The notes below the pieces were generated by a model, which was not told where the DNA came from, searched no databases, and was given only the letters and a program-made list of their open reading frames with translations. A stretch of DNA of 64,000 nucleotides. It comes from Escherichia phage EJP2. How positions within the stretch are numbered: position 1 is the first letter of the stretch; every line of letters begins with the position of its first letter. A program made the translations under genes and the position numbers. The stretch is taken from the sequence record OQ411014.1. One strand, given 5' to 3'. This document shows positions 1 to 64,000 of this stretch, one piece after another.

Positions 1-57
1 GCACAGTACTGAAAAAGGCGTATAATGTTTTACATCGAGAGGGGGAATACTTCTCCC
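1..57 (+). promoter_or_regulatory. early promoter (5'-truncated by window; -10 TATAAT 21-26) plus leader hairpin 41-57
   Basis: Same cassette as 13 later copies; stem GGGGGAA/TTCTCCC with one G-U pair. Confidence 0.5.
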
Positions 58-78
58 TGGTACATTAAGGAATAAAAA

Positions 79-225
79 ATGAAAGCATCAAAAAAACGTA
101 ATACCAAGAAATCATCTTCAACGTTCGCAGGTGTATTCCCTTTGCGTTTTGTGGATGAAGTAGTTTCCTACCCGCCGGGTCTTACTCCTGAGATTGTAGA
201 AAGTTTGCGTAAATCTCAAAAATAG
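79..225 (+). CDS. small basic early protein (48 aa)
   Basis: ATG 79 after RBS AAGGAA; TAG 223-225; not in ORF track (<60 aa); read directly. Confidence 0.45.
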   Translation: MKASKKRNTKKSSSTFAGVFPLRFVDEVVSYPPGLTPEIVESLRKSQK

Positions 226-228
226 TAC

Positions 229-288
229 TTGCATAGTACTGAAAAAAGCGTATACTGTTTTACATAGGGGGAGAAACAACTTCCCCCA
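229..288 (+). promoter_or_regulatory. early promoter + leader hairpin
   Basis: -35 TTGCAT 229-234, 16-nt spacer, -10 TATACT 251-256; hairpin GGGGGAG..CTTCCCCC ~266-288. Confidence 0.6.
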
Positions 289-309
289 CTAATTAAGAGA
301 GAAATAAAA

Positions 310-603
310 ATGGCTAAGTATTGCAGAGAGTGCGGCGGTTTGTGTGTAGTTGATGTTTTCGGTATTTCTAACCACATTTACGAAAACGGCGAAATCCATT
401 ACGTGTTAGACGGTGATCATGTAGCTATTCCTGAGCATGAAGAAGTGTTGACAAATGAGGAAGTTTATGATTTTTGTTATGATTATTACACTGATCACGG
501 AGAGTACCCTATGGAGTGCGAATTGTCAAACGGTTATGTACTTTCTTTCGATGAAATCATGAAAGAACTAACCGAAGACCAAAAGAAAGAAATCGAAAAA
601 TAG
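310..603 (+). CDS. hypothetical early protein, Cys-containing (97 aa)
   Basis: ORF track; RBS AAGAGAGA upstream; promoter cassette upstream. Confidence 0.65.
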   Translation: MAKYCRECGGLCVVDVFGISNHIYENGEIHYVLDGDHVAIPEHEEVLTNEEVYDFCYDYYTDHGEYPMECELSNGYVLSFDEIMKELTEDQKKEIEK

Positions 604-606
604 TAC

Positions 607-669
607 TTGCATAGTACTGAAAAAAGCGTATACTGTTTTACATAGGGCGGGGGAATAGTTCTCCCGCCT
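607..669 (+). promoter_or_regulatory. early promoter + leader hairpin
   Basis: -35 TTGCAT 607-612, -10 TATACT 629-634; hairpin GGCGGGGGAA..TTCTCCCGCC. Confidence 0.6.
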
Positions 670-689
670 GGTTAAGAGGAAGTAAAAAA

Positions 690-947
690 ATGGAACAACA
701 TACTCAATATCGTTTTAATGAATACGCGTTCTCTTATGTTGAAGATCATAAAGAACTGCCTGTTAATACTCCTACCCGTGGTAAAGTATATCGCGGTTAT
801 TCCTGGAATCATAGCAAAGATGGTTACACTCATCAAGTAACCGCAATGTACATAGGGGATGGCAACTGGATCAATCCTGATAATCCTGAGTCAATCCAGG
901 ACGTGGAAGCAATGCAATGGTGCGATTATATTGAATGCGTACACTAA
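690..947 (+). CDS. hypothetical early protein (85 aa)
   Basis: ORF track; RBS AAGAGGAAG; promoter cassette upstream. Confidence 0.65.
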   Translation: MEQHTQYRFNEYAFSYVEDHKELPVNTPTRGKVYRGYSWNHSKDGYTHQVTAMYIGDGNWINPDNPESIQDVEAMQWCDYIECVH

Positions 948-956
948 AAAATTAGT

Positions 957-1017
957 TTGACAGTACTGAATAATAGCGTATAATGTTTTACATAGAGAGC
1001 GGGAATAGTTCCCGCCT
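957..1017 (+). promoter_or_regulatory. early promoter + leader hairpin
   Basis: -35 TTGACA 957-962, -10 TATAAT 979-984; hairpin GAGCGGGAA..TTCCCGCCTC. Confidence 0.6.
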
Positions 1018-1037
1018 CATATTAAGGAATTAAAAAA

Positions 1038-1295
1038 ATGAAAGTACAAATTAATGCAACCTCCTGGGTATTACGTCGTGATTCCGAACTGGTACAAGAT
1101 ACTCCTACTACCCGCCGCTTTTTCGATGATCATGGTGTTGTGTATGAGCAAAATAAAGATCAATTAGAATATCATGAATCTATGGCAGTGGTTGATATTC
1201 CTTGCGAGACTGTACAGGATATTCAACAGTACTGCAAGAAGTACAACGCAAAAATTGAAATCCAAAATGAAACGGCATTGATTAGTTTTTTCTAA
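1038..1295 (+). CDS. hypothetical early protein (85 aa)
   Basis: ORF track; RBS TAAGGAAT; promoter upstream. Confidence 0.65.
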   Translation: MKVQINATSWVLRRDSELVQDTPTTRRFFDDHGVVYEQNKDQLEYHESMAVVDIPCETVQDIQQYCKKYNAKIEIQNETALISFF

Positions 1296-1305
1296 TAAAA
1301 AGTAC

Positions 1306-1367
1306 TTGCAATTAGTTTCCAATAGCGTATAATGTTTTATATCGAGAGCGGGAATGGTTCCCGCCTC
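1306..1367 (+). promoter_or_regulatory. early promoter + leader hairpin
   Basis: -35 TTGCAA 1306-1311, -10 TATAAT 1328-1333; hairpin GAGCGGGAA..TTCCCGCCTC. Confidence 0.6.
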
Positions 1368-1386
1368 ATATTAAGGAATTAAAATC

Positions 1387-1743
1387 ATGACTATCTCTAT
1401 CGCTCAATCCAACTTTGAAAACGAAATCATCTCTACCGCCCTGCGTATGGATGACGGCATTGCTCGTATCAATTATGGTTTCAATTCAGGCGGTAATGAA
1501 GCGTATCAGTACTTTACAACTGCTGATGGCGGTGTCCTGGGTATCAATACCGTAATCGTTAATATTCAAAACATCAACTTCAATGATCCAGATGATAGCC
1601 AGTACTACATCACTGGCGTAGAAGTGAACTATGAAGATGATTCATTAACTGATGATCACACTGGCGAGACGTTAGAGAGTGCATACGCAGAAGAAGAAGA
1701 CGACGACCGCCAGGACTACTTCCCGAACGGTTTACAAGATTAA
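1387..1743 (+). CDS. hypothetical early protein, acidic C-terminus (118 aa)
   Basis: ORF track; RBS TAAGGAAT; promoter upstream. Confidence 0.65.
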   Translation: MTISIAQSNFENEIISTALRMDDGIARINYGFNSGGNEAYQYFTTADGGVLGINTVIVNIQNINFNDPDDSQYYITGVEVNYEDDSLTDDHTGETLESAYAEEEDDDRQDYFPNGLQD

Positions 1744-1748
1744 CATAG

Positions 1749-1774
1749 TGGGGGCAATAGCTCCCATTTTTTTA
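1749..1774 (+). terminator. rho-independent terminator
   Basis: Hairpin TGGGGGC..GCTCCCA followed by T7 tract. Confidence 0.55.
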
Positions 1775-1918
1775 TTCTCGTAGTACTGAATTATAGATAC
1801 AATCCCGCACCCTATGGGTTAGAGACTTTCTCGTCTTGATGTAGTAATTATACAGTACTGTAATACTATGTCAAGCGTTTAAAGTACATTTATTTTAAAA
1901 AGTATTTGTAGAAAGTAC

Positions 1919-1946
1919 TTGCACAGTACTGATAAAAGCGTATAAT
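1919..1946 (+). promoter_or_regulatory. early promoter
   Basis: -35 TTGCAC 1919-1924, -10 TATAAT 1941-1946; unusually long (~85 nt) leader before ATG 2050. Confidence 0.55.
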
Positions 1947-2049
1947 GTATTACATCAAGACGGGGAAGACAAGTAGACATCCTGTAAGTCGTACGAAAAC
2001 CAGGACACGGATTGATAAACCTAACTACTTTAATATAAGGAATACTATC

Positions 2050-2646
2050 ATGGCTAAAAATATTGTTACTCTGAAATCTGCTTTAGAATCTCATAACATC
2101 GAATCACTCGCGGCAAAACTCGCTGATATGGCTGACCGTGACGGGATCAAAAAGATGGGCTTAACGTTTTCCCTGGCTGTTAAACGTGCTCAAGATATTA
2201 GTAAGGAGCGTGCAGTACTGCAAGCCAAATTGAAAGAAGAAGCAGCAGAACGCCGCCGTCAATCTCTTATCAGTACTGTAGCAGCACGAAACGAAGCTCG
2301 CACCGCTGAGATGGAAAAGGAACTGCAAGCCCGTAAAGAAGAAGCTGAGGCGATGATCCAGAATATGATTGAGACTATGGGCTTTGATCTTGAAGTCGCC
2401 CAGGAGATGGTAAACGTCGCTATGCAGAAGAAATATAATGACAACAGCAAATCATTTACTTTCAACCGTACAGCAGTTCACTTCAACGGCAAAACATATA
2501 ACATGGGCGTAACTGGTAACATGCCGGACGTTCTCAAAGAAGCCGTAGCGAATTCTGGCCTGTCACGTGCAGACTTTATCAGAGAGTACGCCATTGATAA
2601 AGACGATGCGGAGCGTATCATTGCCCTTAAAAATGGTGTGAACTGA
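2050..2646 (+). CDS. hypothetical protein, predicted coiled-coil (198 aa)
   Basis: Internal ATG 2050 with RBS AAGGAAT preferred; listed ORF start 1945 lies inside the -10 box. Confidence 0.6.
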   Translation: MAKNIVTLKSALESHNIESLAAKLADMADRDGIKKMGLTFSLAVKRAQDISKERAVLQAKLKEEAAERRRQSLISTVAARNEARTAEMEKELQARKEEAEAMIQNMIETMGFDLEVAQEMVNVAMQKKYNDNSKSFTFNRTAVHFNGKTYNMGVTGNMPDVLKEAVANSGLSRADFIREYAIDKDDAERIIALKNGVN

Positions 2647-2846
2647 TGCAAGTCCTAAGCTCAATCATCGCCCCAGGTAGTGCAAAGCGTATCACTACCA
2701 ACAAGGGATTGCATACAGTGATTCAAACCGATTGGATAGCTGTAATGATTGATTCTATCAGTACTGAATTGTATATGTATCACAGTACTGAGGGGAATAG
2801 ATTTGTAATACACAAAGGTAAAAATTATTTGGTTGATGTACTATAA
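2646..2846 (+). CDS. hypothetical protein (66 aa)
   Basis: ORF track; ATGA start/stop overlap with upstream gene. Confidence 0.45.
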   Translation: MQVLSSIIAPGSAKRITTNKGLHTVIQTDWIAVMIDSISTELYMYHSTEGNRFVIHKGKNYLVDVL

Positions 2847-2851
2847 ACTAC

Positions 2852-2911
2852 TTGCCAGTACTAAAGAATAGTGTATAATGTTTTACATAGAGCGGGGGAA
2901 CAGTTCTCCCG
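2852..2911 (+). promoter_or_regulatory. early promoter + leader hairpin
   Basis: -35 TTGCCA 2852-2857, -10 TATAAT 2874-2879; hairpin GCGGGGGAA..TTCTCCCGC. Confidence 0.55.
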
Positions 2912-2931
2912 CAGTTTAAAGGAAACAAAAC

Positions 2932-3120
2932 ATGTTACAACTGTCCGAAGTACTGGTTAAAGATCAATGGGGCAATCCTGGTAGTAATATCATTGTACGC
3001 GATAATAAAGCAACGTTTATCACTAATGAAGGGGCGTTGACACGTAGCATAAAGAATAAAGCCGTTACTATCAACAACGTTCGCTATCGTCTCGATTCTC
3101 ACCTTGTAACAGTACTGTAA
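2932..3120 (+). CDS. hypothetical early protein (62 aa)
   Basis: ORF track; RBS AAAGGAAAC. Confidence 0.6.
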   Translation: MLQLSEVLVKDQWGNPGSNIIVRDNKATFITNEGALTRSIKNKAVTINNVRYRLDSHLVTVL

Positions 3121-3131
3121 GGAGTATTACA

Positions 3132-3308
3132 ATGATTCACGTAGAATTAAGCACTATTAAAGAACTATTCTATAAACTCGGTCAGGCGGGGGAGTACCCT
3201 ACTAATGACACCGCCCGTTTGTTTAACTCCTTAGACAACTGGCAAAAAGGCGAACTATCTGAAGCCTGGAGACAAGGAAAGGAAGATCAAAAAGCACTTG
3301 CAAAGTAA
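3132..3308 (+). CDS. hypothetical small protein (58 aa)
   Basis: ATG 3132 after RBS AAGGAG; TAA 3306-3308; not in ORF track; read directly. Confidence 0.4.
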   Translation: MIHVELSTIKELFYKLGQAGEYPTNDTARLFNSLDNWQKGELSEAWRQGKEDQKALAK

Positions 3309-3362
3309 TCTGATTAATGTATAATGTTTTGCATAGGGGGAAACAACTTCCCCCACTAATTA
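3299..3362 (+). promoter_or_regulatory. early promoter + leader hairpin
   Basis: -35 TTGCAA 3299-3304, -10 TATAAT 3320-3325; hairpin GGGGGAAAC..TTCCCCC; overlaps 3' end of upstream small ORF. Confidence 0.55.
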
Positions 3363-3373
3363 AGGAATAAAAA

Positions 3374-3661
3374 ATGAAAGCTCAAGCCAAATACTTTGAA
3401 AACGTTTTTGATGGTCGTGATGCAGAATGTACCCGCCTGATCGCTGGTGGACTGGTTAAAGGTGCGGTAGTACTGGCAACGGACTTAAACAAAGTAAACA
3501 AGAATAATCCATTCCGTGAATTGTGTAAAGAGATGGAAACGATCACAGTACTGGAATCTCCTTTCAACGATAAGCGTACTGGTATTCCGTCAATGGTCGT
3601 GTACCATAAAGAAACTAATCAACAACGTTTGGTTAGTGCCAGGAACTGGATTGCAATGTAA
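3374..3661 (+). CDS. hypothetical early protein (95 aa)
   Basis: ORF track; RBS TAAGGAAT. Confidence 0.65.
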   Translation: MKAQAKYFENVFDGRDAECTRLIAGGLVKGAVVLATDLNKVNKNNPFRELCKEMETITVLESPFNDKRTGIPSMVVYHKETNQQRLVSARNWIAM

Positions 3662-3668
3662 AAAAGTA

Positions 3669-3730
3669 CTTGCATTGTAATCTGATTAATGTATAATGTT
3701 TTGCATAGGGGGAAACATCTTCCCCCACTA
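3669..3730 (+). promoter_or_regulatory. early promoter + leader hairpin
   Basis: -35 TTGCAT 3669-3674, -10 TATAAT 3691-3696; hairpin GGGGGAAAC..TTCCCCC. Confidence 0.6.
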
Positions 3731-3745
3731 ATTAAGGAAAGTAAA

Positions 3746-3904
3746 ATGAATAATTCAGCACAGTATCAACCAACGGAAAACATCGTAATCGGTAACGGCC
3801 TGGGTATGCATCGATTCAGTACTAACCAATCATACACTGAAAGAGCATTACGGGCTATGTGTATCAGTGCAAAACAGATTGCAATGTACTTCAAAAAGAA
3901 ATAA
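3746..3904 (+). CDS. hypothetical small protein (52 aa)
   Basis: Internal ATG 3746 after RBS TAAGGAAAG; listed ORF start 3689 lies inside the promoter. Confidence 0.5.
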   Translation: MNNSAQYQPTENIVIGNGLGMHRFSTNQSYTERALRAMCISAKQIAMYFKKK

Positions 3905-3950
3905 GAAAATAGGGGTTGACTTAGGTTAGCCCCTTTGGTATTATGTATTC

Positions 3951-4045
3951 ATTGAAACAACATAGCCCACAGGGTGCAGAGAAGTAAGTGTTTAATAATT
4001 AATTTCCGTGAGTAACTATCTGTCCAGCCAGGGGTGAACTATTTT
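3951..4045 (+). ncRNA. candidate small RNA, copy 1 of a paralogous pair (promoter -35 TTGACT 3916-3921, -10 TATTAT 3939-3944)
   Basis: No ORF; 33-nt block GAAACAACATAGCCCACAGGGTGCAGAGAAGTA and CGTGAGTAACTATCTG shared with copy at 7482-7590. Confidence 0.35.
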
Positions 4046-4125
4046 ATAATTACTATTGACATAATCAAATCAGTACTGTAATCTATACATATATTAACGC
4101 AATACCTAACCTAAAGGGCAAGACC

Positions 4126-4269
4126 ATGAACAATGAGAACGTATACAACAAAGTGCAATCTAAAATCAATTCTGAGCTAACCATCGCCCAACTTGACTTG
4201 ATTGACGAAATGTTATTCTCAAACCGTTCTTTGAAAGATATCATCAAAGCAGTAAAGGCGGCAGCATGA
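4126..4269 (+). CDS. hypothetical small protein (47 aa)
   Basis: ATG 4126, TGA 4267-4269, ATGA overlap with next gene; read directly. Confidence 0.4.
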   Translation: MNNENVYNKVQSKINSELTIAQLDLIDEMLFSNRSLKDIIKAVKAAA

Positions 4270-4583
4270 AAAAGTTATTACTGTCTTTATTACTGGTTAG
4301 TACTTCCTCGATGGCTGAGAATAACATTACTAAAGCTCTCAAGGAAGATCCCTGGCCTGTTTACAAGTGCACTCTGTTAGTAAATGATAAGGAAGTACTG
4401 ACCACTACTAACAAGGAAGAATATAAATCCTATTCAATGCACCCGCGAAACATGCACGTTTATACTTATCCCATCAGTGAAGCGGCGGCCTTTCGCCTGG
4501 TGGTGTCAGATAATCAAGCCACTGGCATCATGTATCACAACAACGAGATAGTAAGCACATATAGCGGAACGTGCACTAAGTAA
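4266..4583 (+). CDS. putative secreted protein with N-terminal signal peptide (105 aa)
   Basis: N-terminus MKKLLLSLLLVSTSSMA is signal-peptide-like; ORF track. Confidence 0.6.
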   Translation: MKKLLLSLLLVSTSSMAENNITKALKEDPWPVYKCTLLVNDKEVLTTTNKEEYKSYSMHPRNMHVYTYPISEAAAFRLVVSDNQATGIMYHNNEIVSTYSGTCTK

Positions 4584-4588
4584 ATGTA

Positions 4589-4614
4589 AAGCCTCCAATG
4601 TTGGGGGCTTTTTT
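4589..4614 (+). terminator. rho-independent terminator
   Basis: Hairpin AAGCCTCCAA..TTGGGGGCTT followed by TTTTTT. Confidence 0.65.
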
Positions 4615-4666
4615 GTATGTATATCAGTACTATAAAAGTATTTTTAAAATACTTTGCAAAAAGTAC

Positions 4667-4730
4667 TTGCACTGTACTGATAAAAGCGTATAATGTTTTA
4701 CATCGAGAGGGGGAAACGGTTCAACCTCAG
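4667..4730 (+). promoter_or_regulatory. early promoter + leader hairpin
   Basis: -35 TTGCAC 4667-4672, -10 TATAAT 4689-4694; imperfect leader hairpin. Confidence 0.55.
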
Positions 4731-4747
4731 AAATTAAGGAAAACAAC

Positions 4748-4858
4748 ATGAAAGCTCAAGCGACCCTGAATAGTACTATCAAAGCTAACAAAATCAATCG
4801 TCTTTACCTTGGTCTGGCTGTTGTCCTGGTAATCGCATTAAGCCTGAATATCGGTTAA
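4748..4858 (+). CDS. small hydrophobic peptide, predicted single TM helix (36 aa)
   Basis: ATG 4748 after RBS TAAGGAAA; TAA 4856-4858; read directly. Confidence 0.35.
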   Translation: MKAQATLNSTIKANKINRLYLGLAVVLVIALSLNIG

Positions 4859-4879
4859 TAAAAAACTTTCGCAGTACTG

Positions 4880-4907
4880 TTGACAACCTCTCCAGTACTG
4901 CTATAAT
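4880..4907 (+). promoter_or_regulatory. sigma70-like promoter
   Basis: -35 TTGACA 4880-4885, 16-nt spacer, -10 TATAAT 4902-4907. Confidence 0.55.
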
Positions 4908-4943
4908 AAATGTACTTTCAAAACATATTAAGGAATTAAAATC

Positions 4944-5276
4944 ATGACTACTTCTAACATCGAAATCATCAACACCGTAGCAATCGAAACTGTTCTGTCC
5001 TTTGATGTTCAAGCAAAACGCTGGACCGATACTTATGGCAATACTTACTTCTCTGTTGTAGTATCGGCAGAACAAGAAAAAGAATATGTAGAACTTGGTG
5101 CGGTTAGTTTCGCGTACGGTTACGATGAAGCATACGCCTACAAAGCAGTTGAAATCATCAAGGAAACCGTAACAGGTATTACATCAGAAGAGTCATCCCT
5201 GTGGCGTTTAATGGATGACCTTAAGTTATCTTGTAACACTAAAGCGACTAATGTCAAGCGTAAAAAAGATTTGTAA
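4944..5276 (+). CDS. hypothetical protein (110 aa)
   Basis: ORF track; RBS TAAGGAAT. Confidence 0.65.
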   Translation: MTTSNIEIINTVAIETVLSFDVQAKRWTDTYGNTYFSVVVSAEQEKEYVELGAVSFAYGYDEAYAYKAVEIIKETVTGITSEESSLWRLMDDLKLSCNTKATNVKRKKDL

Positions 5277-5357
5277 TTGACTTGATTTATTGTGCTGGTG
5301 GTCCTATACTATCAGCACGCATTAAAACTAATTAAACAAACCGAAGGATATACCCAG

Positions 5358-5654
5358 ATGATCAAATATTTCAATACTCGTACCGAAGCCCGTGCTTTTG
5401 CTGCTGCTAACAACACCAAGGTAATTGATAACACCACCGCAGCGGAAAAGGGTAAACGCTGGGAAGTCCAAGTGATGGACGCGATGGACAAGGTAAACGA
5501 AGTACTAGAAATGGTTCAAGAAGAAGTCCCAGACCTCAAACCATTACCAGTACTGAAAGCTCCTGCGGTCATCGTACGCAACCATAAAGAGTACAAGAAA
5601 GATCGCAAAGGTAACACCGTCACAGTATACAGCAAACGTAAACAAGTACTATAA
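5358..5654 (+). CDS. hypothetical protein (98 aa)
   Basis: Internal ATG 5358 with RBS GAAGGA preferred over listed start 5292. Confidence 0.5.
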   Translation: MIKYFNTRTEARAFAAANNTKVIDNTTAAEKGKRWEVQVMDAMDKVNEVLEMVQEEVPDLKPLPVLKAPAVIVRNHKEYKKDRKGNTVTVYSKRKQVL

Positions 5655-5700
5655 CGAAAACTGGGGGGAGGATATCCCCCACTATTAAAGGAATGTAATC

Positions 5701-5940
5701 ATGGCAGCTAAAAAACCATTAGTGTATCATTCAGTTATTATTAATAACAAACGTTACAAAATGTCCGAAGGTCTAGCACAGGTAACTAATGTTCAATTGA
5801 TCTTGGACAAGTTAACCCCAGAAGAGGCCCAGATGACGGTAATACAAGCTAAGAAGATGCGTCCAGGGTATTCAAATCATCCAGTTATATCCATGCTGTT
5901 AAACCTTATCATAGTTGGAGCAAGTAAGAAGATATGCTAA
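5701..5940 (+). CDS. hypothetical protein (79 aa)
   Basis: ORF track; RBS AAAGGAAT; hairpin GGGGGGAGGATATCCCCCC upstream. Confidence 0.55.
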   Translation: MAAKKPLVYHSVIINNKRYKMSEGLAQVTNVQLILDKLTPEEAQMTVIQAKKMRPGYSNHPVISMLLNLIIVGASKKIC

Positions 5941-6104
5941 ACGTCTACCAGGAAACAGTAAAGACATTAAAGGGGTTGAATGCATCACGTGATGTTATCT
6001 ATTTTGTTTCACAAAACGCCTTTGAGTTGCAATCTATGCACGACACAGGAAAGACATTAGAGGAAATAGTACAGTACTGCGTAGATGAGGCTAACAAGCA
6101 TTAA
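5934..6104 (+). CDS. hypothetical small protein (56 aa)
   Basis: ATG 5934 overlapping upstream stop; TAA 6102-6104; read directly. Confidence 0.35.
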   Translation: MLNVYQETVKTLKGLNASRDVIYFVSQNAFELQSMHDTGKTLEEIVQYCVDEANKH

Positions 6105-6202
6105 AACGCTGCTGGTGGTGTGGTAGTACTATAAAGTGAATAACCTCGTTAGAGAGCGTTACAGGACGTTTTAGAGTACTATAAAAATATATCAAAAAGA
6201 TG

Positions 6203-6265
6203 TAGACATTAGAACTTAATAGCGTATAATGTTTTACATCGAGAGGGGGAATACTTCTTCCTCAG
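6203..6265 (+). promoter_or_regulatory. early promoter + leader hairpin
   Basis: -35 TAGACA 6203-6208, -10 TATAAT 6225-6230; hairpin AGGGGGAATACTTCTTCCTC. Confidence 0.5.
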
Positions 6266-6284
6266 TATTAAAAAGGTTTATAAC

Positions 6285-6512
6285 ATGACTACTCTTAACG
6301 CACTTCAAATCAGTACTGCCGCTAAAACTCTGGGCGAAATCATGCAAGCTCAATATGTTGTTACTCGTTTTAGTACTAAAGAATGCATTATGATGGTTTC
6401 TAAAGATAGCACCGCGAAACTGGTAATCGAGAATGGTATTGCGAAAGTATATTCTACGCGTGACAATACTGTGCAAAATACTGTTCAAGTACTTGTTGAC
6501 ATCGAAGCATAA
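6285..6512 (+). CDS. hypothetical early protein (75 aa)
   Basis: ORF track; promoter cassette upstream. Confidence 0.6.
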   Translation: MTTLNALQISTAAKTLGEIMQAQYVVTRFSTKECIMMVSKDSTAKLVIENGIAKVYSTRDNTVQNTVQVLVDIEA

Positions 6513-6560
6513 CAGTACTATAATCTCTTTTATCAACTACACGGAATAGGAAACATCATC

Positions 6561-7154
6561 ATGCGTTTTTACAATAAATTTTTACGTTCTCTGGATGGCC
6601 TGACTAATGACCAAATGATCCAGGCGTGCAAAGATGCAGGCTTAGAGATGGTAGGGCGTGGTTCTTCGCGTGTAGTGTATGCTATCAATGACAAGCTCGT
6701 TATTAAGATCGCATTAAACAGTGTAGGCATTACTCAGAACAAAAATGAAACAAAGATCCATTTTTGTATTAAAAACGAATTCATCGGCCTGTCAAAGTAC
6801 TTTGCACGTGTTTACCCTAACCTGGCTGACCGCAAAGATATTACATTAGTAATGGAACGAGTAGAAACCAAGTTTAAAGGCCGTATTAAGTATTCTACCG
6901 CGTTAACTGTCGTTCGCTTTTCTCCTGCCAGGGCGAAAGTATGTGATATTCATAAGGCCGCTTTAAAGCACTTACAGGCGGTTAGTACTCTGGACGAGTA
7001 TATGAATACTTGCAACGCTACCGACCTGCACGCAAAGAATATAGGCATTAACGACAAAGGACAAGTAAAGATCCTCGATTATGGTTTTAGTCCTGTACTG
7101 CGTAACAAGTATTTTCACGGTCGCATAAAAAATAAAAAAGAAGTACTTGCATAG
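6561..7154 (+). CDS. putative protein kinase-like protein (197 aa)
   Basis: Gly-rich loop GRGSSRVVY, VIKI lysine strand, catalytic-loop-like DLHAKNIGIN and DFG-like KILDYGF; by eye only. Confidence 0.5.
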   Translation: MRFYNKFLRSLDGLTNDQMIQACKDAGLEMVGRGSSRVVYAINDKLVIKIALNSVGITQNKNETKIHFCIKNEFIGLSKYFARVYPNLADRKDITLVMERVETKFKGRIKYSTALTVVRFSPARAKVCDIHKAALKHLQAVSTLDEYMNTCNATDLHAKNIGINDKGQVKILDYGFSPVLRNKYFHGRIKNKKEVLA

Positions 7155-7210
7155 TACTGAGATTCGCGTATAATGTTTTATATCGAGAGGGGGAATACTT
7201 CTCCCTCAGT
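7147..7210 (+). promoter_or_regulatory. early promoter + leader hairpin
   Basis: -35 TTGCAT 7147-7152, -10 TATAAT 7169-7174; hairpin GAGGGGGAATACTTCTCCCTC. Confidence 0.6.
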
Positions 7211-7226
7211 TAAGGAGTAAAACATT

Positions 7227-7427
7227 ATGTCTATTGCTATCGCACTGGTTGAAGTACTGAAAGAAGCTAAAGCCAACCTTATCGATGTACAGATTAAGGA
7301 ATTGCAAAATGGCTTAATCGGCTGCACTTGTAGTACTGGTTGCGGTTCTGATTATAGAGAATTCGAATCATTAGAATCATTGGTTCGTTATCTTACAATC
7401 ATAGTGGACGATTGGAAACTAATCTAA
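7227..7427 (+). CDS. hypothetical Cys-rich small protein (66 aa)
   Basis: ORF track; RBS TAAGGAGT; motif GCTCSTGCG. Confidence 0.6.
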   Translation: MSIAIALVEVLKEAKANLIDVQIKELQNGLIGCTCSTGCGSDYREFESLESLVRYLTIIVDDWKLI

Positions 7428-7481
7428 AAAAATATTAAAAAAGGAGTTGACTTCGGTTAGCTCCTTTAGTACTATATACGC

Positions 7482-7590
7482 ATCGAAACAATATAGCCCA
7501 CAGGGTGCAGAGAAGTATCTATAAGATAGTTAATAACGGTGAGTAACTATCTGCTGGTGGAAGTACTACCTGTACGCCAGGGAGTGAAAT
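7482..7590 (+). ncRNA. candidate small RNA, copy 2 of paralogous pair (promoter -35 TTGACT 7446-7451, -10 TACTAT 7470-7475)
   Basis: No ORF; shares conserved blocks with 3951-4045 (one mismatch in 33 nt). Confidence 0.35.
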
Positions 7591-7652
7591 ATATTTGCAA
7601 AACAATATCAGTACTGATATACTGCAAGCCTTAACTAATGAGGAATACTATC

Positions 7653-7925
7653 ATGGCTTATAACGATATGATGAAGGCACAACACTACAACTTAAAGCGT
7701 ACAGACAAAGCACCGAAACCACGTTGGACAATGAAAAAGAAAGCTCAGACTATCTTTGAAGAGGAAACAGTACTGCAAGCTATTGAACAAATCAAAGTAA
7801 ACAAAAAGTTAGTTCAAAAAGTATCTAATGTTATTTGTTCTACTCTCTTCAAGGACTACTCCAAGGAGTACCAGGAGAAGATCAAGAGTATTGCACAAGA
7901 AATAAGAATACAAAAACTTTATTAA
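7653..7925 (+). CDS. hypothetical basic protein (90 aa)
   Basis: ATG 7653 with RBS GAGGAA preferred over listed 7638. Confidence 0.6.
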   Translation: MAYNDMMKAQHYNLKRTDKAPKPRWTMKKKAQTIFEEETVLQAIEQIKVNKKLVQKVSNVICSTLFKDYSKEYQEKIKSIAQEIRIQKLY

Positions 7926-7930
7926 AGTAC

Positions 7931-7995
7931 TTGCATAGTACTGAAAAAAGCGTATACTGTTTTACATAGAGCGGGGGAATAGTTCTCCCGCATAG
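7931..7995 (+). promoter_or_regulatory. early promoter + leader hairpin
   Basis: -35 TTGCAT 7931-7936, -10 TATACT 7953-7958; hairpin GCGGGGGAA..TTCTCCCGC. Confidence 0.6.
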
Positions 7996-8011
7996 TTTAA
8001 GGAGTTCCACC

Positions 8012-8344
8012 ATGTCTACATCAATCGCTATCGTTAATGCTTCCATTCGTACCAATCATTCATCTGTATGTATTGGTGGCCTCGACCGTAAAGTGGAATA
8101 CTCTTTCATCATTGCCGAGACTATCAACGGTGCACGCTATATCTTAAATGATAGTGAAGCAAATCATTACTACGTTGCGAAAGATACTGGCTTTAAACGT
8201 ATCCCTGCCGATGTAGTATACGCAAAGATGAATAAGCTGGTAGACCGTATCAACGCGAAAGGTACTATAGATTTACTGTACTGGACTGAAACTACTCCGG
8301 CTTATGGTTCTCATCGTTACCTGAATCCAGGTATTAAAATGTAA
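8012..8344 (+). CDS. hypothetical early protein (110 aa)
   Basis: ORF track; RBS TAAGGAGT. Confidence 0.65.
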   Translation: MSTSIAIVNASIRTNHSSVCIGGLDRKVEYSFIIAETINGARYILNDSEANHYYVAKDTGFKRIPADVVYAKMNKLVDRINAKGTIDLLYWTETTPAYGSHRYLNPGIKM

Positions 8345-8351
8345 AAAGTAC

Positions 8352-8415
8352 TTGCATAGTACTGCGATTCAGGTATAATGTTTTACATAGAGCGGGGGAA
8401 TGGTTCTCCCGCCTA
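8352..8415 (+). promoter_or_regulatory. early promoter + leader hairpin
   Basis: -35 TTGCAT 8352-8357, -10 TATAAT 8374-8379; hairpin GCGGGGGAA..TTCTCCCGCC. Confidence 0.6.
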
Positions 8416-8433
8416 CTTTAAGGAGTACTGATT

Positions 8434-8832
8434 ATGTTCACTATCAATTCTTATGCTGATGTTCTGGTCCTGGCTAAAACTTTCGGCAACGCTGCCCTGG
8501 ATTATGCTTTACAAAATGGTACTATCCAACCGGAACAATGCCGCCTCATTGGTAGCTGTAAACGTTGGGCGGTGTCCAATACTATTGCACTGGAAAACTT
8601 CAACGATGGCAACAATGAATATTCTGTTGATGCAGTATTCGAAGCCGTTGATCTCGGCGGTATCTATAACACTAACCTGAATGATGTGCGTATCGTTCGC
8701 ACTGGGTTCGGTGCTTATGATTTATCTATCCGTGAAGCTATGGACACCGGATACATTAGCAAAGATGTACTGGCTCACATCATGCAGTTGTGTGTGGAAC
8801 GTAACGAAGCACGTACTATCTTAGGGCTGTAA
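8434..8832 (+). CDS. hypothetical early protein (132 aa)
   Basis: ORF track; RBS AAGGAGT. Confidence 0.65.
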   Translation: MFTINSYADVLVLAKTFGNAALDYALQNGTIQPEQCRLIGSCKRWAVSNTIALENFNDGNNEYSVDAVFEAVDLGGIYNTNLNDVRIVRTGFGAYDLSIREAMDTGYISKDVLAHIMQLCVERNEARTILGL

Positions 8833-8856
8833 GCACAACACATCACCAAACATCAT

Positions 8857-8876
8857 AGGCCGCTCTCTAGCGGCCT
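8857..8876 (+). terminator. GC hairpin, possible terminator or processing site
   Basis: AGGCCGCT-CTCT-AGCGGCCT perfect stem; no U-tract. Confidence 0.3.
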
Positions 8877-8895
8877 TAACTATAAGGGTAATACA

Positions 8896-9108
8896 ATGAC
8901 AGCGTATAGAGTAGAGGGTTGCTTAGGCGTGACTGTAGGGCGTGTCAGTACTGTACAGGATGCAACTGATGTAGTACTGAAGCAGATCCCTATTAGTCCT
9001 AAGACAGTAAAGTTATTAGCTGGTAGACTTGAACGGGCCAGGGTAGGGGCTAGGGTACACGTGGACTATGGGGGAACGGGCTGTACAGTTTACGTAGAAG
9101 AGGAATAG
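8896..9108 (+). CDS. hypothetical protein, GC-rich relative to neighbours (70 aa)
   Basis: ORF track; RBS TAAGGGTAA; Gly/Arg/Val-rich. Confidence 0.5.
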   Translation: MTAYRVEGCLGVTVGRVSTVQDATDVVLKQIPISPKTVKLLAGRLERARVGARVHVDYGGTGCTVYVEEE

Positions 9109-9298
9109 TTACGGGTGTAAATTATACCAAGCTCAGATTATAAGTACTGTAATAATAAAATGCAGTACTTTTAATTTGTACAGGTAATCCCTTAACATTT
9201 TCAAATAAAAAAATCAAGACCTATGCAAAATATTTTGTTGCACTAAAGGGTAGTAACCCTTAGCGGCTTTGAATACTCCCTATAAGAAAAAAAGGTAT

Positions 9299-9326
9299 TT
9301 GACTTTTTATCTGAATCGGATATAAT
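9299..9326 (+). promoter_or_regulatory. sigma70-like promoter heading the paralog array
   Basis: -35 TTGACT 9299-9304, 16-nt spacer, -10 TATAAT 9321-9326. Confidence 0.55.
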
Positions 9327-9372
9327 CTGTTCTATATTATATTTCACTTGTATTTTATCTCATGGAGTCCCT

Positions 9373-9858
9373 ATGAATAATGATTTGTCGTATATAGAAA
9401 CCTTAAACTTAGCCAATGACTTACTCTTAATTCTTAGGGCATTTGATGCGGGTAAGCTGGATGGTTATAAGGATATCACTAAGCAGCTTATAGGTGATAC
9501 TACAACGGAATACTTTCTTGCAGGTGAACGTGTATGTTACGTCACTAATAAAGCATCCAATATATGGTCAAACGTAAGTCTCACTTCTGGTCGGATTCGA
9601 TACAATCAATTATATCCTCACTACCCTATAAAGAACAACGGCGAGATTACTAAGTGCGTCCCTGGGGATAAAATCTTTGAAGTGTCCGAAGAACAATTTT
9701 TCTATAACACACTCACACTCGATACTAGCTTACCAACGAGTGCACTTATCTTTGGAGTACTGTCTGGACACAAGTTTGAACACAACGCTGTGGGATTATA
9801 CTTCGACCTAGAGTATGTGGATATACTGGTTCTGTATGCTAAAGAGGTGTTGGCATGA
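9373..9858 (+). CDS. FQ-motif paralog family protein
   Basis: Motif VSEEQFFYNTL; RBS GGAG. Confidence 0.7.
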   Translation: MNNDLSYIETLNLANDLLLILRAFDAGKLDGYKDITKQLIGDTTTEYFLAGERVCYVTNKASNIWSNVSLTSGRIRYNQLYPHYPIKNNGEITKCVPGDKIFEVSEEQFFYNTLTLDTSLPTSALIFGVLSGHKFEHNAVGLYFDLEYVDILVLYAKEVLA

Positions 9859-10358
9859 GACTACGAGTAGAAGATTACTCTTATGATGAAGTTCTAAAGT
9901 TAGCCCACGATATACGTTTGATGATGAGTGCCTTTGATACTGGTCGGCTAGATGGTTATAAAGATATTCGCAGAGAAGACGTTGATGAAAAGACTGTGGA
10001 GTACTATATTGGGAACGATAGGGTCGCACATCTAAACAGATATGAATCAACTCTATGGAGTATGCTTATGCAGAAACATGGAACTATCAAACATAACTCT
10101 TTCGCTGCACACACTATGTTTGTTATCGACGCTGTGGTTCATGAACGTAAGCTAGATGATCCCATGTTTACTGTTTCGGAAGAACAATTCTTTTACAACA
10201 CTTTACAATATCCCAACAACACTGTTCCCGCTAGAGGTATTATTTTTGGTGTACTGAATGAACATACGTTTGATTACAATGAAATTACATTGAAATTCAA
10301 ATTACACCTAGATAAGATGTTAGCTTACTCACAAGAGGTTATGCATAATGCAATGTAA
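9855..10358 (+). CDS. FQ-motif paralog family protein
   Basis: Motif TVSEEQFFYNTL; ATGA overlap with upstream stop. Confidence 0.7.
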   Translation: MRLRVEDYSYDEVLKLAHDIRLMMSAFDTGRLDGYKDIRREDVDEKTVEYYIGNDRVAHLNRYESTLWSMLMQKHGTIKHNSFAAHTMFVIDAVVHERKLDDPMFTVSEEQFFYNTLQYPNNTVPARGIIFGVLNEHTFDYNEITLKFKLHLDKMLAYSQEVMHNAM

Positions 10359-10680
10359 CGTTATTATAAACACGTATTGTGAATCATATACACATCTTGG
10401 TGTTATGCGTTTTTCTGAACCAATGACGAATTATCTTATTCGCTATAACCACCGCAAAAATGAATGGGAACTTCGATACTATAATCCAAAAACATTGGAT
10501 GTGGAACAGATTGATGATACTATTGCTGTACTGTTGGACATGACTGAAGAAGAACTGTTCCAACATTCGTGCATTACTGATTTCGATGTCTACATGGTTC
10601 ACGCTGGTATGCAAGAGTTGAAACATAACACTCCCACAAGCTATAATTCCGTAATAACTAAGAAAACATTGGAGTACTAA
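10348..10680 (+). CDS. FQ-motif paralog family protein (short, divergent)
   Basis: Motif TEEELFQHS; 11-nt overlap ATGCAATGTAA. Confidence 0.55.
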   Translation: MQCNVIINTYCESYTHLGVMRFSEPMTNYLIRYNHRKNEWELRYYNPKTLDVEQIDDTIAVLLDMTEEELFQHSCITDFDVYMVHAGMQELKHNTPTSYNSVITKKTLEY

Positions 10681-11180
10681 TGAACACATTTGAAGAAGAT
10701 TTACAATTTGCTAACAAGGTGTTACGAATCCGAAATGCTATGATTACTGGTGAATTAAAAACTCTTCCAGGAGTGCATGAGCAGACCAATCCATTTCTTA
10801 ATGAACTGGATTTTTTATTCTTTGGAAATGTTGATTTAAGATCAGCACCGCTTGGATGTTTGACTTTTGAAAAAGGCGTTTCACGTTCTATAATTTCTCA
10901 AAGACATATATCATATAACACCAACGATGATAAGATTGCAGTTTTCAATGATGACCTTGAGAAATACGTTGACGTTGATATTGTTGATTACGATGAAAGC
11001 CTTTACTTTCAACACAGCCTGTTGTATACTCCTTGTGACTTACGTTACTTGGTTACTGCTTCTGTACTGAAGGCAAATGAAATTCCAGATAGACCAAACA
11101 TCCATCGATTCAAGTTTCAGTTGGTGCACATTCCAACAATTCATAAACTCTTGAGGTATAGAGACTATGGCATCATTTGA
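10680..11180 (+). CDS. FQ-motif paralog family protein
   Basis: Motif DESLYFQHSLLY; TAATG overlap. Confidence 0.65.
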   Translation: MNTFEEDLQFANKVLRIRNAMITGELKTLPGVHEQTNPFLNELDFLFFGNVDLRSAPLGCLTFEKGVSRSIISQRHISYNTNDDKIAVFNDDLEKYVDVDIVDYDESLYFQHSLLYTPCDLRYLVTASVLKANEIPDRPNIHRFKFQLVHIPTIHKLLRYRDYGII

Positions 11181-11646
11181 AGAAGATTACGCAGAAGCAA
11201 AAGATATCTGTACTGTTATGAAAGCCTTAGACACCAATCTGTTTGACAACCATAAAGAGATTATGACATTTCATAATGAATTCGAAACGATATATCAATG
11301 TTGGAATACAAGGTTCGCAGCAGTAAGTAAACATACTATTGGATATAAAAATAGCATTGACATTACAGGTAAACTGATTGACTATAGACCACATTCAGAT
11401 TCGTTTCAATATTTCAATTATGAAGATATGAAAGGGTATCTACTAAAAAAACACGACGCTGTATTCACCCCGACTGAAGAACAATATTTTCAAAATTCTA
11501 TTCTGTACGATCCAATCAATGTGAGAAGGTTTCTCATTTACGGAATACTAAATCAAGAAACTTTTGAGAACGAATTTATTCACTTGGACTACAACGTACT
11601 GAATCGTCTTGTACATCTTGCTAACGAGGCTAGAAATGCAACGTAA
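11167..11646 (+). CDS. FQ-motif paralog family protein
   Basis: Motif TEEQYFQNSILYD. Confidence 0.7.
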   Translation: MASFEEDYAEAKDICTVMKALDTNLFDNHKEIMTFHNEFETIYQCWNTRFAAVSKHTIGYKNSIDITGKLIDYRPHSDSFQYFNYEDMKGYLLKKHDAVFTPTEEQYFQNSILYDPINVRRFLIYGILNQETFENEFIHLDYNVLNRLVHLANEARNAT

Positions 11647-12223
11647 TGAATACACTGAATATACTGAATATACCGAAGTAGATGATGCTATTGATGTACC
11701 AGAGTACTGTTATAGTGATGATTTAAAGTACTGCTATGATATACTCAAGATAAAACACAACATGGAAATCCAGAGTCTACTCAAATTAGATGCATTTGAA
11801 CTATCAAGAATACAACAAAAGTCTATACAGTACGTTATGAAAACAGCCTTCTATGAAGAGTCAGGTCATAAGATCGGTATTGGCTCAGTACATAAGAATC
11901 TAAGAGTAGAAATGAGTTCACATCTAAGTATAACTTACTGTGTATTCGATAGTAGAAGTACAGTCTTCTCAGTACGTGACTATAAAGGACGTTATCCTAT
12001 ATCAGATACAGTACTATCAGAAGAACAGTACTTTCAACTTAGTCTTATTCATGATCCTTATCTTCTAAGAGCAATGTTACTTTATTCTGTACTTAAAGCT
12101 AATTCTAATCTAGAATCATCATGTGAGTACTCTCAAATCAATTTAGCTTATAATAGTTCAGTACTGAAATATATTGATACCCTAGATACCCTAGATACTC
12201 TTGGGGCAGAAGAAACATTATAA
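11636..12223 (+). CDS. FQ-motif paralog family protein
   Basis: Motif SEEQYFQLSLIHD; ATG 11636 (11-nt overlap) preferred over listed 11609. Confidence 0.6.
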   Translation: MQRNEYTEYTEYTEVDDAIDVPEYCYSDDLKYCYDILKIKHNMEIQSLLKLDAFELSRIQQKSIQYVMKTAFYEESGHKIGIGSVHKNLRVEMSSHLSITYCVFDSRSTVFSVRDYKGRYPISDTVLSEEQYFQLSLIHDPYLLRAMLLYSVLKANSNLESSCEYSQINLAYNSSVLKYIDTLDTLDTLGAEETL

Positions 12224-12247
12224 TAACATTTATAACAATCATATAAC

Positions 12248-12814
12248 ATGGTGAGAAGTATGGTCATATCTACAGTAGATGCAAACAGATACAAGTTGGA
12301 GTCACTATTATTCGATGAAGTGAGTTACTCAAAGCACAAACGATTTTGTACTGCCATGTGTACAGTACTGAAGGTTATTGCTACAGGAGAGATAGAGAAG
12401 TACAAGGGTATTACTAAGACTAGGCATTTAGGAATGGGGTGTACATACTACTATAACGATTTTAACTTCTGTAGTGTTGATATGTTAACACCAGATGAAG
12501 AGGATTATTCTGTTGTGATGTTAGGTTCATGTAGGGTAGTACTGTTCAATGATTACAAGGATTTAATATCTGTAGATAACGATTATAAAGAGATTATCAT
12601 TCCTAGTACATCTAATTTACTGATACCTACAGAAGAGCAGTACTTCCAGAATTCATTACTCTATGACAGAGCGTATCATCTGTGTAAATTCTTATTATAT
12701 GGATCTATCTTGCAATTGAACTTACAGTACTGTAGTATAGACTTCAGATACAACCAAGTGTTTGAGCTTGAGGAACTAATACTCAAAGGTGATTATAGTG
12801 AACAATATCAATGA
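12248..12814 (+). CDS. FQ-motif paralog family protein
   Basis: Motif TEEQYFQNSLLYD. Confidence 0.7.
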   Translation: MVRSMVISTVDANRYKLESLLFDEVSYSKHKRFCTAMCTVLKVIATGEIEKYKGITKTRHLGMGCTYYYNDFNFCSVDMLTPDEEDYSVVMLGSCRVVLFNDYKDLISVDNDYKEIIIPSTSNLLIPTEEQYFQNSLLYDRAYHLCKFLLYGSILQLNLQYCSIDFRYNQVFELEELILKGDYSEQYQ

Positions 12815-13349
12815 TAATGAATCATATACTGAAGCTACACAATTAGTACAAGATGTGTTATTAGTAGTACAGTATCTTATGAATTCAGAGTTCAAGGATA
12901 GTGCATTGAAACACACTATCAATGAAAGGAGTTTCTCATCAAGAATGACATCATTTGTATTTGATGTGAATAGAGGATTGGGTCGTACTGTTTACGAGAA
13001 GACTGTTGCTACGTTAAGGTCAGCAGTAGGGGGGACCAATGAGTTGAGGATTACTGCTAACGCTATTCAGTACTGTACAAGTTCTAATACTGTATGTGTA
13101 TATAAAGATGAAGATTCAAGATATCAAAAGTACAGTCCTATTGATTTTGATGATTATTCAGAAGAGAGATATTTTCAGACCTTATTGATGTACGATGAAG
13201 TTTATGCTAAGAACATGCTTGTAGCTTCTGCGATACAGAAGTACATTCCAGAGATCATGCGTTCACGTAATTATAAGGAGTTAACACTTACTGTGTTCCT
13301 TGATGATTTGCTTGAATTAGCTAATATTATAAAGGAAACACAACAATGA
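12789..13349 (+). CDS. FQ-motif paralog family protein
   Basis: Motif SEERYFQTLLMYD; GTG start, exact start uncertain. Confidence 0.55.
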   Translation: MIIVNNINDNESYTEATQLVQDVLLVVQYLMNSEFKDSALKHTINERSFSSRMTSFVFDVNRGLGRTVYEKTVATLRSAVGGTNELRITANAIQYCTSSNTVCVYKDEDSRYQKYSPIDFDDYSEERYFQTLLMYDEVYAKNMLVASAIQKYIPEIMRSRNYKELTLTVFLDDLLELANIIKETQQ

Positions 13350-13936
13350 CGTATCGCTCATTAGCAGCTAAAGCCGAGCATGAATTATATCTAATGCAAA
13401 AGATGAAGAATCTCTTATACAAGTACGAAAACAACGAAGACATTTCTTCTTATCATTCAGTACAGCTTAGTAAGCATTTTAGTATTTTATATTTCAAGGA
13501 CGATGTTGGTATTTTGTCATTGTGTCACCTTCCTAGTGGTTCATTTAATACGGACACAACAACGCTTATACAAGTTTATTCACATTACAGTGATATAGAA
13601 AATATTAGCTCACCGAGAATCCTTGAGTCCTATTACAATCAATCATCGAGTAATATGGTCAGGAATGTGTATAATGATTTCTTGCGGTTTAGACCTTCAA
13701 TTGATGATGATGAGTTACGGGTTATCATTCCTACAGTACAGCAAATGGATTTGAGTACAGAAGAGGGGGAGTTTCAGTTCATTACGGCGAACGACGATTC
13801 AGTACTTGACGTTATGAAATATTTGCAGTACATTACAAGGAATAAGTTCGATAGAACATTCACAACGAGCTTTAGTGATTTAGTACCTGAAGCGATTGCA
13901 GCATGGGATGAGTATTATGAGCGATTTCAGTCCTGA
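13346..13936 (+). CDS. FQ-motif paralog family protein
   Basis: Motif LSTEEGEFQF; ATGA overlap. Confidence 0.65.
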   Translation: MTYRSLAAKAEHELYLMQKMKNLLYKYENNEDISSYHSVQLSKHFSILYFKDDVGILSLCHLPSGSFNTDTTTLIQVYSHYSDIENISSPRILESYYNQSSSNMVRNVYNDFLRFRPSIDDDELRVIIPTVQQMDLSTEEGEFQFITANDDSVLDVMKYLQYITRNKFDRTFTTSFSDLVPEAIAAWDEYYERFQS

Positions 13937-13968
13937 GATTATTCAAGCAGCTAAGGATATTGAGAGTT

Positions 13969-14535
13969 ATGAGCGACGATTTAGTACAGAAGATTAGTTC
14001 CACAGTTCATGTATTGAAGTTTATGCATAATTTACAAACACAGCTAATACAGGACAATATCATTCCTGGTATTTTTTCATTAGAATTGAATAAAGAATTC
14101 AAGATAACATATGTAGATTATGATAAGTCATGTACATTGAAATTAATGTACGCACCATCAGTGCATTCTGCGTTTGCTAATCAGCAACTTGATGTTGTTG
14201 TGTTAACAATATCGAAATCAGACACATCCCCAGAGTCATCTTATTCACCGCAGCATTACCTCATTTCGAATAAAGATACACAAAGAATCAAGACCACAGC
14301 ATACAAGAATGCACAGGAATGGATACCAATTATTCCTAAGAGCGAGCTTGATTTGAGTACAGAAGAGGCAGATTTTCAGTACAGGATGATTTACGACGAT
14401 GTAGTACTTGATATGTTGAAATTCGTTCAGGCAGTTCAAGATGAAGTGTACGTAGATTTTTGTACATTTTTATCTCCAGTAATATACAGAGCACATGAGG
14501 CAATTGTACGATATGAAAATAAAATTAGAATTTGA
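13969..14535 (+). CDS. FQ-motif paralog family protein
   Basis: Motif LSTEEADFQY; ATG 13969 preferred over TTG 13960. Confidence 0.6.
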   Translation: MSDDLVQKISSTVHVLKFMHNLQTQLIQDNIIPGIFSLELNKEFKITYVDYDKSCTLKLMYAPSVHSAFANQQLDVVVLTISKSDTSPESSYSPQHYLISNKDTQRIKTTAYKNAQEWIPIIPKSELDLSTEEADFQYRMIYDDVVLDMLKFVQAVQDEVYVDFCTFLSPVIYRAHEAIVRYENKIRI

Positions 14536-15139
14536 ATTCCTTCGTGAATTACAGTACAAGATACAGTGCATTGCTAATTTTCTTGACATGTATTCCGAGC
14601 AGAAAAAGAGTGTCCTAGTAGCTGAACGTCATTTTGATGCACAGCTTTTGTATACCATATACGGGATACAGTTAGTTGCTCATAGTCCTATTCGGTATCG
14701 TTTTCCTGCGGATTATCTAAACCTTGAAGCTAGCGTAAAAGGGACCGAAGACGCAACACGTTATTACCCACATTATAATGATTTTAGATTTCATCCAGAC
14801 ACGACCCATTTTGTAGTACTTGGTGAAATGAATGAACAAAAAACATATAGACCCTCCGAGATTGGAGTACAGCATAAGTTGCCAATTCGAAATATAGATT
14901 TAACACAAATACAAGAAGACGAATTTGATGCATATGCTTTCCAGTACAGCACATTTATGTCAGATGAAGAAGTGGCAATGTACATCCTAACGTGCAGTCT
15001 AGGGTGCAAGAACGGGTTATCCAATGGTATATCATTATGTGTATATAATATTGATAATATGTTGGAACATTTGAATACAGCTAAAGCATACACACAAGTA
15101 GAATATGATGCATACAGATACGGCAGTTACGACAGATAA
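14513..15139 (+). CDS. FQ-motif paralog family protein
   Basis: Motif FDAYAFQYSTF; start 14495 or 14513. Confidence 0.55.
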   Translation: MKIKLEFEFLRELQYKIQCIANFLDMYSEQKKSVLVAERHFDAQLLYTIYGIQLVAHSPIRYRFPADYLNLEASVKGTEDATRYYPHYNDFRFHPDTTHFVVLGEMNEQKTYRPSEIGVQHKLPIRNIDLTQIQEDEFDAYAFQYSTFMSDEEVAMYILTCSLGCKNGLSNGISLCVYNIDNMLEHLNTAKAYTQVEYDAYRYGSYDR

Positions 15140-15866
15140 AGCAAAAGTAATCCAGTACAGTCATGTTCACGCAGTGAAGTTGGCATTTGTATTGGCTGTT
15201 ACGGAGTACATATATCAGTACGGGGATTTTTCGTCAGATAGTGCATATAATGTTACGAAATATGATTATCCAGGAGCCAAAGGTGATGCATTACGATTCA
15301 GGGATGCATTTATCACATACGATTCATTGAATAATAAATCCGTATATGGTTTCAAGGCATTCATTGGAAATGACCTAAATGTCAAGAACAAGATGATAAT
15401 GTTCAAGGCGTACGTTCACAGTCCTGAAGATCCAAATGTACCAATGCGTAGTACAGCATTCAATGCACATCCAGATTGCGATTCAGTCCTGTACACACAG
15501 GATTCGATAGTATACAATTCATTATGTAATGAAATGCAAGTCCAGGGTGAAGAAATCAGTGTTCCAGTACGATTCAGTACGAAAGTTCTTGACGAGGCGA
15601 AATATTTCCAGTACAGTACATGTATGACGGATACACAAATTTACAGTGCATACATCAAGTCCTATCTTGATAAGTACGATTTGTGTAGTTTCACATGCAG
15701 ACACGAAGTACAGGATAAGTTATTTGATGTATATTTCGAGGACAATTTTGAGTTCGAGGATTACCCGTCGAAGGATGCCAGTACTGAGCAGATTGAAATG
15801 TACAATAAAGTCCTAGTGCTTTTAGATGAAGTTATTGCTTTAGGAGTTGACATACACAGGATGTGA
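15105..15866 (+). CDS. FQ-motif paralog family protein
   Basis: Motif EAKYFQYSTCM. Confidence 0.6.
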   Translation: MMHTDTAVTTDKAKVIQYSHVHAVKLAFVLAVTEYIYQYGDFSSDSAYNVTKYDYPGAKGDALRFRDAFITYDSLNNKSVYGFKAFIGNDLNVKNKMIMFKAYVHSPEDPNVPMRSTAFNAHPDCDSVLYTQDSIVYNSLCNEMQVQGEEISVPVRFSTKVLDEAKYFQYSTCMTDTQIYSAYIKSYLDKYDLCSFTCRHEVQDKLFDVYFEDNFEFEDYPSKDASTEQIEMYNKVLVLLDEVIALGVDIHRM

Positions 15867-15913
15867 TGTTATAATGCAAAAATATACCCCACGATATAAA
15901 GAGAGAATATATA

Positions 15914-16654
15914 ATGCTAAACATGCGTTCACGTAAGATTCAAAAGCACGTTCAGGTATTGATTCAGGCCCAGAACATTGCTAACATTTCAGATTTCATG
16001 CACAATACAGTACAGAAGGATGGACCAGAGGCGTTGGCTTCATATTTCGATCACAACCGAAATCAAGATCCAAGTTCATATGTACACACGAACAATGAGT
16101 CCTATTTGGATTGTACCTTTGCGTACAACCCGAATCCATCAGACACGTCAGAAGAGATCAAAGCTGATGGTGTAGAGGACGCAGTACCACAAGGTGTAGT
16201 ACCGATGGGATACACACGAGTAACCATTTTCCGCACACCAGAAGATGCGAAGTACATGCGTGATACGAATTACATTTGCATGGGTGGTAAGTTCAGTAAT
16301 CTTGTATTCAATCCGTACAATACGCAATATGAGTTCATAAATTTTCCGAAGAGCGGTAAGACACAGCAGATTCAAATGAAAGTACCGGATTTTGTTCAGT
16401 ACAGTACAGAGAAGCATTTGAACGAGCAGAGTTGGTTATTCCGTTCAATGAAAATTGATGTGCAGTTGATGATTTCGTATTTGAAGGTAGTGCAATGCAA
16501 GGGTATTGACATTGACCCGAATGATGTACAGTATTTCTTGGATTTATTTGGATTAGAATCTTGTACAGAAGAAGAAGTCCTAGCTAAAGTACAGAAGATT
16601 CGAGACGAATATGTCCCACCATCAGTACCAAAAGATTCCTCGGAATTGCCATAA
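15914..16654 (+). CDS. FQ-motif paralog family protein (divergent)
   Basis: Motif VPDFVQYSTE; RBS AAGAGAG. Confidence 0.6.
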   Translation: MLNMRSRKIQKHVQVLIQAQNIANISDFMHNTVQKDGPEALASYFDHNRNQDPSSYVHTNNESYLDCTFAYNPNPSDTSEEIKADGVEDAVPQGVVPMGYTRVTIFRTPEDAKYMRDTNYICMGGKFSNLVFNPYNTQYEFINFPKSGKTQQIQMKVPDFVQYSTEKHLNEQSWLFRSMKIDVQLMISYLKVVQCKGIDIDPNDVQYFLDLFGLESCTEEEVLAKVQKIRDEYVPPSVPKDSSELP

Positions 16655-16810
16655 TGTAATGTTATAATATAACATATATTGGCTTTTATTATGTAGTCCT
16701 GAGATCGGGGGATAGGGGTCAAAAAATTTTCCGCTCCGCAAAGTATATTAATAAGGTATAATACGCGGGGCGGCGGTGGCGGCGGCGAGATTGCGATTAG
16801 GGTGGATTTT

Positions 16811-17179
16811 ATGTTAGATCATGATTTTCGGTTGCACACACATATAGTCCAGGGTGTATATCATTTTTATTGTAACGTACATAAAGGTGATACCAGTCAT
16901 AGAAGGCACGTATATATTTCTTATCTTAATGGTGCGTTTTCGTTCATTAGTTATGAGAATTATAAGTACGGTTCTCGGACAGATCATCCTATGCAGGATT
17001 ATACAGTACTGGATGAGGGTGGGAGATTTCAGGCAGAATTAGTGCTTGATGCAAATTCTGTTCTTACATTAGATGAGATTATTTTCATTCAGAATCTAAT
17101 GAAAGAGTTCTCGGTGCGTGCACAAAATTCTGAAGAATTTGAACACGATTACTATTTCAATATAGGAATTCCATCATGA
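16811..17179 (+). CDS. FQ-motif paralog, 120-aa subfamily copy 1
   Basis: Motif EGGRFQAELV; ATG 16811 preferred over GTG 16802; GC-rich leader upstream. Confidence 0.6.
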   Translation: MLDHDFRLHTHIVQGVYHFYCNVHKGDTSHRRHVYISYLNGAFSFISYENYKYGSRTDHPMQDYTVLDEGGRFQAELVLDANSVLTLDEIIFIQNLMKEFSVRAQNSEEFEHDYYFNIGIPS

Positions 17180-17535
17180 CATATGATTTTTTCTTACATG
17201 CTTACAAAGGAAAAGGTATCTATCAGTACTATTGCAATGTCAATAAAAATGACATAAAATATAATCTGAACGAATTCATCTTTTACGTACAAGGTGTGTT
17301 TAAGTTTGTGGACTACAGTAAGGATATTCAACATGATAGAAGTGATATGTTAGATTATTCAGTACTGAATGAAGCTGAACTCTTCCAAGCAGAAGTAGCT
17401 TATAATTTGGAGTACATTCTTCCATTGCACGAAATTGCTGCTATCCAGAGAACAATAAAAGAGTTTGCCAGTACTGTAAATGTATCAGATGACACTAAAA
17501 AAGAGTACTATTTCAATATAGGAATTCCATCATGA
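17176..17535 (+). CDS. FQ-motif paralog, 120-aa subfamily copy 2
   Basis: Motif EAELFQAEVAYN; N-terminus MTYDFFLHA; ATGA overlap. Confidence 0.7.
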   Translation: MTYDFFLHAYKGKGIYQYYCNVNKNDIKYNLNEFIFYVQGVFKFVDYSKDIQHDRSDMLDYSVLNEAELFQAEVAYNLEYILPLHEIAAIQRTIKEFASTVNVSDDTKKEYYFNIGIPS

Positions 17536-17888
17536 CATATGATTTTTTCTTACACGCTCATAAACACAAAGGTTTTTATCAGTACTATTGTAATGTTCAT
17601 AAAAATGATACCATGCACAGTATGGACCATTATATCAATTACTCAGAAGGGAAGTTTCAATTTCTGGACTACGGTATTGTATCTAAACCATATCGTGATA
17701 TGATAGATTATTCAGTACTGACAGAGGCTGAACTATTCCAAGCAGAAGTAGCTTATAACAGTGAGTACATTCTTACGTTGGATGAAGTTGTTGCTATCCA
17801 GACTATAATGAAAGAATATGTCCAGAATGTACCTGATCCAGCGGAAACAAATGATCAGTACTTTTTCAATATAGGGAATCCAGAATGA
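17532..17888 (+). CDS. FQ-motif paralog, 120-aa subfamily copy 3
   Basis: Motif EAELFQAEVAYN; junction DNA identical to previous copy. Confidence 0.7.
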   Translation: MTYDFFLHAHKHKGFYQYYCNVHKNDTMHSMDHYINYSEGKFQFLDYGIVSKPYRDMIDYSVLTEAELFQAEVAYNSEYILTLDEVVAIQTIMKEYVQNVPDPAETNDQYFFNIGNPE

Positions 17889-18253
17889 CAGAGAATAGTT
17901 TTGATTTTTCATTGTTCGTATCAGTGTATGAAGAAATATATTGCAATCTCATCAAAGGTGATATTGAGCATAACAAGTCAACATTCATCAAGTACAAAAA
18001 ATCTACATCTACATCTGCATTTACATTTAGATTTGTAGATTACGATAATAATCAAAGAATGCAACCTATACAGGATTATACAGTACTGAATGAGGCTGAA
18101 AGATTTCAGGCAGCGTTGGTATATGAAGAAAAGTATCTCGTTACTATGGATGAAATGATTGCTATCCAACAAGAAATAAAAAATCACGTAAAAGAGTACG
18201 GTATGAGTTCAGTACTGGGTAAGAGATTACATTTCAATATAGATAAGGAATAA
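17885..18253 (+). CDS. FQ-motif paralog, 120-aa subfamily copy 4
   Basis: Motif EAERFQAALVY. Confidence 0.7.
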   Translation: MTENSFDFSLFVSVYEEIYCNLIKGDIEHNKSTFIKYKKSTSTSAFTFRFVDYDNNQRMQPIQDYTVLNEAERFQAALVYEEKYLVTMDEMIAIQQEIKNHVKEYGMSSVLGKRLHFNIDKE

Positions 18254-18256
18254 TAT

Positions 18257-18904
18257 ATGAAACAATTCAGTGCAGAAGAAGTAGGAGAAAGTGTAGCGTT
18301 CTTACTTTATGTTTTGCGTAATTTTGGGTTTCATAAGTTATTTGAATTTATTCCTGATGTTGTTGAACATGTTACATCTAAAATTCGAATTGTATATGAT
18401 TTTTCAGATACCTCTTGTATTGCAGTTAAATCAGCAGATTATAATTCTATCTTGGATGTGAATCGGATTGCATTACAAAATGGTGTAGTAGTACAGAGTG
18501 GTGATTATGTGAATGTATACTCAAGTTTTGGATACTTGTATAACATTTCTGGTGCAGGGCAGGATACGAATTGCAGAGTTAACGAACGTCAAGCTGCAAG
18601 ATATGCTCGGAATTTTGATTTGGATATTTCTTCCGAAGAAGATATGTTCCATTTAACTGTTGGCAATAGTAGCAATGAAACTATTAGGGGTGTAGAGATT
18701 TATCGCACCATAATGAACTCAAAGTTCAGTACTGATATGATTCGTGCTATGAGTGCTGATGATGTTAGTCGTATGCCTAAATCCAAAGAGTTAGCTGGTT
18801 CGTACTTCAGATTATATCATAGGAATTTCGAGACGTTTCTTAGTACTGATAACCATTACAACCTTATACTAAAGGGGATGACTTCAGATGAATTCAAAAT
18901 TTGA
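18257..18904 (+). CDS. FQ-motif paralog family protein (divergent)
   Basis: Motif SEEDMFHLTV. Confidence 0.6.
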   Translation: MKQFSAEEVGESVAFLLYVLRNFGFHKLFEFIPDVVEHVTSKIRIVYDFSDTSCIAVKSADYNSILDVNRIALQNGVVVQSGDYVNVYSSFGYLYNISGAGQDTNCRVNERQAARYARNFDLDISSEEDMFHLTVGNSSNETIRGVEIYRTIMNSKFSTDMIRAMSADDVSRMPKSKELAGSYFRLYHRNFETFLSTDNHYNLILKGMTSDEFKI

Positions 18905-19487
18905 TTCTTTCGGAGAAACTATAATTGATGCATTAGATACTGCTAGTCTTATTAATGCGTTATTCATTGATAAAGATGCAGTATCTGAAATTATAAAAAG
19001 TAATCCCAATTATAAAGTTTGCTGGAATAGTTCAATCCTGAATGAAGACAAAAGTGAAGGGGATACTATTTCATTGCGTCATTCTATGCGTCATTCAGAA
19101 TCCTTTGTGAGTGGGCGTGATTTATACCTCAATCCTTTTTATGATACGTTGATTGATTACTCTGGATTTGGTCAAGTAGGTGAATTTCCCATCCCTGAAG
19201 TACATACACTTACACCTGAACTATTCTTCCAGTACAGTACAATTTATACAGATATAAACATCAAAGCATTGACATATGCTTCAGTACTGCGAGAGATTGC
19301 AGCAGTGGACGTACCTGAAAGATATTGGTTACAAGGGGTATTGAACTGTACCGTAAGATTTGATAAACTACATAACTTATTGGTGTATCTTCGTAATGAG
19401 AAGCACAGAGAAGTCAGACATATGAGAGGATTATTGTTATGCCCAGAGACAATACAGAAGATTGTATCTATAGCTCATTTAAACTAA
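18888..19487 (+). CDS. FQ-motif paralog family protein
   Basis: Motif TPELFFQYSTIY. Confidence 0.65.
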   Translation: MNSKFDSFGETIIDALDTASLINALFIDKDAVSEIIKSNPNYKVCWNSSILNEDKSEGDTISLRHSMRHSESFVSGRDLYLNPFYDTLIDYSGFGQVGEFPIPEVHTLTPELFFQYSTIYTDINIKALTYASVLREIAAVDVPERYWLQGVLNCTVRFDKLHNLLVYLRNEKHREVRHMRGLLLCPETIQKIVSIAHLN

Positions 19488-20032
19488 ATGAGAACGACAA
19501 GTACACTTTTGTACAGTATAGTACTGCTCTAATCAATGCAGTACTGAAGAATCGCAAACAAGAGTACTATCTAGATCCTTTGTGTTTGATTGAAGGTCGT
19601 GGGCCTAGACATGATAACTTAGGTTTCATGAACGCTGATAGTAATTATATTATCTACTTCGGTGATGAAGAAGAGTCCAGTACTTGCAATCACATTTCGG
19701 AGGAAAGAATCTTCAACATTTCGTACGACTTCTATGATGATGAGTACGAGTACAGTTCGAACATGGGTCGTGATAATCCAGAAGAACTTGCGTCATTGCA
19801 GTGTTACACATTTGACCGTACGAATTGTAGTGATGAATATATTTTTCAACAAAGTACTTTACATTGTACTCCGTTTATTGATACAATGCGTATTATGCGT
19901 GATTATGTTCCTACGGACATTATCAATAACAAATACGGGTGTGCTAGGATTTACATGAAGAACTTCGATAAGTTCGTGCATGAACATATACAGCACATGG
20001 ATGAATTAGTACAGAAACAGTACAAGGTGTAA
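19439..20032 (+). CDS. FQ-motif paralog family protein
   Basis: Motif SDEYIFQQSTL; start uncertain (49-nt overlap). Confidence 0.55.
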   Translation: MPRDNTEDCIYSSFKLNENDKYTFVQYSTALINAVLKNRKQEYYLDPLCLIEGRGPRHDNLGFMNADSNYIIYFGDEEESSTCNHISEERIFNISYDFYDDEYEYSSNMGRDNPEELASLQCYTFDRTNCSDEYIFQQSTLHCTPFIDTMRIMRDYVPTDIINNKYGCARIYMKNFDKFVHEHIQHMDELVQKQYKV

Positions 20033-20033
20033 T

Positions 20034-21248
20034 ATGAGTGAATCAACAGCTAATGAAAATATTCAGGAATTATTGAGTAATATCCCTCGACTAAAAGAAG
20101 AGATTCAACTCATTAAGGACTGTATTGTTCTTTATTCGACCGTGCTTACAGAGCATGAAAACTTGCTGTGCTTACCATTTGATACTCCTTACATTACTCT
20201 AAATGAGTACATTCTGGAATTAGGGTTTAGTAATTCATTCTTACGTATAAAGGAATGTGACTTCTCCCCGACTAATGCTGCGTATTGCAGTTCTGAAATG
20301 GGTAAAGGTGAAGAAACATACATTATGTTGTGTGACGAAAGTGCATGTACTGAAAAAGTACTCTACACTACTCACCAATCAAGTTCACTCACAGCTACAC
20401 ATGAATTATCTCGATACGATTTCAGTACTGAAGCATCTCTAGAACACGCTGTATTCGATTCTATGCTACGTTTTGAATCACCCATAACAGTGTATACTAA
20501 CTTAGTTTATGCTGCTGTACGTGACGTTCTGGAGCATTCTAACCTATTTGCAGTGATTACTTCGGACGTTGGTTCGTTGTTCAGTACTGATAACTTACCG
20601 GAAATGCAGTTAGTCCAGGGTGAGATTGAAAAGATATCCAGACAAGTCAAAGCAGAGAATGTAACGTTCACAAGGGCGTGCAAGAATCGTGAAAAGTTAT
20701 ATCCGTTGATTGATAAAATTAGTCATCTCTATCATAATGAAGACGAAGAGACTGAACTCGAAACTATCAGAACTGAGTTGTACTTGGGTCATAAATTGCA
20801 TACACATTTCAAAGTAAAAGATAATCTTCTTACCTTGAATATTTCTGTTGATGATACTGAAGTACTGAAATATGTACTAGAAGAGCGACCTTCTCTTACT
20901 ACTAATGGTAGTACTAACAAATTGATTTGTACTGATGGTGAGAATTTTAGTGTTCACTCGGAACGTTCTATGAGTAGGAATGTATTTGATTTTTCTTATA
21001 CACACGATGATAAAACGTTCAGTACTAAAAAGTACAATTTAGAACATTTCGATGAAGAGCATTACAGTACTTTAGAAGATGTACCAGAAATGGATCAGGT
21101 ATTGCGTGTTCAGAATGAGTTCAGTAAGAGACTCTTCATGAAGCGTGGATACATTATGGACTTGTGTTTCTATGAAGTTCCTGCTGATATTGGTCAGAAT
21201 ACATTCCGAGAGATTTGTATGCGACTACGAGATTCTTTGACAATTTAG
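20034..21248 (+). CDS. hypothetical protein, enlarged possible family member (404 aa)
   Basis: ORF track; divergent HAVFDSMLRF...LVYAAV segment. Confidence 0.6.
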   Translation: MSESTANENIQELLSNIPRLKEEIQLIKDCIVLYSTVLTEHENLLCLPFDTPYITLNEYILELGFSNSFLRIKECDFSPTNAAYCSSEMGKGEETYIMLCDESACTEKVLYTTHQSSSLTATHELSRYDFSTEASLEHAVFDSMLRFESPITVYTNLVYAAVRDVLEHSNLFAVITSDVGSLFSTDNLPEMQLVQGEIEKISRQVKAENVTFTRACKNREKLYPLIDKISHLYHNEDEETELETIRTELYLGHKLHTHFKVKDNLLTLNISVDDTEVLKYVLEERPSLTTNGSTNKLICTDGENFSVHSERSMSRNVFDFSYTHDDKTFSTKKYNLEHFDEEHYSTLEDVPEMDQVLRVQNEFSKRLFMKRGYIMDLCFYEVPADIGQNTFREICMRLRDSLTI

Positions 21249-21258
21249 TAAAATACTA

Positions 21259-21287
21259 TTGACGGGTGTTGTGCTTTCGGGTACAAT
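21259..21287 (+). promoter_or_regulatory. sigma70-like promoter with palindromic spacer (operator-like)
   Basis: -35 TTGACG, 17 nt, -10 TACAAT; inverted repeat CGGGTGTTGT..ACAATACCCG spans -35 to -10. Confidence 0.5.
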
Positions 21288-21320
21288 ACCCGTTATTCGT
21301 TTATAGAGAGGAATAAAATC

Positions 21321-21944
21321 GTGAGCAATAAAAACATCAAGGCGTTATTGAATCTGTTACACTTCGCTAAGAAATTAAACACACAAGGTAATGAAGGTGA
21401 TGTAGTAAAAGTTGATACTGATGGTTTAGTTTTGACGTTCCGTAATTCCAATGTTGGTCATGTTACACTATCACTGTTTAGTATTGGGCGGGATATTTCG
21501 TTTTCTAGTACTGTATTCAAGATGTCAGTACTGCAAGGTGCTATGATATATCGTTCCGATGCTATGTTTTCTGATACGGTTGCGTGGGTCACAATCGCTG
21601 ATGACCCTGTAACTAAAATCGGTCTAGATAATCACATTGCATCAGTTCCGGTTCCTACTATCCGTGATATCAATTCAGAAGATGATTTGGAAGTACTGAA
21701 GTTCAATCTGGACTTGACTAATGATAATGCCATTGACCCGGACTTGGTAGCACTCGTTGCTGCGATGAATTCGAATGAAAACTTCTATTCAGTTGGGTAT
21801 ACACTGTATTATCCTTTCAGTGAAAATATGAAGTACGAACAGTACTGGGATTGTGTAGTCAAACACGTCCAACAATACAGCGATGATTCATTAGCTAAAC
21901 GTATTCTAAATGAAGTACTAGGGAGTTATCCAAATGTTATGTAA
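21321..21944 (+). CDS. hypothetical protein (207 aa)
   Basis: GTG start after RBS AGAGGAAT; ORF track. Confidence 0.6.
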   Translation: MSNKNIKALLNLLHFAKKLNTQGNEGDVVKVDTDGLVLTFRNSNVGHVTLSLFSIGRDISFSSTVFKMSVLQGAMIYRSDAMFSDTVAWVTIADDPVTKIGLDNHIASVPVPTIRDINSEDDLEVLKFNLDLTNDNAIDPDLVALVAAMNSNENFYSVGYTLYYPFSENMKYEQYWDCVVKHVQQYSDDSLAKRILNEVLGSYPNVM

Positions 21945-22521
21945 TAAGTTAGGGGTATTGATTGATATCCTACATCGTTCAATACTGAAGTCTAAGGGGT
22001 ATATAATCTTAGGACACTCTAAAGTACTGGATAAACGAATTGCTTTTCGTTATAGTAAAGTTCTAAATGACATAACTGTAGTGGCTGAAGATGTTGATCC
22101 AGATGATAGTTCTCTGGTACTGTCTAGGATTAAACTCATTGGTATTCCTATTGACAACAACACTGCTAGTTATCGTGGGATATATGCAACCGACCGCTTC
22201 ATCTCGTGGAGATCTCAAGAACAAAGTTGTGATGAATTCTACCACAGGAGTACTGATGAGTTCATGACTATGTATCCCAAGAGTGAAGTACTGAAGATTA
22301 TGACTGACACAGATTATGCGGAGTGTCATAAGTTCAGTGCTTTGTTGCAGATGGATGAACTCCTTTATATACAGCGTGTAGTACTGTCATGGTTAGGGTC
22401 TAAAGATAGAAACGAAGGATACGTCATCGCTGACAATTCCATTCTCAACGAAGATGTAGTTCAAGAGATAATTGGTCTATTTGATAAAGAACTGGAGAAG
22501 TACGATGAATATAACAAATGA
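21934..22521 (+). CDS. hypothetical protein (195 aa)
   Basis: ORF track; 11-nt overlap ATGTTATGTAA. Confidence 0.6.
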   Translation: MLCNKLGVLIDILHRSILKSKGYIILGHSKVLDKRIAFRYSKVLNDITVVAEDVDPDDSSLVLSRIKLIGIPIDNNTASYRGIYATDRFISWRSQEQSCDEFYHRSTDEFMTMYPKSEVLKIMTDTDYAECHKFSALLQMDELLYIQRVVLSWLGSKDRNEGYVIADNSILNEDVVQEIIGLFDKELEKYDEYNK

Positions 22522-23059
22522 AATCAAAGTACTGAAATTATTGGAGAAAGTACTGAAAAGTTCCAAGAGTACTGAAATTGAGTTCTGTACTTTTTCCAGG
22601 TCTTTTGTATGTCATGAACTCCCTGGTATGGAACTCCTGGTTACTAAAGGTTTAGTTCGTGTAGTACAAGATAAGATTACTGCGGTAGCTTGTATTGTGG
22701 AGAGTTCTTATTCCCCTCCTAGTACGATTGGTGATAACGGTACTTTTATTATTAGTTCAGCATACGAGAATGTACGAGATAATTCATTGAAGGATGTAGT
22801 TCTTCCCGCTTCTCTTGAAAATTTAGATTTCAATGCCGAAGAAGAACTACAAGGCGTATTCTTTCAGTACTGTACAGTAGTAGATGAAGTTACGGCACTG
22901 GGTGTTGTTGTACATAATTACTTCAAGCAGTATCATGTGTACAATCCTGATGAGTGTAATTGCTGTACTTATTCACGTTGGGTCACAAGAAATGATGGCT
23001 TTAGTGATGAGTTTGTGTTAGCATTACAGAAAATACAGGAGGAATTCTATGTTTGTTAG
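22505..23059 (+). CDS. FQ-motif paralog family protein
   Basis: Motif GVFFQYCTVVD; ATG 22505 preferred over 22472. Confidence 0.55.
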   Translation: MNITNEIKVLKLLEKVLKSSKSTEIEFCTFSRSFVCHELPGMELLVTKGLVRVVQDKITAVACIVESSYSPPSTIGDNGTFIISSAYENVRDNSLKDVVLPASLENLDFNAEEELQGVFFQYCTVVDEVTALGVVVHNYFKQYHVYNPDECNCCTYSRWVTRNDGFSDEFVLALQKIQEEFYVC

Positions 23060-23663
23060 AGATAATAGTCACAACATAGAAGAGGTTGAATTGCTGGATT
23101 TATTCGTAATGCTGGAAGCACTCTTCCAGTTCTGTGTAGATACATTACCATATAAACAGTCTTTGTCTCGACCAGTGATTTTTCCTTTAGGGCATTCTTA
23201 TAGTACTGAACTTGTGGTACAGGAGGAATTACTACGTCTTAGAGTAAGTGCTGGTTATGATGAAAGTGCTCTTACTATTATCATTACTCCTGATTACAGT
23301 GATAATGAAAGTCGTTGTGAGTTCGATTTCAATACTTCCAGATTTCGAATTCAGATGAGTGACAAGCACAGAACAGATTTGGCAGTACTAAGTATTGTTG
23401 ACCACACAGGAACTCGAAAAATTAGTAGGAATGTTGGTCTAACATGGGGTGAAGAAGAGTACTTTCAGAATATGCTTACACATGATTTCTTACATCCTCT
23501 TGATGTGATACAAGAAACCAATGCAGTATATAAGAACTTCAGTTCGCTTCCAAAAGGTCAGTCCTGTAAGGTTACTTTCATTGCTGGGGAACTATTTTCG
23601 AATCCTAAACTCTACAATGAACTACTTCGCAAACTACGTATCAGTATTGAACTATTCAAATAA
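23049..23663 (+). CDS. FQ-motif paralog family protein
   Basis: Motif GEEEYFQNMLTHD. Confidence 0.65.
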   Translation: MFVRDNSHNIEEVELLDLFVMLEALFQFCVDTLPYKQSLSRPVIFPLGHSYSTELVVQEELLRLRVSAGYDESALTIIITPDYSDNESRCEFDFNTSRFRIQMSDKHRTDLAVLSIVDHTGTRKISRNVGLTWGEEEYFQNMLTHDFLHPLDVIQETNAVYKNFSSLPKGQSCKVTFIAGELFSNPKLYNELLRKLRISIELFK

Positions 23664-23672
23664 GGGTATATA

Positions 23673-24299
23673 ATGTCTTATAGTAAGAATGTAGTATTTC
23701 AACGTTATGATATCATTAAAGAGATTTGTGATATCGCAGTGTACGTTCATGAGACGTACGTAAAGAGTTCTACTGTTTGTGGGTTGACACATATTCGTTT
23801 ACCATTGAATTCAATGAAAATTTTGTTCAGTGGTGGTCAAGGAAATGAAGATTACACCTTCCACATGGAGATTATCAGTACTGACAGTAATGAAAGTGTA
23901 AATCTTTCATTTGACAATATTGATTTGAGGGATGATAATACTCTTCCTATGTTTATGGAAATAGACACGACGAGTAACTCATTTAGTTTAGACTGTCGTG
24001 GTACTGCACAGATTATTCGTGTTCCAGTGCTGAAAGGTAATGACGATTATGATGTGATTGATATCCCTTATGCGATGGATGATATCAATACACTGGAGAG
24101 TGTTTTATTCCAGTACAGTACTTTGTATTCTAATGTCCCAGAAAGTACTGATTTCCTTCGGGCGTACACTTGTATGAAAGATATGGTACTCCAGAATAAC
24201 ATGCAATTTGGTAATATAACTAATACTACGAATGACAATAAGTATTTCAACGTAGAAAAACTGAAGAGTGCATATGAAGAACTACGAGCTATCCGCTAA
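23673..24299 (+). CDS. FQ-motif paralog family protein
   Basis: Motif LESVLFQYSTLY. Confidence 0.65.
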   Translation: MSYSKNVVFQRYDIIKEICDIAVYVHETYVKSSTVCGLTHIRLPLNSMKILFSGGQGNEDYTFHMEIISTDSNESVNLSFDNIDLRDDNTLPMFMEIDTTSNSFSLDCRGTAQIIRVPVLKGNDDYDVIDIPYAMDDINTLESVLFQYSTLYSNVPESTDFLRAYTCMKDMVLQNNMQFGNITNTTNDNKYFNVEKLKSAYEELRAIR

Positions 24300-24738
24300 G
24301 AAGTTTGCGAAGAAACTGTACGACATTTATGAAAGTACTAAGAACGTGCGAGAAGTAAAGTACGTACGTTCGTATTGTTTCCGGTATTACAAGGACGGTA
24401 CTATACTTGTGTATCGTAAAAATAGAAATGAAGTGTACGATCCAGTACTGCATTTTGTTCTTAGTGATCATACTAAGTACTTTCATTACTTCAAAAAGAA
24501 TGATGTAGTATATACTTTTGACAATCGTTTGGAGTTGGATTGTGACTTCTTTGATAATTTCACAGAAGAGAAGAAGTTTCAAATGTCTCTAATGTATACT
24601 GAACATGAAATGTTTTTGAAGTTCTTGGCTTATGAAATTCAAAATATCTTCAAAGATGCAGTAAAAGTTGTACGTATAAACTCAAGTGATATTAGATGTT
24701 ACACTCCAGTACTGAAAGCTGCTAAGGATATAAAATGA
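24268..24738 (+). CDS. FQ-motif paralog family protein
   Basis: Motif TEEKKFQMSLMY; start 24268 or 24274. Confidence 0.55.
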   Translation: MHMKNYELSAKKFAKKLYDIYESTKNVREVKYVRSYCFRYYKDGTILVYRKNRNEVYDPVLHFVLSDHTKYFHYFKKNDVVYTFDNRLELDCDFFDNFTEEKKFQMSLMYTEHEMFLKFLAYEIQNIFKDAVKVVRINSSDIRCYTPVLKAAKDIK

Positions 24739-25307
24739 AACGCTCAGGGTTATTCGAATTCATTCTAGATACTAAAAAGTACTTATCACTGTACAATCTA
24801 ATGGAGAGGATGAACAGGTACAATCTTGAATACACGTCATCACTCTTTGGTGAAATGCACGACACAGTACATAACATAAACTTCAGTACTAATGCTGTTT
24901 CTTTTACACTAGAAGAGTACGATACTAAGTTCATGTCTTATACACTAGATCGTACCAGTACTAAAGAATATCCATTTACTGGTAGGATTCATCCTTCGTA
25001 TATTAGTATGTACAAGTACATGAATTTCATTGACTGTACTCCGTGCTGGAACAACCCAGAAACGACTGAAGAAAAGAAAGCCCTTGACGAAGCATTCATC
25101 CAATTACCTGGTTTTAACTACGGTGATATCAGTGCTGAACTATTTCAGATAGCTATGCAACATGAAATTCTTTCTGAAAAAGAGTTGCAAGAGGTAGTGA
25201 ATCGTGTGTATAATCTACCTTATATGGGTAATACGATTTTGCACTTAACGAATAACATAAGTCAAATCGAACACACTGATTTAGACAAATTCCTACGAGG
25301 CTACTAA
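24735..25307 (+). CDS. FQ-motif paralog family protein
   Basis: Motif SAELFQIAMQHE; ATGA overlap. Confidence 0.65.
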   Translation: MKRSGLFEFILDTKKYLSLYNLMERMNRYNLEYTSSLFGEMHDTVHNINFSTNAVSFTLEEYDTKFMSYTLDRTSTKEYPFTGRIHPSYISMYKYMNFIDCTPCWNNPETTEEKKALDEAFIQLPGFNYGDISAELFQIAMQHEILSEKELQEVVNRVYNLPYMGNTILHLTNNISQIEHTDLDKFLRGY

Positions 25308-25958
25308 ATGTCATCTAAAGAAACAGTACCAGCTAAACTAAAAGACTTCTATGCAGTACTGAAGGCTATTCAGGATTACAGTACTGCAATGAATAAGTTC
25401 ATTGATAAAAACAAATCCAAATTCGAAATCTGTTTACCCAAGACTAAGGGTAAAATTTTGTTCGATTGTAATAATATCATGTTCAGGAATAAAGATAACT
25501 TCATGATCTTTCGTGTTTCTGATATGGTTGAGTTGGCTGGTGCATGGGGGACTTTGCAATTCGATTTGACTGGTGATTTCGAAGCATGTAGAGCTTGGGA
25601 TGAATACGTGATTTATCTCGACGAAGAGTGTTCTGTTGTTACTGACTACGATAGCAGTACTAAACTCTTACAGCTAAGTGCGTCCAACTCATATGGTGAT
25701 TCTCCTGACATTTCTTTGGAATGTGTAATCGAGTCCATTGAGGATGTTGAGAAATTCATCTTCCAACTGGAATTAGTATACGATGGTGAATTGTTACCAG
25801 TGCAGGACGTATATGCCGCCATCAAGGACGTACATGATTTCAAGAAATCAAAACTACCTAAGAATAGTGTATTACAGATTTATTCACAGTTAGATATGTC
25901 TTACATTCATGAAGCTATTGAGGTCTTAGAATGCATAAAACCAAACACCAAGCGGTAG
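25308..25958 (+). CDS. FQ-motif paralog family protein
   Basis: Motif VEKFIFQLELVYD. Confidence 0.65.
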   Translation: MSSKETVPAKLKDFYAVLKAIQDYSTAMNKFIDKNKSKFEICLPKTKGKILFDCNNIMFRNKDNFMIFRVSDMVELAGAWGTLQFDLTGDFEACRAWDEYVIYLDEECSVVTDYDSSTKLLQLSASNSYGDSPDISLECVIESIEDVEKFIFQLELVYDGELLPVQDVYAAIKDVHDFKKSKLPKNSVLQIYSQLDMSYIHEAIEVLECIKPNTKR

Positions 25959-26527
25959 ATTATACTCAAGTACTGAAAGAATACATCCCTAAGATGGTAG
26001 TACTGTATGAGCGTTTTGGTGCTAAGTATCCTCAAGGTACAAGCCTTGAAACACCCACTTCCGTTCACAATCCAAATGGTGAAAGAGTACGTTTACGTAT
26101 TCATACTGATGGTGTTAGTCTTATTACTGAATGTGATTCATACGGTATTATGTTGAAGGTTGGGGACAAGAAAGTACTGGATTATGATTATAATTCCAGA
26201 ATCTCCAAGAAGTTTATGTTCATTACTCCTATGAGTGAAACATGTGTACTCGACATTTGTGATTGGTCTTCTATTGGTTTTGTCATGGCTGGTGAGGGTT
26301 ACTACACACCAGAACGTCAGTACAGTGATTTTGATAGTTGTTACTTTCAAGAATCTTTATTGCACGACTGTTATGATTATGATACAGTACTGAAACAAGT
26401 TCAAACAGTGAAAGAATTGCACGCTGTGGTTGTGGGTACACAATATGAAATTGATGTTAGTTCGACTAATCTCAGTACTGAAAAATTACTCAAAGCCATG
26501 AAGATGGTTGATAAACTATTGGAGTGA
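25931..26527 (+). CDS. FQ-motif paralog family protein
   Basis: Motif DSCYFQESLLHD. Confidence 0.6.
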   Translation: MHKTKHQAVDYTQVLKEYIPKMVVLYERFGAKYPQGTSLETPTSVHNPNGERVRLRIHTDGVSLITECDSYGIMLKVGDKKVLDYDYNSRISKKFMFITPMSETCVLDICDWSSIGFVMAGEGYYTPERQYSDFDSCYFQESLLHDCYDYDTVLKQVQTVKELHAVVVGTQYEIDVSSTNLSTEKLLKAMKMVDKLLE

Positions 26528-26531
26528 AAGA

Positions 26532-27062
26532 ATGATTACCAAAGATACAGCATGGATGATTCGTGACATTTATCGTTACGCTAAACATATATTACAGACA
26601 CAAAATACCCCAAGCTGTTGTGATGGTATTGGAATTGATGGTGAATATCATAATGTATTTCGTTTACTCACATCCAAACATTTAGTTGATACGTATGAAA
26701 TAGCTATTCATGTTGGGTCTGTAAACCATTCTGGATTTATGGAGTTCGTTGATTATCGTACAACAACAAGACCAGATATGGTATTATGTAGTTATAATGA
26801 TGATTGGAAGAACATTCAGAAGCTATCTAACCCTCTAAAGGATTTGGATTTCTGTGCAGATTGGGAAGCGGCGAGTTTCCAGGCTGAATGTGTATGTGCT
26901 GATATGAACGAAACAGTACTGGACGCATTGATTATACATAGTTTTATCAAAGATTTATCAGAAGAGACTTATCGCTTTATTCTGGACACGACCGCTCTCT
27001 GTACTGACGGACGATTGGATGAAGCAAAAGTGAAGATAGTTCATTCATCTTTCTTTGATTAG
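26532..27062 (+). CDS. FQ-motif paralog family protein
   Basis: Motif EAASFQAECVC; ATG 26532 with RBS GGAG preferred over TTG 26508. Confidence 0.6.
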   Translation: MITKDTAWMIRDIYRYAKHILQTQNTPSCCDGIGIDGEYHNVFRLLTSKHLVDTYEIAIHVGSVNHSGFMEFVDYRTTTRPDMVLCSYNDDWKNIQKLSNPLKDLDFCADWEAASFQAECVCADMNETVLDALIIHSFIKDLSEETYRFILDTTALCTDGRLDEAKVKIVHSSFFD

Positions 27063-27065
27063 TAA

Positions 27066-27094
27066 TTGACAAGCATTGTATCTTCGGGTACAAT
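27066..27094 (+). promoter_or_regulatory. sigma70-like promoter with palindromic spacer (operator-like)
   Basis: -35 TTGACA, 17 nt, -10 TACAAT; perfect inverted repeat AAGCATTGTA..TACAATGCTT. Confidence 0.55.
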
Positions 27095-27117
27095 GCTTTT
27101 TTTATAGGAGAAATACT

Positions 27118-27756
27118 ATGATTTCGTATGAGTTTTTTGTAGGTGTTTCGAAGATTACTACTGAACTTCTAAATGTATATCGATACATGTTCGATAATAA
27201 TGATACGTTATTGTTTCAGGATTTTGACGCTGAGGATCATGATTCAGGATTTGTATTGGAGTTCTATCCACGACGCATATGCTTCTCGGATATTGTTGAA
27301 AGTTATAATACCTTACTGTCTATAACTCCATCAGAAAGTGCCCACGCGATATACAAAGGAACTATGTCCGATGAAAGGTCCATAATTACAGTTTCTGATG
27401 CAAGGTCGTGTGATTTTATACATTTATCCCACTACAGTGCTCTTACAAAAATCAATAAGAATACGCCTATTCCTTCTTTCAGTACTCCAAGTACAGCAGA
27501 AGAATTTGAGCAGACAGCGTTTCAGTTGATGATGTTATACGAAGAAGATGTAGTTGATTTATTTTTACTGAACAGTTATGTTGGGCCATTACTTGAAGGT
27601 ACTTCTATGAAATTCTTCAGTGCTACTAAGTTGTACTACCTTAGTCCAGTGGACTTGAATAACATGCTAGTGTTACTCCAAGAGCAATTCAAGAAAATAC
27701 TCCAATATAAAGAGGCGAAGAATGATTACTTACGACAAGTGCAAAGCTATCAGTGA
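27118..27756 (+). CDS. FQ-motif paralog, MISYEKC subfamily copy 1
   Basis: Motif EQTAFQLMMLYEED; ATG 27118 preferred over TTG 27076 which lies in the promoter. Confidence 0.65.
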   Translation: MISYEFFVGVSKITTELLNVYRYMFDNNDTLLFQDFDAEDHDSGFVLEFYPRRICFSDIVESYNTLLSITPSESAHAIYKGTMSDERSIITVSDARSCDFIHLSHYSALTKINKNTPIPSFSTPSTAEEFEQTAFQLMMLYEEDVVDLFLLNSYVGPLLEGTSMKFFSATKLYYLSPVDLNNMLVLLQEQFKKILQYKEAKNDYLRQVQSYQ

Positions 27757-28330
27757 ATTGTTTACAGTACTACTGGATGTGAAGAAGTACTTATTACAAA
27801 ATAACATATACATACTTCGGTCTAAGTATGATATTGAACATAAAGATTTCAGGATTGAATTCTTTTCATCTGGAAACTGTGAACTATTTCGAACATACCC
27901 AGTGTATACTAGACTTTGTACTATTGGAATGTGCACATCACTGCGGAGTGTTTTTAAAGAACCCAAAGAAAAAGAAGGGTATTTGTGTACATTTTCCGAT
28001 CATAGTGTGTTTATGCACAAAGATGAATTCGTTACAAGAACAGGTTATGATAATGTTTTTCAACCTTTATGGGTAAATGATTGCAAACACAATCAAGATG
28101 AAGTAGAGAGTGCTTTGTTCCAGATCAGTACTGTGTACAATGAAGAAGATGCGGATTTAGTAATATTGTATAACTTCATTCGCAATGCATTAGAAGGTTC
28201 TCGTTTGCGTTTATCGTTTACAGATCTTTTACTTGAGTGTACGATTTGTGAGGTTCATGTGTTGACTGAACTAACTAAAAGTCGATTTCAGAAAATCCAA
28301 GAAGATTATCCAGTAGGTGAATGTAAATGA
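27722..28330 (+). CDS. FQ-motif paralog, MISYEKC subfamily copy 2
   Basis: N-terminus MITYDKCKAIS; motif ESALFQISTVYNEED. Confidence 0.65.
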   Translation: MITYDKCKAISELFTVLLDVKKYLLQNNIYILRSKYDIEHKDFRIEFFSSGNCELFRTYPVYTRLCTIGMCTSLRSVFKEPKEKEGYLCTFSDHSVFMHKDEFVTRTGYDNVFQPLWVNDCKHNQDEVESALFQISTVYNEEDADLVILYNFIRNALEGSRLRLSFTDLLLECTICEVHVLTELTKSRFQKIQEDYPVGECK

Positions 28331-28926
28331 TTTCATATGAAAAATGTCAAGCTATTTCGAATTTAGTAGTTGAACTTGTAGCTACTAAGGATGCAATAAT
28401 GAATCGTAAATTTACAACTTCTCGTTACAGAGCATCTTTTGAGATTTTCAATGATGATATTAGAATTGAATTTTCTATAGCGGGGAATTGCGATATATAT
28501 CAAACATCCCAATCAACAGATCGATTGTGTTCAATAATGTCAGATCAATGCATGTTTAGTTTGTTCGAGAGAGAGTCCGTGTTAGTAGGTTCGAATACTT
28601 ATCAATTTTATGATCATAAAAATGCAGTGCATGACTATTACTGTAAATCATTCTCACTCAATCACATCAAACATCCAATATGGATAGGTGAGTGCACTGC
28701 TGATAATTATGATAGTGTTGTTTTTCAATTGAGTACTGTGTATAATGAAGATATGGCTGGTCTTATGTTATTGAATAATTTCATTCGACCAATTCTTGAG
28801 GGTACTGGTTTTAAATTTACCGCACATAGTTTGTTATTGCAGTTACCTGTTGAAACCATCGAGTGTGCTACTTTGTTATTACAGAAACAACATCAAAAAA
28901 TCTCCAGACAAGGTGAATGTAAATGA
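28327..28926 (+). CDS. FQ-motif paralog, MISYEKC subfamily copy 3
   Basis: N-terminus MISYEKCQAIS; motif DSVVFQLSTVYNED; ATGA overlap. Confidence 0.7.
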   Translation: MISYEKCQAISNLVVELVATKDAIMNRKFTTSRYRASFEIFNDDIRIEFSIAGNCDIYQTSQSTDRLCSIMSDQCMFSLFERESVLVGSNTYQFYDHKNAVHDYYCKSFSLNHIKHPIWIGECTADNYDSVVFQLSTVYNEDMAGLMLLNNFIRPILEGTGFKFTAHSLLLQLPVETIECATLLLQKQHQKISRQGECK

Positions 28927-29528
28927 TTTCATATGAGAAATGTTTAGTACTGAAAGAGTTAGCAACTACACTAATTGAGACATACCATTACATAGCCAAT
29001 AACCCACGTATCTCAGTTGGAATACTGGACGGCGAATACGACACTATGCGTAATGGATACATGGCGGTATTTTATCCGAAAGGAAACTGTTATATATATG
29101 ACAGTACTGATATATATCAGAAACCACTAATGAGTGTTCGTAAATGGCAATTGGGTATGTACACTCTATGTAAGACATTACATGACGGTTACATTACGTG
29201 TAATTTCTCAGATAATTTACTCGCTGAAGTTGATAATTATTTTACAAACACTCACGGTGCAAAAGTTACACACAATTTACCATCGATTTTGAAGTACTGT
29301 AACGCTAGTGAAGACGCTTTCAATAGTACTGTTTTTCAATTGAGTACTCTTTACGACGATGAAGACATTGAAACACTTTTGATATACTCTTTCTTGCGAG
29401 ACATGTTAGAAGGTTCTGGTATGTCCATCACAATATCATCTACAACACTAGAAGATTCAGTAGAGAAAATTATTGATGGCCTTGAATTGTTGAAATGTCA
29501 ATTAGAAAAAATGAAAAAATCAATTTGA
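28923..29528 (+). CDS. FQ-motif paralog, MISYEKC subfamily copy 4
   Basis: N-terminus MISYEKCLVLK; motif NSTVFQLSTLYDDED. Confidence 0.7.
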   Translation: MISYEKCLVLKELATTLIETYHYIANNPRISVGILDGEYDTMRNGYMAVFYPKGNCYIYDSTDIYQKPLMSVRKWQLGMYTLCKTLHDGYITCNFSDNLLAEVDNYFTNTHGAKVTHNLPSILKYCNASEDAFNSTVFQLSTLYDDEDIETLLIYSFLRDMLEGSGMSITISSTTLEDSVEKIIDGLELLKCQLEKMKKSI

Positions 29529-29529
29529 T

Positions 29530-29558
29530 TTGACAAGTGTTGTATCTTAGGGTACAAT
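29530..29558 (+). promoter_or_regulatory. sigma70-like promoter with palindromic spacer (operator-like)
   Basis: -35 TTGACA, 17 nt, -10 TACAAT; near-identical to 27066 promoter. Confidence 0.55.
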
Positions 29559-29592
29559 GCTTTTAATTAATAATTAACGAGGATTTCTTATA

Positions 29593-29985
29593 ATGATTTT
29601 GTATCATGCCAGTACTGTTAGGATTGAAAAGTTCTATATCCCATTTGGTGGCTTACACTTAGGTGGTCTGTACTCGTCCTTAGAAGCAGCCTTACGCAAG
29701 CTCAGGAGCGATTCTAACACTAATAACGATGAAACTGTGTACTTGCATAGGTGTGAAGTTGACCTCGGTAGAATCGTTTCTATGGATGATTTGGGTAGTG
29801 ATGACGAATGGCGAGCGGTTTTCAGTACTGACTATGATTCAGTTAAGTACGTAAATAAGTTCGAGCCGGATGTGCAAGCATCTTATATGCTATGGGATGC
29901 ATCTAGAGTACAAATTATTGATGTTGATCCTATTCATATGGATGACGCAGAGGATATGATAAATGAGTTTTTGGAAGAGCAATGA
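29593..29985 (+). CDS. hypothetical protein (130 aa)
   Basis: ORF track; RBS GAGGA. Confidence 0.6.
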   Translation: MILYHASTVRIEKFYIPFGGLHLGGLYSSLEAALRKLRSDSNTNNDETVYLHRCEVDLGRIVSMDDLGSDDEWRAVFSTDYDSVKYVNKFEPDVQASYMLWDASRVQIIDVDPIHMDDAEDMINEFLEEQ

Positions 29986-30535
29986 GCAACGACTTGAAGT
30001 AGTTAATACTTTCATTGATATTCTGCCAGTACTACACAAGTTCGTGGCTCGCGGGTGTGGTGAGAATAGCGTGTATAAATCTAATGTCGATGAGATATTT
30101 CTCCAAATCAATGCATATCAATCACACGTGATGTATTGTACATCAGAAAAAGTACTGAACTTGATTACCTTTGATCATGACCAAGAATATAAGTCCAATG
30201 GGGCGTTCTTTGATAGTGCAAGTTTCATTTCTGATCATTACTTGAACGCAATGAATATTCATCAGCGTAGAGATTACGTTGATGGCTTACGTGAAAGTAT
30301 TGATGCTATGAACAACACTTTCAGTACTGGGTATCTTTCAGAAGAAGAGCATTTCCAGTACAGTACTTTATTCGAAATGCCAGCATATGAAGATTTAAGT
30401 TCAATCCATGAAACTATGAATCGGTGTATTGGTGATTTTTGTTTTCAGATTCGGTTCACTAAGTTTGAAGACGTACTTATGCCACCAGAACAATTTATGG
30501 CAAAGCTAAAAGAAGGAACAGAGAAATTATGTTAG
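29963..30535 (+). CDS. FQ-motif paralog family protein
   Basis: Motif SEEEHFQYSTLFE. Confidence 0.65.
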   Translation: MSFWKSNEQRLEVVNTFIDILPVLHKFVARGCGENSVYKSNVDEIFLQINAYQSHVMYCTSEKVLNLITFDHDQEYKSNGAFFDSASFISDHYLNAMNIHQRRDYVDGLRESIDAMNNTFSTGYLSEEEHFQYSTLFEMPAYEDLSSIHETMNRCIGDFCFQIRFTKFEDVLMPPEQFMAKLKEGTEKLC

Positions 30536-30990
30536 ACGTATTAGGTAACATTGATGTAGTAAATGATATCGTTCAGGAAGGCATTCAGGGCGTTCTAGGA
30601 CGTTCTATTAGTGTAAGGAGTGGTTTGTACCAGGGTGATGGATATGCTGTTGACAGTACTAGTAAGGGGTCTGCTAGTATGACTTTTCGTGTACGCACGC
30701 AGAACTTACAGACTTTATGTACAATTTCATTGAGTCGTAAAGATATCATCATTCGTTACAATCATAAGTTCTGGTTCAAGGTGAATTTAAAAGATGGCTT
30801 AGTCAGTACTTCATTGTTCGATGAGCCGTTTATGCTACAGGAAATCAAGACAGCATTTGAGATTCAAAGCAACATTGGTTTGGGTTTACCATTGAAAGTT
30901 GAATTCGATTGTGATAAGCTGATTCAAACTATTCTTTTATGTGGGAGTTTACATGGTTCCTTTATATCGTATATTTCGATGCTTGAATAA
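30529..30990 (+). CDS. hypothetical protein (153 aa)
   Basis: ORF track; 7-nt overlap. Confidence 0.55.
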   Translation: MLDVLGNIDVVNDIVQEGIQGVLGRSISVRSGLYQGDGYAVDSTSKGSASMTFRVRTQNLQTLCTISLSRKDIIIRYNHKFWFKVNLKDGLVSTSLFDEPFMLQEIKTAFEIQSNIGLGLPLKVEFDCDKLIQTILLCGSLHGSFISYISMLE

Positions 30991-31486
30991 GAAAAAGAAA
31001 ACTACACTCAACGATGTACTACGTATCATTAGTTGTTCTAAAATGCTCAGTTCTGTGTGCTTATACAGTGGTCCAACTGTTTCACGTGCAGAACATAAAG
31101 ACGGTACTATCTATCGAATCGATGAGTCATACAAGACTGGTATTTCTTACAAGAACTTCAGAATACAGTTCGAAGAAACTCGTAGCCATTCTGGGTTTAC
31201 TATCAAGACTGCGAATTTATCTGAAGCAGCTAACAATCCGAACTTAGTGTATAACTTCCGAATCTCTAAGGATTTGAATACACTAGAAGTACTGAACATT
31301 GACAGAGGTCAACAGACTGACTTACCTGCATTTGATATCAGTAAAGAAATTACTGAAGATGTTGTATTTCAGTTCGAGTTAGTGTATCCTGAATTAGCTG
31401 TCAGTACTGATGTGCTGTTTGCATTCGTAAAGAAATTCCAACTACAAAACAAAGGTATATCAGAAGATGAGCATTTCCAGTATTGA
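30953..31486 (+). CDS. FQ-motif paralog family protein
   Basis: Motif TEDVVFQFELVYPE; second motif EDEHFQY at the stop; ATG 30953 with RBS GGGAG. Confidence 0.55.
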   Translation: MVPLYRIFRCLNKKKKTTLNDVLRIISCSKMLSSVCLYSGPTVSRAEHKDGTIYRIDESYKTGISYKNFRIQFEETRSHSGFTIKTANLSEAANNPNLVYNFRISKDLNTLEVLNIDRGQQTDLPAFDISKEITEDVVFQFELVYPELAVSTDVLFAFVKKFQLQNKGISEDEHFQY

Positions 31487-31928
31487 TGGAATATTTGATG
31501 ATTTGATGCTAGTAATCGCAGAGGAAGGTATCAACAGGACTGTAAATGAAAGGGGTTACTTCCTTCATAACACAGAAGACGGTATGATTTTTCTTCGGGA
31601 TAATTTATCTATATTAGTAGCAACTCATAACGCATCGAATTTGCAGTTAGTATTCAGTACGAAGCCCGATGACGTGTACGTTCGTGTAATGCGTTATGGC
31701 AACAAAGAAGTTCAGCAGGACTATCGTTATGAAGGTATGTTTATTTCACAGTTTGATGTATTCCAGACTATGACAGCTAATGACATTGATTTGGGATTTG
31801 TCGAAGATTGTGCACGTAAATATCTGAAACTACTATGTATTATTCAGGACAAGTGCGATGATAGTTTACGTTATGAGAATACTATCAGTACTGTTCAGAA
31901 GTACGTACAAATGTACAATACACAATAA
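31467..31928 (+). CDS. hypothetical protein (153 aa)
   Basis: ORF track; 20-nt overlap with upstream ORF. Confidence 0.5.
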   Translation: MSISSIDGIFDDLMLVIAEEGINRTVNERGYFLHNTEDGMIFLRDNLSILVATHNASNLQLVFSTKPDDVYVRVMRYGNKEVQQDYRYEGMFISQFDVFQTMTANDIDLGFVEDCARKYLKLLCIIQDKCDDSLRYENTISTVQKYVQMYNTQ

Positions 31929-31970
31929 AAAACAACACATGGATGTGTTATCAGTTCAAGGAGTGATACT

Positions 31971-32447
31971 ATGAACGTAATTACAACTGAAAGCGGAGAC
32001 GTACAGGATGTACTAACTCGTGACGCTTTCAAAATTCACAATATGATGTTCAATATAAAAGAAGTCGTACAGTGCTTATTTTATTGTTCAAAGACTATGC
32101 ATGACTTCTTTCATTCGGACATGTGTGATATGTTTGTGTGCACTGTAAATCGGGATGAGTCCTTTATTATGGGTATGCCAATGTCCGTGAATGCAGAGTA
32201 CAATGAGTGCGTACTTCGTAATAACCCAGGTTCCTCACCACAACGCGATTTGCACGTGAAGAAGAATACGTACTGCATCAAGGGTGATGATATCGTTATA
32301 ATGTTCTTGACAAAAGGTTTCATTCTTGATAACTTTACTGTCAAAGAGAGTTATCATGATTTCAGAGTTCAAGAAGATAATCCAACCGTTATGATCTATG
32401 CATCTGATATAGAGAGTTTAGCGATGGATAATCCAGGAGTGATGTAG
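31971..32447 (+). CDS. hypothetical protein (158 aa)
   Basis: ORF track; RBS AAGGAGTG. Confidence 0.65.
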   Translation: MNVITTESGDVQDVLTRDAFKIHNMMFNIKEVVQCLFYCSKTMHDFFHSDMCDMFVCTVNRDESFIMGMPMSVNAEYNECVLRNNPGSSPQRDLHVKKNTYCIKGDDIVIMFLTKGFILDNFTVKESYHDFRVQEDNPTVMIYASDIESLAMDNPGVM

Positions 32448-32593
32448 TGAAAAAGAAAAGCCAAACTAATGTACCGGATGTTCGTAACTTCGTACACAAA
32501 CATATGGAAACATTCAGTAAAGCACAGACATTCGTTGACCGTAAAAAAGACCAACGCAATGGCAAAAGAAAACATAAAGGGCAAGACTGGTAA
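32447..32593 (+). CDS. possible small basic protein (48 aa)
   Basis: GTG start overlapping upstream stop; Lys/Arg-rich; stop sits in terminator-like hairpin; speculative. Confidence 0.25.
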   Translation: MKKKSQTNVPDVRNFVHKHMETFSKAQTFVDRKKDQRNGKRKHKGQDW

Positions 32594-32608
32594 GTCTGCC
32601 CTCTTTAA
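32578..32608 (+). terminator. putative terminator hairpin
   Basis: AGGGCAAGACT-GGTA-AGTCTGCCCT with weak U-tract. Confidence 0.4.
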
Positions 32609-32627
32609 TTAACAACGTGAGGTTATC

Positions 32628-33524
32628 ATGTTTCTGAATTTCAAAGAGTACAGCCTTAAAGAATACATTGAAATGTTCAGGGCGTTCTTTAAAGACCAAA
32701 GTACAGTACTGCCCTTTGAATACTCAATTGATCGGGATTATGCCAGGACTCTTGGGTATATTATCATGCACGTAGGTGGCATGACGTTCTTGACTATTAA
32801 AGATAATGGTCAGTTCTACGTTACTGAAGATGATAATATAACTTATAGTTACAATCCGAGTAAAAATTCTGAAAAAATCGTTACTCCACGTATAGACGTC
32901 AATAAGTTCATTTGTCCTAAGACTCTAAAATCAGAAATCACTCACAAAGTTATAGTACTGAAGAATCGTACGCACGCTAATACCGGAAACTCTATAACTG
33001 TAATGGTCAAAGACAAATACGATTATACACGTTCAGCATATAAAAATAGTCCAATAAGTAATAAGTACAGTAGTGGAGTACATAAAACATTATGTATTGC
33101 ATCTAGAATGACTATTTCTGAATACTACGATGAAAGCGAAAGTACATGCATCCAAAGTTCTATTAATATTTGGAGTGATACTCTAGCGAATTGTTATAGT
33201 ATAACATTACATGAAAATCAAGGAAAATCTGTTGGTAAGATCGGTATGAGTACTTTGCATCCAAAAAACACCAGTCGCTTTACTATTGCAGATGATATTG
33301 TACAGTCTTTGCCTGATTTATCTTTGAGTCATCTCTTTAGTAATGAAGAAATTTATTTCAAATTACTATTGACACTAGAGCCTGAAGCGTGTAGACTATT
33401 CGAATTGATTCATACTGAAAGTATTGCACTTCTGAATGAAACAATAAATGACTGTACTCCATCGGAACGGAGTCCAGTACTGAGAGATGTAATAAGAAAC
33501 TTATCTATCAAGGAAGAGGGATAA
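32628..33524 (+). CDS. hypothetical protein (298 aa)
   Basis: ORF track; RBS GTGAGGT. Confidence 0.65.
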   Translation: MFLNFKEYSLKEYIEMFRAFFKDQSTVLPFEYSIDRDYARTLGYIIMHVGGMTFLTIKDNGQFYVTEDDNITYSYNPSKNSEKIVTPRIDVNKFICPKTLKSEITHKVIVLKNRTHANTGNSITVMVKDKYDYTRSAYKNSPISNKYSSGVHKTLCIASRMTISEYYDESESTCIQSSINIWSDTLANCYSITLHENQGKSVGKIGMSTLHPKNTSRFTIADDIVQSLPDLSLSHLFSNEEIYFKLLLTLEPEACRLFELIHTESIALLNETINDCTPSERSPVLRDVIRNLSIKEEG

Positions 33525-33525
33525 T

Positions 33526-33828
33526 ATGTATAAACTTGCGTTCAAGGATGGAATTGCAAAATACGCAACAATGGGCAATCGTCGAGTTCCAAGGAATGCT
33601 GAAACGATAACTCACCCAGATGGGACTACTATCTACATTGTTACTGCTACTAATGAACGAATGGCTACTGAACAGATAGTACTCCAAAGTAAGTTCGACC
33701 AGTCCAAAGTAAGTGCTCCGTACTTGCATTATGCGTACACACAGGAGATACTGGATATGGAGAACCCTGATATGTTCATGTTAGTACTGTTTGAATATGA
33801 CGAATGGCATAAACAAATTTTGTATTAA
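33526..33828 (+). CDS. hypothetical protein (100 aa)
   Basis: ORF track. Confidence 0.55.
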   Translation: MYKLAFKDGIAKYATMGNRRVPRNAETITHPDGTTIYIVTATNERMATEQIVLQSKFDQSKVSAPYLHYAYTQEILDMENPDMFMLVLFEYDEWHKQILY

Positions 33829-33845
33829 CAATCCAAAAGATTTAC

Positions 33846-33874
33846 TTGACATTGTATCTGCACTTTGATATAAT
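33846..33874 (+). promoter_or_regulatory. sigma70-like promoter
   Basis: -35 TTGACA 33846-33851, 17 nt, -10 TATAAT 33869-33874. Confidence 0.55.
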
Positions 33875-33905
33875 AGATGCACTTTACTAATAAGAGGTTT
33901 TATAA

Positions 33906-34286
33906 ATGAGTACACCTTCCGCTATTCTAAAATCAATCACTGGCGTTCTACTAATTGAGAAGAACGGTGAAGACAAGTTAGTGTGTATTGAGGACTTACG
34001 TTCTTCCAAGCACTTCAGCATCGGTCAACTATTCAATGCCATTCGCGTACTAAACAACAAGACTGTTCAACAGTACGGTGCAAAGTGGCCTCGTTCTGAT
34101 GTAGGTACTGAATGTAGTAATGATTGGCTCGCACTGAAAGCAGCGTACAAGAATTCCAATTCAGATTATGAGTTCTTGATTGAAGTATGTAATCAACTAC
34201 AAGAAACAGTACCTGAAGTTGTTGAACGTGAAAAAGTACTGAAACAATTAGAGAAGTTTCGTCACGGTACTCTAGTACTAGAATAA
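33906..34286 (+). CDS. hypothetical protein (126 aa)
   Basis: ORF track; RBS AAGAGG. Confidence 0.65.
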   Translation: MSTPSAILKSITGVLLIEKNGEDKLVCIEDLRSSKHFSIGQLFNAIRVLNNKTVQQYGAKWPRSDVGTECSNDWLALKAAYKNSNSDYEFLIEVCNQLQETVPEVVEREKVLKQLEKFRHGTLVLE

Positions 34287-34356
34287 TATAAAATCTTTTG
34301 TTATAAACTAATCAATTCAAATCAAAAAAAATTATACGGATATAAGGAATACTAAA

Positions 34357-34683
34357 ATGGAAAATACTAAATTTGATATGTTTGCATCCCTAGAAGAACG
34401 CGAATTCGAAGTAGAAGAAGTACAAACTCTAGATGAGTCTGATATTGAACTACTAACCGCATCTGAAGATGAAGCAGAAGAAGTTGAAAAGAAACGTCCT
34501 GGTATGAACCGCATTTCTCGCAGTACTGAAGAGTACAATGAAATGATTGAAAGTTCACACTACGAAACTCTAACTCATCCTGTAAGTGGTGTTGAGTACT
34601 CTGTGAAAGTAACTGTCTTCAAACCTGAAGTGAACCCACAAGAGAATATGCGTCCTGCATACGCTTACAGTACTAACCACTAA
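34357..34683 (+). CDS. hypothetical acidic protein (108 aa)
   Basis: ORF track; RBS AAGGAAT; Glu/Asp-rich. Confidence 0.65.
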   Translation: MENTKFDMFASLEEREFEVEEVQTLDESDIELLTASEDEAEEVEKKRPGMNRISRSTEEYNEMIESSHYETLTHPVSGVEYSVKVTVFKPEVNPQENMRPAYAYSTNH

Positions 34684-34692
34684 GGGTATAAA

Positions 34693-35010
34693 ATGATTTA
34701 TGAAAGTGAAATAATTTATTTCGGAATTGGGATTCTTATTGCAGTAGTAGTGTACATTATGGTTATAGTTGCAGTGTTTCGATATGCATTTGCATTGAGT
34801 ACACGCAATAATGTTGATATCGATAACTATAATGTTGCACCTGGGCTACCGTTACTAGGGTCAGAAGACTTTCCGTGGATACTGACAGCGTTACTAAGTT
34901 TAGGTGGGTATTTTTTAGGACTTCAGTTAGTCATTATCGCATGGCCTCTAATGATATTCGTAATAATTCAGGTAATTATTTCATATTCTAGAAAGAAAAA
35001 CTTTTCATAA
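34693..35010 (+). CDS. predicted integral membrane protein (105 aa)
   Basis: Hydrophobic segments ILIAVVVYIMVIVAVF and LVIIAWPLMIFVIIQVII. Confidence 0.6.
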   Translation: MIYESEIIYFGIGILIAVVVYIMVIVAVFRYAFALSTRNNVDIDNYNVAPGLPLLGSEDFPWILTALLSLGGYFLGLQLVIIAWPLMIFVIIQVIISYSRKKNFS

Positions 35011-35016
35011 TCAAAT

Positions 35017-35048
35017 TAGCACGGTACAATGTATCGTGCTATTTTTTT
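35017..35048 (+). terminator. rho-independent terminator
   Basis: Stem TAGCACG..CGTGCTA followed by T7 tract. Confidence 0.6.
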
Positions 35049-35068
35049 AACTAAACGAAGGAGAAGCA

Positions 35069-35866
35069 ATGAGAATCAAAGATATCAAAGATTACTCTCA
35101 TGCGACGAGAGCAGAAATCATCAGTATAGCCAAAAGCATACATCCACAATTACTGAACATCATCCAGTACCGAAGCCTTCAGGACGAATCCCTGTGTGAT
35201 AATCGTCTTACTGATATGTTCAATGAACAATTGCGTTCTAAAATCGATGCATATAAAATGCAGATGAAAGCAATGCGTACTCAGTACTTAGTAGAGTTCT
35301 TCGAGGATTATCTTCTTCTCGATGAAGGTTCTCCGTACGAGCACGACATGTACTATGGAATCGATTTGAACACAGGTAAGAAGCTCTCTAAGGCTTCGGA
35401 CTTCACTAACCCTACGTACGATGTGATTTATGTTCCAGAGGTTCAGAACGTCGTTGAGTGCGTTAATGCTATGCATACGTCTCATACTGACATTCGTCCG
35501 TTCTGGAATAAGAATTCATACACGATGTACAGTACTACAGAGCAGCATCACATCTATCCGTGCAAGAACGCAGAAGAGTTCATCAAGAGTGCACGTAAAC
35601 AATTCAGTACTTTACCTCATGAAAATGCTATCATGGATTTAGTTAGTACTGCTGCTAAGGTTCGGGACTTTGATTACCCACTACACTTCGCTGCGTTATC
35701 GTCTGGTGATGAGCGTTCGGTATATAGCAGTACTGTAATGAAATCCATTCAACGTCATCAAATCTTACGTGACTTCTTAGAAAGTGTTTACAGTCCTGAT
35801 GAAGTGTACTATACTAGTTCAGTTACAGAAGATGGGACATACAAGTTCTTTCCAAGCAATTACTAA
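35069..35866 (+). CDS. hypothetical protein (265 aa)
   Basis: ORF track; RBS AAGGAGAAG. Confidence 0.65.
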   Translation: MRIKDIKDYSHATRAEIISIAKSIHPQLLNIIQYRSLQDESLCDNRLTDMFNEQLRSKIDAYKMQMKAMRTQYLVEFFEDYLLLDEGSPYEHDMYYGIDLNTGKKLSKASDFTNPTYDVIYVPEVQNVVECVNAMHTSHTDIRPFWNKNSYTMYSTTEQHHIYPCKNAEEFIKSARKQFSTLPHENAIMDLVSTAAKVRDFDYPLHFAALSSGDERSVYSSTVMKSIQRHQILRDFLESVYSPDEVYYTSSVTEDGTYKFFPSNY

Positions 35867-35878
35867 CGAGGATATATA

Positions 35879-36736
35879 ATGCGTTTGAGATTGGTTATTT
35901 CCAGTGCAGATGATCAGTTGTGGGTTAGGCCAGCGGACAGTACTAGACGTGTTCGTCTACCATCAGTTCATGGTCATACCTTTATTGTTGAGAACAAACA
36001 ATCAACATTAGAAGAAGCCTTTCGTCTATTCATTGGTGATTATGAATGTAAGCCATTCAATGACTATCATTGCACTTATGAAGTTGTTGATATTCCTGAT
36101 GAGTACATGTTCCAGTTGGCACTATTAGGCGTTCATGAGATGGACTTCCTTGTGTACAATAACGTCACTAAGAAAATGGCAATTTGTTCAGCAGTACATT
36201 TGGCTGTTGAATATACAATGGCAACTAATTCCAAGGTAGGTTATAACCAATCTTCTTATCGTAATAGTACTGCTACTACTAACGATGTTGTATTCCAGTG
36301 GGAGTACAAAAGTGACGAGTGGAAGACTAAGAACGATGATGTTACTGTTCATACAGTACTGGATAGTACTTATGATAATATCTATCAGTACATTGAGCCT
36401 AACCTAATGGAATGGGCTTGTAGGATGTACAGTAACATTGCTGATACTTTACGTCCTAGAGTTTATGGGTTCAAGAACTGGAAAAGTAAGATTGATACAT
36501 CTGATGAACCAGTAGCGTATGAAAAGTCCTACCCGTACTATAACTTCAGTGATTTATATTTCCTGTTCAATCAGTACTGCAACGATGAAGCGATGTTTTT
36601 GTACGCACAGGATGTAATCTCCGATTCAGCAATTGAGATATTGCGTGAACTGTACTGTCATTGTCAGTTTATCAGTACTAACATTCAGGTCGGCAAGGAT
36701 TACATAAAATTCTGTGATGAAAGAAGATCACGATAA
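35879..36736 (+). CDS. FQ-motif-like hypothetical protein (285 aa)
   Basis: Motif DEYMFQLALLGVHE; RBS GAGGAT. Confidence 0.6.
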   Translation: MRLRLVISSADDQLWVRPADSTRRVRLPSVHGHTFIVENKQSTLEEAFRLFIGDYECKPFNDYHCTYEVVDIPDEYMFQLALLGVHEMDFLVYNNVTKKMAICSAVHLAVEYTMATNSKVGYNQSSYRNSTATTNDVVFQWEYKSDEWKTKNDDVTVHTVLDSTYDNIYQYIEPNLMEWACRMYSNIADTLRPRVYGFKNWKSKIDTSDEPVAYEKSYPYYNFSDLYFLFNQYCNDEAMFLYAQDVISDSAIEILRELYCHCQFISTNIQVGKDYIKFCDERRSR

Positions 36737-37476
36737 TTTGAGCATTCATAAAAAAATGTGATATAATTAGTACTACGGATGGTTAGCTATCCGTATTTTA
36801 AATTTGAATGACCAGTACTACATACTGGTACGTTTTAACCCTGATTCACTCGAAAATGTAGAGGACAGTTGAGTACGCATTCAAGTACGTTCAGCAGAAG
36901 AAACCCGTTAGGTGTAGGCATAGTTTGTACCTCCCACGGCAATGTGGCTGATTAAACCATGAAGAGTAATACGATGACTCATGGCTTGCTTATGGCATGA
37001 TAGACATATAAGGATCGCTCCTTACCAAAATGTATAAGGGAATCTTATAAATTTTTGTAGGACTGATTAGAGGCTTACCCTTGATCCGTCCAAAATTTGA
37101 AGATACAGTACAGTACTGTTTATGTGGTAATGTATTGATGCGTGCTAAGACCACGACCGTTGCATAGAAACGCGATAGGAAGAAACAGGGCAACCCGCTT
37201 CCGTTCTTAATAGAAATTCGTAACATAAAATGATGACACATACCAGCGTCAAACTTTGTTCTTCCCTCCCTGTGGGGGGATGAAAATGAATCTACAAAAC
37301 CTCGTCAAATAATAATAAGAAAGTACTAAATCAATTAGAACGAACGCTAGTGAGTGATAATTGATTTAGTAACAGTAACGCTTCGCTAGAAGTGTTACTC
37401 GTTGTTTAAGAATAAAATAACTTAGTGAGTTTTGGTTCTTTTGTTGTTCACTAAGTCCCTATAGAGAGAATATTAG

Positions 37477-37998
37477 ATGCCAGTGAAATATAAATCCCTT
37501 GATGGTGTTGTGAAGTACAAAGATCAAATGACTGAACAGGAATTACAAGAGTTCAGTGGGTACAAAATCGAGGGCAGTGCGGCACGTATTTCATACATTG
37601 AAGAGTACAAAGACGGAGATTTACTAGGGAAAATTATCCTTAGAATGACAAAAGCCCCAATCATATTTCGGGTAGTATACAAGGGATATAATGAAATTCG
37701 GTACAATACTGGAAGTGTTTCATCTAGATATTGCAGTAATGGTGATGTTTTTTGTGGTGAAATGCTGAGATATGATATGAATGGGAAGCTACAGGTTCGG
37801 GACTTTTTGAATCTAGGCAAGAACGTAACTGATGATATTGTTACTGAATTTGGTATCTCTGATATACTACAGCATGAATTTACAGAAGAAGAGTTATTCC
37901 GACTCTATATGAAATACGATTCAGGATTTAGATTCGTATCGGAATATAATAGAACTCCTGAACACTTCGATTCAGTACTGAAGGCGTGTTTGGAATAA
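37477..37998 (+). CDS. FQ-motif-like hypothetical protein (173 aa)
   Basis: Motif TEEELFRLYMKYD; RBS AGAGAGAAT. Confidence 0.6.
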   Translation: MPVKYKSLDGVVKYKDQMTEQELQEFSGYKIEGSAARISYIEEYKDGDLLGKIILRMTKAPIIFRVVYKGYNEIRYNTGSVSSRYCSNGDVFCGEMLRYDMNGKLQVRDFLNLGKNVTDDIVTEFGISDILQHEFTEEELFRLYMKYDSGFRFVSEYNRTPEHFDSVLKACLE

Positions 37999-38013
37999 TA
38001 GGATATACAATTC

Positions 38014-38532
38014 ATGGATGATAAAAAATCAAAGATGGATATACACTTTTCATCTAAAGCTCAAACTTGGAATACTCCAAGAGATTTATGGAATAAAATA
38101 AATGCAGTATGGAAGTTCACTCTAGATGCTGCGTGTTTAGAAAATAGTGCCTTGTGCGAAAAGTACTTCACTCCTGAAGACGATTCATTAGAACAGGACT
38201 GGGGTGATAACATAGTATGGCTTAACCCACCCTATAACGACCTCAAGACTTGGCTATCGAAGGCAGTACAGGAATATAAGAAAGGCTCTACAGTTGTCAT
38301 TCTGGTCCCTTCTAGGACGGATACAAAGGCATTCCAGGACTATGCTTCTAAAGAATGTTCGTGTATTTGTTTTATTAAGGGAAGACTCAAGTTCTTTGAT
38401 CCAGCTAGACCACCTGATGCGAGGGCAGACCCAGCACCATTCCCTAGCTGTTTGATAGTACTGGATGATGATCTTACACAAGAGAAAATCGATTTTCTAA
38501 AAACTCTAGGTCAGGTAATGAAGAATGTCTAA
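38014..38532 (+). CDS. dam: DNA N6-adenine methyltransferase, small phage Dam family
   Basis: Catalytic NPPY in WLNPPYNDL; N-terminal HFSS..WNTP and C-terminal PFPS motifs typical of the ~170-aa phage Dam family. Confidence 0.8.
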   Translation: MDDKKSKMDIHFSSKAQTWNTPRDLWNKINAVWKFTLDAACLENSALCEKYFTPEDDSLEQDWGDNIVWLNPPYNDLKTWLSKAVQEYKKGSTVVILVPSRTDTKAFQDYASKECSCICFIKGRLKFFDPARPPDARADPAPFPSCLIVLDDDLTQEKIDFLKTLGQVMKNV

Positions 38533-39064
38533 ACGCTGTGTCTTTATGTTCGGCAGAATGAACCCGTGCCACCTCGGACACGGGAAAGTATTTGAAAAAG
38601 CACTACAACTAAAGGATAATGAAACTGATGTGAAGTTGTTCCTTAGTGCTTCGTTTGATCCTAAAAAGAATCCACTACCAAGAGAAGTTCGTCAGTACTA
38701 CATATCTGAGTTCTTCCCTGAAATAAAAGATTCTATACAAGATACAAACATAAACAATTTATTTGATATAATGAAATCACTTGATACTTATTATAGTGAT
38801 GTAATATTCGTAGGTGGTTCAGACAGGGCGAGTTCCTTCCAAGAACTACTACTGAAGTACAATAACAAACAGTACTCATTCGATTCTATCAGTACTGTAC
38901 TAGCTGGAACATCAAGAGAAGAATCTATGTTCAGTTCTACTCTAATGCGTAATGCAGTACAGAAGGACGATTTCAGTACTTTCAAGATATGTCTCCCTGG
39001 GGATAATGAATACTTGAAGTACGATATGTTCGCTGGTGTAAAGAAGTACATGAAAAATATTTGA
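38525..39064 (+). CDS. nucleotidyltransferase with HxGH motif (cytidylyltransferase-like superfamily)
   Basis: N-terminal FGRMNPCHLGHGKVF (HxGH signature); substrate not assignable. Confidence 0.55.
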   Translation: MSKRCVFMFGRMNPCHLGHGKVFEKALQLKDNETDVKLFLSASFDPKKNPLPREVRQYYISEFFPEIKDSIQDTNINNLFDIMKSLDTYYSDVIFVGGSDRASSFQELLLKYNNKQYSFDSISTVLAGTSREESMFSSTLMRNAVQKDDFSTFKICLPGDNEYLKYDMFAGVKKYMKNI

Positions 39065-39123
39065 CACCTATCTATAGCCATGATACTATATGTACATGGC
39101 TATTTCTATATGAAGGTACTATA

Positions 39124-39678
39124 ATGAAAGCAAAAGATCTGTTTGATATGGTTCACTCCAATCGTAAGCACCAATTGAATATTAATAGATCATTCAAGTT
39201 TGGTCACATGGATGTTACATATATAAAGTCATTTGGTTCTGATTTATTCTTGGTTGAGCTTGCTCAAGCTGGTAAATCTAAACGAGTATGTGAAATAATC
39301 TATTGTCCTCTCGAAGAAGAAAATGATACTTATGTTCCAGTTAAAGTATTTGATACTAAAGTCAAATTATCCAAGACTGAAATTGAGTTTGGTTTTCCGG
39401 TGGATGAAAAATTGAAGGATACAATTCGGTTTGTTCCGACTGATTTCAAAACTCCAGCATTTGATATAGACTTCAGTACTGAAGAATCGGCTTCACAAGC
39501 TATGTTCATTCATGATTTCGACCCCAAGAACTGTGAGTACCTAATGGCGGCTACACGTGCATTACAAGAAGTGTACCACCAGCCTGGATATGGGTACATG
39601 ATTATTTCGAGTACTTCTCCGGCATTACTGTGTGATGTACTAGGGATTGAAGTCCAAGTAGGAGTATACAATGCGTGA
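39124..39678 (+). CDS. FQ-motif paralog, VHDFD subfamily
   Basis: Motif SASQAMFIHDFD; ATG 39124 preferred over TTG 39061. Confidence 0.55.
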   Translation: MKAKDLFDMVHSNRKHQLNINRSFKFGHMDVTYIKSFGSDLFLVELAQAGKSKRVCEIIYCPLEEENDTYVPVKVFDTKVKLSKTEIEFGFPVDEKLKDTIRFVPTDFKTPAFDIDFSTEESASQAMFIHDFDPKNCEYLMAATRALQEVYHQPGYGYMIISSTSPALLCDVLGIEVQVGVYNA

Positions 39679-40222
39679 TAAAGTTCAACACATATTGAAT
39701 TGTATGCAGAAGAAAGTTCACGTTCAGAATGATGTACTTGATATGCAAGTATATACAATTCTATCTTCAGAAGATGGCGTGTTTAGTTCAACTATTCGAT
39801 GCCGCAATAAAAATAGCGGTTCCTTTACTATTATGCTAAGGAAGAAGACTGAAATGATTACTGCTCCTAGTTCAGTACTGGGACAAAACGACACATACAA
39901 TACAGTTTACACTTCTCTTGCAATGAAGATGGCAATCTTCTGTACGCATGGTAATCCCCTACACATTGTTCGTGGGGATAGTACAATAGGTGATGATGTC
40001 GTTCAGGATTTGAGTGACGAAGGTTTCTTTCGCTTGTTATTGGCAGTTGACCCGAAGTATAATATCGATATAGATGGGTACAAGCAGGTTCTTGAAATGA
40101 TTTATGCATTCGAAGAAGTAGTACCTGAAGATTGGACTATTGTTATTAGCTCACCATTAGATAATTTACATTCAATAGATGTTGATTCTATCTATTCAGT
40201 ACTGAAGGATGTCGTAGTATGA
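39671..40222 (+). CDS. FQ-motif paralog, VHDFD subfamily
   Basis: Motif DEGFFRLLLAVD. Confidence 0.6.
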   Translation: MRDKVQHILNCMQKKVHVQNDVLDMQVYTILSSEDGVFSSTIRCRNKNSGSFTIMLRKKTEMITAPSSVLGQNDTYNTVYTSLAMKMAIFCTHGNPLHIVRGDSTIGDDVVQDLSDEGFFRLLLAVDPKYNIDIDGYKQVLEMIYAFEEVVPEDWTIVISSPLDNLHSIDVDSIYSVLKDVVV

Positions 40223-40788
40223 ATGCCGCAGAGTTTGTTAGAGCACTTGTTGGTTTAGCTAAAGTGAAAACTTATAGAGGAAATATCACTAAATCAAATT
40301 CGCATTTTGTTCCACGTAATGGTCGTGAACATCTATTCGTTGATTCATTACTCATCAAGGGTATCGATGCATATGAAGAAATATACATTTCTATAGATAT
40401 GTGTGATGGATTCTTGAATTCCATTGCAGTTCATACAAGAAATAGATATACTCATTTCTCTATGTACAGAAAAACGGCATACACAGAGTATGATAAGTAC
40501 GCAATGGAAGAAACCTCCCCAGGGCGTTTCCTTATGCTTTTTCACAATGAAATTACCGAGCGTGATTTAATCATGAATCACAAGGGTGAATTTATTGTGC
40601 ACATGGACAATGAAAGTGAAGTGTTCAGTACTTTATTAGTACATAACTTCGATATAGAAAAGTACAGAGAAATTCATGAAACCTATAAGTGCATTGATGA
40701 ACTTAAAACTGACCTCTCATTCAGTACATATGATACTAATTGTGGTCTGAATTTCGCAGCACTATATCAAATTATATGGAAGGCATAA
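40219..40788 (+). CDS. FQ-motif paralog, VHDFD subfamily
   Basis: Motif ESEVFSTLLVHNFD; ATGA overlap. Confidence 0.65.
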   Translation: MNAAEFVRALVGLAKVKTYRGNITKSNSHFVPRNGREHLFVDSLLIKGIDAYEEIYISIDMCDGFLNSIAVHTRNRYTHFSMYRKTAYTEYDKYAMEETSPGRFLMLFHNEITERDLIMNHKGEFIVHMDNESEVFSTLLVHNFDIEKYREIHETYKCIDELKTDLSFSTYDTNCGLNFAALYQIIWKA

Positions 40789-41309
40789 TGACTGCACTAA
40801 ATGATTTCATGACTCTCAGTACTGAAATAGTATCTTCTACAAAGGGAGAAATCACAATCCCCCGTGATGATGTATATATTATACTAACACCAGGAATAGC
40901 AGAGTCCATAAAAGTATACGAAAATAATGATTCTTTACAAGTACTGTACATGCCACAAGATTATCTTTTTGTAAATTCTGATTTTACTTTACATCAATTT
41001 CCTACGTATAGTAATTTTCAACAACGTTTCCCAAGTGATAAAACAAAAGAAATAAAATACGTACAGTACGATAATAGTTTTAAAAGTCGTACTCATTTTA
41101 TCGCTTTAGAAACTGAAGAAGATATATTCAATGCTATGATAGTACATTCATTTGATATAAACGCAGCACTAGAATTGATGAGTGTATTGACTGAAGTACC
41201 GGAAGATGTAACAGGTATTATTACTATAAGAACTAAGTACAATGAAGAATTGTTACTAAAGTGCAACAGTATGATGCGAGATTATATTAGTAATAAGGAA
41301 AACACATGA
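40788..41309 (+). CDS. FQ-motif paralog, VHDFD subfamily
   Basis: Motif EEDIFNAMIVHSFD; ATG 40788 (TAATG overlap) preferred over TTG 40740. Confidence 0.6.
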   Translation: MTALNDFMTLSTEIVSSTKGEITIPRDDVYIILTPGIAESIKVYENNDSLQVLYMPQDYLFVNSDFTLHQFPTYSNFQQRFPSDKTKEIKYVQYDNSFKSRTHFIALETEEDIFNAMIVHSFDINAALELMSVLTEVPEDVTGIITIRTKYNEELLLKCNSMMRDYISNKENT

Positions 41310-41836
41310 CAGTACTGAATGATTTTCTTAGAGATAGTAAGTACATTATTGATAATATTGCTGAAGAAATATCTATACCATCAATGGATGAGTTGATGAT
41401 GATATCAATGGACCCTGATGGTGGGTTGGTAAAAGTATATTACGATTTTGAACTGCACGTAATGTTCATGAAAAATCATTATGAACACGCTTCTGATATG
41501 TTGACACTTTATGATTTTGGGACGCATAAAAATTACCAACAACGTTTACCAGCAAACAAATCAAAGGATATGAAACTAAGTGTTTACAATTCTGCTGGTG
41601 TTACTATTCCGACTAAGATTTCTCTTGGTTCTGAAGAGGGAATCTTTTCTGCGGAATTAGTACATGATTCCAGTACTGAAGAAGCACTTGAAGTTATGCA
41701 AGTAATTTCTGAAGTACCTGACAGTACCAAAGGAATACTTACTATAAGAAATAAGTACAACGAACGATTACTTATAAAATGTAATGTGTTATTAGAACAA
41801 TATATACATGGAGTACTGAATGCAAATATGGTATAA
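41306..41836 (+). CDS. FQ-motif paralog, VHDFD subfamily
   Basis: Motif EEGIFSAELVHDS; ATGA overlap. Confidence 0.65.
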   Translation: MTVLNDFLRDSKYIIDNIAEEISIPSMDELMMISMDPDGGLVKVYYDFELHVMFMKNHYEHASDMLTLYDFGTHKNYQQRLPANKSKDMKLSVYNSAGVTIPTKISLGSEEGIFSAELVHDSSTEEALEVMQVISEVPDSTKGILTIRNKYNERLLIKCNVLLEQYIHGVLNANMV

Positions 41837-42113
41837 TGTAGTACAGAAGGATTGGGATGATAATGAAAAGACAGGGATGCGTTTCATTTCTGTTATCATT
41901 TCGAATGAAACTCGTTATGTTCTACGAGCGGATAAGAATGATGGCGTATGGGAATCATCTTTGTATCCAATGGGTTACAAATATTCTTTAGATGATGTTG
42001 CAAGTCTAGCTGATTCTATGATAGACTCAGTAAAGATTATGAAGTTCCTTGAACGTCCAGAGCTAACAACGGCTGATGATGTACAGGAATTTTTGGCGAC
42101 TTTACAAGGGTAA
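41820..42113 (+). CDS. hypothetical protein (97 aa)
   Basis: ORF track; 17-nt overlap. Confidence 0.5.
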   Translation: MQIWYNVVQKDWDDNEKTGMRFISVIISNETRYVLRADKNDGVWESSLYPMGYKYSLDDVASLADSMIDSVKIMKFLERPELTTADDVQEFLATLQG

Positions 42114-42115
42114 TT

Positions 42116-42634
42116 ATGAAACTTTCTGACTTCATTGCACGCAAAGATTCGTTCAAAAATGGCGTTTTTCATCAAGTAGAAGGTACTGACTTTACATATA
42201 TCAGTACTAGTATTGGATTGGGAGAAGCATCGAGTATCGTATCTTTTTATACAAAAGAAACACTTGCTATATGTGATTTTGTATTTTCAACTAAACATTA
42301 TAATACCACAGACAATGCAATTATGTTCGATGCAAACTCAGTGAATGATGCTTGGTGTGTATATTTTTCTTATCCAAATACAAATGAAAATATAGTATTA
42401 TTCTTGGATGATTCAGAAGATAACGAGCCACCAGTACTGGTAGATATCTCATCAGAAGCGGATATCTTCACTAAAGCAGTAGCATTCGATATAAATTGTG
42501 ATGGTATTGAAGAGTACATTTCGATTTCCAAAGCAATCGAAAAAATTGCCAAGGATTTGGGATTACCGGAATTTACTCTAGAACTTCGTCACAATAAACT
42601 GAAGGAATTTCTTGAGATATTTGAACTATGCTAA
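42116..42634 (+). CDS. FQ-motif paralog family protein
   Basis: Motif EADIFTKAVAFD. Confidence 0.6.
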   Translation: MKLSDFIARKDSFKNGVFHQVEGTDFTYISTSIGLGEASSIVSFYTKETLAICDFVFSTKHYNTTDNAIMFDANSVNDAWCVYFSYPNTNENIVLFLDDSEDNEPPVLVDISSEADIFTKAVAFDINCDGIEEYISISKAIEKIAKDLGLPEFTLELRHNKLKEFLEIFELC

Positions 42635-42873
42635 TAATTGACAATTTAGACATACCTGGTGAATTCGAAGTACTCGAAGGGATTAGTATGAGTACGTTCG
42701 TAATAAAAAGTACTGAAGCGTGGGTGAAAAAACACTTGACTGAATTAGGGTTATCCGATACACTACACTTCTTTAGTTACAGTACTGGAGATTTAGTTTT
42801 AGAATCGACAAGAGCGAGGATTACGAGTTTAAGTTCTAAGCGATTTTATGTTGAATTTATGGAAGGAGAATGA
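42628..42873 (+). CDS. hypothetical protein (81 aa)
   Basis: ORF track; 7-nt overlap. Confidence 0.5.
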   Translation: MLIIDNLDIPGEFEVLEGISMSTFVIKSTEAWVKKHLTELGLSDTLHFFSYSTGDLVLESTRARITSLSSKRFYVEFMEGE

Positions 42874-43442
42874 CAATGATCAATAGTAATACTTATATGC
42901 GTTACCTACGTATGGGCGTTTCTTTAGTTCCAGTTCGTGGAAAAGATTCAGTAGACCAAGAGTTCGCATATGCGATGCCTATTGATGGTGTACAGTACGT
43001 ACTGAACGATGGTGGTATGTACGAAGATACAAATGAGTCCGAAGACATGTCTGATATGCTTCAGAACTTATTAGCAGTAGTCAATAGTGACCGTCATGAT
43101 AAAGTAAAACGCGTTACTACGTTCCTGGAAAAGAATCTACACAAAACTGTTTGGTGTGAGATTGCTTCTGGACCACAACTGGGTTTGCTATTCGGGAACG
43201 CAGATGGTACAATTTGTCAATTAGCGATGGATTTCCGTTCTCCAGAGCAGTTCCAAGAGTACCGTGCATCTATCATCGAACACTTTGCAGCACTCGGTCT
43301 TGACGAATCTAAGATTCCAGAAATTAGTCCAATGGATACATTTGTACTGATTCCTGAGAGTCCAGCATTCGAAGCACTATTCAGTACTTTCCAGTGCTTA
43401 GGGATTGAAGTAAGTCCAGCAGATGTAGATGATGAAGAATAA
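42870..43442 (+). CDS. hypothetical protein (190 aa)
   Basis: ORF track; ATGA overlap. Confidence 0.6.
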   Translation: MTMINSNTYMRYLRMGVSLVPVRGKDSVDQEFAYAMPIDGVQYVLNDGGMYEDTNESEDMSDMLQNLLAVVNSDRHDKVKRVTTFLEKNLHKTVWCEIASGPQLGLLFGNADGTICQLAMDFRSPEQFQEYRASIIEHFAALGLDESKIPEISPMDTFVLIPESPAFEALFSTFQCLGIEVSPADVDDEE

Positions 43443-43520
43443 TTAGTACTGTATATGTATACACCTTTACGATAAAGTCTTAAATATCTGAAGGTGTATA
43501 TTGTCATAGGAGGAAAAGTT

Positions 43521-43724
43521 ATGAAATATTCATTGATTCGTTTAGGATTATTTGTTACAGTAGTCTTAATGGTTGTGATTGGTTCAGTACTGACACAGTT
43601 ATACCCTGCGTTTATTTTACTCGCTGGGATTTTTGGTTCAGTACTGATTGGGCTGGTGGGTTGGGCTTTGCAGCTTACCATCGATGCGGAATTAGAAAAG
43701 AGGATTAAAGATAAAGATGAATGA
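43521..43724 (+). CDS. small membrane protein, two predicted TM helices (67 aa)
   Basis: ATG 43521 after RBS AGGAGGAAAAG; listed ORF begins at GTG 43494. Confidence 0.55.
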   Translation: MKYSLIRLGLFVTVVLMVVIGSVLTQLYPAFILLAGIFGSVLIGLVGWALQLTIDAELEKRIKDKDE

Positions 43725-43890
43725 TAAAGGTGAAGAGGAAGTCTTCTGTACTGCGTGCAATCTGTACGTACAACCTGAATACAGTTCGTACTCATGTATT
43801 TCACAGTACGGTTCATCAGTGTTCTGTAAAGAACTCTGTCCTATTTGTTATAAACAATTTCGGGAATTTTTAGTCGATGCAGACATTTGA
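43717..43890 (+). CDS. small Cys-rich zinc-ribbon-like protein (57 aa)
   Basis: ATG 43717 overlapping upstream stop; CxxC...CxxC (CTAC, CPIC); read directly. Confidence 0.4.
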   Translation: MNDKGEEEVFCTACNLYVQPEYSSYSCISQYGSSVFCKELCPICYKQFREFLVDADI

Positions 43891-44566
43891 TAATTCAATC
43901 AACATCAGTACTGAACTATTAAAAGTACTAAAAGTGATTTATAGTTTCAGTACTGAAGAGTTGTTGAAAGTACTACCAGAGAGTGTATCTAAACGAGAAA
44001 ACGAATATAAGTGCGTTTTTGATATACAACAAGATGTACAATTTCAAGTTCAAATTAACTACAAAGACGATTTGAATTATCGCAGTACTAATATTTCCAT
44101 TCTTGATGTGCGTCGCGGCGTAACAATGAATGGGACAATTCCATGTATCTTAGCTTTAGGTACATACGCAGCGAATAAATCAGAACCATCTATCATTTGT
44201 AACTACTCCCAAAGTAAAGAATTTATGGTTCGATATCATTCATTGACCGAAAATCCTGCTTATACAAATGTCAGTACTGATGGCAATTCACTTAGAATGA
44301 ATCGAATCAAGTACTACGAGATTGATGATATTTTTGATGAAGGTGCAGTATTCCAACATTCAATTATGCATGAGTTCGACCCTAATAGTATTCTGTTATT
44401 ACAGAAGATGGTCACTGTTGGGGATTACATCAGTACTAAATGTAATTCCAATAAAATCCTTGTCTCGGCTGATGAAGATAAGTTAGATGGTCTGTTGGAT
44501 TCACTTCTAAAGATTGATGTTGTTAGTAAATTCATTTCCTTATATGAAGGTACAGAATGGTCATAG
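43877..44566 (+). CDS. FQ-motif paralog family protein
   Basis: Motif DEGAVFQHSIMHEFD. Confidence 0.65.
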   Translation: MQTFDNSINISTELLKVLKVIYSFSTEELLKVLPESVSKRENEYKCVFDIQQDVQFQVQINYKDDLNYRSTNISILDVRRGVTMNGTIPCILALGTYAANKSEPSIICNYSQSKEFMVRYHSLTENPAYTNVSTDGNSLRMNRIKYYEIDDIFDEGAVFQHSIMHEFDPNSILLLQKMVTVGDYISTKCNSNKILVSADEDKLDGLLDSLLKIDVVSKFISLYEGTEWS

Positions 44567-45180
44567 CCAATAAAGGTTTAGAAATCATTGAAATTGCACC
44601 GGATGAAGTTCAAATGGAAGTTGAAGTAATGTATCCGTGCAACATTGAACAGTACTGCAAACAGGGATTACAGTACTTAGAAGAAATGCAAGTACTACTT
44701 GATTCTCCTGATTGTATCGATAATTATACCAAATACACAACTGTAACCAGAACTACACCAGAATTGGAATTGATTGGTATTCGATATTGCAACACACGTC
44801 TCCCATCAATTATTACTACAGTTAAATTTACTGAAGTAATGTTGCTGGAAACATTTAGATGGCCTAAAACGTTACAAAGTCATTTCAATTCAATACGTTT
44901 TGGTGAAGATGAATACATTATCATGTGTGAAGATCCTAAGTCCTACAAATATGTAGTGATGGTCGAGCAAGATGAAGTATGCACAATTGAAGATATCAGA
45001 GACGAAAGTTCTTTATTTCAGGCTTCATTAGTTTCTGAATTAGATCCGTGTATACAGGAGTATCTCATCAAACATCACGAACTGTACTTGCGTGCAATTA
45101 GTAATGAGAACAAAGAGATTACTACTCTATGTACTACTCTGGCAGGTGGTGATTACTACGCAGAGAGGCAGTACTTATGA
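44557..45180 (+). CDS. FQ-motif paralog family protein
   Basis: Motif DESSLFQASLVSELD. Confidence 0.65.
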   Translation: MVIANKGLEIIEIAPDEVQMEVEVMYPCNIEQYCKQGLQYLEEMQVLLDSPDCIDNYTKYTTVTRTTPELELIGIRYCNTRLPSIITTVKFTEVMLLETFRWPKTLQSHFNSIRFGEDEYIIMCEDPKSYKYVVMVEQDEVCTIEDIRDESSLFQASLVSELDPCIQEYLIKHHELYLRAISNENKEITTLCTTLAGGDYYAERQYL

Positions 45181-45716
45181 ATGCCTTAGAACATATTGTA
45201 AAATACTTCAGTACTGCACAACCTAATGGGTATGCGTTGTTTCATGCAATGTTTCATTATGAACGAGAACCACTAGCAATTGAGCGTTATTATCAAAACG
45301 AGAAAACGCACTTCTTGATTCATGTTCGGGTCGGTTCAAAGATTGAAACTCTAAAAATGTACTATAATCACAAAGAATATCCGAAGAAAATTATAATGAT
45401 TCAATCGTCACCTACAAATAGTTTTATACATTTGATGAGTAATTATAAGACACAATTTTTAGATGATGCCAATAGTAATGTGTGTATTATGGGCGTTGAG
45501 GGAAAGGAATATAACTTCAATGCATTTGATGAATGTGCATTATTCCAGGCCAGTACTGTATGTGATATTGATGTGGATTTCATTTCAAAATCTATGTTGA
45601 CATTACAGAATATTTCGGATAGTATTAGTAGTGTTGTTACCTTACAAGGAACCAAAGGTGTAATCGATGAACTTTGTAATCTCAGGATTGATTCGATTAT
45701 GCGATTAGCTTCATAG
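45177..45716 (+). CDS. FQ-motif paralog family protein
   Basis: Motif DECALFQASTVCDID; ATGA overlap. Confidence 0.65.
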   Translation: MNALEHIVKYFSTAQPNGYALFHAMFHYEREPLAIERYYQNEKTHFLIHVRVGSKIETLKMYYNHKEYPKKIIMIQSSPTNSFIHLMSNYKTQFLDDANSNVCIMGVEGKEYNFNAFDECALFQASTVCDIDVDFISKSMLTLQNISDSISSVVTLQGTKGVIDELCNLRIDSIMRLAS

Positions 45717-45771
45717 TAATAGATTCAAAAAAATTTATAAAAGTGCAAATAATCACAAGGAGTGTGAATAT

Positions 45772-46506
45772 ATGTTAGATCGTATAAAATTTGCCCAGGA
45801 GATGGCGAATGAGCTAAACAAATCAAATTTCCAAACTGTATCACCTATTATGGCTGAGTATGCTACTGCATATGCAACAGATGGAGTTCAGTGTGGACAG
45901 GCGAATATGTTAGCGGACGTGTACAGTACTGTGCAGAGTAAGCAATTCTCTGTTAAGACGTACAAAGATAAATTCGTATCTTCATTCATGAAGGGTGAGA
46001 TTGCAGAAGATCGTGAGTTCACAGATCCTATCATTGAGCGTAGGATTTCTGGGGTGGCGAATCCGAATGCTGATCCATCGTTAGTCTTTGAGGAAGTACT
46101 GAATGATATTCGAGACAATGAACGCAGAAGTCTAAACCACTACGGTATTAATTCCACTGGAACAGTACTGTTAGGATTCAGCGAAGATGATGATTATTTT
46201 TACTTTCGTCTAACTGAATATGATTATGTGTATGATGCTCCCGCTTCAGTACAAGAGAAGACCTTCACAGAACGTAGTAAAAACTACCTAAAACATACAG
46301 GAAATCGTTGCGGAATCGAATGCTACAACACTGAAGGTGTTATGGTGTACGAATGGGTTCACCCGAACAATCAGGCTTATACACGCTGTCTGAAGAAGCG
46401 GTACGACCTACGTGATGCTGATTCTATGTATTTCAAAATCAAGAAGCAGAAGTACACCAGACCTGATGATAATGCATTGTTGGATATGGTTAGTATTCAC
46501 TTCTAA
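45772..46506 (+). CDS. hypothetical protein (244 aa)
   Basis: ORF track; RBS AAGGAGTG. Confidence 0.65.
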   Translation: MLDRIKFAQEMANELNKSNFQTVSPIMAEYATAYATDGVQCGQANMLADVYSTVQSKQFSVKTYKDKFVSSFMKGEIAEDREFTDPIIERRISGVANPNADPSLVFEEVLNDIRDNERRSLNHYGINSTGTVLLGFSEDDDYFYFRLTEYDYVYDAPASVQEKTFTERSKNYLKHTGNRCGIECYNTEGVMVYEWVHPNNQAYTRCLKKRYDLRDADSMYFKIKKQKYTRPDDNALLDMVSIHF

Positions 46507-46515
46507 ATCAATTAT

Positions 46516-46545
46516 GCAGTACTGCGATTGTAGTACTGCTTTTTT
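46516..46545 (+). terminator. rho-independent terminator
   Basis: Stem GCAGTACT..AGTACTGC followed by TTTTTT; stem built from the AGTACT palindrome. Confidence 0.6.
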
Positions 46546-46556
46546 CTGGAGATGCT

Positions 46557-47111
46557 ATGAATAATCTTGAGTTCGTTAAACACTTGGCTAATAAAGTTGA
46601 TACAATCGCACAGAAACATATTGACACTCAAAGTTCAATACCTATAAAATTAGCGATTCCTCATGATAATATGGAACTGTTCGATAGATTCTTTTCTGTT
46701 CGAGGCCGCCACGATAAAGATAGATATCTTTTACTCGACACTGACCGGAATGCTTTTCAGTACTCAACACCTACGTTTCCTGGAATTTTCATGAAAGTGT
46801 CTGATGGATTGTACCTTACGTACTCACCACCAGATATATCACAGACTATGATTGGATTGGATTCTAGGGTATTACTATTTCAGCCACGCAATCCAAGTGA
46901 TGTATATGATCCGTATGAATTCTTGACTGAAGAAATGCACTTCCAGGCATCTACAGTACTGGATATTCCGAGCATAGAAACTCTAAGAGAAATGCTTGAT
47001 ATTGTTGAGTTTTTGATTGAAAGTGAATTCAAATTTAGATGTTCAATGGACTACGATGATTACCAGAGTATTCAGATTGGTCGTTTTTATAATTACGCAA
47101 TGCAGGAATAA
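46557..47111 (+). CDS. FQ-motif paralog family protein
   Basis: Motif TEEMHFQASTVLD; RBS GGAGATG. Confidence 0.65.
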   Translation: MNNLEFVKHLANKVDTIAQKHIDTQSSIPIKLAIPHDNMELFDRFFSVRGRHDKDRYLLLDTDRNAFQYSTPTFPGIFMKVSDGLYLTYSPPDISQTMIGLDSRVLLFQPRNPSDVYDPYEFLTEEMHFQASTVLDIPSIETLREMLDIVEFLIESEFKFRCSMDYDDYQSIQIGRFYNYAMQE

Positions 47112-47115
47112 CCAA

Positions 47116-47727
47116 ATGAAGAATCTAGATAAATTTGAAGACCTTATCAGTACTGCAAAAGCGTTCGGGTATTATAATTTCATCCAACGCTTTGGCCTCA
47201 AAGAAGAAAGTAACCGTTTCTGTAAAGTATATCGTGGTATCTGTACTGAAGATTCGGAGTATCAGTTCTTGATTGGAACTATGCGTTCTAGTGGTGGGAT
47301 TACATACATCGTTGAAGATAATAAAACAGGTGAGTACTTGAACATGTTCGCTCTTCGGGCAGAAGGTGAATCTGAACTTACTGCGATGTTTAAAGACTGG
47401 ACACGACTATCATACAAATACGATAAGTTCAACATCTACAACTACGAAACCAAGAAGATGGAAGTTGTACCGAACATTGACATGTCTGAAGATGAACATT
47501 TTCAGTTCATGCTATTGCATGATATTCCAGATTATGATACAGTACAGTCAGTACTGAAATATCATAAAGAAGTTTCACCAATGCTCAAAGAACATAAGCT
47601 ATTCAATATCATCACGTACACGATGCCTGATTTTGATTTCACAAAGATGAAAATCAAACCTGAAGTAATTGACACGTGTATGGATTTGATACCTGAATCA
47701 TCTTTATACAAACACAAGGATATATAA
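47116..47727 (+). CDS. FQ-motif paralog family protein
   Basis: Motif SEDEHFQFMLLHD; ATG 47116 with RBS AGGAAT preferred over listed 47017. Confidence 0.6.
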   Translation: MKNLDKFEDLISTAKAFGYYNFIQRFGLKEESNRFCKVYRGICTEDSEYQFLIGTMRSSGGITYIVEDNKTGEYLNMFALRAEGESELTAMFKDWTRLSYKYDKFNIYNYETKKMEVVPNIDMSEDEHFQFMLLHDIPDYDTVQSVLKYHKEVSPMLKEHKLFNIITYTMPDFDFTKMKIKPEVIDTCMDLIPESSLYKHKDI

Positions 47728-48866
47728 TGACTACAATGCGTGAACTATATGACGATTTGAATGCATTAGTATCTGATGCTTTCTATCACAAAGATTTCGT
47801 TAGTAAAGGCTCTGGTACGTACCGGATTTTCTCGTACCGTCTAGCGAGTGCTGCTGACTTCGAAGAACGTAATGCCCTTGAGTCACGTGGTATTATGTTC
47901 GAGATTGATGCAGATACTAAAGAGCCAATTCGTATTGCTTCTCGGACTATGAAGAAGTTTTTCAATGCAGGGGAAACCCAAGAATTACAGTTCAAGAAGG
48001 ACGTACCATTCAGTACTATCAAGTGCGTAATGCCTAAGTTGGATGGTTCTGTTATTGCAACCTTCATGGACAATGATGGAATTATTCGTACTAAATCAAA
48101 CTCTTCGTTGGAGTCTGAGCACGCGTATTACAGTACTGAAATGATTCACGCCAATGATAAGTTACACGATGCAATCATTTGTGCTGAAGCTGCTGGTTAT
48201 ACTGTAATTATGGAATTTACTTCACCTGAGTACCGGATTATTCTTCCTTACCAGAAAGATGAACTAACTGTATTGCGTATCATTCATCGTGAAAGTGGTG
48301 AAAGCATTATGGGTTCTGACTTGAAGGAGAAGTTCCCAGTACTGTATGAGTTTTCGGTATTTGGTGATAAAGACATTCATGAATCATTCCCTGTTCGCAG
48401 TACTTTAGTACAGAGTATTGCTGCTGTTCGTGAAATGGAAGAGATTGAGGGATATGTTGTAGTACTACAAGATGGCACTACATTCAAGCTCAAGACGGAT
48501 TGGTATTGCAATTTACATTTTACCAAAGATAGTATTATCATTGATTCTCGACTATTCAAGGCAGTACTGGATGGTAGTTCAGATGATTTACGTCAATTGT
48601 TTGAAAATGATGAATATGCACTAAAAAAAGTCGAAAAAATGGAAAATTTGATTTTTTTGTGCTATAATAAGTTAGAAGAGGATGTGACTACTTTTTACGA
48701 AAAGTACAAGCACCTTGATCAAAAAACGTATGCTATGAAGGTGTTGGGTGAATTATCGAAAGATATGAACCGACAAGGACTTGCATTCAACTTGTACAAT
48801 GGTAAACCTGTTGATTACAAAGAAGTACTACTAAAGTACATGAAGAACGTGTTAGAAGGATTCTGA
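47727..48866 (+). CDS. rnlA: RNA ligase 1 (T4 RnlA-like)
   Basis: Nucleotidyltransferase motif I KxDG in MPKLDGS; N-terminal YRIFSY, RGIMFE, RIASRTMKKFFN recalled as matching T4 Rnl1; 379 aa. Confidence 0.85.
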   Translation: MTTMRELYDDLNALVSDAFYHKDFVSKGSGTYRIFSYRLASAADFEERNALESRGIMFEIDADTKEPIRIASRTMKKFFNAGETQELQFKKDVPFSTIKCVMPKLDGSVIATFMDNDGIIRTKSNSSLESEHAYYSTEMIHANDKLHDAIICAEAAGYTVIMEFTSPEYRIILPYQKDELTVLRIIHRESGESIMGSDLKEKFPVLYEFSVFGDKDIHESFPVRSTLVQSIAAVREMEEIEGYVVVLQDGTTFKLKTDWYCNLHFTKDSIIIDSRLFKAVLDGSSDDLRQLFENDEYALKKVEKMENLIFLCYNKLEEDVTTFYEKYKHLDQKTYAMKVLGELSKDMNRQGLAFNLYNGKPVDYKEVLLKYMKNVLEGF

Positions 48867-48895
48867 CATAGTAATAGCTGAACAGGGAGTAGTTC

Positions 48896-49135
48896 ATGGC
48901 TAACAAACCGAAGTACCAATTGAAGAAGGGTGAAGTACGTACACCGGAAGAGCAGAGAAGGATTTTAGAAGAAATCGATTCTTTACAGCATGAACGCTCC
49001 CGCAAAGGAGTTAAGAAAAGTGCTAAGAGGATTGCAAACACATTTGGAGTCTCAAGTACTGCATATAAAAAGGAACGTAAGCCCAAAAAGAAAAGAGACA
49101 GAATATACGATATAGGAAGATATGCTCGTGAATGA
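48896..49135 (+). CDS. hypothetical basic protein (79 aa)
   Basis: ORF track; RBS CAGGGAG; Lys/Arg-rich. Confidence 0.6.
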   Translation: MANKPKYQLKKGEVRTPEEQRRILEEIDSLQHERSRKGVKKSAKRIANTFGVSSTAYKKERKPKKKRDRIYDIGRYARE

Positions 49136-49343
49136 TACAGTTATTCTTGAAACAGTAATGTATAAAGATAAAACTTATTATGCGGTGACTAACATATCCA
49201 GTGCTCAACGCACTAAGTACGTTCAACAACTAAAGGCAGTAGGTGATACTGTCTTTGTTATTGACAATTTGTTATTCATTGATGAAATGGGTTTATTCAA
49301 TATTAGTTTATTCGACACAGAAACAGCATTTTCAATTCGCTAA
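49122..49343 (+). CDS. hypothetical protein (73 aa)
   Basis: ORF track. Confidence 0.5.
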   Translation: MLVNDTVILETVMYKDKTYYAVTNISSAQRTKYVQQLKAVGDTVFVIDNLLFIDEMGLFNISLFDTETAFSIR

Positions 49344-49360
49344 CAACTAGGAGATATATC

Positions 49361-49582
49361 ATGAAAGTTCAAATTATGCATAGTGTTGTCCAGGACATGT
49401 CTGTGGTGAAGTTTAGTACTCTAAGTGATTATTTCCGTTGTATCGAATTTATGGATACTAACGGTATACTGTGGGAACCAGTGAAGTACAGTTCCAGAAA
49501 CGATACCGCTAGTATTCGCGTTGATGAGGTAGCGTTGAATAAAATTTGTAAACGATATGGAGTTCAGAAATGCCTAAACTAG
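49361..49582 (+). CDS. hypothetical protein (73 aa)
   Basis: ORF track; RBS AGGAGAT. Confidence 0.6.
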   Translation: MKVQIMHSVVQDMSVVKFSTLSDYFRCIEFMDTNGILWEPVKYSSRNDTASIRVDEVALNKICKRYGVQKCLN

Positions 49583-50499
49583 TACTGACAGTTGGATTGC
49601 CTGGGTGCGGGAAAAGTACTTGGGCTACAGAAGAAGTAAAGAAATCCAAACGCAAAACTGTCATTCTAAATCGTGATGATATTCGTGAAACGATGTTCGG
49701 TGGTAACTGGGAATATCGTTATAGTAACGAGAACGAAAAATACGTCCAGAATACTCTCGCTTTTCAAGCCCAAGAAGCAGTGAAAAATGGCTGGGATATT
49801 ATCGTTGCAAATACTAATCTCAACCCAAAAGAACAAAACATGTGGAGTACTTTTGCAAAGGAGAATTCATATACCTTAGTACATCAGGACTTCTTCAAGG
49901 AGTTCAAGAAAGGTAAATCCTTTGTGCATGATTACTTCGCAATCAATGCTTTCGTGAAACATTGTAAAGAACGTAACCTAAAACGTTTGAAGTCTGTTCA
50001 AGAAAGTGTAATTGACCAAATGGCAACTTCGTACTATTACAGTACTGTTACGCCTCCACCAGTGATTGAAGGTGATGGTCTAAAATATTACATCGTAGAT
50101 ATTGACGGAACTCTAGCACATATGTTAGATTATCGTTCACCCTATGATGAAACAAAAGTTCATCTTGATGTACCTGATGAGTTCGTAATTTCAGTACTGC
50201 ACGCTCTTGTAAAAGACCCGTCAGTACGTATTATCCTCATGAGTGGTCGTCACGTCACCTGTAAAGAGCTAACACAAGAATGGTTAGCGAAGCATTCAGT
50301 ACCGTATCATGAGCTTCATATGCGTGCTGCGGACGATGTACGAGGGGACGATGTGGTGAAATATGAGTTGTATATGCAAGAAGTATACAACAAAAACAAA
50401 CGAGTCCAAGTTGTGTTCGATGACCGTCAAAAAGTTGTGAACACATGGCGTGAGTTGCTTGGCCTCAAAACCTTCCAGGTACAGCCTGGAAATTTCTAG
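49570..50499 (+). CDS. pseT: polynucleotide 5'-kinase/3'-phosphatase (T4 Pnk-like)
   Basis: Walker A GLPGCGKST at N-terminus; HAD phosphatase motif DIDGT; length and C-terminus like T4 Pnk. Confidence 0.9.
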   Translation: MPKLVLTVGLPGCGKSTWATEEVKKSKRKTVILNRDDIRETMFGGNWEYRYSNENEKYVQNTLAFQAQEAVKNGWDIIVANTNLNPKEQNMWSTFAKENSYTLVHQDFFKEFKKGKSFVHDYFAINAFVKHCKERNLKRLKSVQESVIDQMATSYYYSTVTPPPVIEGDGLKYYIVDIDGTLAHMLDYRSPYDETKVHLDVPDEFVISVLHALVKDPSVRIILMSGRHVTCKELTQEWLAKHSVPYHELHMRAADDVRGDDVVKYELYMQEVYNKNKRVQVVFDDRQKVVNTWRELLGLKTFQVQPGNF

Positions 50500-50508
50500 G
50501 AGTGATAT

Positions 50509-50895
50509 ATGCTCGTAATTCGAATCGGCAACGAAGAACGTGAAATCCGACTTGTGGAAACAATTGATAGTACTCAATATTTCGTACTCAAGAATGAAGT
50601 TAGTTCTGTTTCTCTAGTTGAAGCAGTTGACGACCTTTGCATTTCTCTGTATAGTGGTGGTATTGACACACTTGAAGAAGCAATCTGGATTGAAGCTGCA
50701 TACCTATCAGAAACATATGGCGTGTGGACATTTGATGAAGTTGATACAACTAAAGAAGCTACACGCTTGACGGAGTTCATGAACGATCTGATTGATGGTG
50801 TAGAGGAAGATGATCCTTTATATCAGCACGCACATTATACGGTTCAAGAAATCCAAGAAATAATCTCAACAAATCTAAAATATAAGGAAGAATAA
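50509..50895 (+). CDS. hypothetical acidic protein (128 aa)
   Basis: ORF track; RBS AGGAGTG. Confidence 0.65.
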   Translation: MLVIRIGNEEREIRLVETIDSTQYFVLKNEVSSVSLVEAVDDLCISLYSGGIDTLEEAIWIEAAYLSETYGVWTFDEVDTTKEATRLTEFMNDLIDGVEEDDPLYQHAHYTVQEIQEIISTNLKYKEE

Positions 50896-50896
50896 T

Positions 50897-51253
50897 ATGA
50901 GCATTACAGTACTATTTGGTCTAGACAACGTTGACATTTTCGATGCAGTTGCAAAAGCACAAGACGTTGATGTTGCTGGGATGGTGGTTTCTTATGGTAA
51001 CGTCCAAGGTGAAACTATCGAGATTTATGGTGAACAAACAGTACTGAAAGTTGCTAGATTAGCAGAATTCAACGGTACTGCATTGACTGTCTATACTGAC
51101 GGTACTAAAGAGTTCATCGATGTTGCTAAGTTCATTCCTGTGTGTGAGCCTGTTGCAGCAGATAAGATTGGTGAACTAGTATTTGATCAAACTGAACTAC
51201 CATTTGCTGTAGCATTAGTTCGTGGTGTTCATCGTTTAGTTCACGTAATCTAA
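50897..51253 (+). CDS. hypothetical protein (118 aa)
   Basis: ORF track; RBS AAGGAAG. Confidence 0.65.
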   Translation: MSITVLFGLDNVDIFDAVAKAQDVDVAGMVVSYGNVQGETIEIYGEQTVLKVARLAEFNGTALTVYTDGTKEFIDVAKFIPVCEPVAADKIGELVFDQTELPFAVALVRGVHRLVHVI

Positions 51254-51263
51254 TTTCAAATAC

Positions 51264-51293
51264 AGTACTGCTATTGTGGCAGTACTTTTTTTG
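51264..51293 (+). terminator. rho-independent terminator
   Basis: Stem AGTACTGC..GCAGTACT followed by T7 tract. Confidence 0.65.
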
Positions 51294-51301
51294 AGGTATA
51301 T

Positions 51302-51544
51302 ATGAGTAGTATTCAAAAGTTCCAAATGCTTGAAGGTACTCTAAAGAGCTTCACTGAAGTTGCTAATGATATGCGTACTGCATTACTCGGAACTAAAATT
51401 CAGTTACACGATGATACTCGTGTATATGAAGTACAAAGTATTTCATGGGATTATTCTGGTTCATTGACTATTGCAATTGAAGAATTACCGCGTGCATATT
51501 CAGTGAAGCGTGTTAGTCTAAATGAAATCTCTCGTGTTCTATAA
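51302..51544 (+). CDS. hypothetical protein (80 aa)
   Basis: ORF track; RBS GAGGTAT. Confidence 0.6.
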   Translation: MSSIQKFQMLEGTLKSFTEVANDMRTALLGTKIQLHDDTRVYEVQSISWDYSGSLTIAIEELPRAYSVKRVSLNEISRVL

Positions 51545-51555
51545 AGGATAATCAA

Positions 51556-51723
51556 ATGTTTACAGCAATTCTAGGTTTTGTATTCTGGTTGGCAATGGTT
51601 GGTGCAGTAGTGTTTCAGGCACAAACACAAAATCGTAAAATCGCATTTTGGGTAGTGTGTGCACTAATTGTAACTCCAGTAATCCCAGCGAGTATACTCT
51701 ACTTCTTAGGTCGAAGGAAGTGA
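51556..51723 (+). CDS. small membrane protein (55 aa)
   Basis: ATG 51556 after RBS AAGGAT; two hydrophobic helices; not in ORF track; read directly. Confidence 0.45.
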   Translation: MFTAILGFVFWLAMVGAVVFQAQTQNRKIAFWVVCALIVTPVIPASILYFLGRRK

Positions 51724-51737
51724 CACTACTATTACTG

Positions 51738-51917
51738 ATGTATATATGTGGATTCACTTCATCAGTACTAATATCTGAGTTTGAATATCATTTATACAAT
51801 GTTGAATGTACCAGAGTGGATTATTGTTATATAATAGTGTATTCACTCCTTGGTTGGTACGTTATGATACCTTGGATTGTCATTGACAATCTTTGGAAAT
51901 ATAAAAGAAAGGGTTAA
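51738..51917 (+). CDS. small hydrophobic protein (59 aa)
   Basis: Internal ATG of listed ORF 51648-51917. Confidence 0.35.
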   Translation: MYICGFTSSVLISEFEYHLYNVECTRVDYCYIIVYSLLGWYVMIPWIVIDNLWKYKRKG

Positions 51918-51947
51918 TACCCTTTATTAATTACATAAGGAATTATC

Positions 51948-52298
51948 ATGAACAATGCACAAGCCCAGTCTGCATTAGGTAGTATTGAGACGTTCATAGA
52001 GTCATTGGTTCAAATAAAACAACGTGAACTTGACCGCATAACTGAGAAAGTATCTAACTTGGAAGTACAAGTAACTCCAGAAATTATGTTAGAACTTGCG
52101 TGTGTCTTTTATCACAAAGACTATGATCTTACTGATTGTAAAGTTACTAGTGTTAAAGTACATCAAGTCTTGTACACTGAAGAAGAATGTATTGGTTTTA
52201 TCTTAGTAGTACTGGTAGAAATGCCGGACGAAACTATTGACAAATATTATTTGTGTCCAGATGATATTCATAAATTGAAGTTTATTGATGAGGAATAA
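51948..52298 (+). CDS. hypothetical protein (116 aa)
   Basis: ORF track; RBS AAGGAAT. Confidence 0.65.
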   Translation: MNNAQAQSALGSIETFIESLVQIKQRELDRITEKVSNLEVQVTPEIMLELACVFYHKDYDLTDCKVTSVKVHQVLYTEEECIGFILVVLVEMPDETIDKYYLCPDDIHKLKFIDEE

Positions 52299-52300
52299 AA

Positions 52301-52729
52301 ATGAAGCTATATTGCTTAGTGAACGTAAAATGTTGTGCAATACAAGCAGGTATTCAGGCATTACACAGTACTGCAAGAATGATGCACAAGTATCACATGA
52401 ATGGTCAAGCATGGGCTAATCTTATGATTGACACTTGGATGACTCACAACGAAACTGTAGTACTCTTACAGGGTGGTGTGCACAAAACTCTACGTGATAA
52501 AGTCAATCTCCTAAATGGACAAGAAGTTATGCCATTTGATTTCTTCACTGAAGAAGATATCAATGATGCATATACTAGTATCTCCATCCTTTGCAGTACT
52601 GAAATGGTTGAGGATATGAAACGTCTTCGTGAAGAAGAAGTTACTAAAGAAGACTTAGCACAAAAATACAGTTCGTGGTCTGCTGCTGAGATTTTGGAAT
52701 TTATGGCATTTGCGAGGACAATCTCCTAA
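52301..52729 (+). CDS. hypothetical protein (142 aa)
   Basis: ORF track; RBS GAGGAAT. Confidence 0.65.
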   Translation: MKLYCLVNVKCCAIQAGIQALHSTARMMHKYHMNGQAWANLMIDTWMTHNETVVLLQGGVHKTLRDKVNLLNGQEVMPFDFFTEEDINDAYTSISILCSTEMVEDMKRLREEEVTKEDLAQKYSSWSAAEILEFMAFARTIS

Positions 52730-53955
52730 TGAAATTACCTACAGAGTGGTATGTTGCTCGAAGCATGAACAGTACTGAAGAGATTTTAGGCTTTTTGGTT
52801 GATGCATCGAGTAAAACATCAAAAACGTTTGAAAGTAAGAAAGAAAAGGCTGATTACTGGGCGAGAAACCGTACTAGTAATGGTAAGCTAGAAGGGATTT
52901 ATGTTAGTAATGAACCCCAAGAAGGTTTTCAGATTGTAACCAACGTTGGTCGTTATCGTACCAAGAACGTTCTATGGCGTGTATGGCATCCAGAAGGTTT
53001 TGAGTTCGAAATCACTTCTGACAACTTCTGTGATTTACTCCAGACTAACACTATCATTGATGGTGAAATTCAGGGTAAATTATTCTTGACTTCAGATAAG
53101 AAGTTAGTGAATGAGAAAACCAAACTCTTTGCAGATCGTATTGCTAAAGAAGAAAAAGCCAATAATATCAATGCTTCAGTAAAAGAATTGAAAATTGGTC
53201 AAGGCATTCGTATTGAAACTGTATCCAAAAGTACATCACCTGATTTTATCTATATGGGTAAAGTGCACTGTATCAGTACTCATGCTAATTACAAATACCG
53301 TATCAAAGATAAGAGTTCCTTAGTACACGTACTGAAACGTGTAATTGATGGTGCGTACTTCTTGACTGCAAAGATTACTCACGACTTTATTCGTGTTGAT
53401 CAGTACGATGTAAAAATCACACCAGCAGAAGTGTGCAAAGAAGTGAATGCATATTTCAAAGATGTATTTGACTATAACAATGCAGCTATGACACATCTAT
53501 GTCCGGTGTATACCTATGTTACTCCGTTGTGTGTGAGTCCAAAGCCATTCAAGAAAGATGACATGCACATTGAATTCACACAAGTTCCTGGTAATAGTAT
53601 TACCCGTTTCGATGGTTCTACACAGATTCGTTATGAACAAGACGGTGAACAGTACTGGGTATTTGGATATCTACGTCCATCCAAAAACACTTCATACGAT
53701 TCACACGTTTATAATATTGTGTTGACAACTAGTACTGGTGCAACTAAAATCTTCATGCGTAAATGCACAGTGAACGAACATGGTGTACTCAACCCCAATG
53801 CTGAATTGGGTAACATGTATAACTTCACGTACTGCACCGAATTTTATTCACCATGCAGTCGGCATATGCCAACATCTGAACTCGATGGCAAGAAGTGTTT
53901 AGTTCGGATTGATATTCCAGAATTTCTTGAAGTTGGACATTACACACTAAAATAA
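52729..53955 (+). CDS. hypothetical protein (408 aa)
   Basis: ORF track; TAATG overlap; no motif recognised. Confidence 0.65.
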   Translation: MKLPTEWYVARSMNSTEEILGFLVDASSKTSKTFESKKEKADYWARNRTSNGKLEGIYVSNEPQEGFQIVTNVGRYRTKNVLWRVWHPEGFEFEITSDNFCDLLQTNTIIDGEIQGKLFLTSDKKLVNEKTKLFADRIAKEEKANNINASVKELKIGQGIRIETVSKSTSPDFIYMGKVHCISTHANYKYRIKDKSSLVHVLKRVIDGAYFLTAKITHDFIRVDQYDVKITPAEVCKEVNAYFKDVFDYNNAAMTHLCPVYTYVTPLCVSPKPFKKDDMHIEFTQVPGNSITRFDGSTQIRYEQDGEQYWVFGYLRPSKNTSYDSHVYNIVLTTSTGATKIFMRKCTVNEHGVLNPNAELGNMYNFTYCTEFYSPCSRHMPTSELDGKKCLVRIDIPEFLEVGHYTLK

Positions 53956-53965
53956 GGATATTACT

Positions 53966-55381
53966 ATGAGCGTACTTTCTATTTTGACTGAACTAAAAGA
54001 CAATGCATCTATTCTGGTCAAAAAAGACATTCTCAATAAAAACAAGGACGATGCAGTACTGCAACGTGTTCTCAAACTAGCTTTAGACCCAGGAATTGTA
54101 AGTGGTTATAAGAAGCTACCGAATCCCTTCGTTAGTGAAACTAAGTACACACTCAACGAAGCACTAAATCAGCTTGATGATATCTACACTCGTAAGTACA
54201 CTGGTCATGCTGGACGTGACCACATTGCACAAATCCTAGGTTCAGTCACTGAAGATGACCGTGAAGTTATCCGTCGAGTACTGACTAAGGACTTAGAGTG
54301 TGGTGCTAGTGATAAGATTGTGAACGATGTATTTGGTAAAGGTTTTGTCAAAGATGAACCGTATATGCGTTGTTCATTGATTGATCATAAAACTGCAAAA
54401 AACATCAACTTCGATGGTTATGGTTATGCTGTCTCTGAAGTAAAAATGGACGGCACTTACCTGAACCACGTAGTCATCAACAATGCACTAACATCCTCAT
54501 CCAGAAATGGTAAACTATATGATTTTCTTGGTTGTCGTGACTTAGAAATGAGTGGGGTTGCTGGAATCATTCAGAAAAATGATCCACGTTTCAGTTCTGG
54601 TGTAGTTTTCATGGGAGAAGGTTTAGTACTAGACACTGATGGCACTATTCTTCCACGAACAACTGGTAATGGGATCATCCAAAAAGCGGGTAAAGATTCC
54701 ATAACATCGTTCGAAGCTATGCGGGTAGTCTTTGTATTATGGGACGTTGTTCCATATGATGCATTCTGTAATGGTTTTTGGGATGTGAAACGCAAAGAGC
54801 GTCGTGAAATACTTGAAAGTGCAATCAACGAATTCGATAGTGAATTTGTACGTATGGTTGAGTACCGTAAAGTAAAAAATCTAAAAGAAGCATTTGATTA
54901 TAACACTGAACTCATGAACAAGGGTGAAGAAGGTTCAGTACTGAAATGTGAAGATGGTGTTTGGAAATCACACACTTCTCCTAAGCAATTGAAAATGAAA
55001 CTGAAAATGCAAATTGATTTACGCATTGTAGGATTCAATGAAGGGGATAAGAAACGTAAAGGCTGTTTGGGTTCTTTACAACTTGAAAGTGATTGTGGTA
55101 CATTGAAAGTGAATGTAGGTACTGGTATCAAAGAGAAAGATGCCGAATGGACATTCAAAAGTATCTGGGAAAAACGTTTTGAACTATTGAATAAGATTGT
55201 CACTGTTGAGGCAAATGAAATCGTAGTTGATAAACGTACTGGAGAACCATCACTATTTTTGCCAGTGTTTGTTGAATTTAGATTTGACAAGGACACATGT
55301 GACACGTATACTCGTATCTTAGAAATTCGAGAAAGTGCTGTTGAGGTATTTGCAAACAGTATTGTTAGTTCTTTATTGTAA
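53966..55381 (+). CDS. ATP-dependent DNA ligase (T4 gp30-like)
   Basis: Adenylation motif KxDG in SEVKMDGTY; LTKDLECGAS and C-terminal LKVNVGTGIKEKD / LFLPVFVEFRFDKD recalled as matching T4 DNA ligase; 471 aa. Confidence 0.9.
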   Translation: MSVLSILTELKDNASILVKKDILNKNKDDAVLQRVLKLALDPGIVSGYKKLPNPFVSETKYTLNEALNQLDDIYTRKYTGHAGRDHIAQILGSVTEDDREVIRRVLTKDLECGASDKIVNDVFGKGFVKDEPYMRCSLIDHKTAKNINFDGYGYAVSEVKMDGTYLNHVVINNALTSSSRNGKLYDFLGCRDLEMSGVAGIIQKNDPRFSSGVVFMGEGLVLDTDGTILPRTTGNGIIQKAGKDSITSFEAMRVVFVLWDVVPYDAFCNGFWDVKRKERREILESAINEFDSEFVRMVEYRKVKNLKEAFDYNTELMNKGEEGSVLKCEDGVWKSHTSPKQLKMKLKMQIDLRIVGFNEGDKKRKGCLGSLQLESDCGTLKVNVGTGIKEKDAEWTFKSIWEKRFELLNKIVTVEANEIVVDKRTGEPSLFLPVFVEFRFDKDTCDTYTRILEIRESAVEVFANSIVSSLL

Positions 55382-55451
55382 GATAACATTCGTTCCAGTA
55401 CTGAATACGTTATAAAATTTCTAAAATGTTTACCTAATATTAGAAGGGCAA

Positions 55452-55856
55452 ATGAAACCAATATCTAAGGCGACGTTGATGATGTACAAGGATGTACTGT
55501 ACATCACAGCCAAATCAACAAGCATTCAATCTCCAGGGATGGGTCTGTTCTCGGTGCAACGAAGATCAATTTTGTATTATGATTTTTTTGCAGAATTTGA
55601 TTTTGTTGATGCGTCGCTGACGATACATAAAACACGACACGGTTCAGTAAACGATACATTTGATAATTGTCTTGACAACTGCCAGATTGATGGTGTAAAG
55701 TATGTCCTATCAAACGGACTAAGAGCACCATCTCTTGCAGATTTCAGATGTTCTCAAGTTTTCTATGCAGAAGTGCTTGACGAGAACAATAAGTTGAATT
55801 ACAATACTCTTCTTGGTGCACTTCTGGTTGAACAGAATCGCTGGAAAGATATCTAA
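55452..55856 (+). CDS. hypothetical protein (134 aa)
   Basis: ORF track; RBS AGAAGGG. Confidence 0.6.
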   Translation: MKPISKATLMMYKDVLYITAKSTSIQSPGMGLFSVQRRSILYYDFFAEFDFVDASLTIHKTRHGSVNDTFDNCLDNCQIDGVKYVLSNGLRAPSLADFRCSQVFYAEVLDENNKLNYNTLLGALLVEQNRWKDI

Positions 55857-55863
55857 AAAATGC

Positions 55864-55891
55864 TTGACAATCTAGAATAATGTGGTATAAT
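55864..55891 (+). promoter_or_regulatory. sigma70-like promoter
   Basis: -35 TTGACA 55864-55869, 16 nt, -10 TATAAT 55886-55891. Confidence 0.55.
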
Positions 55892-55941
55892 AGTTGCACT
55901 TAGTACGAAATTCTAATTGATAATCGAAAAGGAAATAAAAT

Positions 55942-56634
55942 ATGTTTCATAACTCTATCAAAGCCAATGCATACGAAGAACCAACCAACATGACTATTCC
56001 AATCGTTGTTGAACAGACTCATAATGGTGAGCGTTCTTATGATTTACCATCTCGTTTGATGAACTCTCGTATCATCATGGTTGATACTGATTTCAACGAC
56101 CAGATGGCATATGTAATCAAAATGCAGTTGCTGTGGCTTGATAGTCAAAGTGCAGACCCAATCACTATGTACATCAACTCCCCTGGTGGTTCAGTACATG
56201 CTGGTTTAGGTATTGCTGATGTAGTTGCGAACCTTCGCTCTCCAGTACGCACTATCGTTATGGGTATGGCTGCATCGATGGGTTGTTACATGCAAAGTAC
56301 TATGGGTACTCCTGGTCTGCGTCTAGCAGGTAAACGTGCACAAATCATGGCACACCAAGTATCTTCTGGTACACAAGGTCTGATTCTAGACCAAGAGATT
56401 TCTCTGAATCATAGTAAGCGTTTGAACAAACTCTTGACTGAAGAGATTGCTGAAGCAGTAGGTATGCCGATTGAACAATTCCTTATTGACTGTAACCGCG
56501 ATTTGTGGTTAAATGCTGAAGAAGCATTGAACTACGGCACTAAAGGTTTCATCGATGGTATCTATCTGGGTAAACAAAACGAACAAGGCCAACTACTTGT
56601 CCAACGTCGTGGTGGTGTTGAGGAATGGGTGTAA
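55942..56634 (+). CDS. clpP: ClpP-like serine protease
   Basis: ClpP signatures INSPGGSVHAGLGI and active-site Ser context GMAASMG; His in MAHQ. Confidence 0.8.
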   Translation: MFHNSIKANAYEEPTNMTIPIVVEQTHNGERSYDLPSRLMNSRIIMVDTDFNDQMAYVIKMQLLWLDSQSADPITMYINSPGGSVHAGLGIADVVANLRSPVRTIVMGMAASMGCYMQSTMGTPGLRLAGKRAQIMAHQVSSGTQGLILDQEISLNHSKRLNKLLTEEIAEAVGMPIEQFLIDCNRDLWLNAEEALNYGTKGFIDGIYLGKQNEQGQLLVQRRGGVEEWV

Positions 56635-56921
56635 TGAGTAAAGTTCTAGTAAGGGGTGGCAACGCCCCTGATAATGCAGAAGTGCTGGATGATGCAGAAT
56701 TCATTCGTCTATGTTACAGTACTATCAAAGATAAGACTGTAGAGCTAGAGAACAGTACTGAAAGTTCTCAAGTCCTAGATGCATTATCAGATATTCTCGA
56801 ATTGAGTATGTCTATCATTCAAAAAGAAAACATTACTGCACAGAATTTATTTGCACACGCAATGAATCGTCGTAATGTTGAAGGTAGTTTTCTGGATAAA
56901 AAAGCAATCACTAAGGAGTAA
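56625..56921 (+). CDS. hypothetical protein (98 aa)
   Basis: ORF track; overlaps upstream stop. Confidence 0.55.
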   Translation: MGVMSKVLVRGGNAPDNAEVLDDAEFIRLCYSTIKDKTVELENSTESSQVLDALSDILELSMSIIQKENITAQNLFAHAMNRRNVEGSFLDKKAITKE

Positions 56922-56927
56922 TTTACT

Positions 56928-57371
56928 ATGAACGAACAACAACAGCGACAACAAGGTTACGATTTCTACTTCACCAACCAGTCCCTAACTGTAGAACAAC
57001 TAAAGCAACAGAGTACGTTCTTCCGTTTAGGTTATCGTGCAGCACAAGCTGATGTAGCGAAGAAAGCTAACAAAGCATTCCCAACTACCCTATATGATGT
57101 TCCACAGCGTGCAGAGCGTTTCAACGCTACATGGAACGACATTCTAGCAGCTACACGTAAACCACGTATGCGTAAGCTCCACGCTGACCATATGGCTCCA
57201 GTACTGTATACTCTAATCAAACACGTAGAGCTACAGAAAGATGAAATCTATCGCTATGCTGATGTTGTACGTCTAGTCGAAGAAGGTTTCGATAAGATTC
57301 TTCAAATCGGTGTTGATGAAGGTATCTTGACAGCACACGATTGTAAGCAGTATAATTACGTTCCTAAGTGA
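56928..57371 (+). CDS. hypothetical protein (147 aa)
   Basis: ORF track; RBS AAGGAGTAA. Confidence 0.65.
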   Translation: MNEQQQRQQGYDFYFTNQSLTVEQLKQQSTFFRLGYRAAQADVAKKANKAFPTTLYDVPQRAERFNATWNDILAATRKPRMRKLHADHMAPVLYTLIKHVELQKDEIYRYADVVRLVEEGFDKILQIGVDEGILTAHDCKQYNYVPK

Positions 57372-57378
57372 ATACCAC

Positions 57379-57403
57379 AGGCCACTTAATTGTGGCCTTT
57401 TTA
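57379..57403 (+). terminator. rho-independent terminator
   Basis: Stem AGGCCAC..GTGGCCT followed by TTTTT. Confidence 0.65.
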
Positions 57404-57420
57404 ATATAAGGAGAATCAAT

Positions 57421-58212
57421 ATGAAATTTATGATTATGTCCGACACACACGGTTCCAACGATTTCATTCCAGAGGGTGATTACAGCGATGTAGTACTGAT
57501 TATTCCTGGTGACTTCGATGAAGCTAAACGACCACGTTTCCGTACTAAGATTGAATCTCTGTGTAAGCAGTTTAAGGAAGTAGTACTGGTTCCTGGCAAT
57601 CATGAGTACTACGGTTCTAATATTCACAAAGTACATAAGATTTTGAAAGAAATGAATTTTGAGATTCCCAATTTCTCATTCCTGCAAAACGACTACATTT
57701 ACATTGGTGATGTATTGATTGTCGGTGCTACACTGTGGACTGATTACGACAGAAGTAATGCCCTAGTGAAGTTCGATGCAAAGATGAAGATGAATGATTA
57801 CAAACACATTCGTCATGGTACTGAAGCTGAACCGTGGAAGACTAAACTCACAGTAGAAGATGTAGAGTACATGCATCACATTTCGAAGAAATATATCAAG
57901 ATGCTGATTGACACAGAGCGTGAACTCGTACATAATGATATCAAGGTTGTGGTAGTAACACATCACGCACCAAGTTATCAGAGTGTTTCTCCACGTTACA
58001 AGAATGATTCACTGAATGGTTGTTACTGTTCTGATATGGATCAGTACGTAGCTGATACAAAAGCGGACTTCTGGATTCATGGACACGTACATGATAACTT
58101 CGATTATTATATCGATAAGACTCGTGTTCTGTGCAACCCAAGAGGCTATGCGTCATCTATTGGAGTTCATGAAAATAAAAACTTCAATGCAAACTATATT
58201 TTTGAGGTATAA
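57421..58212 (+). CDS. calcineurin-like metallophosphoesterase
   Basis: Motifs MIMSDTHGS, PGDFDE, GNHEYY, HHAP and GHVH typical of the metallophosphatase fold. Confidence 0.75.
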   Translation: MKFMIMSDTHGSNDFIPEGDYSDVVLIIPGDFDEAKRPRFRTKIESLCKQFKEVVLVPGNHEYYGSNIHKVHKILKEMNFEIPNFSFLQNDYIYIGDVLIVGATLWTDYDRSNALVKFDAKMKMNDYKHIRHGTEAEPWKTKLTVEDVEYMHHISKKYIKMLIDTERELVHNDIKVVVVTHHAPSYQSVSPRYKNDSLNGCYCSDMDQYVADTKADFWIHGHVHDNFDYYIDKTRVLCNPRGYASSIGVHENKNFNANYIFEV

Positions 58213-58214
58213 TA

Positions 58215-58808
58215 ATGAAGATTCGTGAGTTCACAGAACAAGAACAAGCTGCAATGCGTTTTGTGTTGCAGGATCGAGTACTGATCTGTAAAGGCATCTT
58301 TGATAAGATGGAAGAACGTCTACGTGAAGCATATGCTAACTACGTTCGTGATTTCAAATATTCATTCTGGAATCCATTCACTTTCAAACCAGTGAAAGAA
58401 TATAATTTCAGGCGAATGCTGATGGGTGATCTGTACTACAAATGGGCTAACCATCGTTATAGTATAGAGGATACTCTTATGGAGTACTTCCCGAAAGGTA
58501 CAGTACTGAATATTATGTACACTGATTCGTTTACACCGCCACATAATTTTGTACTGGATGTAGATAATCGTCTACGTAAAGTTGTGGAATGGGCTTACTG
58601 GTATGTAATTCGTTCTCCAGAAGATTTGGACTTCGGGCGTTTAGTACTGTCCTATGCGAAAGAGCCGTATGAGTTCTCACCAGAAGATGTACTGCGTTAT
58701 CGCAATCTGGAACGTTCGTACAAAGCTATCAGTAAAGAATGGGAAGAAATTCAGGGCATTTACGAGGGTTTCAAAGATGCAGTACACACTGTCGATTCAG
58801 AAAAGTAA
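58215..58808 (+). CDS. hypothetical protein (197 aa)
   Basis: ORF track; RBS GAGGTAT. Confidence 0.65.
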   Translation: MKIREFTEQEQAAMRFVLQDRVLICKGIFDKMEERLREAYANYVRDFKYSFWNPFTFKPVKEYNFRRMLMGDLYYKWANHRYSIEDTLMEYFPKGTVLNIMYTDSFTPPHNFVLDVDNRLRKVVEWAYWYVIRSPEDLDFGRLVLSYAKEPYEFSPEDVLRYRNLERSYKAISKEWEEIQGIYEGFKDAVHTVDSEK

Positions 58809-59310
58809 AGAAGTACTTTATGATTTCCAGAACTTTATGATTCTGGCTGCTAAAGTACATACTCTTGCTATTCGCCGTTTGGATGATATGTACAACAAGT
58901 ACTTGAAGAGTGGGTACAATCATTGGTTCCGTGACAAGTACACATATGAAGAGTTCTTGAATGCGATTACGTTCAATACTACAATTGAAGTATTTGAACA
59001 CACAATGCATAATTTACCATTCAAACATATCAAACCAAAGAATTGGTCGTACTTTCTAAAAACCAGAACTATCAAGAAACTCACAAAGATGAGTGATGAG
59101 TCAATCGTGGAAGGTGTTTATGTAGTGACTAATGCGTGTGCAATCATGCAATACATGACACTAATCACTGACGTTACTGGTTTCTTGCGTAGGATTGAGT
59201 TGTATTCTAATTCAATGCCATATACAATTGACGACAACGATGTTCGACTGTACAATAAAGTTGTTGCAATGAACTGCAAGATGGCTACTGTTGTGGGGAA
59301 ATATAAATGA
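58777..59310 (+). CDS. hypothetical protein (177 aa)
   Basis: Internal ATG 58777 preferred; listed ORF 58654 overlaps upstream gene by 155 nt. Confidence 0.5.
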   Translation: MQYTLSIQKSKEVLYDFQNFMILAAKVHTLAIRRLDDMYNKYLKSGYNHWFRDKYTYEEFLNAITFNTTIEVFEHTMHNLPFKHIKPKNWSYFLKTRTIKKLTKMSDESIVEGVYVVTNACAIMQYMTLITDVTGFLRRIELYSNSMPYTIDDNDVRLYNKVVAMNCKMATVVGKYK

Positions 59311-59819
59311 AACTAAAAGAACTCGACGTTGCCAGTACTCTAATTTGGATTTCAAATTTAGATAAGGTAGCTAAGGTATATAACTTAGCACTTGCTTATC
59401 ATAAAGAAATCACAGATAAAGCTGAACGTGAATTCGAAGAACATTATAGTAGTAAGTGGTTTTATCGTACCTTCACCAATGCGAATGATTATAAGAACGC
59501 ATGGTATGAAGATGATGGTAAGCACTATACTTTTGGGTGGATATTGGGTATCTTTGAATTGAGCAAGATGACAGTACTACCAGATGAGTTTCCAGAGTTA
59601 GCTAATCAATTGGCTGCTGATTGGGCTACTGGTTATCCAACTAAGTTGGAGCGTACAATCACTGCTTGGTCTAAATATGCAAAGCGACCCTTTGAAATTA
59701 CTACAGAAGATTTGACTTTGTATTTTGAATTCAAAGCGTGGCACTCTCTACTAAAAGAACTAACTACAGCTTTGGGGATTTATGATGAAGCACTCGACTT
59801 GGATGAAGATTGCATGTGA
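59307..59819 (+). CDS. hypothetical protein (170 aa)
   Basis: ORF track; ATGA overlap. Confidence 0.6.
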   Translation: MKLKELDVASTLIWISNLDKVAKVYNLALAYHKEITDKAEREFEEHYSSKWFYRTFTNANDYKNAWYEDDGKHYTFGWILGIFELSKMTVLPDEFPELANQLAADWATGYPTKLERTITAWSKYAKRPFEITTEDLTLYFEFKAWHSLLKELTTALGIYDEALDLDEDCM

Positions 59820-60258
59820 CGTAGCAGATGAGAGTAAGTGTATCTCTCATCACGTTGGTGCAGTTATAGTAAACAATGACAGGATTGTCAGTACTGGATA
59901 CAATGGCACACCACCTAAGCAGCCTAATTGCTGTGATGTGAATGCTCATCTGGTACACGACAAGACCTTACAACAATGGGTATCTGATGATGCTAAGGTA
60001 GAGCATCATCACTGGAGTCAATTACATGAGATTCATGCTGAGATGAATGCGTTATTGTATTCTTCTCCGAAGGATCGTATTGGGGCAACTCTTTACAGTA
60101 CTCTACAGCCGTGCTATACTTGCTCTTTATTGATTGCTGCTAGTGGTATCACTAAAGTGATTTATGAGAAGGGATATCCACGAACTCCACCTGAAGCTAC
60201 TTCAGTACTGGAACAGGCGGGTATTGAAATTATCAAGTTTTCTGACTTAGGGGAATAA
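59782..60258 (+). CDS. cd: dCMP deaminase (T4 Cd-like)
   Basis: Zinc-binding HAEMNA and PCYTCS motifs; N-terminus MKHSTWMKIA..ESKC recalled as matching T4 Cd; start 59782/59785/59803 uncertain. Confidence 0.85.
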   Translation: MMKHSTWMKIACDVADESKCISHHVGAVIVNNDRIVSTGYNGTPPKQPNCCDVNAHLVHDKTLQQWVSDDAKVEHHHWSQLHEIHAEMNALLYSSPKDRIGATLYSTLQPCYTCSLLIAASGITKVIYEKGYPRTPPEATSVLEQAGIEIIKFSDLGE

Positions 60259-60260
60259 GT

Positions 60261-60527
60261 ATGATTTACATTATCCTTGGTGTCATCACTATGGCTATCA
60301 CAATTCTTCTTCTTATTGTTGGTGATAAGGTTGGTGTAGTAGAAGAGCCTCCTGGATTGGTTCGGAATTATGAAGTGCGATTTGAACCATCCAATAACAA
60401 GTACTATCTTGTGAATGTACTACCTAAGAAAGAAGTACCTGTAACGAATTGGTACGGGAAGAGAATCATGTATAAGGATATGATCCTAGCGGATTATGTT
60501 CGTGAAAAAATGAATTCTGTGAAATGA
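60261..60527 (+). CDS. small membrane protein with N-terminal TM helix (88 aa)
   Basis: N-terminus MIYIILGVITMAITILLLIV; RBS GGGGAAT. Confidence 0.6.
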   Translation: MIYIILGVITMAITILLLIVGDKVGVVEEPPGLVRNYEVRFEPSNNKYYLVNVLPKKEVPVTNWYGKRIMYKDMILADYVREKMNSVK

Positions 60528-60530
60528 AAA

Positions 60531-60557
60531 AAGGAGCCATATGGCTCCTTTTCTTTT
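60531..60557 (+). terminator. rho-independent terminator
   Basis: Perfect palindrome AAGGAGCCAT/ATGGCTCCTT followed by T-rich tract. Confidence 0.65.
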
Positions 60558-60661
60558 AGAAAACAATTTAATATCTGGATAATCATTTCAGTCCTTTAAC
60601 ATAATCCCACTGCGGCGGGATATTGGTTTGACATATCAAATTATCCCTAAATGTATTAATT

Positions 60662-61081
60662 TTATTCGTCATCTTTGTTGACAAAATCCAAATCTAGTAC
60701 ACTAGGTGGTGGTACATTACAAAAATATAAATCCCACGGTTTGTAGATTGATTCACCTGAACTTAACTTAATTTTGTGCGTTTGAAATGAAGTAACAAAT
60801 GCTTGATCTATTCGCATAAAAAATGTATTCTTACCAAGCAATGTAGACAGTACTGAATCAGATGCACTTGTGTCCAAGTACTGACCATCTTTATCAGTAT
60901 ATGTCAATCTGATAAAGCTGAAAATATTACCATCAGTGTCAACTAAATCAAAGGTGTTATCAGAGCGTTGTCTGAAAATATTGATGTTGTTTTTGATTAC
61001 ACCATTAATGTTTGCAACTGGGACACAGAATCCACCAATACTAAAAGGTAGTTCACCTCTACCTGCAATCACTTTTGCCAT
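60662..61081 (-). CDS. hypothetical protein, paralog of N-terminal domain of 61920-62576 (139 aa)
   Basis: Minus-strand ORF with RBS AAGGAT; shared N-terminal pattern RG-LPF-I-G...QRS..FDL. Confidence 0.6.
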   Translation of the reverse strand: MAKVIAGRGELPFSIGGFCVPVANINGVIKNNINIFRQRSDNTFDLVDTDGNIFSFIRLTYTDKDGQYLDTSASDSVLSTLLGKNTFFMRIDQAFVTSFQTHKIKLSSGESIYKPWDLYFCNVPPPSVLDLDFVNKDDE

Positions 61082-61238
61082 ACTATATCCTTTTATAAAA
61101 AACTGGTCATAAAATGACCTACATAATATTTATGTTACTTGTTCATTTTTTGTACAGCTAATGCTAAATAAATTTATATTGACACTGATAAGCAAACATG
61201 CTAGAGTAATCATCTTACACATTCATTGTAGAGGGTAT

Positions 61239-61853
61239 ATGAAAAAAATTCCATTAGAATTGTTACAGATATTTCTTATCTGGTTGCTATGTACTGTTCC
61301 CAGTTCAGCAGAAAGTTTGTCCAGTACTATCTTTAGAGATAAAGAGAATATTGTTCATTTTGGTGCTCCAGTTTCATTCGAGGCATATAGCAAATTACTG
61401 AAAATGTATAAGATAAAACCATTTTCTGAAATTAGACTCACCAGTAATGGTGGAGAATATGATGCTGGTATGAAGATTGCTCACTTAGTTTACACCAATG
61501 ACATATCAGTCTTTGTTCCAAAGTACTGTGCAAGTGCATGTACATTTATATTTTTTGGAGCTAGGGTTGAGCACCGTGACATTGCACCAACGGCAATGTT
61601 GGGATTACATAATGTGTCGTTTGGTATGAACAACTCAACGGGTGAAGACGCGAATAACTCGTCGATAACAGTCAAGGAGGCACTTGATTTTGCACAAGAA
61701 GCAGTTGTAAGATCAGGAATGATGATTTCATTCTATTCTGCGAATGGGATACCAAGTGATGTACTACTTCAAGTATCACAAACATATGGTCAAGGTATCA
61801 TAAATGTGCAACGGGCTGACTTAGTTCGTTGGGGTGCAATACAAGCGAAATAA
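61239..61853 (+). CDS. putative secreted ClpP/S49-like peptidase-fold protein
   Basis: Signal-peptide-like N-terminus MKKIPLELLQIFLIWLLCTVPSSAES; TSNGGEYDAGMKIA and CASACTF loosely resemble ClpP motifs; ATG 61239 with RBS GAGGGT. Confidence 0.45.
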   Translation: MKKIPLELLQIFLIWLLCTVPSSAESLSSTIFRDKENIVHFGAPVSFEAYSKLLKMYKIKPFSEIRLTSNGGEYDAGMKIAHLVYTNDISVFVPKYCASACTFIFFGARVEHRDIAPTAMLGLHNVSFGMNNSTGEDANNSSITVKEALDFAQEAVVRSGMMISFYSANGIPSDVLLQVSQTYGQGIINVQRADLVRWGAIQAK

Positions 61854-61879
61854 AAAAGGAGCCTAAAGGCTCCTTTTTG
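61853..61879. terminator. bidirectional terminator between convergent genes
   Basis: Stem GGAGCC..GGCTCC flanked by A-tract and T-tract. Confidence 0.6.
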
Positions 61880-61919
61880 AATGTTTAATATCAAACCACA
61901 ATAAAAAAGTGGTTAACTT

Positions 61920-62576
61920 TTACGCCCCCAAAATAGTAACATTACATTGTGCAGTAAAATTACCATCAACACTAGTTGCTGTTATAATAGCATTCCCAGC
62001 CAACAAACCAGTGACCAGACCAGAATCAGAAACTGAAGCTACTGTTGGTTCGGAAGATTCCCACAGTACTGATTGGTTTGTAGCATCCTCTGGTGTGAAA
62101 ATTGGCGTGAGTTGGTCAGTTTCACCTGTCTGAATAGAAGATGTTACTTTATTCAATGCAAGACCAGTAACATACACTGAACGATCACGTTGACTTGCAT
62201 AAGAATTAAGATAAAATGATGAACCATCGCCTAGGATGATTTTATTTAAGAATAGTTTTATTGCAAAACCGACCAGTTCATCTTTTTCTGGATCATATAC
62301 CTTAATACAAAATTTACCAGGGTCAAGTTTAGCAGCAAGTTCTTCATCGGTATCACTTAGCAATAACGGTTGTTTGTTCTTATCCAAAGCTGTTATTTGA
62401 AGAAATTCATATAGTGAATCACCAGTTTTGGATTGCAAGTCAAACATGATAGTACTTCTCTGTTTTGATATATTAATAGTAGTTAGTTCTGTACCATCTT
62501 TCAATACGGCAGCGTTGACATTTATACCCGAAATATCGAACGGAAATTGGTCGCGGCGAGCAATTGGTTTACCCAT
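61920..62576 (-). CDS. hypothetical protein with C-terminal bacterial Ig-like (Big_2-like) domain (218 aa)
   Basis: Strong RBS AAGGAGG; C-terminal TGLALN...VLWESSEP..ATSVDGNF pattern typical of Ig-like group 2 domains. Confidence 0.65.
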   Translation of the reverse strand: MGKPIARRDQFPFDISGINVNAAVLKDGTELTTINISKQRSTIMFDLQSKTGDSLYEFLQITALDKNKQPLLLSDTDEELAAKLDPGKFCIKVYDPEKDELVGFAIKLFLNKIILGDGSSFYLNSYASQRDRSVYVTGLALNKVTSSIQTGETDQLTPIFTPEDATNQSVLWESSEPTVASVSDSGLVTGLLAGNAIITATSVDGNFTAQCNVTILGA

Positions 62577-62633
62577 TGTAACCTCCTTATAGTTTACAAT
62601 TTTAAATATTTATCCATAATGTGCTAAAAAAAC

Positions 62634-62663
62634 TTGCACATTCCAAGATAATACTGATATAAT
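62634..62663 (+). promoter_or_regulatory. sigma70-like promoter
   Basis: -35 TTGCAC 62634-62639, 18 nt, -10 TATAAT 62658-62663. Confidence 0.45.
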
Positions 62664-62716
62664 AGACTCATCCAACGCGAAGTTGGTGTAAACAAACTAC
62701 TAAGAGGACTTAGACA

Positions 62717-63790
62717 ATGAAAAACGAAAACGTATATGTATACATCGGACGCTTCCAGCCAGCACATAAAGGCCACGAAGCAGTACTTGAAAATGCAATC
62801 AAAAAAGCTGACCGTGTTGTTATTCTAGTGGGTAGTGCTGAACAAGCTCGTTCCCCTAAGAACCCGTTCACCTTTGAAGAACGCCAAAAAGTACTGGACG
62901 GTATCACAACTCGTCTTGCACAAGATGAATGGGCGAAAGGTCGCCGTGTGATGATCGACATCCTACCTGTACATGACTTCGTATACAACAACCAGAAATG
63001 GCTCATGGAAGTTCAAGAACAAGTTCGTTCCTGCACTAAAAGTGAAAACATTACTCTAACTGGTTGTCGTAAACATGGCGATGATAGTACTTTCTATCTT
63101 GAGTTCTTCCCTCAGTGGAATCAAGATTTCATTACAGAAACTACACAAGAAGATGTTGGTATCAATGCCACTCAACTACGTAACCAATTCTTCAGTACTA
63201 AACAAGTACCTGAACAAAATGTACTTACTCCTGAAACTGTAGAGTTCCTTGAGAAGTTCAGCGTAGAAAAGAAAGATGTACTAGATTACCTAGTGAAAGA
63301 ACATGCTTTTACTACAAAATATAAAGCAGACATGAAGAAACAACTACCATTTGACACAATCCCATTCCTGACTGGTGATAGTCTGATTGTCTGTGCAGGT
63401 CATGTTCTTGTAGGTATTCGTCGCTCTGAACCAGGCAAAGGTCAGTACTGTCTACCTGGTGGGTTCTTCGATGCATGGAAAGATAAAGATCAAGTTGATA
63501 CTGCTTTACGTGAACTCAAAGAAGAAACCAAAATTGATGTACCAATGAATAAACTACGCGGTTCTATTGAACGTGTAGAAGAGTTTGGTGACTTTGACCG
63601 TGACCCACGCTGGCGTGTAATCACTAAGTGCATCTACATCAAACTTGACGGTACTAAACTACCTAAAGTAAAAGGCTCAGATGATCTCAAAGGTTGCTTC
63701 TGGATGCCTATGACTGAAATTGCTAAAAATCGTGCTAACTTCTTTGTTGATCACGTTTCCATCATTGACACGTTCTTAGGAATCCTGTAA
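62717..63790 (+). CDS. natV: bifunctional NMN adenylyltransferase / Nudix hydrolase (NadM-Nudix type)
   Basis: N-terminal HxGH motif in IGRFQPAHKGHEAV; C-terminal Nudix-box-like GGFFDAW..ALRELKEETKI; 357 aa; symbol by analogy with vibriophage KVP40 NatV. Confidence 0.8.
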   Translation: MKNENVYVYIGRFQPAHKGHEAVLENAIKKADRVVILVGSAEQARSPKNPFTFEERQKVLDGITTRLAQDEWAKGRRVMIDILPVHDFVYNNQKWLMEVQEQVRSCTKSENITLTGCRKHGDDSTFYLEFFPQWNQDFITETTQEDVGINATQLRNQFFSTKQVPEQNVLTPETVEFLEKFSVEKKDVLDYLVKEHAFTTKYKADMKKQLPFDTIPFLTGDSLIVCAGHVLVGIRRSEPGKGQYCLPGGFFDAWKDKDQVDTALRELKEETKIDVPMNKLRGSIERVEEFGDFDRDPRWRVITKCIYIKLDGTKLPKVKGSDDLKGCFWMPMTEIAKNRANFFVDHVSIIDTFLGIL

Positions 63791-63791
63791 T

Positions 63792-64000
63792 ATGAATGTA
63801 ATTTCTCTGACTCCAGGTTTGAAAGCAGACTTGGATGCAGTAAAGGAAAGTAAGTACAATAAGATAACTAGCTGTACTGAACTAATCTTGAGTACTGATG
63901 GTTATTCTGAATGTAATCAATTGTTCGTTGATGCACTTCAACACATTGATAAAAAACTGTATCTAACCGATTTTCTTTATCTTATTCAGAGAACGTGGAT
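63792..64000 (+). CDS. hypothetical protein, 3'-truncated by window end
   Basis: ATG 63792 immediately after upstream stop; open to end of window. Confidence 0.45.
   Translation, partial: MNVISLTPGLKADLDAVKESKYNKITSCTELILSTDGYSECNQLFVDALQHIDKKLYLTDFLYLIQRTW

Follow-up and report, generated by a model that had tools for sequence, protein, structure and literature searches.

A T4-type RNA ligase and polynucleotide kinase/phosphatase cassette in Escherichia phage EJP2 as a likely tRNA repair module

In bacteriophage T4, tRNA-Lys cut by PrrC is healed by the polynucleotide kinase/phosphatase Pnkp and sealed by the RNA ligase Rnl1 (PMC11494293, PMC3592404, PMC6379707). A sequence-only reading of a locus of the jumbo coliphage EJP2 (Escherichia phage EJP2) relied on this precedent, which the cited studies bear out, when it linked a neighbouring pair of such genes to a host anticodon-nuclease defence. 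The locus raises the question of what the EJP2 pair does, what its presence says about the hosts of the phage, and what part the small genes enclosed by it could play. The pair itself is not new: annotations for both genes exist in the published EJP2 genome and in all relatives (the EJP2 gene table names them RNA ligase and 3'-phosphatase/5'-polynucleotide kinase), and repair of this kind in T4 is a textbook paradigm; tRNA repair is not discussed in the EJP2 paper. What is new represents a modest lead, consisting of the clade restriction of two small genes, sORF1 and sORF3, the loss of the motif Ia lysine in the ligases of the jumbo clade, and the low synonymous divergence of sORF1. Taken as a whole, the region is probably a T4-type RNA "healing and sealing" module, likely directed against the tRNA breaks made by anticodon nucleases.

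Layout of the cassette and its surroundings

The analyzed stretch of 64 kb, referred to here as the window, is the start of the EJP2 genome (OQ411014). Five of its ORFs build the cassette, and their coordinates are identical to those of EJP02_095 to EJP02_099 in the EJP2 supplementary gene table (Table 1). All five are located on the same strand and either overlap by 1-14 nt or are separated by spacers of at most 29 nt, with sORF1 and sORF2 overlapping by 14 nt and the 3' end of sORF3 overlapping the start of pnk by 13 nt. The gap between rnlA and pnk measures 703 nt in the ORF list and holds the three small ORFs, just as had been described from the letters alone (a pair about 700 bp apart with three small ORFs between).

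Table 1. Cassette ORFs and flanking terminator-like hairpins of EJP2, in window coordinates
Feature	Coordinates	Strand	Description
Upstream hairpin	46516..46539	+	Intrinsic-terminator-like hairpin, then T run; consensus match only
rnlA (EJP02_095)	47727..48866	+	379 aa; predicted T4 Rnl1-family ATP-dependent RNA ligase
sORF1 (EJP02_096)	48896..49135	+	79 aa, very basic
sORF2 (EJP02_097)	49122..49343	+	73 aa, acidic; PHROG 26893
sORF3 (EJP02_098)	49361..49582	+	73 aa, clade-specific
pnk / pseT (EJP02_099)	49570..50499	+	309 aa; predicted bifunctional polynucleotide 5'-kinase and 2',3'-cyclic phosphodiesterase / 3'-phosphatase
Downstream hairpin	51264..51286	+	Intrinsic-terminator-like hairpin, then T run; similar AGTACTGC stem; consensus match only

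The two hairpins would likely mark the upstream and the downstream boundary of the transcription unit to which the cassette belongs. Nine ORFs are present between them, all on the same strand, and no terminator-like sites were found from 47826 to 51264. The proteins of sORF1 and sORF3 are probably co-expressed with RnlA and Pnk.

Genes of DNA and nucleotide metabolism are found nearby, among them a DNA ligase (53966-55381) and a dCMP deaminase (59803-60258), and the neighbourhood mirrors the T4 region holding rnlA, pseT, cd and gene 30. An ORF at 52301-52729, assigned to a PHROG named "hydrolase", was considered as a peptidyl-tRNA-hydrolase-like tRNA factor and discarded, having no support in Pfam, NCBIfam or PDB. 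The Rfam scan of the window gave no match.

Homology and catalytic residues of the two enzymes

The identities proposed for the pair, RNA ligase 1 and polynucleotide kinase/phosphatase, are confirmed by Pfam, PHROG, NCBIfam and the sequences of T4 structures. Judged by homology, ORF 47727-48866 is a full-length ligase of the T4 RnlA family, built of an adenylyltransferase domain and a T4_Rnl1_C domain. It matches Pfam RNA_lig_T4_1 (E=1e-18, 68 bits against a cut-off of 28.3) and T4_Rnl1_C (E=1.5e-17, residues 267-366), PHROG 562 (E=1e-97), and the NCBIfam equivalog TIGR02308 "T4 RnlA family RNA ligase" (282 bits against a cut-off of 242.25, residues 6-367), and it aligns end-to-end with the sequence of the T4 Rnl1 crystal structure 2c5u (E=6e-58, residues 4-376). 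Such scores lie far beyond chance, and the family homology is secure.

Motif I of RnlA comprises residues 104-KLDG-107, where K104 (T4 K99) is the adenylylation lysine. Its K, D and G are invariant in six aligned phages, and K and D do not vary across 80 further loci, 79 of which also have the G. Residues R54, K77, F79, K104, D106 and G107 correspond to T4 R54, K75, F77, K99, D101 and G102, while E163, E241, G242, K254 and K256, from motifs III, IV and V, correspond to T4 E159, E227, G228, K240 and K242. Eleven of the 12 T4 Rnl1 positions held to be essential, according to a list that reportedly comes from Wang et al. in 2003, are identical in EJP2 RnlA. For R54 and K75 of T4 Rnl1, essentiality is described in PMC6379707.

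The signature basic residue of motif Ia is absent, with T4 K119 (118-SK-119) aligning to N125 of EJP2 RnlA. In this column, all 63 non-jumbo RnlA loci have K, the 17 jumbo-clade loci have H (11) or Q (6), and EJP2 and Hallingskeid have N. During AMP transfer, this lysine would be expected to bind the 5'-phosphate of the RNA, and the K119A replacement in T4 Rnl1 abolishes ligation at the RNA-adenylylation step. Because this lysine is absent, biochemical equivalence of the EJP2 enzyme to T4 Rnl1 at that step is uncertain. What the basic residue of motif Ia does in general has been described (PMC6379707). Two residues upstream of N125, K123 (T4 K117) is invariant and may compensate for the lost lysine. 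The AMP-accepting lysine, motifs IV and V and all other catalytic residues of the ligase are invariant across the jumbo clade.

Likewise, its sequence identifies ORF 49570-50499 as a full-length T4-type polynucleotide kinase/phosphatase. The protein is built of a P-loop kinase (residues 1-155; Pfam AAA_33, E=1.6e-19, residues 4-155) and a DxDGT acylphosphatase domain (residues 173-309; Pfam HAD_PNKP, E=7e-41, same residues), it belongs to PHROG 505, polynucleotide kinase (E=2e-91), and residues 1-309 align end-to-end with residues 1-301 of T4 Pnkp, 1ltq (E=3e-30). These scores, too, lie far beyond chance. In the kinase, K15, S16, D36, R39, E56 and R139 correspond to T4 K15, S16, D35, R38, E57 and R126. 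In the phosphatase, D177, D179, R189, S225 and R227 correspond to T4 D165, D167, R176, S211 and R213, and D260, K264, D284 and D285 to T4 D254, K258, D277 and D278; the columns of D177, D179, S225, K264, D285, R189, R227 and D260 are 93-100% conserved in 150 homologues. The phosphatase site of T4 Pnkp consists of the nucleophile Asp165, the acid-base Asp167, Ser211, Lys258 and Asp278 (PMC3592404), and its kinase depends on Lys15, Ser16, Asp35, Arg38, Asp85 and Arg126 (PMC2831316). Five of these six kinase-essential residues are identical in Pnk, and the sixth is Asn81 in place of Asp85, a position at which the D85A change makes T4 Pnkp kinase-dead.

Asn81 was also found in four near-identical public contigs and, among the RaK2-like jumbo phages compared, it is confined to the EJP2 lineage. 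Its reading as the mark of a dead kinase was rejected: the T4 D85 column holds D in 120, N in 16, A in 8, S in 3 and E in 3 of 150 diverse homologues, so that Asn is a tolerated natural variant, and the other catalytic columns are almost fully conserved. An apparent lack of Arg126 proved to be an artefact of aligning six sequences across a region rich in indels, since an alignment of 152 sequences places R139 at T4 R126, a column with Arg in 146 of the 150 homologues.

The catalytic sets of both enzymes are thus intact, with one exception per enzyme, and both genes are under purifying selection (pN 0.27-0.29 versus a saturated pS of about 0.75). The EJP2 and T4 pairs are full-length homologues of the same domain architecture, with the Rnl1 C-terminal domain in both, at an amino acid identity of 37% for RnlA and 35% for Pnk. 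Kinase and phosphatase residues of T4 Pnkp are kept except for D85N, and nearly all those of Rnl1 are kept; differences include Lys119 to Asn in RnlA, Asp85 to Asn in Pnk, and a clade-specific insertion of about 20 residues in the RnlA nucleotidyltransferase domain, at approximately residues 201-220 of the EJP2 protein. The same healing-and-sealing logic is known from the fungal and plant tRNA ligase Trl1, whose adenylyltransferase domain is homologous to Rnl1 and carries the motif Ia lysine (PMC6379707). By description, Trl1 differs from the EJP2 pair in uniting an Rnl1-like ligase, a kinase and a cyclic phosphodiesterase in one polypeptide, and it requires ends that carry a 2'-phosphate, has a kinase that works with GTP, and possesses a different C-domain.

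An inherited cassette and its likely function

Gene order was compared between 17 jumbo-clade loci and 63 other RnlA loci. The same-order cassette was found in every RaK2-like jumbo phage examined, with hosts from at least nine genera (Escherichia, Salmonella, Klebsiella, Erwinia, Pectobacterium, Serratia, Yersinia, Cronobacter and Xanthomonas). In Erwinia phage Hallingskeid, Pectobacterium CBB, Cronobacter GAP32, Serratia BF, Salmonella Munch, Escherichia 121Q/PBECO4 and Klebsiella RaK2, the layout is that of EJP2, with sORF1 and sORF3 between the enzymes, and the loss of the motif Ia lysine and the GenBank annotation of the enzymes are likewise common to these relatives and EJP2. At the same time, EJP2 represents a distinct lineage, as its nearest relative shares 60% (RnlA) and 58% (Pnk) amino acid identity and matches it at the DNA level only in a 415-nt stretch around sORF1. 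T4 and EJP2 also have a common order and strand, from rnlA through small ORFs to pseT. Because this order is fixed across the clade and shared with T4, the rnlA-pnk cassette is a core module that the clade received from its common ancestor, and therefore it gives no specific information on the strains that EJP2 meets. The claim of the sequence-only reading that the pair implies a host range with tRNA-targeting defences is, in this form, not supported by this distribution.

It could also be proposed that the two genes are kept for separate reasons unrelated to defence, RnlA as a gp63-like tail-fibre attachment factor and Pnk as a 3'-phosphatase/kinase of DNA or nucleotide metabolism, with their proximity being inherited synteny. 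T4 Rnl1 (gp63) also has a non-enzymatic function in attaching tail fibres, and such a role alone could explain the retention of rnlA, which counts against the repair reading. PHROG 562 and the GenBank name given in relatives, "RNA ligase and tail fiber protein attachment catalyst", point in the same direction, as do a neighbourhood rich in DNA and nucleotide metabolism genes that resembles the T4 region, the motif Ia lysine lost in the jumbo clade, and 21 of the 63 non-jumbo RnlA loci, which show no pnk within 6 kb. On the other hand, a purely structural role would not need the remaining catalytic residues of the ligase, which are clade-invariant; pnk follows rnlA at the narrow distance of 690-1188 nt in 17 of 17 clade loci, and it also follows rnlA on that strand in 41 of the 63 other RnlA loci; and T4 Pnkp serves RNA repair in vivo (PMC3592404). 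Separate roles of the two proteins therefore seem rather unlikely.

For the EJP2 pair, we infer an enzymatic activity, a tRNA substrate and a counter-defence role, with tRNA repair against anticodon nucleases as its best-supported function. RnlA would be adenylylated on Lys104 and would transfer the AMP to the 5'-phosphate, after which the break would be sealed. The natural substrate would most likely be a tRNA anticodon loop cut by a host anticodon nuclease during infection, and its repair would allow phage translation to continue. The lost motif Ia lysine and the Asn of Pnk at the Asp85 position, which is a natural variant there, count against the repair reading, and so does the result that no tRNA genes were found in the window, whether near the cassette or elsewhere. 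Because the gene order is common to the EJP2 module and T4, the module could serve as a general insurance rather than point to particular hosts of EJP2. A catalogue of E. coli defence systems includes PrrC (PMC10121019); a literature search for its prevalence in this species found no figure. EJP2 has been proposed as a broad-host-range biocontrol agent, and with regard to phage therapy, the tRNA repair module, if active, would be one reason for the failure of tRNA-cleaving abortive-infection systems against it.

A wider use of the pair, not aimed at defence, would be the repair or processing of phage or host RNAs that endoribonucleases of the phage or of toxin-antitoxin systems have cut, or the maturation of the tRNAs of the phage itself. 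The published EJP2 genome contains, outside the window, 6 tRNAs and a tRNA nucleotidyltransferase, indicating a general investment in tRNA upkeep, and a cassette found throughout the clade, irrespective of host genus, fits housekeeping as well as defence. Nevertheless, the sole experimentally established role of the pair is the repair of anticodon-nuclease damage in T4, EJP2 RnlA keeps the T4-type C-terminal domain, which in T4 Rnl1 confers specificity for the tRNA anticodon loop (PMC6379707), and the window revealed no tRNA genes that are split or contain introns. General RNA repair of this kind is considered unlikely.

Small genes between the enzymes

The three small proteins had been called uncharacterised, and they remain so after profile searches of Pfam, PHROG, NCBIfam and PDB. 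For sORF1 and sORF3, no significant match was found among Pfam, NCBIfam and PDB sequence profiles, and the PHROGs hit were only families of "unknown function". Neither is related to the T4 genes of the corresponding interval (alc, pseT.3, pseT.2 and pseT.1), and the same applies to sORF2: homology of the three to alc, pseT.1, pseT.2, pseT.3 and cd.3-5 was rejected after negative BLASTP, HMM and HHalign comparisons, the last using alignments built from 41 T4-like loci and giving a probability below 3%.

Both sORF1 and sORF3 are present in 17 of 17 jumbo-clade loci and in 0 of 63 other RnlA loci, and no homologues were detected outside the RaK2-like jumbo clade. The sORF1 protein has a pI of 10.4, with 25 K+R among its residues, and a long helix followed by a helix-turn-helix-like pair is predicted for it; the RaK2 lineage has a shortened form without the putative recognition helix. 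For sORF3, the predicted fold is a beta-beta-alpha-beta-beta-alpha sandwich, and a YSSxxDTASIR motif is conserved. Within the cassette, sORF1 is the most conserved gene, above both enzymes, and its synonymous divergence is low. A structured RNA was rejected as the cause: for 8 aligned relatives, RNAalifold reached -12 kcal/mol over 516 columns, and its covariation term was positive (penalising); the z-score of the single sequence was no lower than -2.3, and Rfam was empty. A conserved overlapping ORF in another frame of sORF1 was rejected as well, as EJP2 alone keeps the 99-aa antisense ORF fully open, with interruptions in CBB, Kaldavass, XbC2 and others.

The loss of the motif Ia lysine (N, H or Q, against K in 63/63) and the gain of sORF1 and sORF3 mark one clade, which could suggest an altered repair system, where the ligase relies on sORF1 and/or sORF3 for substrate recruitment or RNA-adenylylation. 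The very basic nature of sORF1, better conserved than both enzymes, and the overlap of sORF3 with the start codon of pnk would fit such a system. However, both traits arose on one branch, so that their joint presence counts as one event and does not amount to a statistical association, fold and sequence searches gave no tie of either small protein to RNA-binding proteins or ligase partners, sORF1 of the RaK2 lineage is shortened, and the invariant K123 may compensate for the lysine. Dependence of the ligase on these proteins is accordingly judged very unlikely. It is similarly doubtful, if slightly less so, that the jumbo clade has a variant pathway, in which a ligase with a replaced motif Ia lysine works with sORF1, under unusually strong constraint, and with sORF3, translationally coupled to pnk, as accessory subunits that recruit or present broken RNA or regulate the enzymes. 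If confirmed, the lysine loss would represent a natural Rnl1 variant with a different route of RNA-adenylylation, and sORF1 and sORF3 might be new accessory factors in a pathway thought to need only two proteins.

The remaining small gene, sORF2, is poorly conserved, with matches in only 9 phage records and 18-47% amino acid identity to most relatives. It is missing from the 121Q and RaK2 lineages, where, in comparison with EJP2, other small ORFs are found after sORF3.

Organization and conservation of the cassette

The pair of RNA ligase (rnlA) and polynucleotide kinase-phosphatase (pnk) genes with three small ORFs between them was present as described in the sequence-only reading, in exact agreement with the ORF list. 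The two enzyme genes are located on one strand at a distance of 703 nt. Spacers among the five ORFs do not exceed 29 nt, overlaps of 14 nt and 13 nt are found between sORF1 and sORF2 and between sORF3 and pnk, respectively, and there is a 1-nt overlap of the rnlA start with the preceding stop. In the genome of Escherichia phage EJP2, a RaK2-like jumbo coliphage (OQ411014; 349,185 bp, with the window as its opening 64 kb), sORF3 is 100% identical to EJP02_098, and the gene table in the supplement to the EJP2 paper lists the genes EJP02_095 to EJP02_099 at the same coordinates as in the window (PMC10213699). In the main text of that paper, the RNA ligase comes up solely as a gene "for its own transcription", and tRNA repair is not addressed (PMC10213699). 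The exact RnlA protein was also found in 33 blocks of public assemblies, and the nearest phage in the GenBank collection searched, Erwinia phage Hallingskeid, shows identities of 60% for RnlA and 58% for Pnk.

Coordinates of the cassette and of other features in the EJP2 window
Feature	Coordinates	Strand	Remarks
Paralogue array	9373-13349		7 members
Paralogue array	13346-14535		2 members
Paralogue array	16802-18253		4 members
Paralogue array	27076-29528		4 members
Paralogue array	40740-41836		2 members
Motif-sharing ORFs	44557-45180, 45177-45716, 46557-47111, 47116-47727		LFQAS, LFQAS, HFQAS, HFQF, then hydrophobic-x-D-I/L
Terminator-like hairpin	46516-46539	+	consensus match only
rnlA	47727-48866	+	379 aa; EJP02_095, "RNA ligase" in the EJP2 gene table
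sORF1	48896-49135	+	79 aa; EJP02_096, "hypothetical"
sORF2	49122-49343	+	73 aa; EJP02_097, "hypothetical"
sORF3	49361-49582	+	73 aa; EJP02_098, "hypothetical"
pnk	49570-50499	+	309 aa; EJP02_099, "3'-phosphatase, 5'-polynucleotide kinase"
Terminator-like hairpin	51264-51286	+	consensus match only
ATP-dependent DNA ligase	53966-55381		downstream of cassette
ClpP-like protease	55942-56634		downstream of cassette
Calcineurin-like (NinI-type) phosphoesterase	57421-58212		downstream of cassette
dCMP deaminase	59803-60258		downstream of cassette
Fused NMN-adenylyltransferase-like / NUDIX protein	62717-63790		downstream of cassette

In regard to the linkage of the two genes, pnk was located 690-1188 nt downstream of rnlA on the same strand in 17/17 loci of the RaK2-like jumbo phages (the jumbo clade). 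Among the 63 other RnlA loci, pnk was found downstream on the same strand in 41, upstream in one, and not within 6 kb in 21; in at least three of the 21 (L046, L050 and L060) the contig ends no more than about 550 nt from rnlA, too close for pnk to be observed. The same cassette is carried by GenBank relatives from nine host genera. T4 is alike in gene order and strand (rnlA, alc, pseT.3, pseT.2, pseT.1, pseT), and its rnlA and pseT likewise neighbour cd and gene 30, the EJP2 order being rnlA, pnk, DNA ligase, dCMP deaminase. The pair had been read as implying that the host range of EJP2 includes strains with tRNA-targeting defences. This part of the earlier reading finds no support in the form given, since a cassette that is ancestral in a clade of at least nine host genera and follows the T4 gene order represents inherited equipment and does not mark the strains infected by EJP2. 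In Erwinia phage Kaldavass (L013 4081-4746), an opposite-strand homing endonuclease gene follows right after pnk and overlaps its 3' end, an insertion not present in other relatives.

Catalytic residues and likely role of the enzymes

Judged from its sequence, the 379-aa ORF is a T4 Rnl1-family RNA ligase. It matched Pfam RNA_lig_T4_1 and T4_Rnl1_C as well as PHROG 562, scored 282 bits against the NCBIfam equivalog TIGR02308 (cut-off 242), and gave an end-to-end alignment (E=6e-58) with sequences of T4 Rnl1 crystal structures. RnlA was aligned with T4 and five clade members, and then with the 80 viral-contig loci, using as a checklist twelve T4 Rnl1 positions reported as essential in T4 mutational work. 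RnlA is identical to T4 at 11 of these positions, among them K104, the lysine that becomes adenylylated, and those of motifs IV and V. Only the motif Ia lysine (T4 K119) differs. Replacement of this residue in T4 Rnl1 (K119A) reportedly blocks step 2 alone. The corresponding column holds Lys in 63/63 non-jumbo loci. Of the 17 jumbo-clade loci, 11 have His and 6 have Gln, and Asn is found in EJP2 (RnlA codon 125, window 48099-48101) and Hallingskeid. [quoted passage not shown] Two residues before the motif Ia position, RnlA K123 (matching T4 K117) is an invariant lysine, which may compensate for the loss. As far as could be found, this clade-wide substitution has no earlier description.

By the same kind of evidence, the 309-aa ORF is a T4-type polynucleotide kinase-phosphatase, with matches to Pfam AAA_33 and HAD_PNKP and to PHROG 505, and an end-to-end alignment with T4 Pnkp (E=3e-30). 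Pnk was aligned with T4 and five clade members, and then with 150 diverse representatives. All phosphatase residues are identical to those of T4 (D165, D167, R176, S211, R213, D254, K258, D277 and D278), as are five of the six kinase-essential T4 Pnkp residues listed in PMC2831316. At the sixth, T4 Asp85, EJP2 Pnk has Asn81 (AAT, window 49810-49812). Within the clade, Asn at this position is restricted to the EJP2 lineage (the window and near-identical contigs L007-L010), and Asp is present in T4 and in 8/8 other clade members checked. The D85A mutation in T4 Pnkp leaves the kinase dead, apparently for a structural cause. Given the natural variation in the Asp85 column (D 120, N 16, A 8, S 3 and E 3 among 150 diverse homologues), Asn81 is not evidence of Pnk inactivation. 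An apparent lack of Arg126 proved to be an alignment artefact, as R139 of the window protein aligns there, in a column with Arg in 146/150 homologues. In one near-identical contig (L008 4844-5698, Logan SRR10386367), a 1-nt insertion at about nt 823 of pnk leads to a truncated protein of 284 aa devoid of the Mg-binding DD motif (T4 D277/D278); this frameshift reflects either misassembly or a natural phosphatase-null variant.

By analogy with T4, the cassette is probably a healing-and-sealing module, the likely substrate of which would be tRNA cut by host anticodon nucleases. Separate roles of the two enzymes, RnlA in tail-fibre attachment and Pnk in DNA-end or nucleotide metabolism, are considered less likely, as is general RNA upkeep with no defence as its target. 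Outside the window, the EJP2 genome contains a gene for a tRNA nucleotidyltransferase (EJP02_191, 103892-105001) and six tRNAs; these represent a further investment in tRNA upkeep and could act jointly with the repair pair.

Small proteins between the enzymes

HMMs of sORF1 and sORF3 matched 17/17 jumbo-clade loci and 0/63 others. The numbers of phage records matched were 61 for sORF1, 70 for sORF3 and only 9 for sORF2, which is absent from 121Q and RaK2, where different small ORFs follow sORF3; sORF1 is shortened in RaK2. BLASTP, HMM and HHalign comparisons revealed no likeness of sORF1 or sORF3 to genes of the T4 interval (all probabilities <3%), and no library searched assigned a function to either. 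The sORF1 product has a pI of 10.4 and is predicted to form a long helix followed by a helix-turn-helix-like pair (pLDDT 73.5). No earlier description of these two orphan proteins fixed in the clade was found, as far as could be established. An altered repair mechanism dependent on the small proteins seems less likely than the T4-type module. The enzyme pair is already annotated in the EJP2 genome itself and in all relatives. Anything new could come only from the motif Ia replacement seen across the clade and from the pair of orphan proteins; a reading built on them appears rather improbable.

The best conserved cassette gene is sORF1, with 92% amino acid identity to Hallingskeid, the value for the enzymes being about 60%. 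In several independent phage pairs of the subclade of EJP2, Hallingskeid, CBB, BF and Kaldavass, sORF1 has an unusually low synonymous divergence compared with its neighbours: 0.42 vs about 0.75 between EJP2 and Hallingskeid, 0.19 vs about 0.6 between CBB and Kaldavass, and 0.29 vs 0.5-0.6 between CBB and BF. The sole megablast match of the locus to any GenBank phage comprises 415 nt around sORF1 (48766-49180) in Hallingskeid. Neither a conserved RNA structure nor a conserved overlapping ORF was found at sORF1; possible causes of the low divergence are codon bias due to strong expression and gene conversion acting locally.

Putative transcription unit and upstream ORFs

Nine same-strand ORFs, the putative transcription unit of the cassette, are bracketed by the terminator-like hairpins at 46516 and 51264, and consensus matching detected no such site between 47826 and 51264. 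Both hairpins have a stem of the same type (AGTACTGC...GCAGTACT). With one mismatch allowed, the 3' half together with its T run (CAGTACTTTTTT) is present 10 times in the window vs 0.73 expected, which points to a recurrent motif with a terminator or regulatory role.

Small same-strand ORFs without known function make up most of the first 47 kb of the window, and all-against-all BLASTP (E<1e-4) revealed groups of paralogues among them, each about 120-230 aa long and arranged in tandem. Four ORFs right upstream of rnlA (44557-47727) were not linked to each other by BLASTP. A short motif near the C-terminal third is common to all four and suggests that they form a divergent paralogue family.

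Follow-up and report, generated by a model that had tools for sequence, protein, structure and literature searches.

ClpP on its own degrades peptides only, and a hexameric unfoldase is needed. For phages, Iyer et al. (2021) described ClpP as a patchily distributed jumbo-phage peptidase that is likely aimed at host proteins, and Attai et al. (2018) listed Clp-family genes in Atu_ph07 and noted that most RaK2-like phages have a conserved ClpA; functional studies of phage ClpP were not found in the open-access literature that was searched. The clpP gene of Escherichia phage EJP2 is a new ortholog of a known phage ClpP family; dozens of GenBank phages have members of it annotated, and two papers discuss them. 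Cellular ClpP, as represented by the E. coli, B. subtilis and S. aureus proteins (PDB 1TYF, 3KTI and 3QWD), shares with the EJP2 protein the fold family, the catalytic triad, the oxyanion hole, the axial-loop motif and the Asp/Arg oligomerisation-sensor residues, but is only 35-41% identical to it by alignment. The head maturation (prohead) proteases (NF045542, NF045540; PHROG 94, 2976 and 133) have the ClpP/crotonase superfamily and a Ser-containing core motif in common with EJP2 ClpP; however, their genes belong to head modules, fusions with scaffold or capsid domains are common among them and the ClpP axial loop is missing, whereas the match of EJP2 ClpP to the head maturation models is partial and sub-threshold and its gene context is non-structural.

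We analysed 64,000 nucleotides of EJP2 DNA (sequence record OQ411014.1; hereafter the window), in which clpP is located at 55942-56634 on the + strand and encodes 230 amino acids (stop codon within the coordinates). The explanation that we favour, and which we hold to be reasonably probable, is that the gene encodes the active, RaK2-like peptidase of a phage-borne ClpAP, which would pair with a phage ClpA, would be transcribed with host sigma-70 and would serve a purpose other than capsid maturation.

At the nucleotide level the window gives only short matches (~72-78% identity), with Asteriusvirus phages and with Erwinia phage Hallingskeid (366 kb). Identity of the ClpP protein is 81% to its Hallingskeid ortholog (CDS0577) and 64-71% to the orthologs in RaK2, K64-1, GAP32, CBB, 121Q, PBECO4, phAPEC6, Munch, fHe-Yen9-04 and XbC2. 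Together these matches assign the window to the RaK2-like jumbo phage group, with Hallingskeid as the nearest isolate. Among the RaK2-like orthologs (GAP32_103, CBB_104, 121Q gp464, RaK2, PBECO4, phAPEC6 and Hallingskeid CDS0577) the 64-81% identity to EJP2 ClpP is full-length and takes in the extension at the N-terminus as well as the …KRRxGVEEWV tail at the C-terminus. An identical ClpP protein is also present on 90-125 kb metagenomic contigs from many samples. As an observation on the window at large, the palindrome CAGTACTG occurs 107 times where 1.04 occurrences were expected; it is found in all three codon phases, has weak TT…AAA flanks and is also frequent in every RaK2-like locus examined.

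ClpP and prohead proteases were separated by model scores. EJP2 ClpP matches Pfam CLP_protease (PF00574) with E = 2e-44 and 152 bits (cut-off 20.2) over profile positions 2-178 of 182, and it scores 174 bits on PRK00277 and 167 bits on TIGR00493, the NCBIfam models for ClpP, compared with 48.7 bits on the ClpP-related head-maturation model NF045542, the cut-off of which (120) is unmet. PF03420 (Peptidase_S77, T4 gp21-type) was absent from its Pfam matches. All 60 of the PDB profile matches listed are cellular or mitochondrial ClpPs, and these alignments start at ClpP residues 17-19 such that the axial-pore loop is covered. On this basis the gene is classified as encoding a true ClpP and not a ClpP-fold prohead protease, the distinction for which the preliminary description had asked for a homology search. 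The two ClpP scores nevertheless lie under their NCBIfam cut-offs (249 for PRK00277 and 308.6 for TIGR00493) and the E. coli and B. subtilis ClpPs are 35% and 41% identical to EJP2 ClpP, respectively (up to ~48% for the nearest cellular-type representatives in a 50%-clustered library); thus EJP2 ClpP represents a divergent viral clade rather than an ortholog of the host housekeeping clpP. Recent capture of clpP from the host was considered and rejected, since the protein is closer to B. subtilis than to E. coli ClpP, which argues against a recent origin in an enterobacterial host, and since its GC3 (0.36) is in the range of the neighbouring genes (0.28-0.39).

For residue-level comparison 120 database relatives and EJP2 ClpP (121 phage-clade sequences) were aligned with the ClpPs of E. 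coli, B. subtilis and S. aureus. The catalytic residues Ser112 (codon 56275-56277), His138 (56353-56355) and Asp187 (56500-56502) of EJP2 ClpP align with E. coli S97, H122 and D171, and the oxyanion-hole residues G83 and M113 with G68 and M98. As the preliminary description had pointed out, Ser112 lies in an intact GMAASMG context (VMGMAASMG) and the NSPGG loop is present (residues 79-83, in YINSPGG). Residues 1-17 form a propeptide-like extension (…PTNM|TIP…); in the phage clade this extension ends …N-x-[ST]-[IV]-P, similar to the propeptide junction of the E. coli protein. It is followed by the axial-pore loop (residues 18-38; TIPIVVEQTHNGERSYDLPSRL), which aligns with the 23-residue ClpP loop stretch, and in which P4, V6, E8, E14, R15, Y17 and D18 are each kept in at least 111 of the 121 phage-clade ClpPs. 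Further clade features are a 3-residue insertion, HQVSSG (HQV-SSG) where cellular ClpP has HQPLGG (HQP-LGG), and a conserved C-terminal tail of ~20 residues (…NEKGQxxVKRRxGVEEWV), which in EJP2 spans residues ~209-230 (…NEQGQLLVQRRGGVEEWV); the 230-residue protein has no extra domain. We suggest that, within an AAA+ protease, EJP2 ClpP would supply the self-compartmentalised barrel of serine-protease subunits.

Across the 121 family members, which span down to ~47% identity, Ser97, His122, Gly68 and Met98 (numbered as in E. coli ClpP) never vary, and Asp171 is present in 120. This is the pattern expected from selection for catalysis, and it makes unlikely the idea, also raised in the preliminary description, that the protein is a decoy. 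Such a decoy, whether inactive or competitive, would tie up the unfoldases of the host or poison its ClpP rings. Nothing specific speaks for a decoy, even if an altered docking pocket (see below) and the extra C-terminal tail could in principle change binding, and we regard it as scarcely credible.

The gene neighbourhood is in keeping with the view that clpP sits among repair and metabolism genes. The window encodes a T4-type RNA ligase 1, a polynucleotide kinase and an ATP-dependent DNA ligase as well as a metallophosphoesterase, a dCMP deaminase and an NMN adenylyltransferase/Nudix protein, while no capsid, portal or terminase family was detected among 80 other + strand ORFs of the window. 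The only structural-type genes in the window are two small minus-strand genes at ~60.7-62.6 kb, one of which has a Big_2 (Ig-like) domain. We also note a second ClpP-superfamily ORF (61239-61853) with a signal-peptide-like N-terminus. The gene order is shared by Hallingskeid, A4, 121Q, CBB and GAP32, i.e., a 408-aa hypothetical protein gene, DNA ligase, (metallophosphoesterase), a small ORF, clpP, orf95 and orf147, and, further along, dCMP deaminase and then NMNAT/Nudix and NAMPT; the metallophosphoesterase gene is downstream of clpP in EJP2 but upstream in A4, 121Q, CBB and GAP32. For at least 8 kb on the downstream side of clpP and 55 kb on the upstream side, the window showed no head-module genes. 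Capsid genes just outside the window had been named beforehand as evidence against a non-structural context; no head-module genes are present within ±12 kb of clpP in Hallingskeid and A4, and in CBB the ortholog CBB_104 is at 50 kb, ~130 kb away from a head module at 178-184 kb with the portal (CBB_252), a Peptidase_S77 gp21-type protease (CBB_255; 181 kb) and the capsid (CBB_257) genes.

These data bear on the annotation of the orthologs, according to which EJP2 ClpP would be a prohead (head maturation) protease. RefSeq labels the GAP32, CBB, 121Q, RaK2 and PBECO4 orthologs in this way, and the best PHROG match of EJP2 ClpP is phrog_94, "head maturation protease" (E = 7e-40). Against this reading, the score on the dedicated model falls well short of its cut-off while the match to cellular ClpP is full-length, the protein is free of any scaffold or capsid fusion and its gene has no capsid neighbours, the promoter (see below) is of the sigma-70 type and not of a late type, and the head module of relatives holds a T4 gp21-type protease of its own. 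In the papers on PA5oct, phAPEC6 and RaK2 a gp21-like protease is likewise placed in the head module. Given these proteases and the separate head module of CBB, the label "head maturation protease" is probably wrong for the RaK2-like ClpP family, and we consider a prohead role of EJP2 ClpP to be very improbable.

The claim that clpP has its own canonical promoter is borne out. A sigma-70-type promoter is present at 55864-55891 on the + strand (TTGACA 55864-55869, a 16-nt spacer, TG 55883-55884 and TATAAT 55886-55891) with 12 of 12 matches to the consensus and an extended -10 (TGgTATAAT); immediately 5' of it is an A-rich stretch (aaaaaatgc). A Shine-Dalgarno-like AGGA (55930-55933, + strand) is located 8 nt before the clpP ATG as judged by reading the sequence. 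The window has eight perfect TTGACA-N15-18-TATAAT sites compared with 0.16 expected from shuffles (largest shuffle value 2), seven of the eight being on the coding strand and, as read from the flanks, positioned ~35-60 nt 5' of an ATG; it is therefore very unlikely that the clpP promoter is a chance match. A TGCACTT-type motif shared 3' of the promoters was also considered and was found to be unenriched (117 matches vs 102 expected). At the equivalent position Hallingskeid, A4 and 121Q have sigma-70-like promoters with an extended -10 (121Q, TGGACA-16 nt-TGaTATAAT), whereas the promoter is missing in CBB and GAP32, in which clpP abuts the upstream ORF with almost no gap, compared to the 85-bp upstream gap of EJP2.

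Downstream, the start of orf95 (56634-56921, + strand; phrog_16159, a conserved clpP neighbour in RaK2-like phages) overlaps the clpP stop (TAATG) and is preceded by GAGGA at 56620-56624, so that orf95 is translationally coupled to clpP; the same start appears in independent gene calls on metagenomic contigs (10693-10980 in L009). It is followed by orf147 (56928-57371, + strand; phrog_16190, conserved hypothetical), the final gene ahead of an intrinsic-terminator-like hairpin (57379-57403, + strand) that consists of AGGCCAC-TTAATT-GTGGCCT (57379-57398) and TTTTT. The hairpin with its T run after the two small ORFs suggests that clpP, orf95 and orf147 probably constitute one transcription unit ending at 57379-57403. 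Accordingly arranged, clpP would be the first of three genes that host sigma-70 RNA polymerase probably transcribes from a strong promoter, and having such a promoter of its own implies that clpP might be expressed early or in the middle of infection and not alongside the late structural genes. Because of the coupling to clpP, orf95 was considered as a ClpS-like adaptor; this was rejected since the AlphaFold models are three-helix (pLDDT 73 with the single sequence, 89.9 with eight sequences) and do not have the α/β ClpS fold. No Pfam family was assigned to orf95, a PDB profile search found nothing, and its top Foldseek matches, MazG and HisE pyrophosphohydrolases (E ≈ 0.4), are non-significant.

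Where, then, is the unfoldase? The window is devoid of clpA, and no AAA+, ClpS or ClpX families were detected among 80 further ORFs or the clpP neighbours. Using E. coli ClpA and tblastn, homologs of ~730-770 aa (41-45% identity, ~94% coverage) were found in GAP32, CBB, 121Q, PBECO4, RaK2, K64-1, Munch, fHe-Yen9-04 and Hallingskeid, and every RaK2-like isolate among the tblastn matches listed has a full-length ClpA. Counted per host genus, the numbers of ClpP and ClpA records go together (Escherichia 33/32, Klebsiella 10/11, Erwinia 8/8, Salmonella 8/10 and Pseudomonas 11/11). No strong ClpX homolog was present in enterobacterial RaK2-like phages among the best-matching records listed; the ClpX query was 100% identical to a database record. 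Hallingskeid ClpA aligns with E. coli ClpA across both AAA+ rings and the N-domain region. Among 108 phage ClpAs there is little or no variation in the D2 Walker motifs; in D1 the GxxGVGKT (Walker A) and hhFIDExH (Walker B) patterns are preserved among the commonest variants listed, and the pore loops KYR and GYVG are kept in ~99 and ~98, respectively; these ClpAs are predicted by sequence to be working translocases.

In relatives clpA is ~84-96 kb from clpP, inside the tail-gene module, and in Hallingskeid, GAP32, 121Q, RaK2, CBB and metagenomic contigs it is located between a gp15-like tail completion gene and the gene for a ~3,340-aa structural protein. A ClpA homolog (P0127; 79% identical to Hallingskeid ClpA and with a Clp_N domain on record) is encoded on contigs from SRR30782167 and SRR10875135, two samples that also hold the exact EJP2 ClpP. 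The gene order around the P0127 gene is as in the isolates, i.e., gp15-like tail gene, a gene for a 494-aa protein, clpA and the gene for a 3,344-aa structural protein; P0127 is tied to EJP2 ClpP by co-occurrence in the samples and conserved context, the contigs being separate. The source phage thus very probably encodes ClpA, at a distance of ~84-96 kb from clpP if arranged as in its relatives.

The relatives' clpA genes also have sigma-70-like promoters with an extended -10: TTGACA…TGATATAAT in RaK2, TAGACA-16 nt-TGaTATAAT in 121Q and TTGAGA-18 nt-TGaTATAAT on a metagenomic contig. In 121Q, clpP and clpA are both preceded by T[GA]GACA-16 nt-TGaTATAAT. A search for TAGACA-N15-19-TATAAT in 18 loci (~35 kb of Asteriusvirus DNA included) gave two matches, which are positioned directly 5' of A4 clpP and of 121Q clpA. 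This suggests that clpP and clpA may share a temporal class that is read by the host RNA polymerase.

The position of clpA raises the alternative that the phage ClpAP acts in virion morphogenesis, for instance as quality control or in processing of the giant tail and structural proteins that the genes beside clpA encode, and not in an attack on host proteins. A possible role in assembly was suggested by Attai et al., and apart from the two structural genes that flank clpA, one unique CBB_104 peptide has been reported from purified CBB virions. This single peptide, at 4.5% coverage, is weak evidence, however, and clpA is alone on its strand, its structural neighbours being on the opposite strand, with a promoter of the sigma-70 and not of the late type, while clpP lies among ligase, RNA-repair and nucleotide genes. 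Moreover, Clp is nowhere mentioned in the main text of the phAPEC6 paper, including the table of virion proteins in which the gp21-like protease is listed. We therefore view a morphogenesis role as improbable, though less so than a prohead protease.

With respect to how the two proteins might interact, the third, hydrophobic residue of the docking tripeptide in the unfoldase normally inserts into ClpP. E. coli ClpA has IGL as its tripeptide, and the nearest cellular ClpAs have IGF; phage ClpAs vary widely at this site (IGM, MGM, IGV, IGA, LGM, LGL, MSM, IGG, MNM and others), with IGA in P0127 and IGG in Hallingskeid ClpA, which hence lack the hydrophobic third residue. On the ClpP side, the docking pocket retains L23, I28, L48, Y62, I90 and M92 but departs from cellular ClpP by V44K, Y60T, F82N and L114G; V44K and L114G/T are confined to the phage clade, and at positions 60 and 82 functional cellular ClpPs differ from one another as well. 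The variable tripeptide, the changed pocket and the location of clpA far away in a tail module appear to be in tension with a ClpA-ClpP pairing. The divergence could possibly reflect a co-evolved, maybe orthogonal interface (perhaps including the conserved ClpP C-terminal tail), but also a weak ClpA-ClpP interaction or some ClpP-independent work of ClpA. In Listeria ClpP2, according to a review (PMC9035409), a long C-terminus can fill the docking site and so modulate the affinity for the unfoldase.

The preliminary description had proposed that the phage ClpP co-opts host ClpX or ClpA. In this alternative it would dock on the host unfoldases and redirect them to substrates chosen by the phage, or form mixed rings with host ClpP. 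The axial loop, which contacts the pore-2 loops of the unfoldase, is highly conserved, part of the pocket is kept, two of the changed positions (60 and 82) are variable in functional ClpPs anyway, and the IGA/IGG loops of the nearest phage ClpAs are weak enough for another partner to be conceivable; host ClpX and ClpA would also be active at the time when a host-type promoter drives early expression. On the other hand, the phage lineage keeps a ClpA of its own in which the ATPase and pore motifs are intact, and such a protein would be superfluous if the host unfoldases were enough, the low identity to the E. coli and B. subtilis proteins argues against recent enterobacterial capture, and the V44K and L114G/T changes are specific to the phage clade. 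Hence, the use of host unfoldases retains some support but is, in our view, unlikely, and a phage-encoded ClpA is the likelier partner.

Returning to the phage-borne ClpAP, the full-length ClpA of RaK2-like phages and the co-occurrence of P0127 with EJP2 ClpP make the phage partner likelier than host ClpX or ClpA. We infer that the partner of EJP2 ClpP is most likely the phage's own ClpA homolog, encoded outside the window, and that the resulting ClpAP would unfold and destroy selected proteins in the infected cell, with host regulators, defence proteins or phage early proteins as candidate substrates. A more far-reaching version, which we offer tentatively and think rather doubtful, is that RaK2-like phages have an orthogonal ClpAP with rewired docking and no cross-talk with host ClpX, ClpA or ClpP, which is switched on early from host-type promoters and removes host regulators or defence proteins. 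The changes that would underlie it are the weakened or variable ClpA tripeptides (IGA, IGG and MGM), the remodelled ClpP pocket and the …KRRxGVEEWV tail, which may serve as a new element for docking or auto-inhibition.

Taken together, the RaK2-like giant phages appear to bring a complete ATP-dependent protease (ClpA and ClpP) of their own. Should ClpAP act on defence or regulatory proteins of the host, it would be a proteolytic device for host takeover, and the divergent docking loop and pocket could show how partner specificity is encoded in Clp proteases. The data also correct a widespread database label in that the RaK2-like family points to a true ClpP. The practical value is modest overall.

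Compared with known systems, the phage proteins resemble E. coli ClpAP in their presumed layout, a ClpP barrel together with a ClpA that has two rings, an N-domain, the Walker A/B motifs and the pore loops KYR and GYVG. They differ in that the docking tripeptide is variable in the phages, with IGA and IGG in the nearest relatives, and in that clpP and clpA are separated by ~84-96 kb; nor was a ClpS found in the EJP2 window. Other giant phages with a ClpP match also carry a Clp ATPase: 15 records of Prevotella (Lak) phages have ClpP and ClpX, and PA5oct-like phages have ClpX and ClpA. The Lak megaphages (ClpP and ClpX), PA5oct (ClpP, ClpX and ClpA) and Atu_ph07 (seven Clp-family genes) thus differ from the RaK2-like phages in their unfoldase repertoire, but they have in common the combination that we propose for EJP2, a phage ClpP together with a phage unfoldase.

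The clpP gene of EJP2 is coupled translationally, via TAATG, to orf95 (56634-56921, + strand), a small open reading frame of family phrog_16159 that is kept beside clpP across the RaK2-like phages. The AlphaFold model of its product is a three-helix bundle (pLDDT 89.9), for which the best PDB matches, nucleotide pyrophosphohydrolases of the MazG and HisE types, are non-significant (E ~0.4, TM ~0.5). Within the end of orf147, the next open reading frame downstream, lies a second perfect sigma-70-type promoter (TTGACA-18 nt-TATAAT, 57327-57356, + strand), which ends approximately 20 nt upstream of a terminator-like hairpin on the same strand (57379-57398; promoter and hairpin region, 57327-57403). 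Transcripts predicted from this promoter would start just ahead of the hairpin. For the metallophosphoesterase gene at 57421, this hairpin might be either a stem-loop that stabilises the 5' end of the transcript or an attenuator. With respect to ClpP itself, the "head maturation protease" label carried by its orthologs in the databases conflicts with the evidence of our analysis.

In the relatives, the phage clpA gene, encoding the ClpA unfoldase, always stands alone on its own strand (5941-8238 in L005; also L006-L008 and L015-L017), with a gene cluster including a gp15-like tail-completion gene on one side and the gene for a structural protein of approximately 3,300 amino acids on the other. 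Among 108 phage ClpA sequences the ClpP-docking tripeptide is unusually variable (23 variants); the ATPase and pore-loop motifs of the same sequences are fixed or nearly so.

A second member of the ClpP/crotonase superfamily is encoded on the + strand at 61161-61853, with a probable start at 61239 as judged from metagenome gene calls, which gives a protein of 204 amino acids. This protein matched the "protease" family phrog_26024 (E = 1.5e-43), and its score against Pfam CLP_protease, 19.9 bits, was slightly below the cut-off. In a weak profile alignment, the Ser of CASAC and the His of GLHNV align with the catalytic Ser and His of ClpP. Its N-terminus resembles a Sec signal peptide (MKKIPLELLQIFLIWLLCTVPSSA|ES), and the product may be a serine protease that is secreted or resides in the periplasm. 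One or two genes of this kind are present in relatives (A4_467/469, 121Q gp473 and Hallingskeid CDS0568).

The 8-bp palindrome CAGTACTG is present in 107 copies in the window (first 4-11, last 63443-63450) compared to 1.04 expected from dinucleotide shuffles (shuffle maximum 5), while AGTACT was counted 301 times. The sites occur in both coding and intergenic DNA, all three codon phases are used (10/40/43), and the flanks are weakly of the form TT…AAA. Several sites (957, 1847, 4880 and 6496) are contained in or adjoin perfect sigma-70 promoters, and none of the sites mapped over the window is located within clpP. The motif is also common in every RaK2-like locus that we fetched, e.g. those of Hallingskeid (30 copies in 24.9 kb), A4 (20 in 24.7 kb) and CBB (16 in 47 kb). 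A literature search on the motif gave no relevant paper among the matches listed.

A 358-aa open reading frame with a CapR/DUF723 domain, placed between the ligase gene and orf134, is carried by some near-identical metagenomic variants of the phage and missing from others. It is present in contigs L010, L011 and L014 (8423-9499) and absent from L009 and from the window, where the equivalent stretch is 55381-55452. Further DUF723- or HNH-domain open reading frames differ between variants near the NAMPT gene, and these variable genes look like mobile insertions of the homing-endonuclease type.

Two stretches of the + strand (approximately 9400-32400 and 37500-47700) hold long one-strand series of back-to-back, often overlapping open reading frames of about 150-215 codons with almost no Pfam matches. 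Since the families phrog_15629, 12674 and 13866, all without assigned function, are each matched by three to four of these, our data suggest paralog arrays. A batch Pfam scan of 80 + strand open reading frames (310-52729), which gives matches per set and not per frame, returned one Dam-type N6-adenine DNA methyltransferase (E = 1.4e-28) and one protein kinase domain (E = 5.7e-06) among otherwise unannotated frames. Finally, Pfam domains identify genes on the + strand for a T4-type RNA ligase 1 (RNA_lig_T4_1 and T4_Rnl1_C; 47727-48866) and a polynucleotide kinase/phosphatase (AAA_33 and HAD_PNKP; 49570-50499), the same enzyme pair as in T4, where the two repair tRNA cut by host anticodon nucleases.

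Follow-up and report, generated by a model that had tools for sequence, protein, structure and literature searches.

A NadM-Nudix enzyme of Escherichia phage EJP2 and the probable start of a NARP2 operon for rebuilding NAD+

What does a phage gain from an enzyme of NAD+ synthesis, and which genes accompany it? The question arises at the end of the DNA analysed here (the window), 64 kb of the ~349-kb genome of Escherichia phage EJP2, which closes inside the gene that follows one encoding an NMN adenylyltransferase (NMNAT) fused to a Nudix domain. The original prediction connected this enzyme with phage NAD-salvage enzymes known to counter NAD-depleting defence, and expected it to be paired with a nicotinamide phosphoribosyltransferase (Nampt). 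The pairing was borne out. A 490-aa Nampt lies in the same transcription unit of near-identical contigs, and the pair corresponds to the published NARP2 pathway, which was shown to overcome Thoeris and DSR2 in the case of Vibrio phage KVP40. In our view the region probably opens a NARP2 operon of three genes, by which EJP2, a Rak2-like jumbo coliphage, would rebuild NAD+ from nicotinamide.

The NadM-Nudix gene, its promoter and its leader

Position 62634, at which the originally noted span begins, is not the start of the gene. It belongs to the -35 element of a promoter, and the coding sequence begins at 62717. The features of this first part of the locus, all on the + strand, are as follows:

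62634-62663, +: sigma-70-type promoter with extended -10, from a consensus scan and from relatives
62672-62686, +: leader hairpin 1 (CCAAC-GCGAA-GTTGG), a few bases past the expected transcript start
62700-62713, +: leader hairpin 2 (CTAAG-AGGA-CTTAG), with the Shine-Dalgarno sequence in its loop and 3 nt upstream of the ATG
62717-63790, +: NadM-Nudix coding sequence, 357 aa, from the list of open reading frames and from domain and family matches
62717-63271, +: NMN adenylyltransferase domain of this protein, approximately aa 1-185
62765-62776, +: HxGH nucleotidyltransferase motif H17-K-G-H20, aligned with GRFQPFHLGH of 2QJO
63329-63787, +: Nudix domain of the same protein, approximately aa 205-357
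63458-63529, +: Nudix box (G248-G249 ... R265-E-L-K-E-E270-T271), from a structure-relative alignment and alignment A6

In the promoter, a -35 element (TTGCAC) and the hexamer TATAAT stand 18 nt apart, and the spacer between them closes with the TG of an extended -10. The extended -10 as a whole reads TGATATAAT and ends at 62663. The promoter scored 10/12 in the consensus scan, to which the TG extension is added, and TGnTATAAT together with a TTG..AC -35 element was kept in all ten relatives that were aligned. Its resemblance to host sigma-70 promoters suggests that the operon is expressed early in infection.

Both hairpins of the leader are conserved. Hairpin 1 is present in the minimum-free-energy fold and was recovered by RNAalifold in the leaders of 12 phages, where five of its six pairs still pair after changes on both sides. 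The pattern of hairpin 2 has a single match within the 64-kb window and is near-invariant among relatives; in RaK2 its arms are swapped (CTTAG..CTAAG) and the pairing is preserved. A search of Rfam returned no meaningful family match for the leader RNA, and the idea of an NAD+ riboswitch was dropped. The conserved two-hairpin structure could reveal how these phages tune NARP2, a pathway that is reportedly metabolically costly.

The 357-aa protein is 100% identical to WEM33182.1 (EJP02_121) of Escherichia phage EJP2. An N-terminus of the HxGH NMN adenylyltransferase type and a Nudix C-terminus had been proposed for it, and this architecture was borne out by Pfam, by the family model PRK05379 and by the structures 2QJO and 2QJT. 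In Pfam, CTP_transf_like matched aa 8-73 (E 5e-12) and NUDIX matched aa 228-341 (E 5.5e-13). The NCBIfam model PRK05379, 'bifunctional NMN adenylyltransferase/Nudix', matched over the full length (E 3.8e-79), and PHROG 395 was matched with E 7e-74. Since E-values reach 1e-79, a match by chance is ruled out. The best NCBIfam model (NF003786) gave 266.4 bits, which is below its equivalog cut-off of 397; by this measure of sequence likeness the protein is no equivalog but falls in a diverged clade of phage members. Among solved structures, the alignment with 2QJO pairs aa 8-354 with its residues 11-338 (E 7.7e-54), and the one with 2QJT/2R5W pairs aa 6-352 with residues 9-343 (E 7.9e-40).

The catalytic motifs were examined in alignment A6, which holds seven sequences and includes a protein of a KVP40-like phage (Schizotequatrovirus). 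The first nucleotidyltransferase motif, GRFQPAHKGH, occupies aa 11-20, with G11, R12, F13, H17, G19 and H20 invariant. The second (ISxTxxR) is INATQLR at aa 149-155, in which R155 is invariant; it aligns with SSTAIR in 2QJO and NATEFR in 2QJT. The metal-binding core of the Nudix box, R265-E-L-K-E-E270 (RELxEET), is likewise invariant. Judged from its sequence, the protein is a bifunctional NMN adenylyltransferase/Nudix enzyme whose main catalytic motifs are intact.

The middle gene and the Nampt gene past the window end

The NadM-Nudix gene is followed by two further genes, of which only the beginning of the first lies in the window. Coordinates past 64000 are extrapolations, based on contigs that share 99.1-99.7% identity with the window:

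63792-64000, +: first 69 codons of an EJP02_122-like ORFan of 179 aa, cut by the window end; its end falls at ~64331 by extrapolation
~64380-65852 (extrapolated), +: Nampt, 490 aa
~65860-65879 (extrapolated), +: terminator-like hairpin after the Nampt stop, in the same near-identical contigs

The reading frame at 63792 had been described as truncated by the window end, and its ATG and the 69 codons inside the window agree with that description. The ATG lies one base past the stop codon of the NadM-Nudix gene, which suggests translational coupling. The 69 residues are identical to WEM33183.1 and to the start of a 179-aa protein in contig L010, and the frame is complete at 179 aa in EJP2 and in six metagenome contigs that are 99.1-99.7% identical to the window.

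A weak likeness of this frame to Nampt had also been put forward, on the strength of the peptide ILSTDGYSE. The peptide is present (aa 32-40), and it matches the Nampt N-terminal ILNADSYKH at four of nine positions, which we regard as a chance resemblance and which is the only point in favour of the truncated frame being the N-terminus of the Nampt partner. Against this reading, the protein has 179 aa when the enzyme has ~490, it carries neither NAMPT_N nor NAPRTase, and a separate 490-aa Nampt comes next. BLASTP gave E 0.2 when the fragment was compared with the Nampt of phage Hallingskeid, and E 1.6 when the full-length protein was compared with the Nampt of its own phage. The chance that this frame encodes Nampt is accordingly close to nil, and it was rejected as such. 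The expected Nampt partner is the third gene, and not the adjacent frame, which the six near-identical contigs reveal as a 179-aa ORFan. In annotation, the gene following NadM-Nudix must not carry the name Nampt.

The Nampt gene lies wholly past the window end, two genes after NadM-Nudix, and is known from the six near-identical contigs. Its product contains NAMPT_N and NAPRTase in Pfam, matches PHROG 448 (E 1.7e-129) and matches Nampt chains of the PDB with E-values down to 4e-72. The intergenic gaps are 1 nt between NadM-Nudix and the ORFan and 48 nt between the ORFan and Nampt. The three genes, NadM-Nudix, the 179-aa ORFan and Nampt, make up one transcription unit in this Rak2-like jumbo coliphage; the gene content and layout of the operon were read directly from these sequences. 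In 10/10 further loci of Rak2-like jumbo phages for which all three genes were compared (Hallingskeid, CBB, GAP32, Kaldavass, Munch, fHe-Yen9-04, XbC2 and three metagenome contigs), NadM-Nudix likewise comes first, then a ~175-aa ORFan and then Nampt.

The window type of the middle protein had no match in Pfam, NCBIfam, PHROGs or PADLOC, and the sole match of the GAP32 type was PHROG 25832 (annotated 'unknown function'). Homologues formed 2 clusters in a word-index search, 8 in an exhaustive HMMER search of 1.84 billion representatives and 20 in a profile search, the last all of 169-179 aa and free of Pfam domains. The AlphaFold2 model of the window type was of low confidence (pLDDT 54). In Foldseek, this model had no PDB match with an E-value under 0.4, and BFVD gave two matches only (E up to 0.001), both of them uncharacterised proteins of similar length and one of them GAP32_113. 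The predicted fold may bear a weak resemblance to nucleotide-binding proteins of the ITPase/Ham1/Maf type, among them KomB, which senses dITP and works together with a SIR2 NADase in the Kongming defence system.

The middle gene evolves much faster than its neighbours. Pairs that align by BLASTP (Hallingskeid, Munch) share ~26-27% identity, and global identity elsewhere falls to 2%, compared with 62-86% for NadM-Nudix and 76-79% for Nampt. Its position, however fast its sequence changes, was kept in all 11 of the loci compared among Rak2-like jumbo phages. RaK2 carries in the middle slot a 341-aa zinc-finger gene (DUF4379/CapR) instead of the ORFan; because RaK2 lacks it, the ORFan is probably dispensable for the chemistry. 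We see a small chance that the ~175-aa ORFan is a third functional component of the NARP2 module and not a passenger. Its product could bind nucleotides or signals, or it could act on host NADase effectors as a decoy or inhibitor. If the last were true, the operon would both block the destruction of NAD+ and rebuild it. The fast-evolving, position-locked ORFan deserves follow-up, as does the two-hairpin leader.

The proposed pathway and its rival readings

Solved and characterised homologues suggest the following activities. Nampt would convert nicotinamide and PRPP to NMN, and the N-terminal NadM domain would join NMN and ATP to form NAD+. The C-terminal Nudix domain would most likely split ADP-ribose (ADPR) into AMP and ribose-5-phosphate, a step that would clear the second product of NADases and return ribose-5-phosphate for host PRPP synthesis. 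The net effect would be to keep NAD+ available during infection and to permit replication in hosts with Thoeris, DSR, SIR2-HerA and similar systems that destroy NAD+. For EJP2 this counter-defence benefit is expected by homology from the experiments with KVP40. A few kb past the operon are genes for Acb1, SIR2, a Nudt16-like Nudix protein and cREC_REC; such neighbours are consistent with an island for counter-defence and NAD/ADPR.

In another interpretation, the Nudix domain might cleave ADPR-derived immune signals such as the gcADPR of Thoeris, trim NAD(H) to adjust the pool, or act as an NrtR-like non-catalytic sensor of ADPR by which the NMNAT domain is regulated. The Nudix box deviates from the consensus (Gx5Ex7REUxEExGU) in its first half, by a 2-residue insertion and by a Lys at the position of the Gx5E Glu, and the final Gly of the box is also replaced by Lys. 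This non-canonical first half is kept within the Rak2-like clade, to which the insertion is specific, and because of it the predicted ADPR pyrophosphatase activity is not assured. A weak NCBIfam match of aa 216-350 to the ADPR-responsive repressor NtrR (E 1e-11) points the same way, as does a published review in which the Nudix domain of NadM cleaves NAD+ to regulate NAD+ levels. The invariant RELxEE core argues for ordinary catalysis, however, and the sensor variant is countered by the Pfam scan, in which the protein has no DNA-binding domain. The domain also aligns from end to end with its counterparts in 2QJO and 2QJT, whose entries bear the names 'Bifunctional NMN adenylyltransferase/Nudix hydrolase' and 'Nicotinamide-nucleotide adenylyltransferase'. 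We take both of these enzymes to be catalytically active ADPR pyrophosphatases. A role other than ADPR recycling appears improbable to us.

Of more weight, although still unlikely in our judgement, is a general auxiliary metabolic module that supplies more NAD+ for replication and for phage NAD-consuming enzymes (e.g., SIR2), whatever the immunity of the host. The phage SIR2 and other NAD/ADPR-related genes do lie nearby, and papers on jumbo phages call NAD+ metabolism a typical jumbo trait and class such genes under nucleotide and cofactor metabolism. The NARP paper reports that NARP2 expression raises NAD+ also where cells carry no defence system, and because of this a general metabolic role is inseparable from counter-defence. 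On the other side stand the abolition of Thoeris and DSR2 defence by the KVP40 versions of both enzymes and the presence in the neighbourhood of Acb1, a dedicated anti-CBASS enzyme family. The metabolic and counter-defence roles of the operon are mutually compatible.

Under the NARP2 reading, the presence of the pathway in EJP2, a candidate jumbo coliphage for therapy, predicts resistance to NAD depletion of the Thoeris, DSR and SIR2-HerA type. The EJP2 genome paper nowhere mentions NAD or salvage. The finding adds little that is new and confirms that EJP2 encodes NARP2.

Comparison with known systems

The two-domain architecture of the EJP2 enzyme is collinear over its full length with the bacterial NadM-Nudix enzymes 2QJO (Synechocystis slr0787) and 2QJT/2R5W (Francisella tularensis NadM), and GRFQPxHxGH, ISxTxxR and RELxEET are common to all. 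Unlike them, the window protein is encoded by a phage and scores below the NCBIfam equivalog cut-offs, and its Nudix box contains the 2-residue insertion.

Two other pathways, NARP1 (Adps and Namat) and NARP3 (NadR and PnuC), have a like outcome, the phage-encoded rebuilding of NAD+ against NAD-depleting immunity, but their chemistry differs and neither uses a NadM-Nudix enzyme. In NARP1, ADPR is pyrophosphorylated and then joined to nicotinamide, whereas in NARP3 nicotinamide riboside is imported and converted through NadR. In the related phage CBB, PnuC and a second NMNAT are reportedly encoded at other places in the genome as well.

A close parallel is NARP2 of Vibrio phage KVP40, which consists of the Nampt NadV and the NMNAT/Nudix protein NatV. 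According to the NARP2 paper, this pair abolished Thoeris and DSR2 defence and raised NAD+. The NARP paper further records that 94% of phages with a KVP40-type Nampt also encode an Nmnat, and it tabulates the Nampt of RaK2 as Nmnat-associated. The two enzymes and their domain architectures (NMNAT and Nudix; NAMPT_N and NAPRTase) are the same in EJP2. The comparison covered NatV-type proteins of KVP40-like Schizotequatroviruses, with which the window protein aligns over 98% of its length with the catalytic motifs kept. Full-length tblastn matches to these phages had 31-32% identity (E ~1e-36), and identity to the KVP40-like protein in alignment A6 was 35%. Overall, the window protein shares only ~32-35% identity with KVP40-type NatV. 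KVP40-type proteins are free of the 2-residue insertion of the Rak2-like clade. Gene layout differs as well. Within 4 kb of its NMNAT/Nudix gene, the KVP40-like phage that was examined has no gene annotated as Nampt, whereas here the two share one operon with the ORFan between them.

The operons of other Rak2-like phages are orthologous to that of EJP2 (EJP02_121-123), namely GAP32_112-114, CBB_113-115, Munch_134-136 and Hallingskeid CDS0567-0565. At the nucleotide level, the only megablast match of the region in the phage collection was Erwinia phage Hallingskeid (87% over 23% of the query). Promoter, leader hairpins and gene order are common to all of these operons, and so are the neighbours: genes for an Ig-domain tail protein and dCMP deaminase lie upstream of the operon, and Acb1, SIR2 and Nudix genes lie downstream. 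At the identities given above for NadM-Nudix and Nampt, they show no essential difference from EJP2. The NadM-Nudix and Nampt pair of EJP2 is an instance of the published NARP2 pathway, a module that is already known.

The NadM-Nudix enzyme and its leader

As the original prediction had proposed, the 357-aa NadM-Nudix protein is a bifunctional enzyme, in which Pfam recognizes a cytidylyltransferase-like nucleotidyltransferase domain (aa 8-73) and a NUDIX domain (aa 228-341). The PRK05379 models of NCBIfam ('bifunctional nicotinamide-nucleotide adenylyltransferase/Nudix hydrolase') cover it end to end (best E 3.8e-79), with a score of 266 bits that lies below their equivalog cut-off of 397, and PHROG 395 is matched at an E of 7.4e-74. 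Full-length PDB alignments revealed that the protein is collinear over its whole length with two solved NadM-Nudix enzymes, those of Synechocystis (slr0787, 2QJO; E 7.7e-54) and Francisella (2QJT/2R5W; E 7.9e-40). An exact-sequence look-up showed identity with WEM33182.1, 'nicotinamide-nucleotide adenylyltransferase [Escherichia phage EJP2]'. The HxGH motif noticed earlier corresponds to H17-K-G-H20 within GRFQPAHKGH. This motif, the second nucleotidyltransferase motif INATQLR (aa 149-155) and the Nudix core R265-E-L-K-E-E270 do not vary across seven aligned phage homologues, one of them a KVP40-like protein. The Nudix box is non-consensus in its first half, with a two-residue insertion and Lys replacing the Glu of Gx5E, and that half is kept in this form within the Rak2-like clade.

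Within the window, the unit comprises the following features:

62634-62663 (+): sigma-70-type promoter with extended -10
62672-62686: leader hairpin 1 (fold), near the transcript 5' end
62700-62713: leader hairpin 2 (fold), CTAAG-AGGA-CTTAG, the loop being the Shine-Dalgarno sequence
62717-63790 (+): NadM-Nudix coding sequence, 357 aa
from 63792 (+): truncated ORF, 69 codons inside the window, beginning one base 3' of the NadM-Nudix stop

Position 62634, the start coordinate given earlier, belongs to the -35 element of the promoter and is not the gene start; the coding sequence begins at 62717. The extended -10 of the promoter (TGnTATAAT) is invariant in 10/10 aligned phages, which also share a -35 element of the form TTG..AC, and the leader (62634-62716) is conserved in at least 10 Rak2-like phages. 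Compensatory changes back 5 of the 6 pairs of hairpin 1 (12 phages). The hairpin 2 motif occurs once in the window, and in RaK2 its arms are swapped but pairing is preserved. No Rfam family matches this leader, and the other extended -10 promoters of the window lack both hairpins. TGnTATAAT itself is enriched window-wide (16 sites against 6.6 expected; e.g., 4899, 15867, 33866, 55883 and 62655). Several sites are intergenic and lie behind good TTGACA -35 boxes, and these are likely promoters for the host sigma-70 polymerase.

Nampt and the middle gene

EJP2 (OQ411014) is a Rak2-like jumbo coliphage of 349,185 bp. The same look-up found a protein identical to NadM-Nudix in six metagenome contigs, which match the final 1.4-11 kb of the window at 99.1-99.7% identity and carry the sequence past its end (window 64000 being locus position 11284). 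There the truncated ORF is whole, at 179 aa, and is followed, after 48 nt that include a separate Shine-Dalgarno sequence, by a gene for a 490-aa protein, whose N-terminus reads MQNVNFILNADSYKHSH. Pfam NAMPT_N and NAPRTase, PHROG 448 (E 1.7e-129) and bacterial and human Nampt structures (E 4e-72 to 1e-65) identify this protein as Nampt. A terminator-like hairpin and T-run lie 3' of its stop codon.

The pairing of NadM-Nudix with Nampt was thus rightly anticipated from pathway logic, and the gene assignment was off by one: Nampt is the gene after the truncated ORF. The second ORF does run from 63792 across the window end and does contain ILSTDGYSE (aa 32-40), and its 69 residues coincide exactly with the N-terminal end of WEM33183.1, 'hypothetical protein EJP02_122'. 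Its identity as Nampt is ruled out by the lack of matches to Pfam, NCBIfam, PHROGs or PADLOC for either the fragment or the full protein, and by BLASTP, which aligned only unrelated segments of the fragment with Hallingskeid Nampt (E 0.2) and of the full protein with the Nampt of the same phage (E 1.6). ILSTDGYSE shares 4/9 positions with the true ILNADSYKH, a chance resemblance. The observation was therefore real and its interpretation partly right.

The middle gene is a lineage-specific ORFan. Its product is homologous to a 175-aa protein of Erwinia phage Hallingskeid (E 2e-14, 26% identity) and to Munch_135 (E 7e-13). Hallingskeid was also the only phage hit when the region was compared by megablast with a phage collection that lacks EJP2. 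An exhaustive HMMER search of 1.84 billion representatives found only eight relatives, and a profile search gave 20 clusters, every one of 169-179 aa. The GAP32_113 type, of PHROG 25832 (a family of unknown function), was linked to it by a profile-profile match (probability 63%, E 7e-5, C-terminal 82 columns), by a collinear alignment and by Foldseek on BFVD (E 4e-5, TM 0.5). Identity is about 26-27% in BLASTP-alignable pairs and globally at most 27% everywhere, whereas NadM-Nudix (62-86%) and Nampt (76-79%) are better kept; the middle gene diverges far faster than its neighbours. Its predicted fold weakly resembles that of the ITPase/Ham1/Maf superfamily, which is suggestive of a nucleotide- or protein-binding role but does not establish membership in that superfamily; no sequence-level link to it was found, and one arginine is the sole invariant polar residue in the family.

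Gene order and genomic surroundings

The order NadM-Nudix, hypothetical protein of about 170-180 aa, Nampt recurs in Hallingskeid, CBB, GAP32, Kaldavass, Munch, fHe-Yen9-04 and XbC2, and in three further, more divergent contigs from metagenomes. The three genes form an operon, complete with conserved promoter, structured leader and terminator. In RaK2, by contrast, a 341-aa zinc-finger protein (DUF4379/CapR) occupies the middle position. Because RaK2 lacks the middle gene, the two-step NAD+ chemistry probably does not require it. No annotated Nampt lies within 3-4 kb on either side of NadM-Nudix in Vibrio phage 2.275.O and one KVP40-like phage.

Among contigs >99% identical to the window (L006-L011), DUF723, CapR or HNH genes, which we take to be of homing-endonuclease type, vary in presence just after Nampt (e.g., L006:13185-14105, L011:3273-3872) and after DNA ligase (L006:1642-2718). 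They look like mobile insertions differing within one phage species, and the RaK2 zinc-finger gene between NadM-Nudix and Nampt is of the same kind.

Elsewhere in the window, the stretch 52681-55177, around a 408-aa ORF and the gene for DNA ligase (53966-55381), shares only about 89% identity with three contigs that otherwise match at 99.4-99.7%, and the ligase has 471 aa against 482 aa in those contigs, which suggests a recombination mosaic. A long run of similar-sized plus-strand ORFs makes up much of the window. All-against-all BLASTP defined the paralogous groups among the features below, in which a minus-strand pair breaks up an otherwise plus-strand region.

9373-12814, 27076-29528, 13346-14535, 40740-41836 (+): tandem arrays of ORFs, each of about 160-225 aa and paralogous within groups of 5, 4, 2 and 2
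60662-61081 and 61920-62576 (-): two genes with visibly similar N-termini, the latter with a Big_2 Ig-like domain and relatives annotated as major tail or Ig-domain protein
61161-61853 (+): gene between them, probable start 61239, weak ClpP-like match

Proposed NAD+ reconstitution and counter-defence

NADase defence effectors cleave NAD+ to nicotinamide and ADPR. Going by what is known of these enzyme families, Nampt would convert nicotinamide and PRPP to NMN, the NadM domain would adenylate NMN to NAD+, and the Nudix domain would split ADP-ribose into AMP and ribose-5-phosphate; the module could therefore use up both NADase products and remake NAD+. A few kb 3' of Nampt, near-identical contigs encode Acb1 (E 1.8e-17), SIR2 (E 1.1e-19), a Nudt16-like Nudix protein (E 2.6e-17) and a cREC_REC domain protein (E 6.1e-26), clustered at L010:15134-17238, about 3.9-6.0 kb past the window end; the last two are fused in L012-L014. 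Acb1 is an anti-CBASS phosphodiesterase family. Together with the NARP2 genes (NAD+ reconstitution pathway 2), these resemble an island of counter-defence and NAD/ADPR genes.

The Nampt and Nmnat pair of Vibrio phage KVP40, which was given the name NARP2, abolishes defence by type I Thoeris and DSR2, with NAD+ higher during infection. A published review proposes that the pathway counters NADase effectors. The main rival explanation, which we consider less likely, is that the operon is a general NAD+-boosting module instead of a counter-defence one. NARP2 raises NAD+ even without any defence system. Both readings may hold at once.

The EJP2 genome paper does not mention NAD or salvage. The useful corrections here are that the truncated ORF is an ORFan, not Nampt, and that the three genes make up one operon with promoter, leader and terminator. 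The module is NARP2 in a Rak2-like jumbo coliphage, known and annotated already. CBB_113 and CBB_115 were noted as NAD+ synthesis genes in the CBB genome paper (2017), and the NARP2 paper, in which 94% of phages carrying NARP2-type Nampt also encode Nmnat, tabulates RaK2 Nampt as Nmnat-associated.
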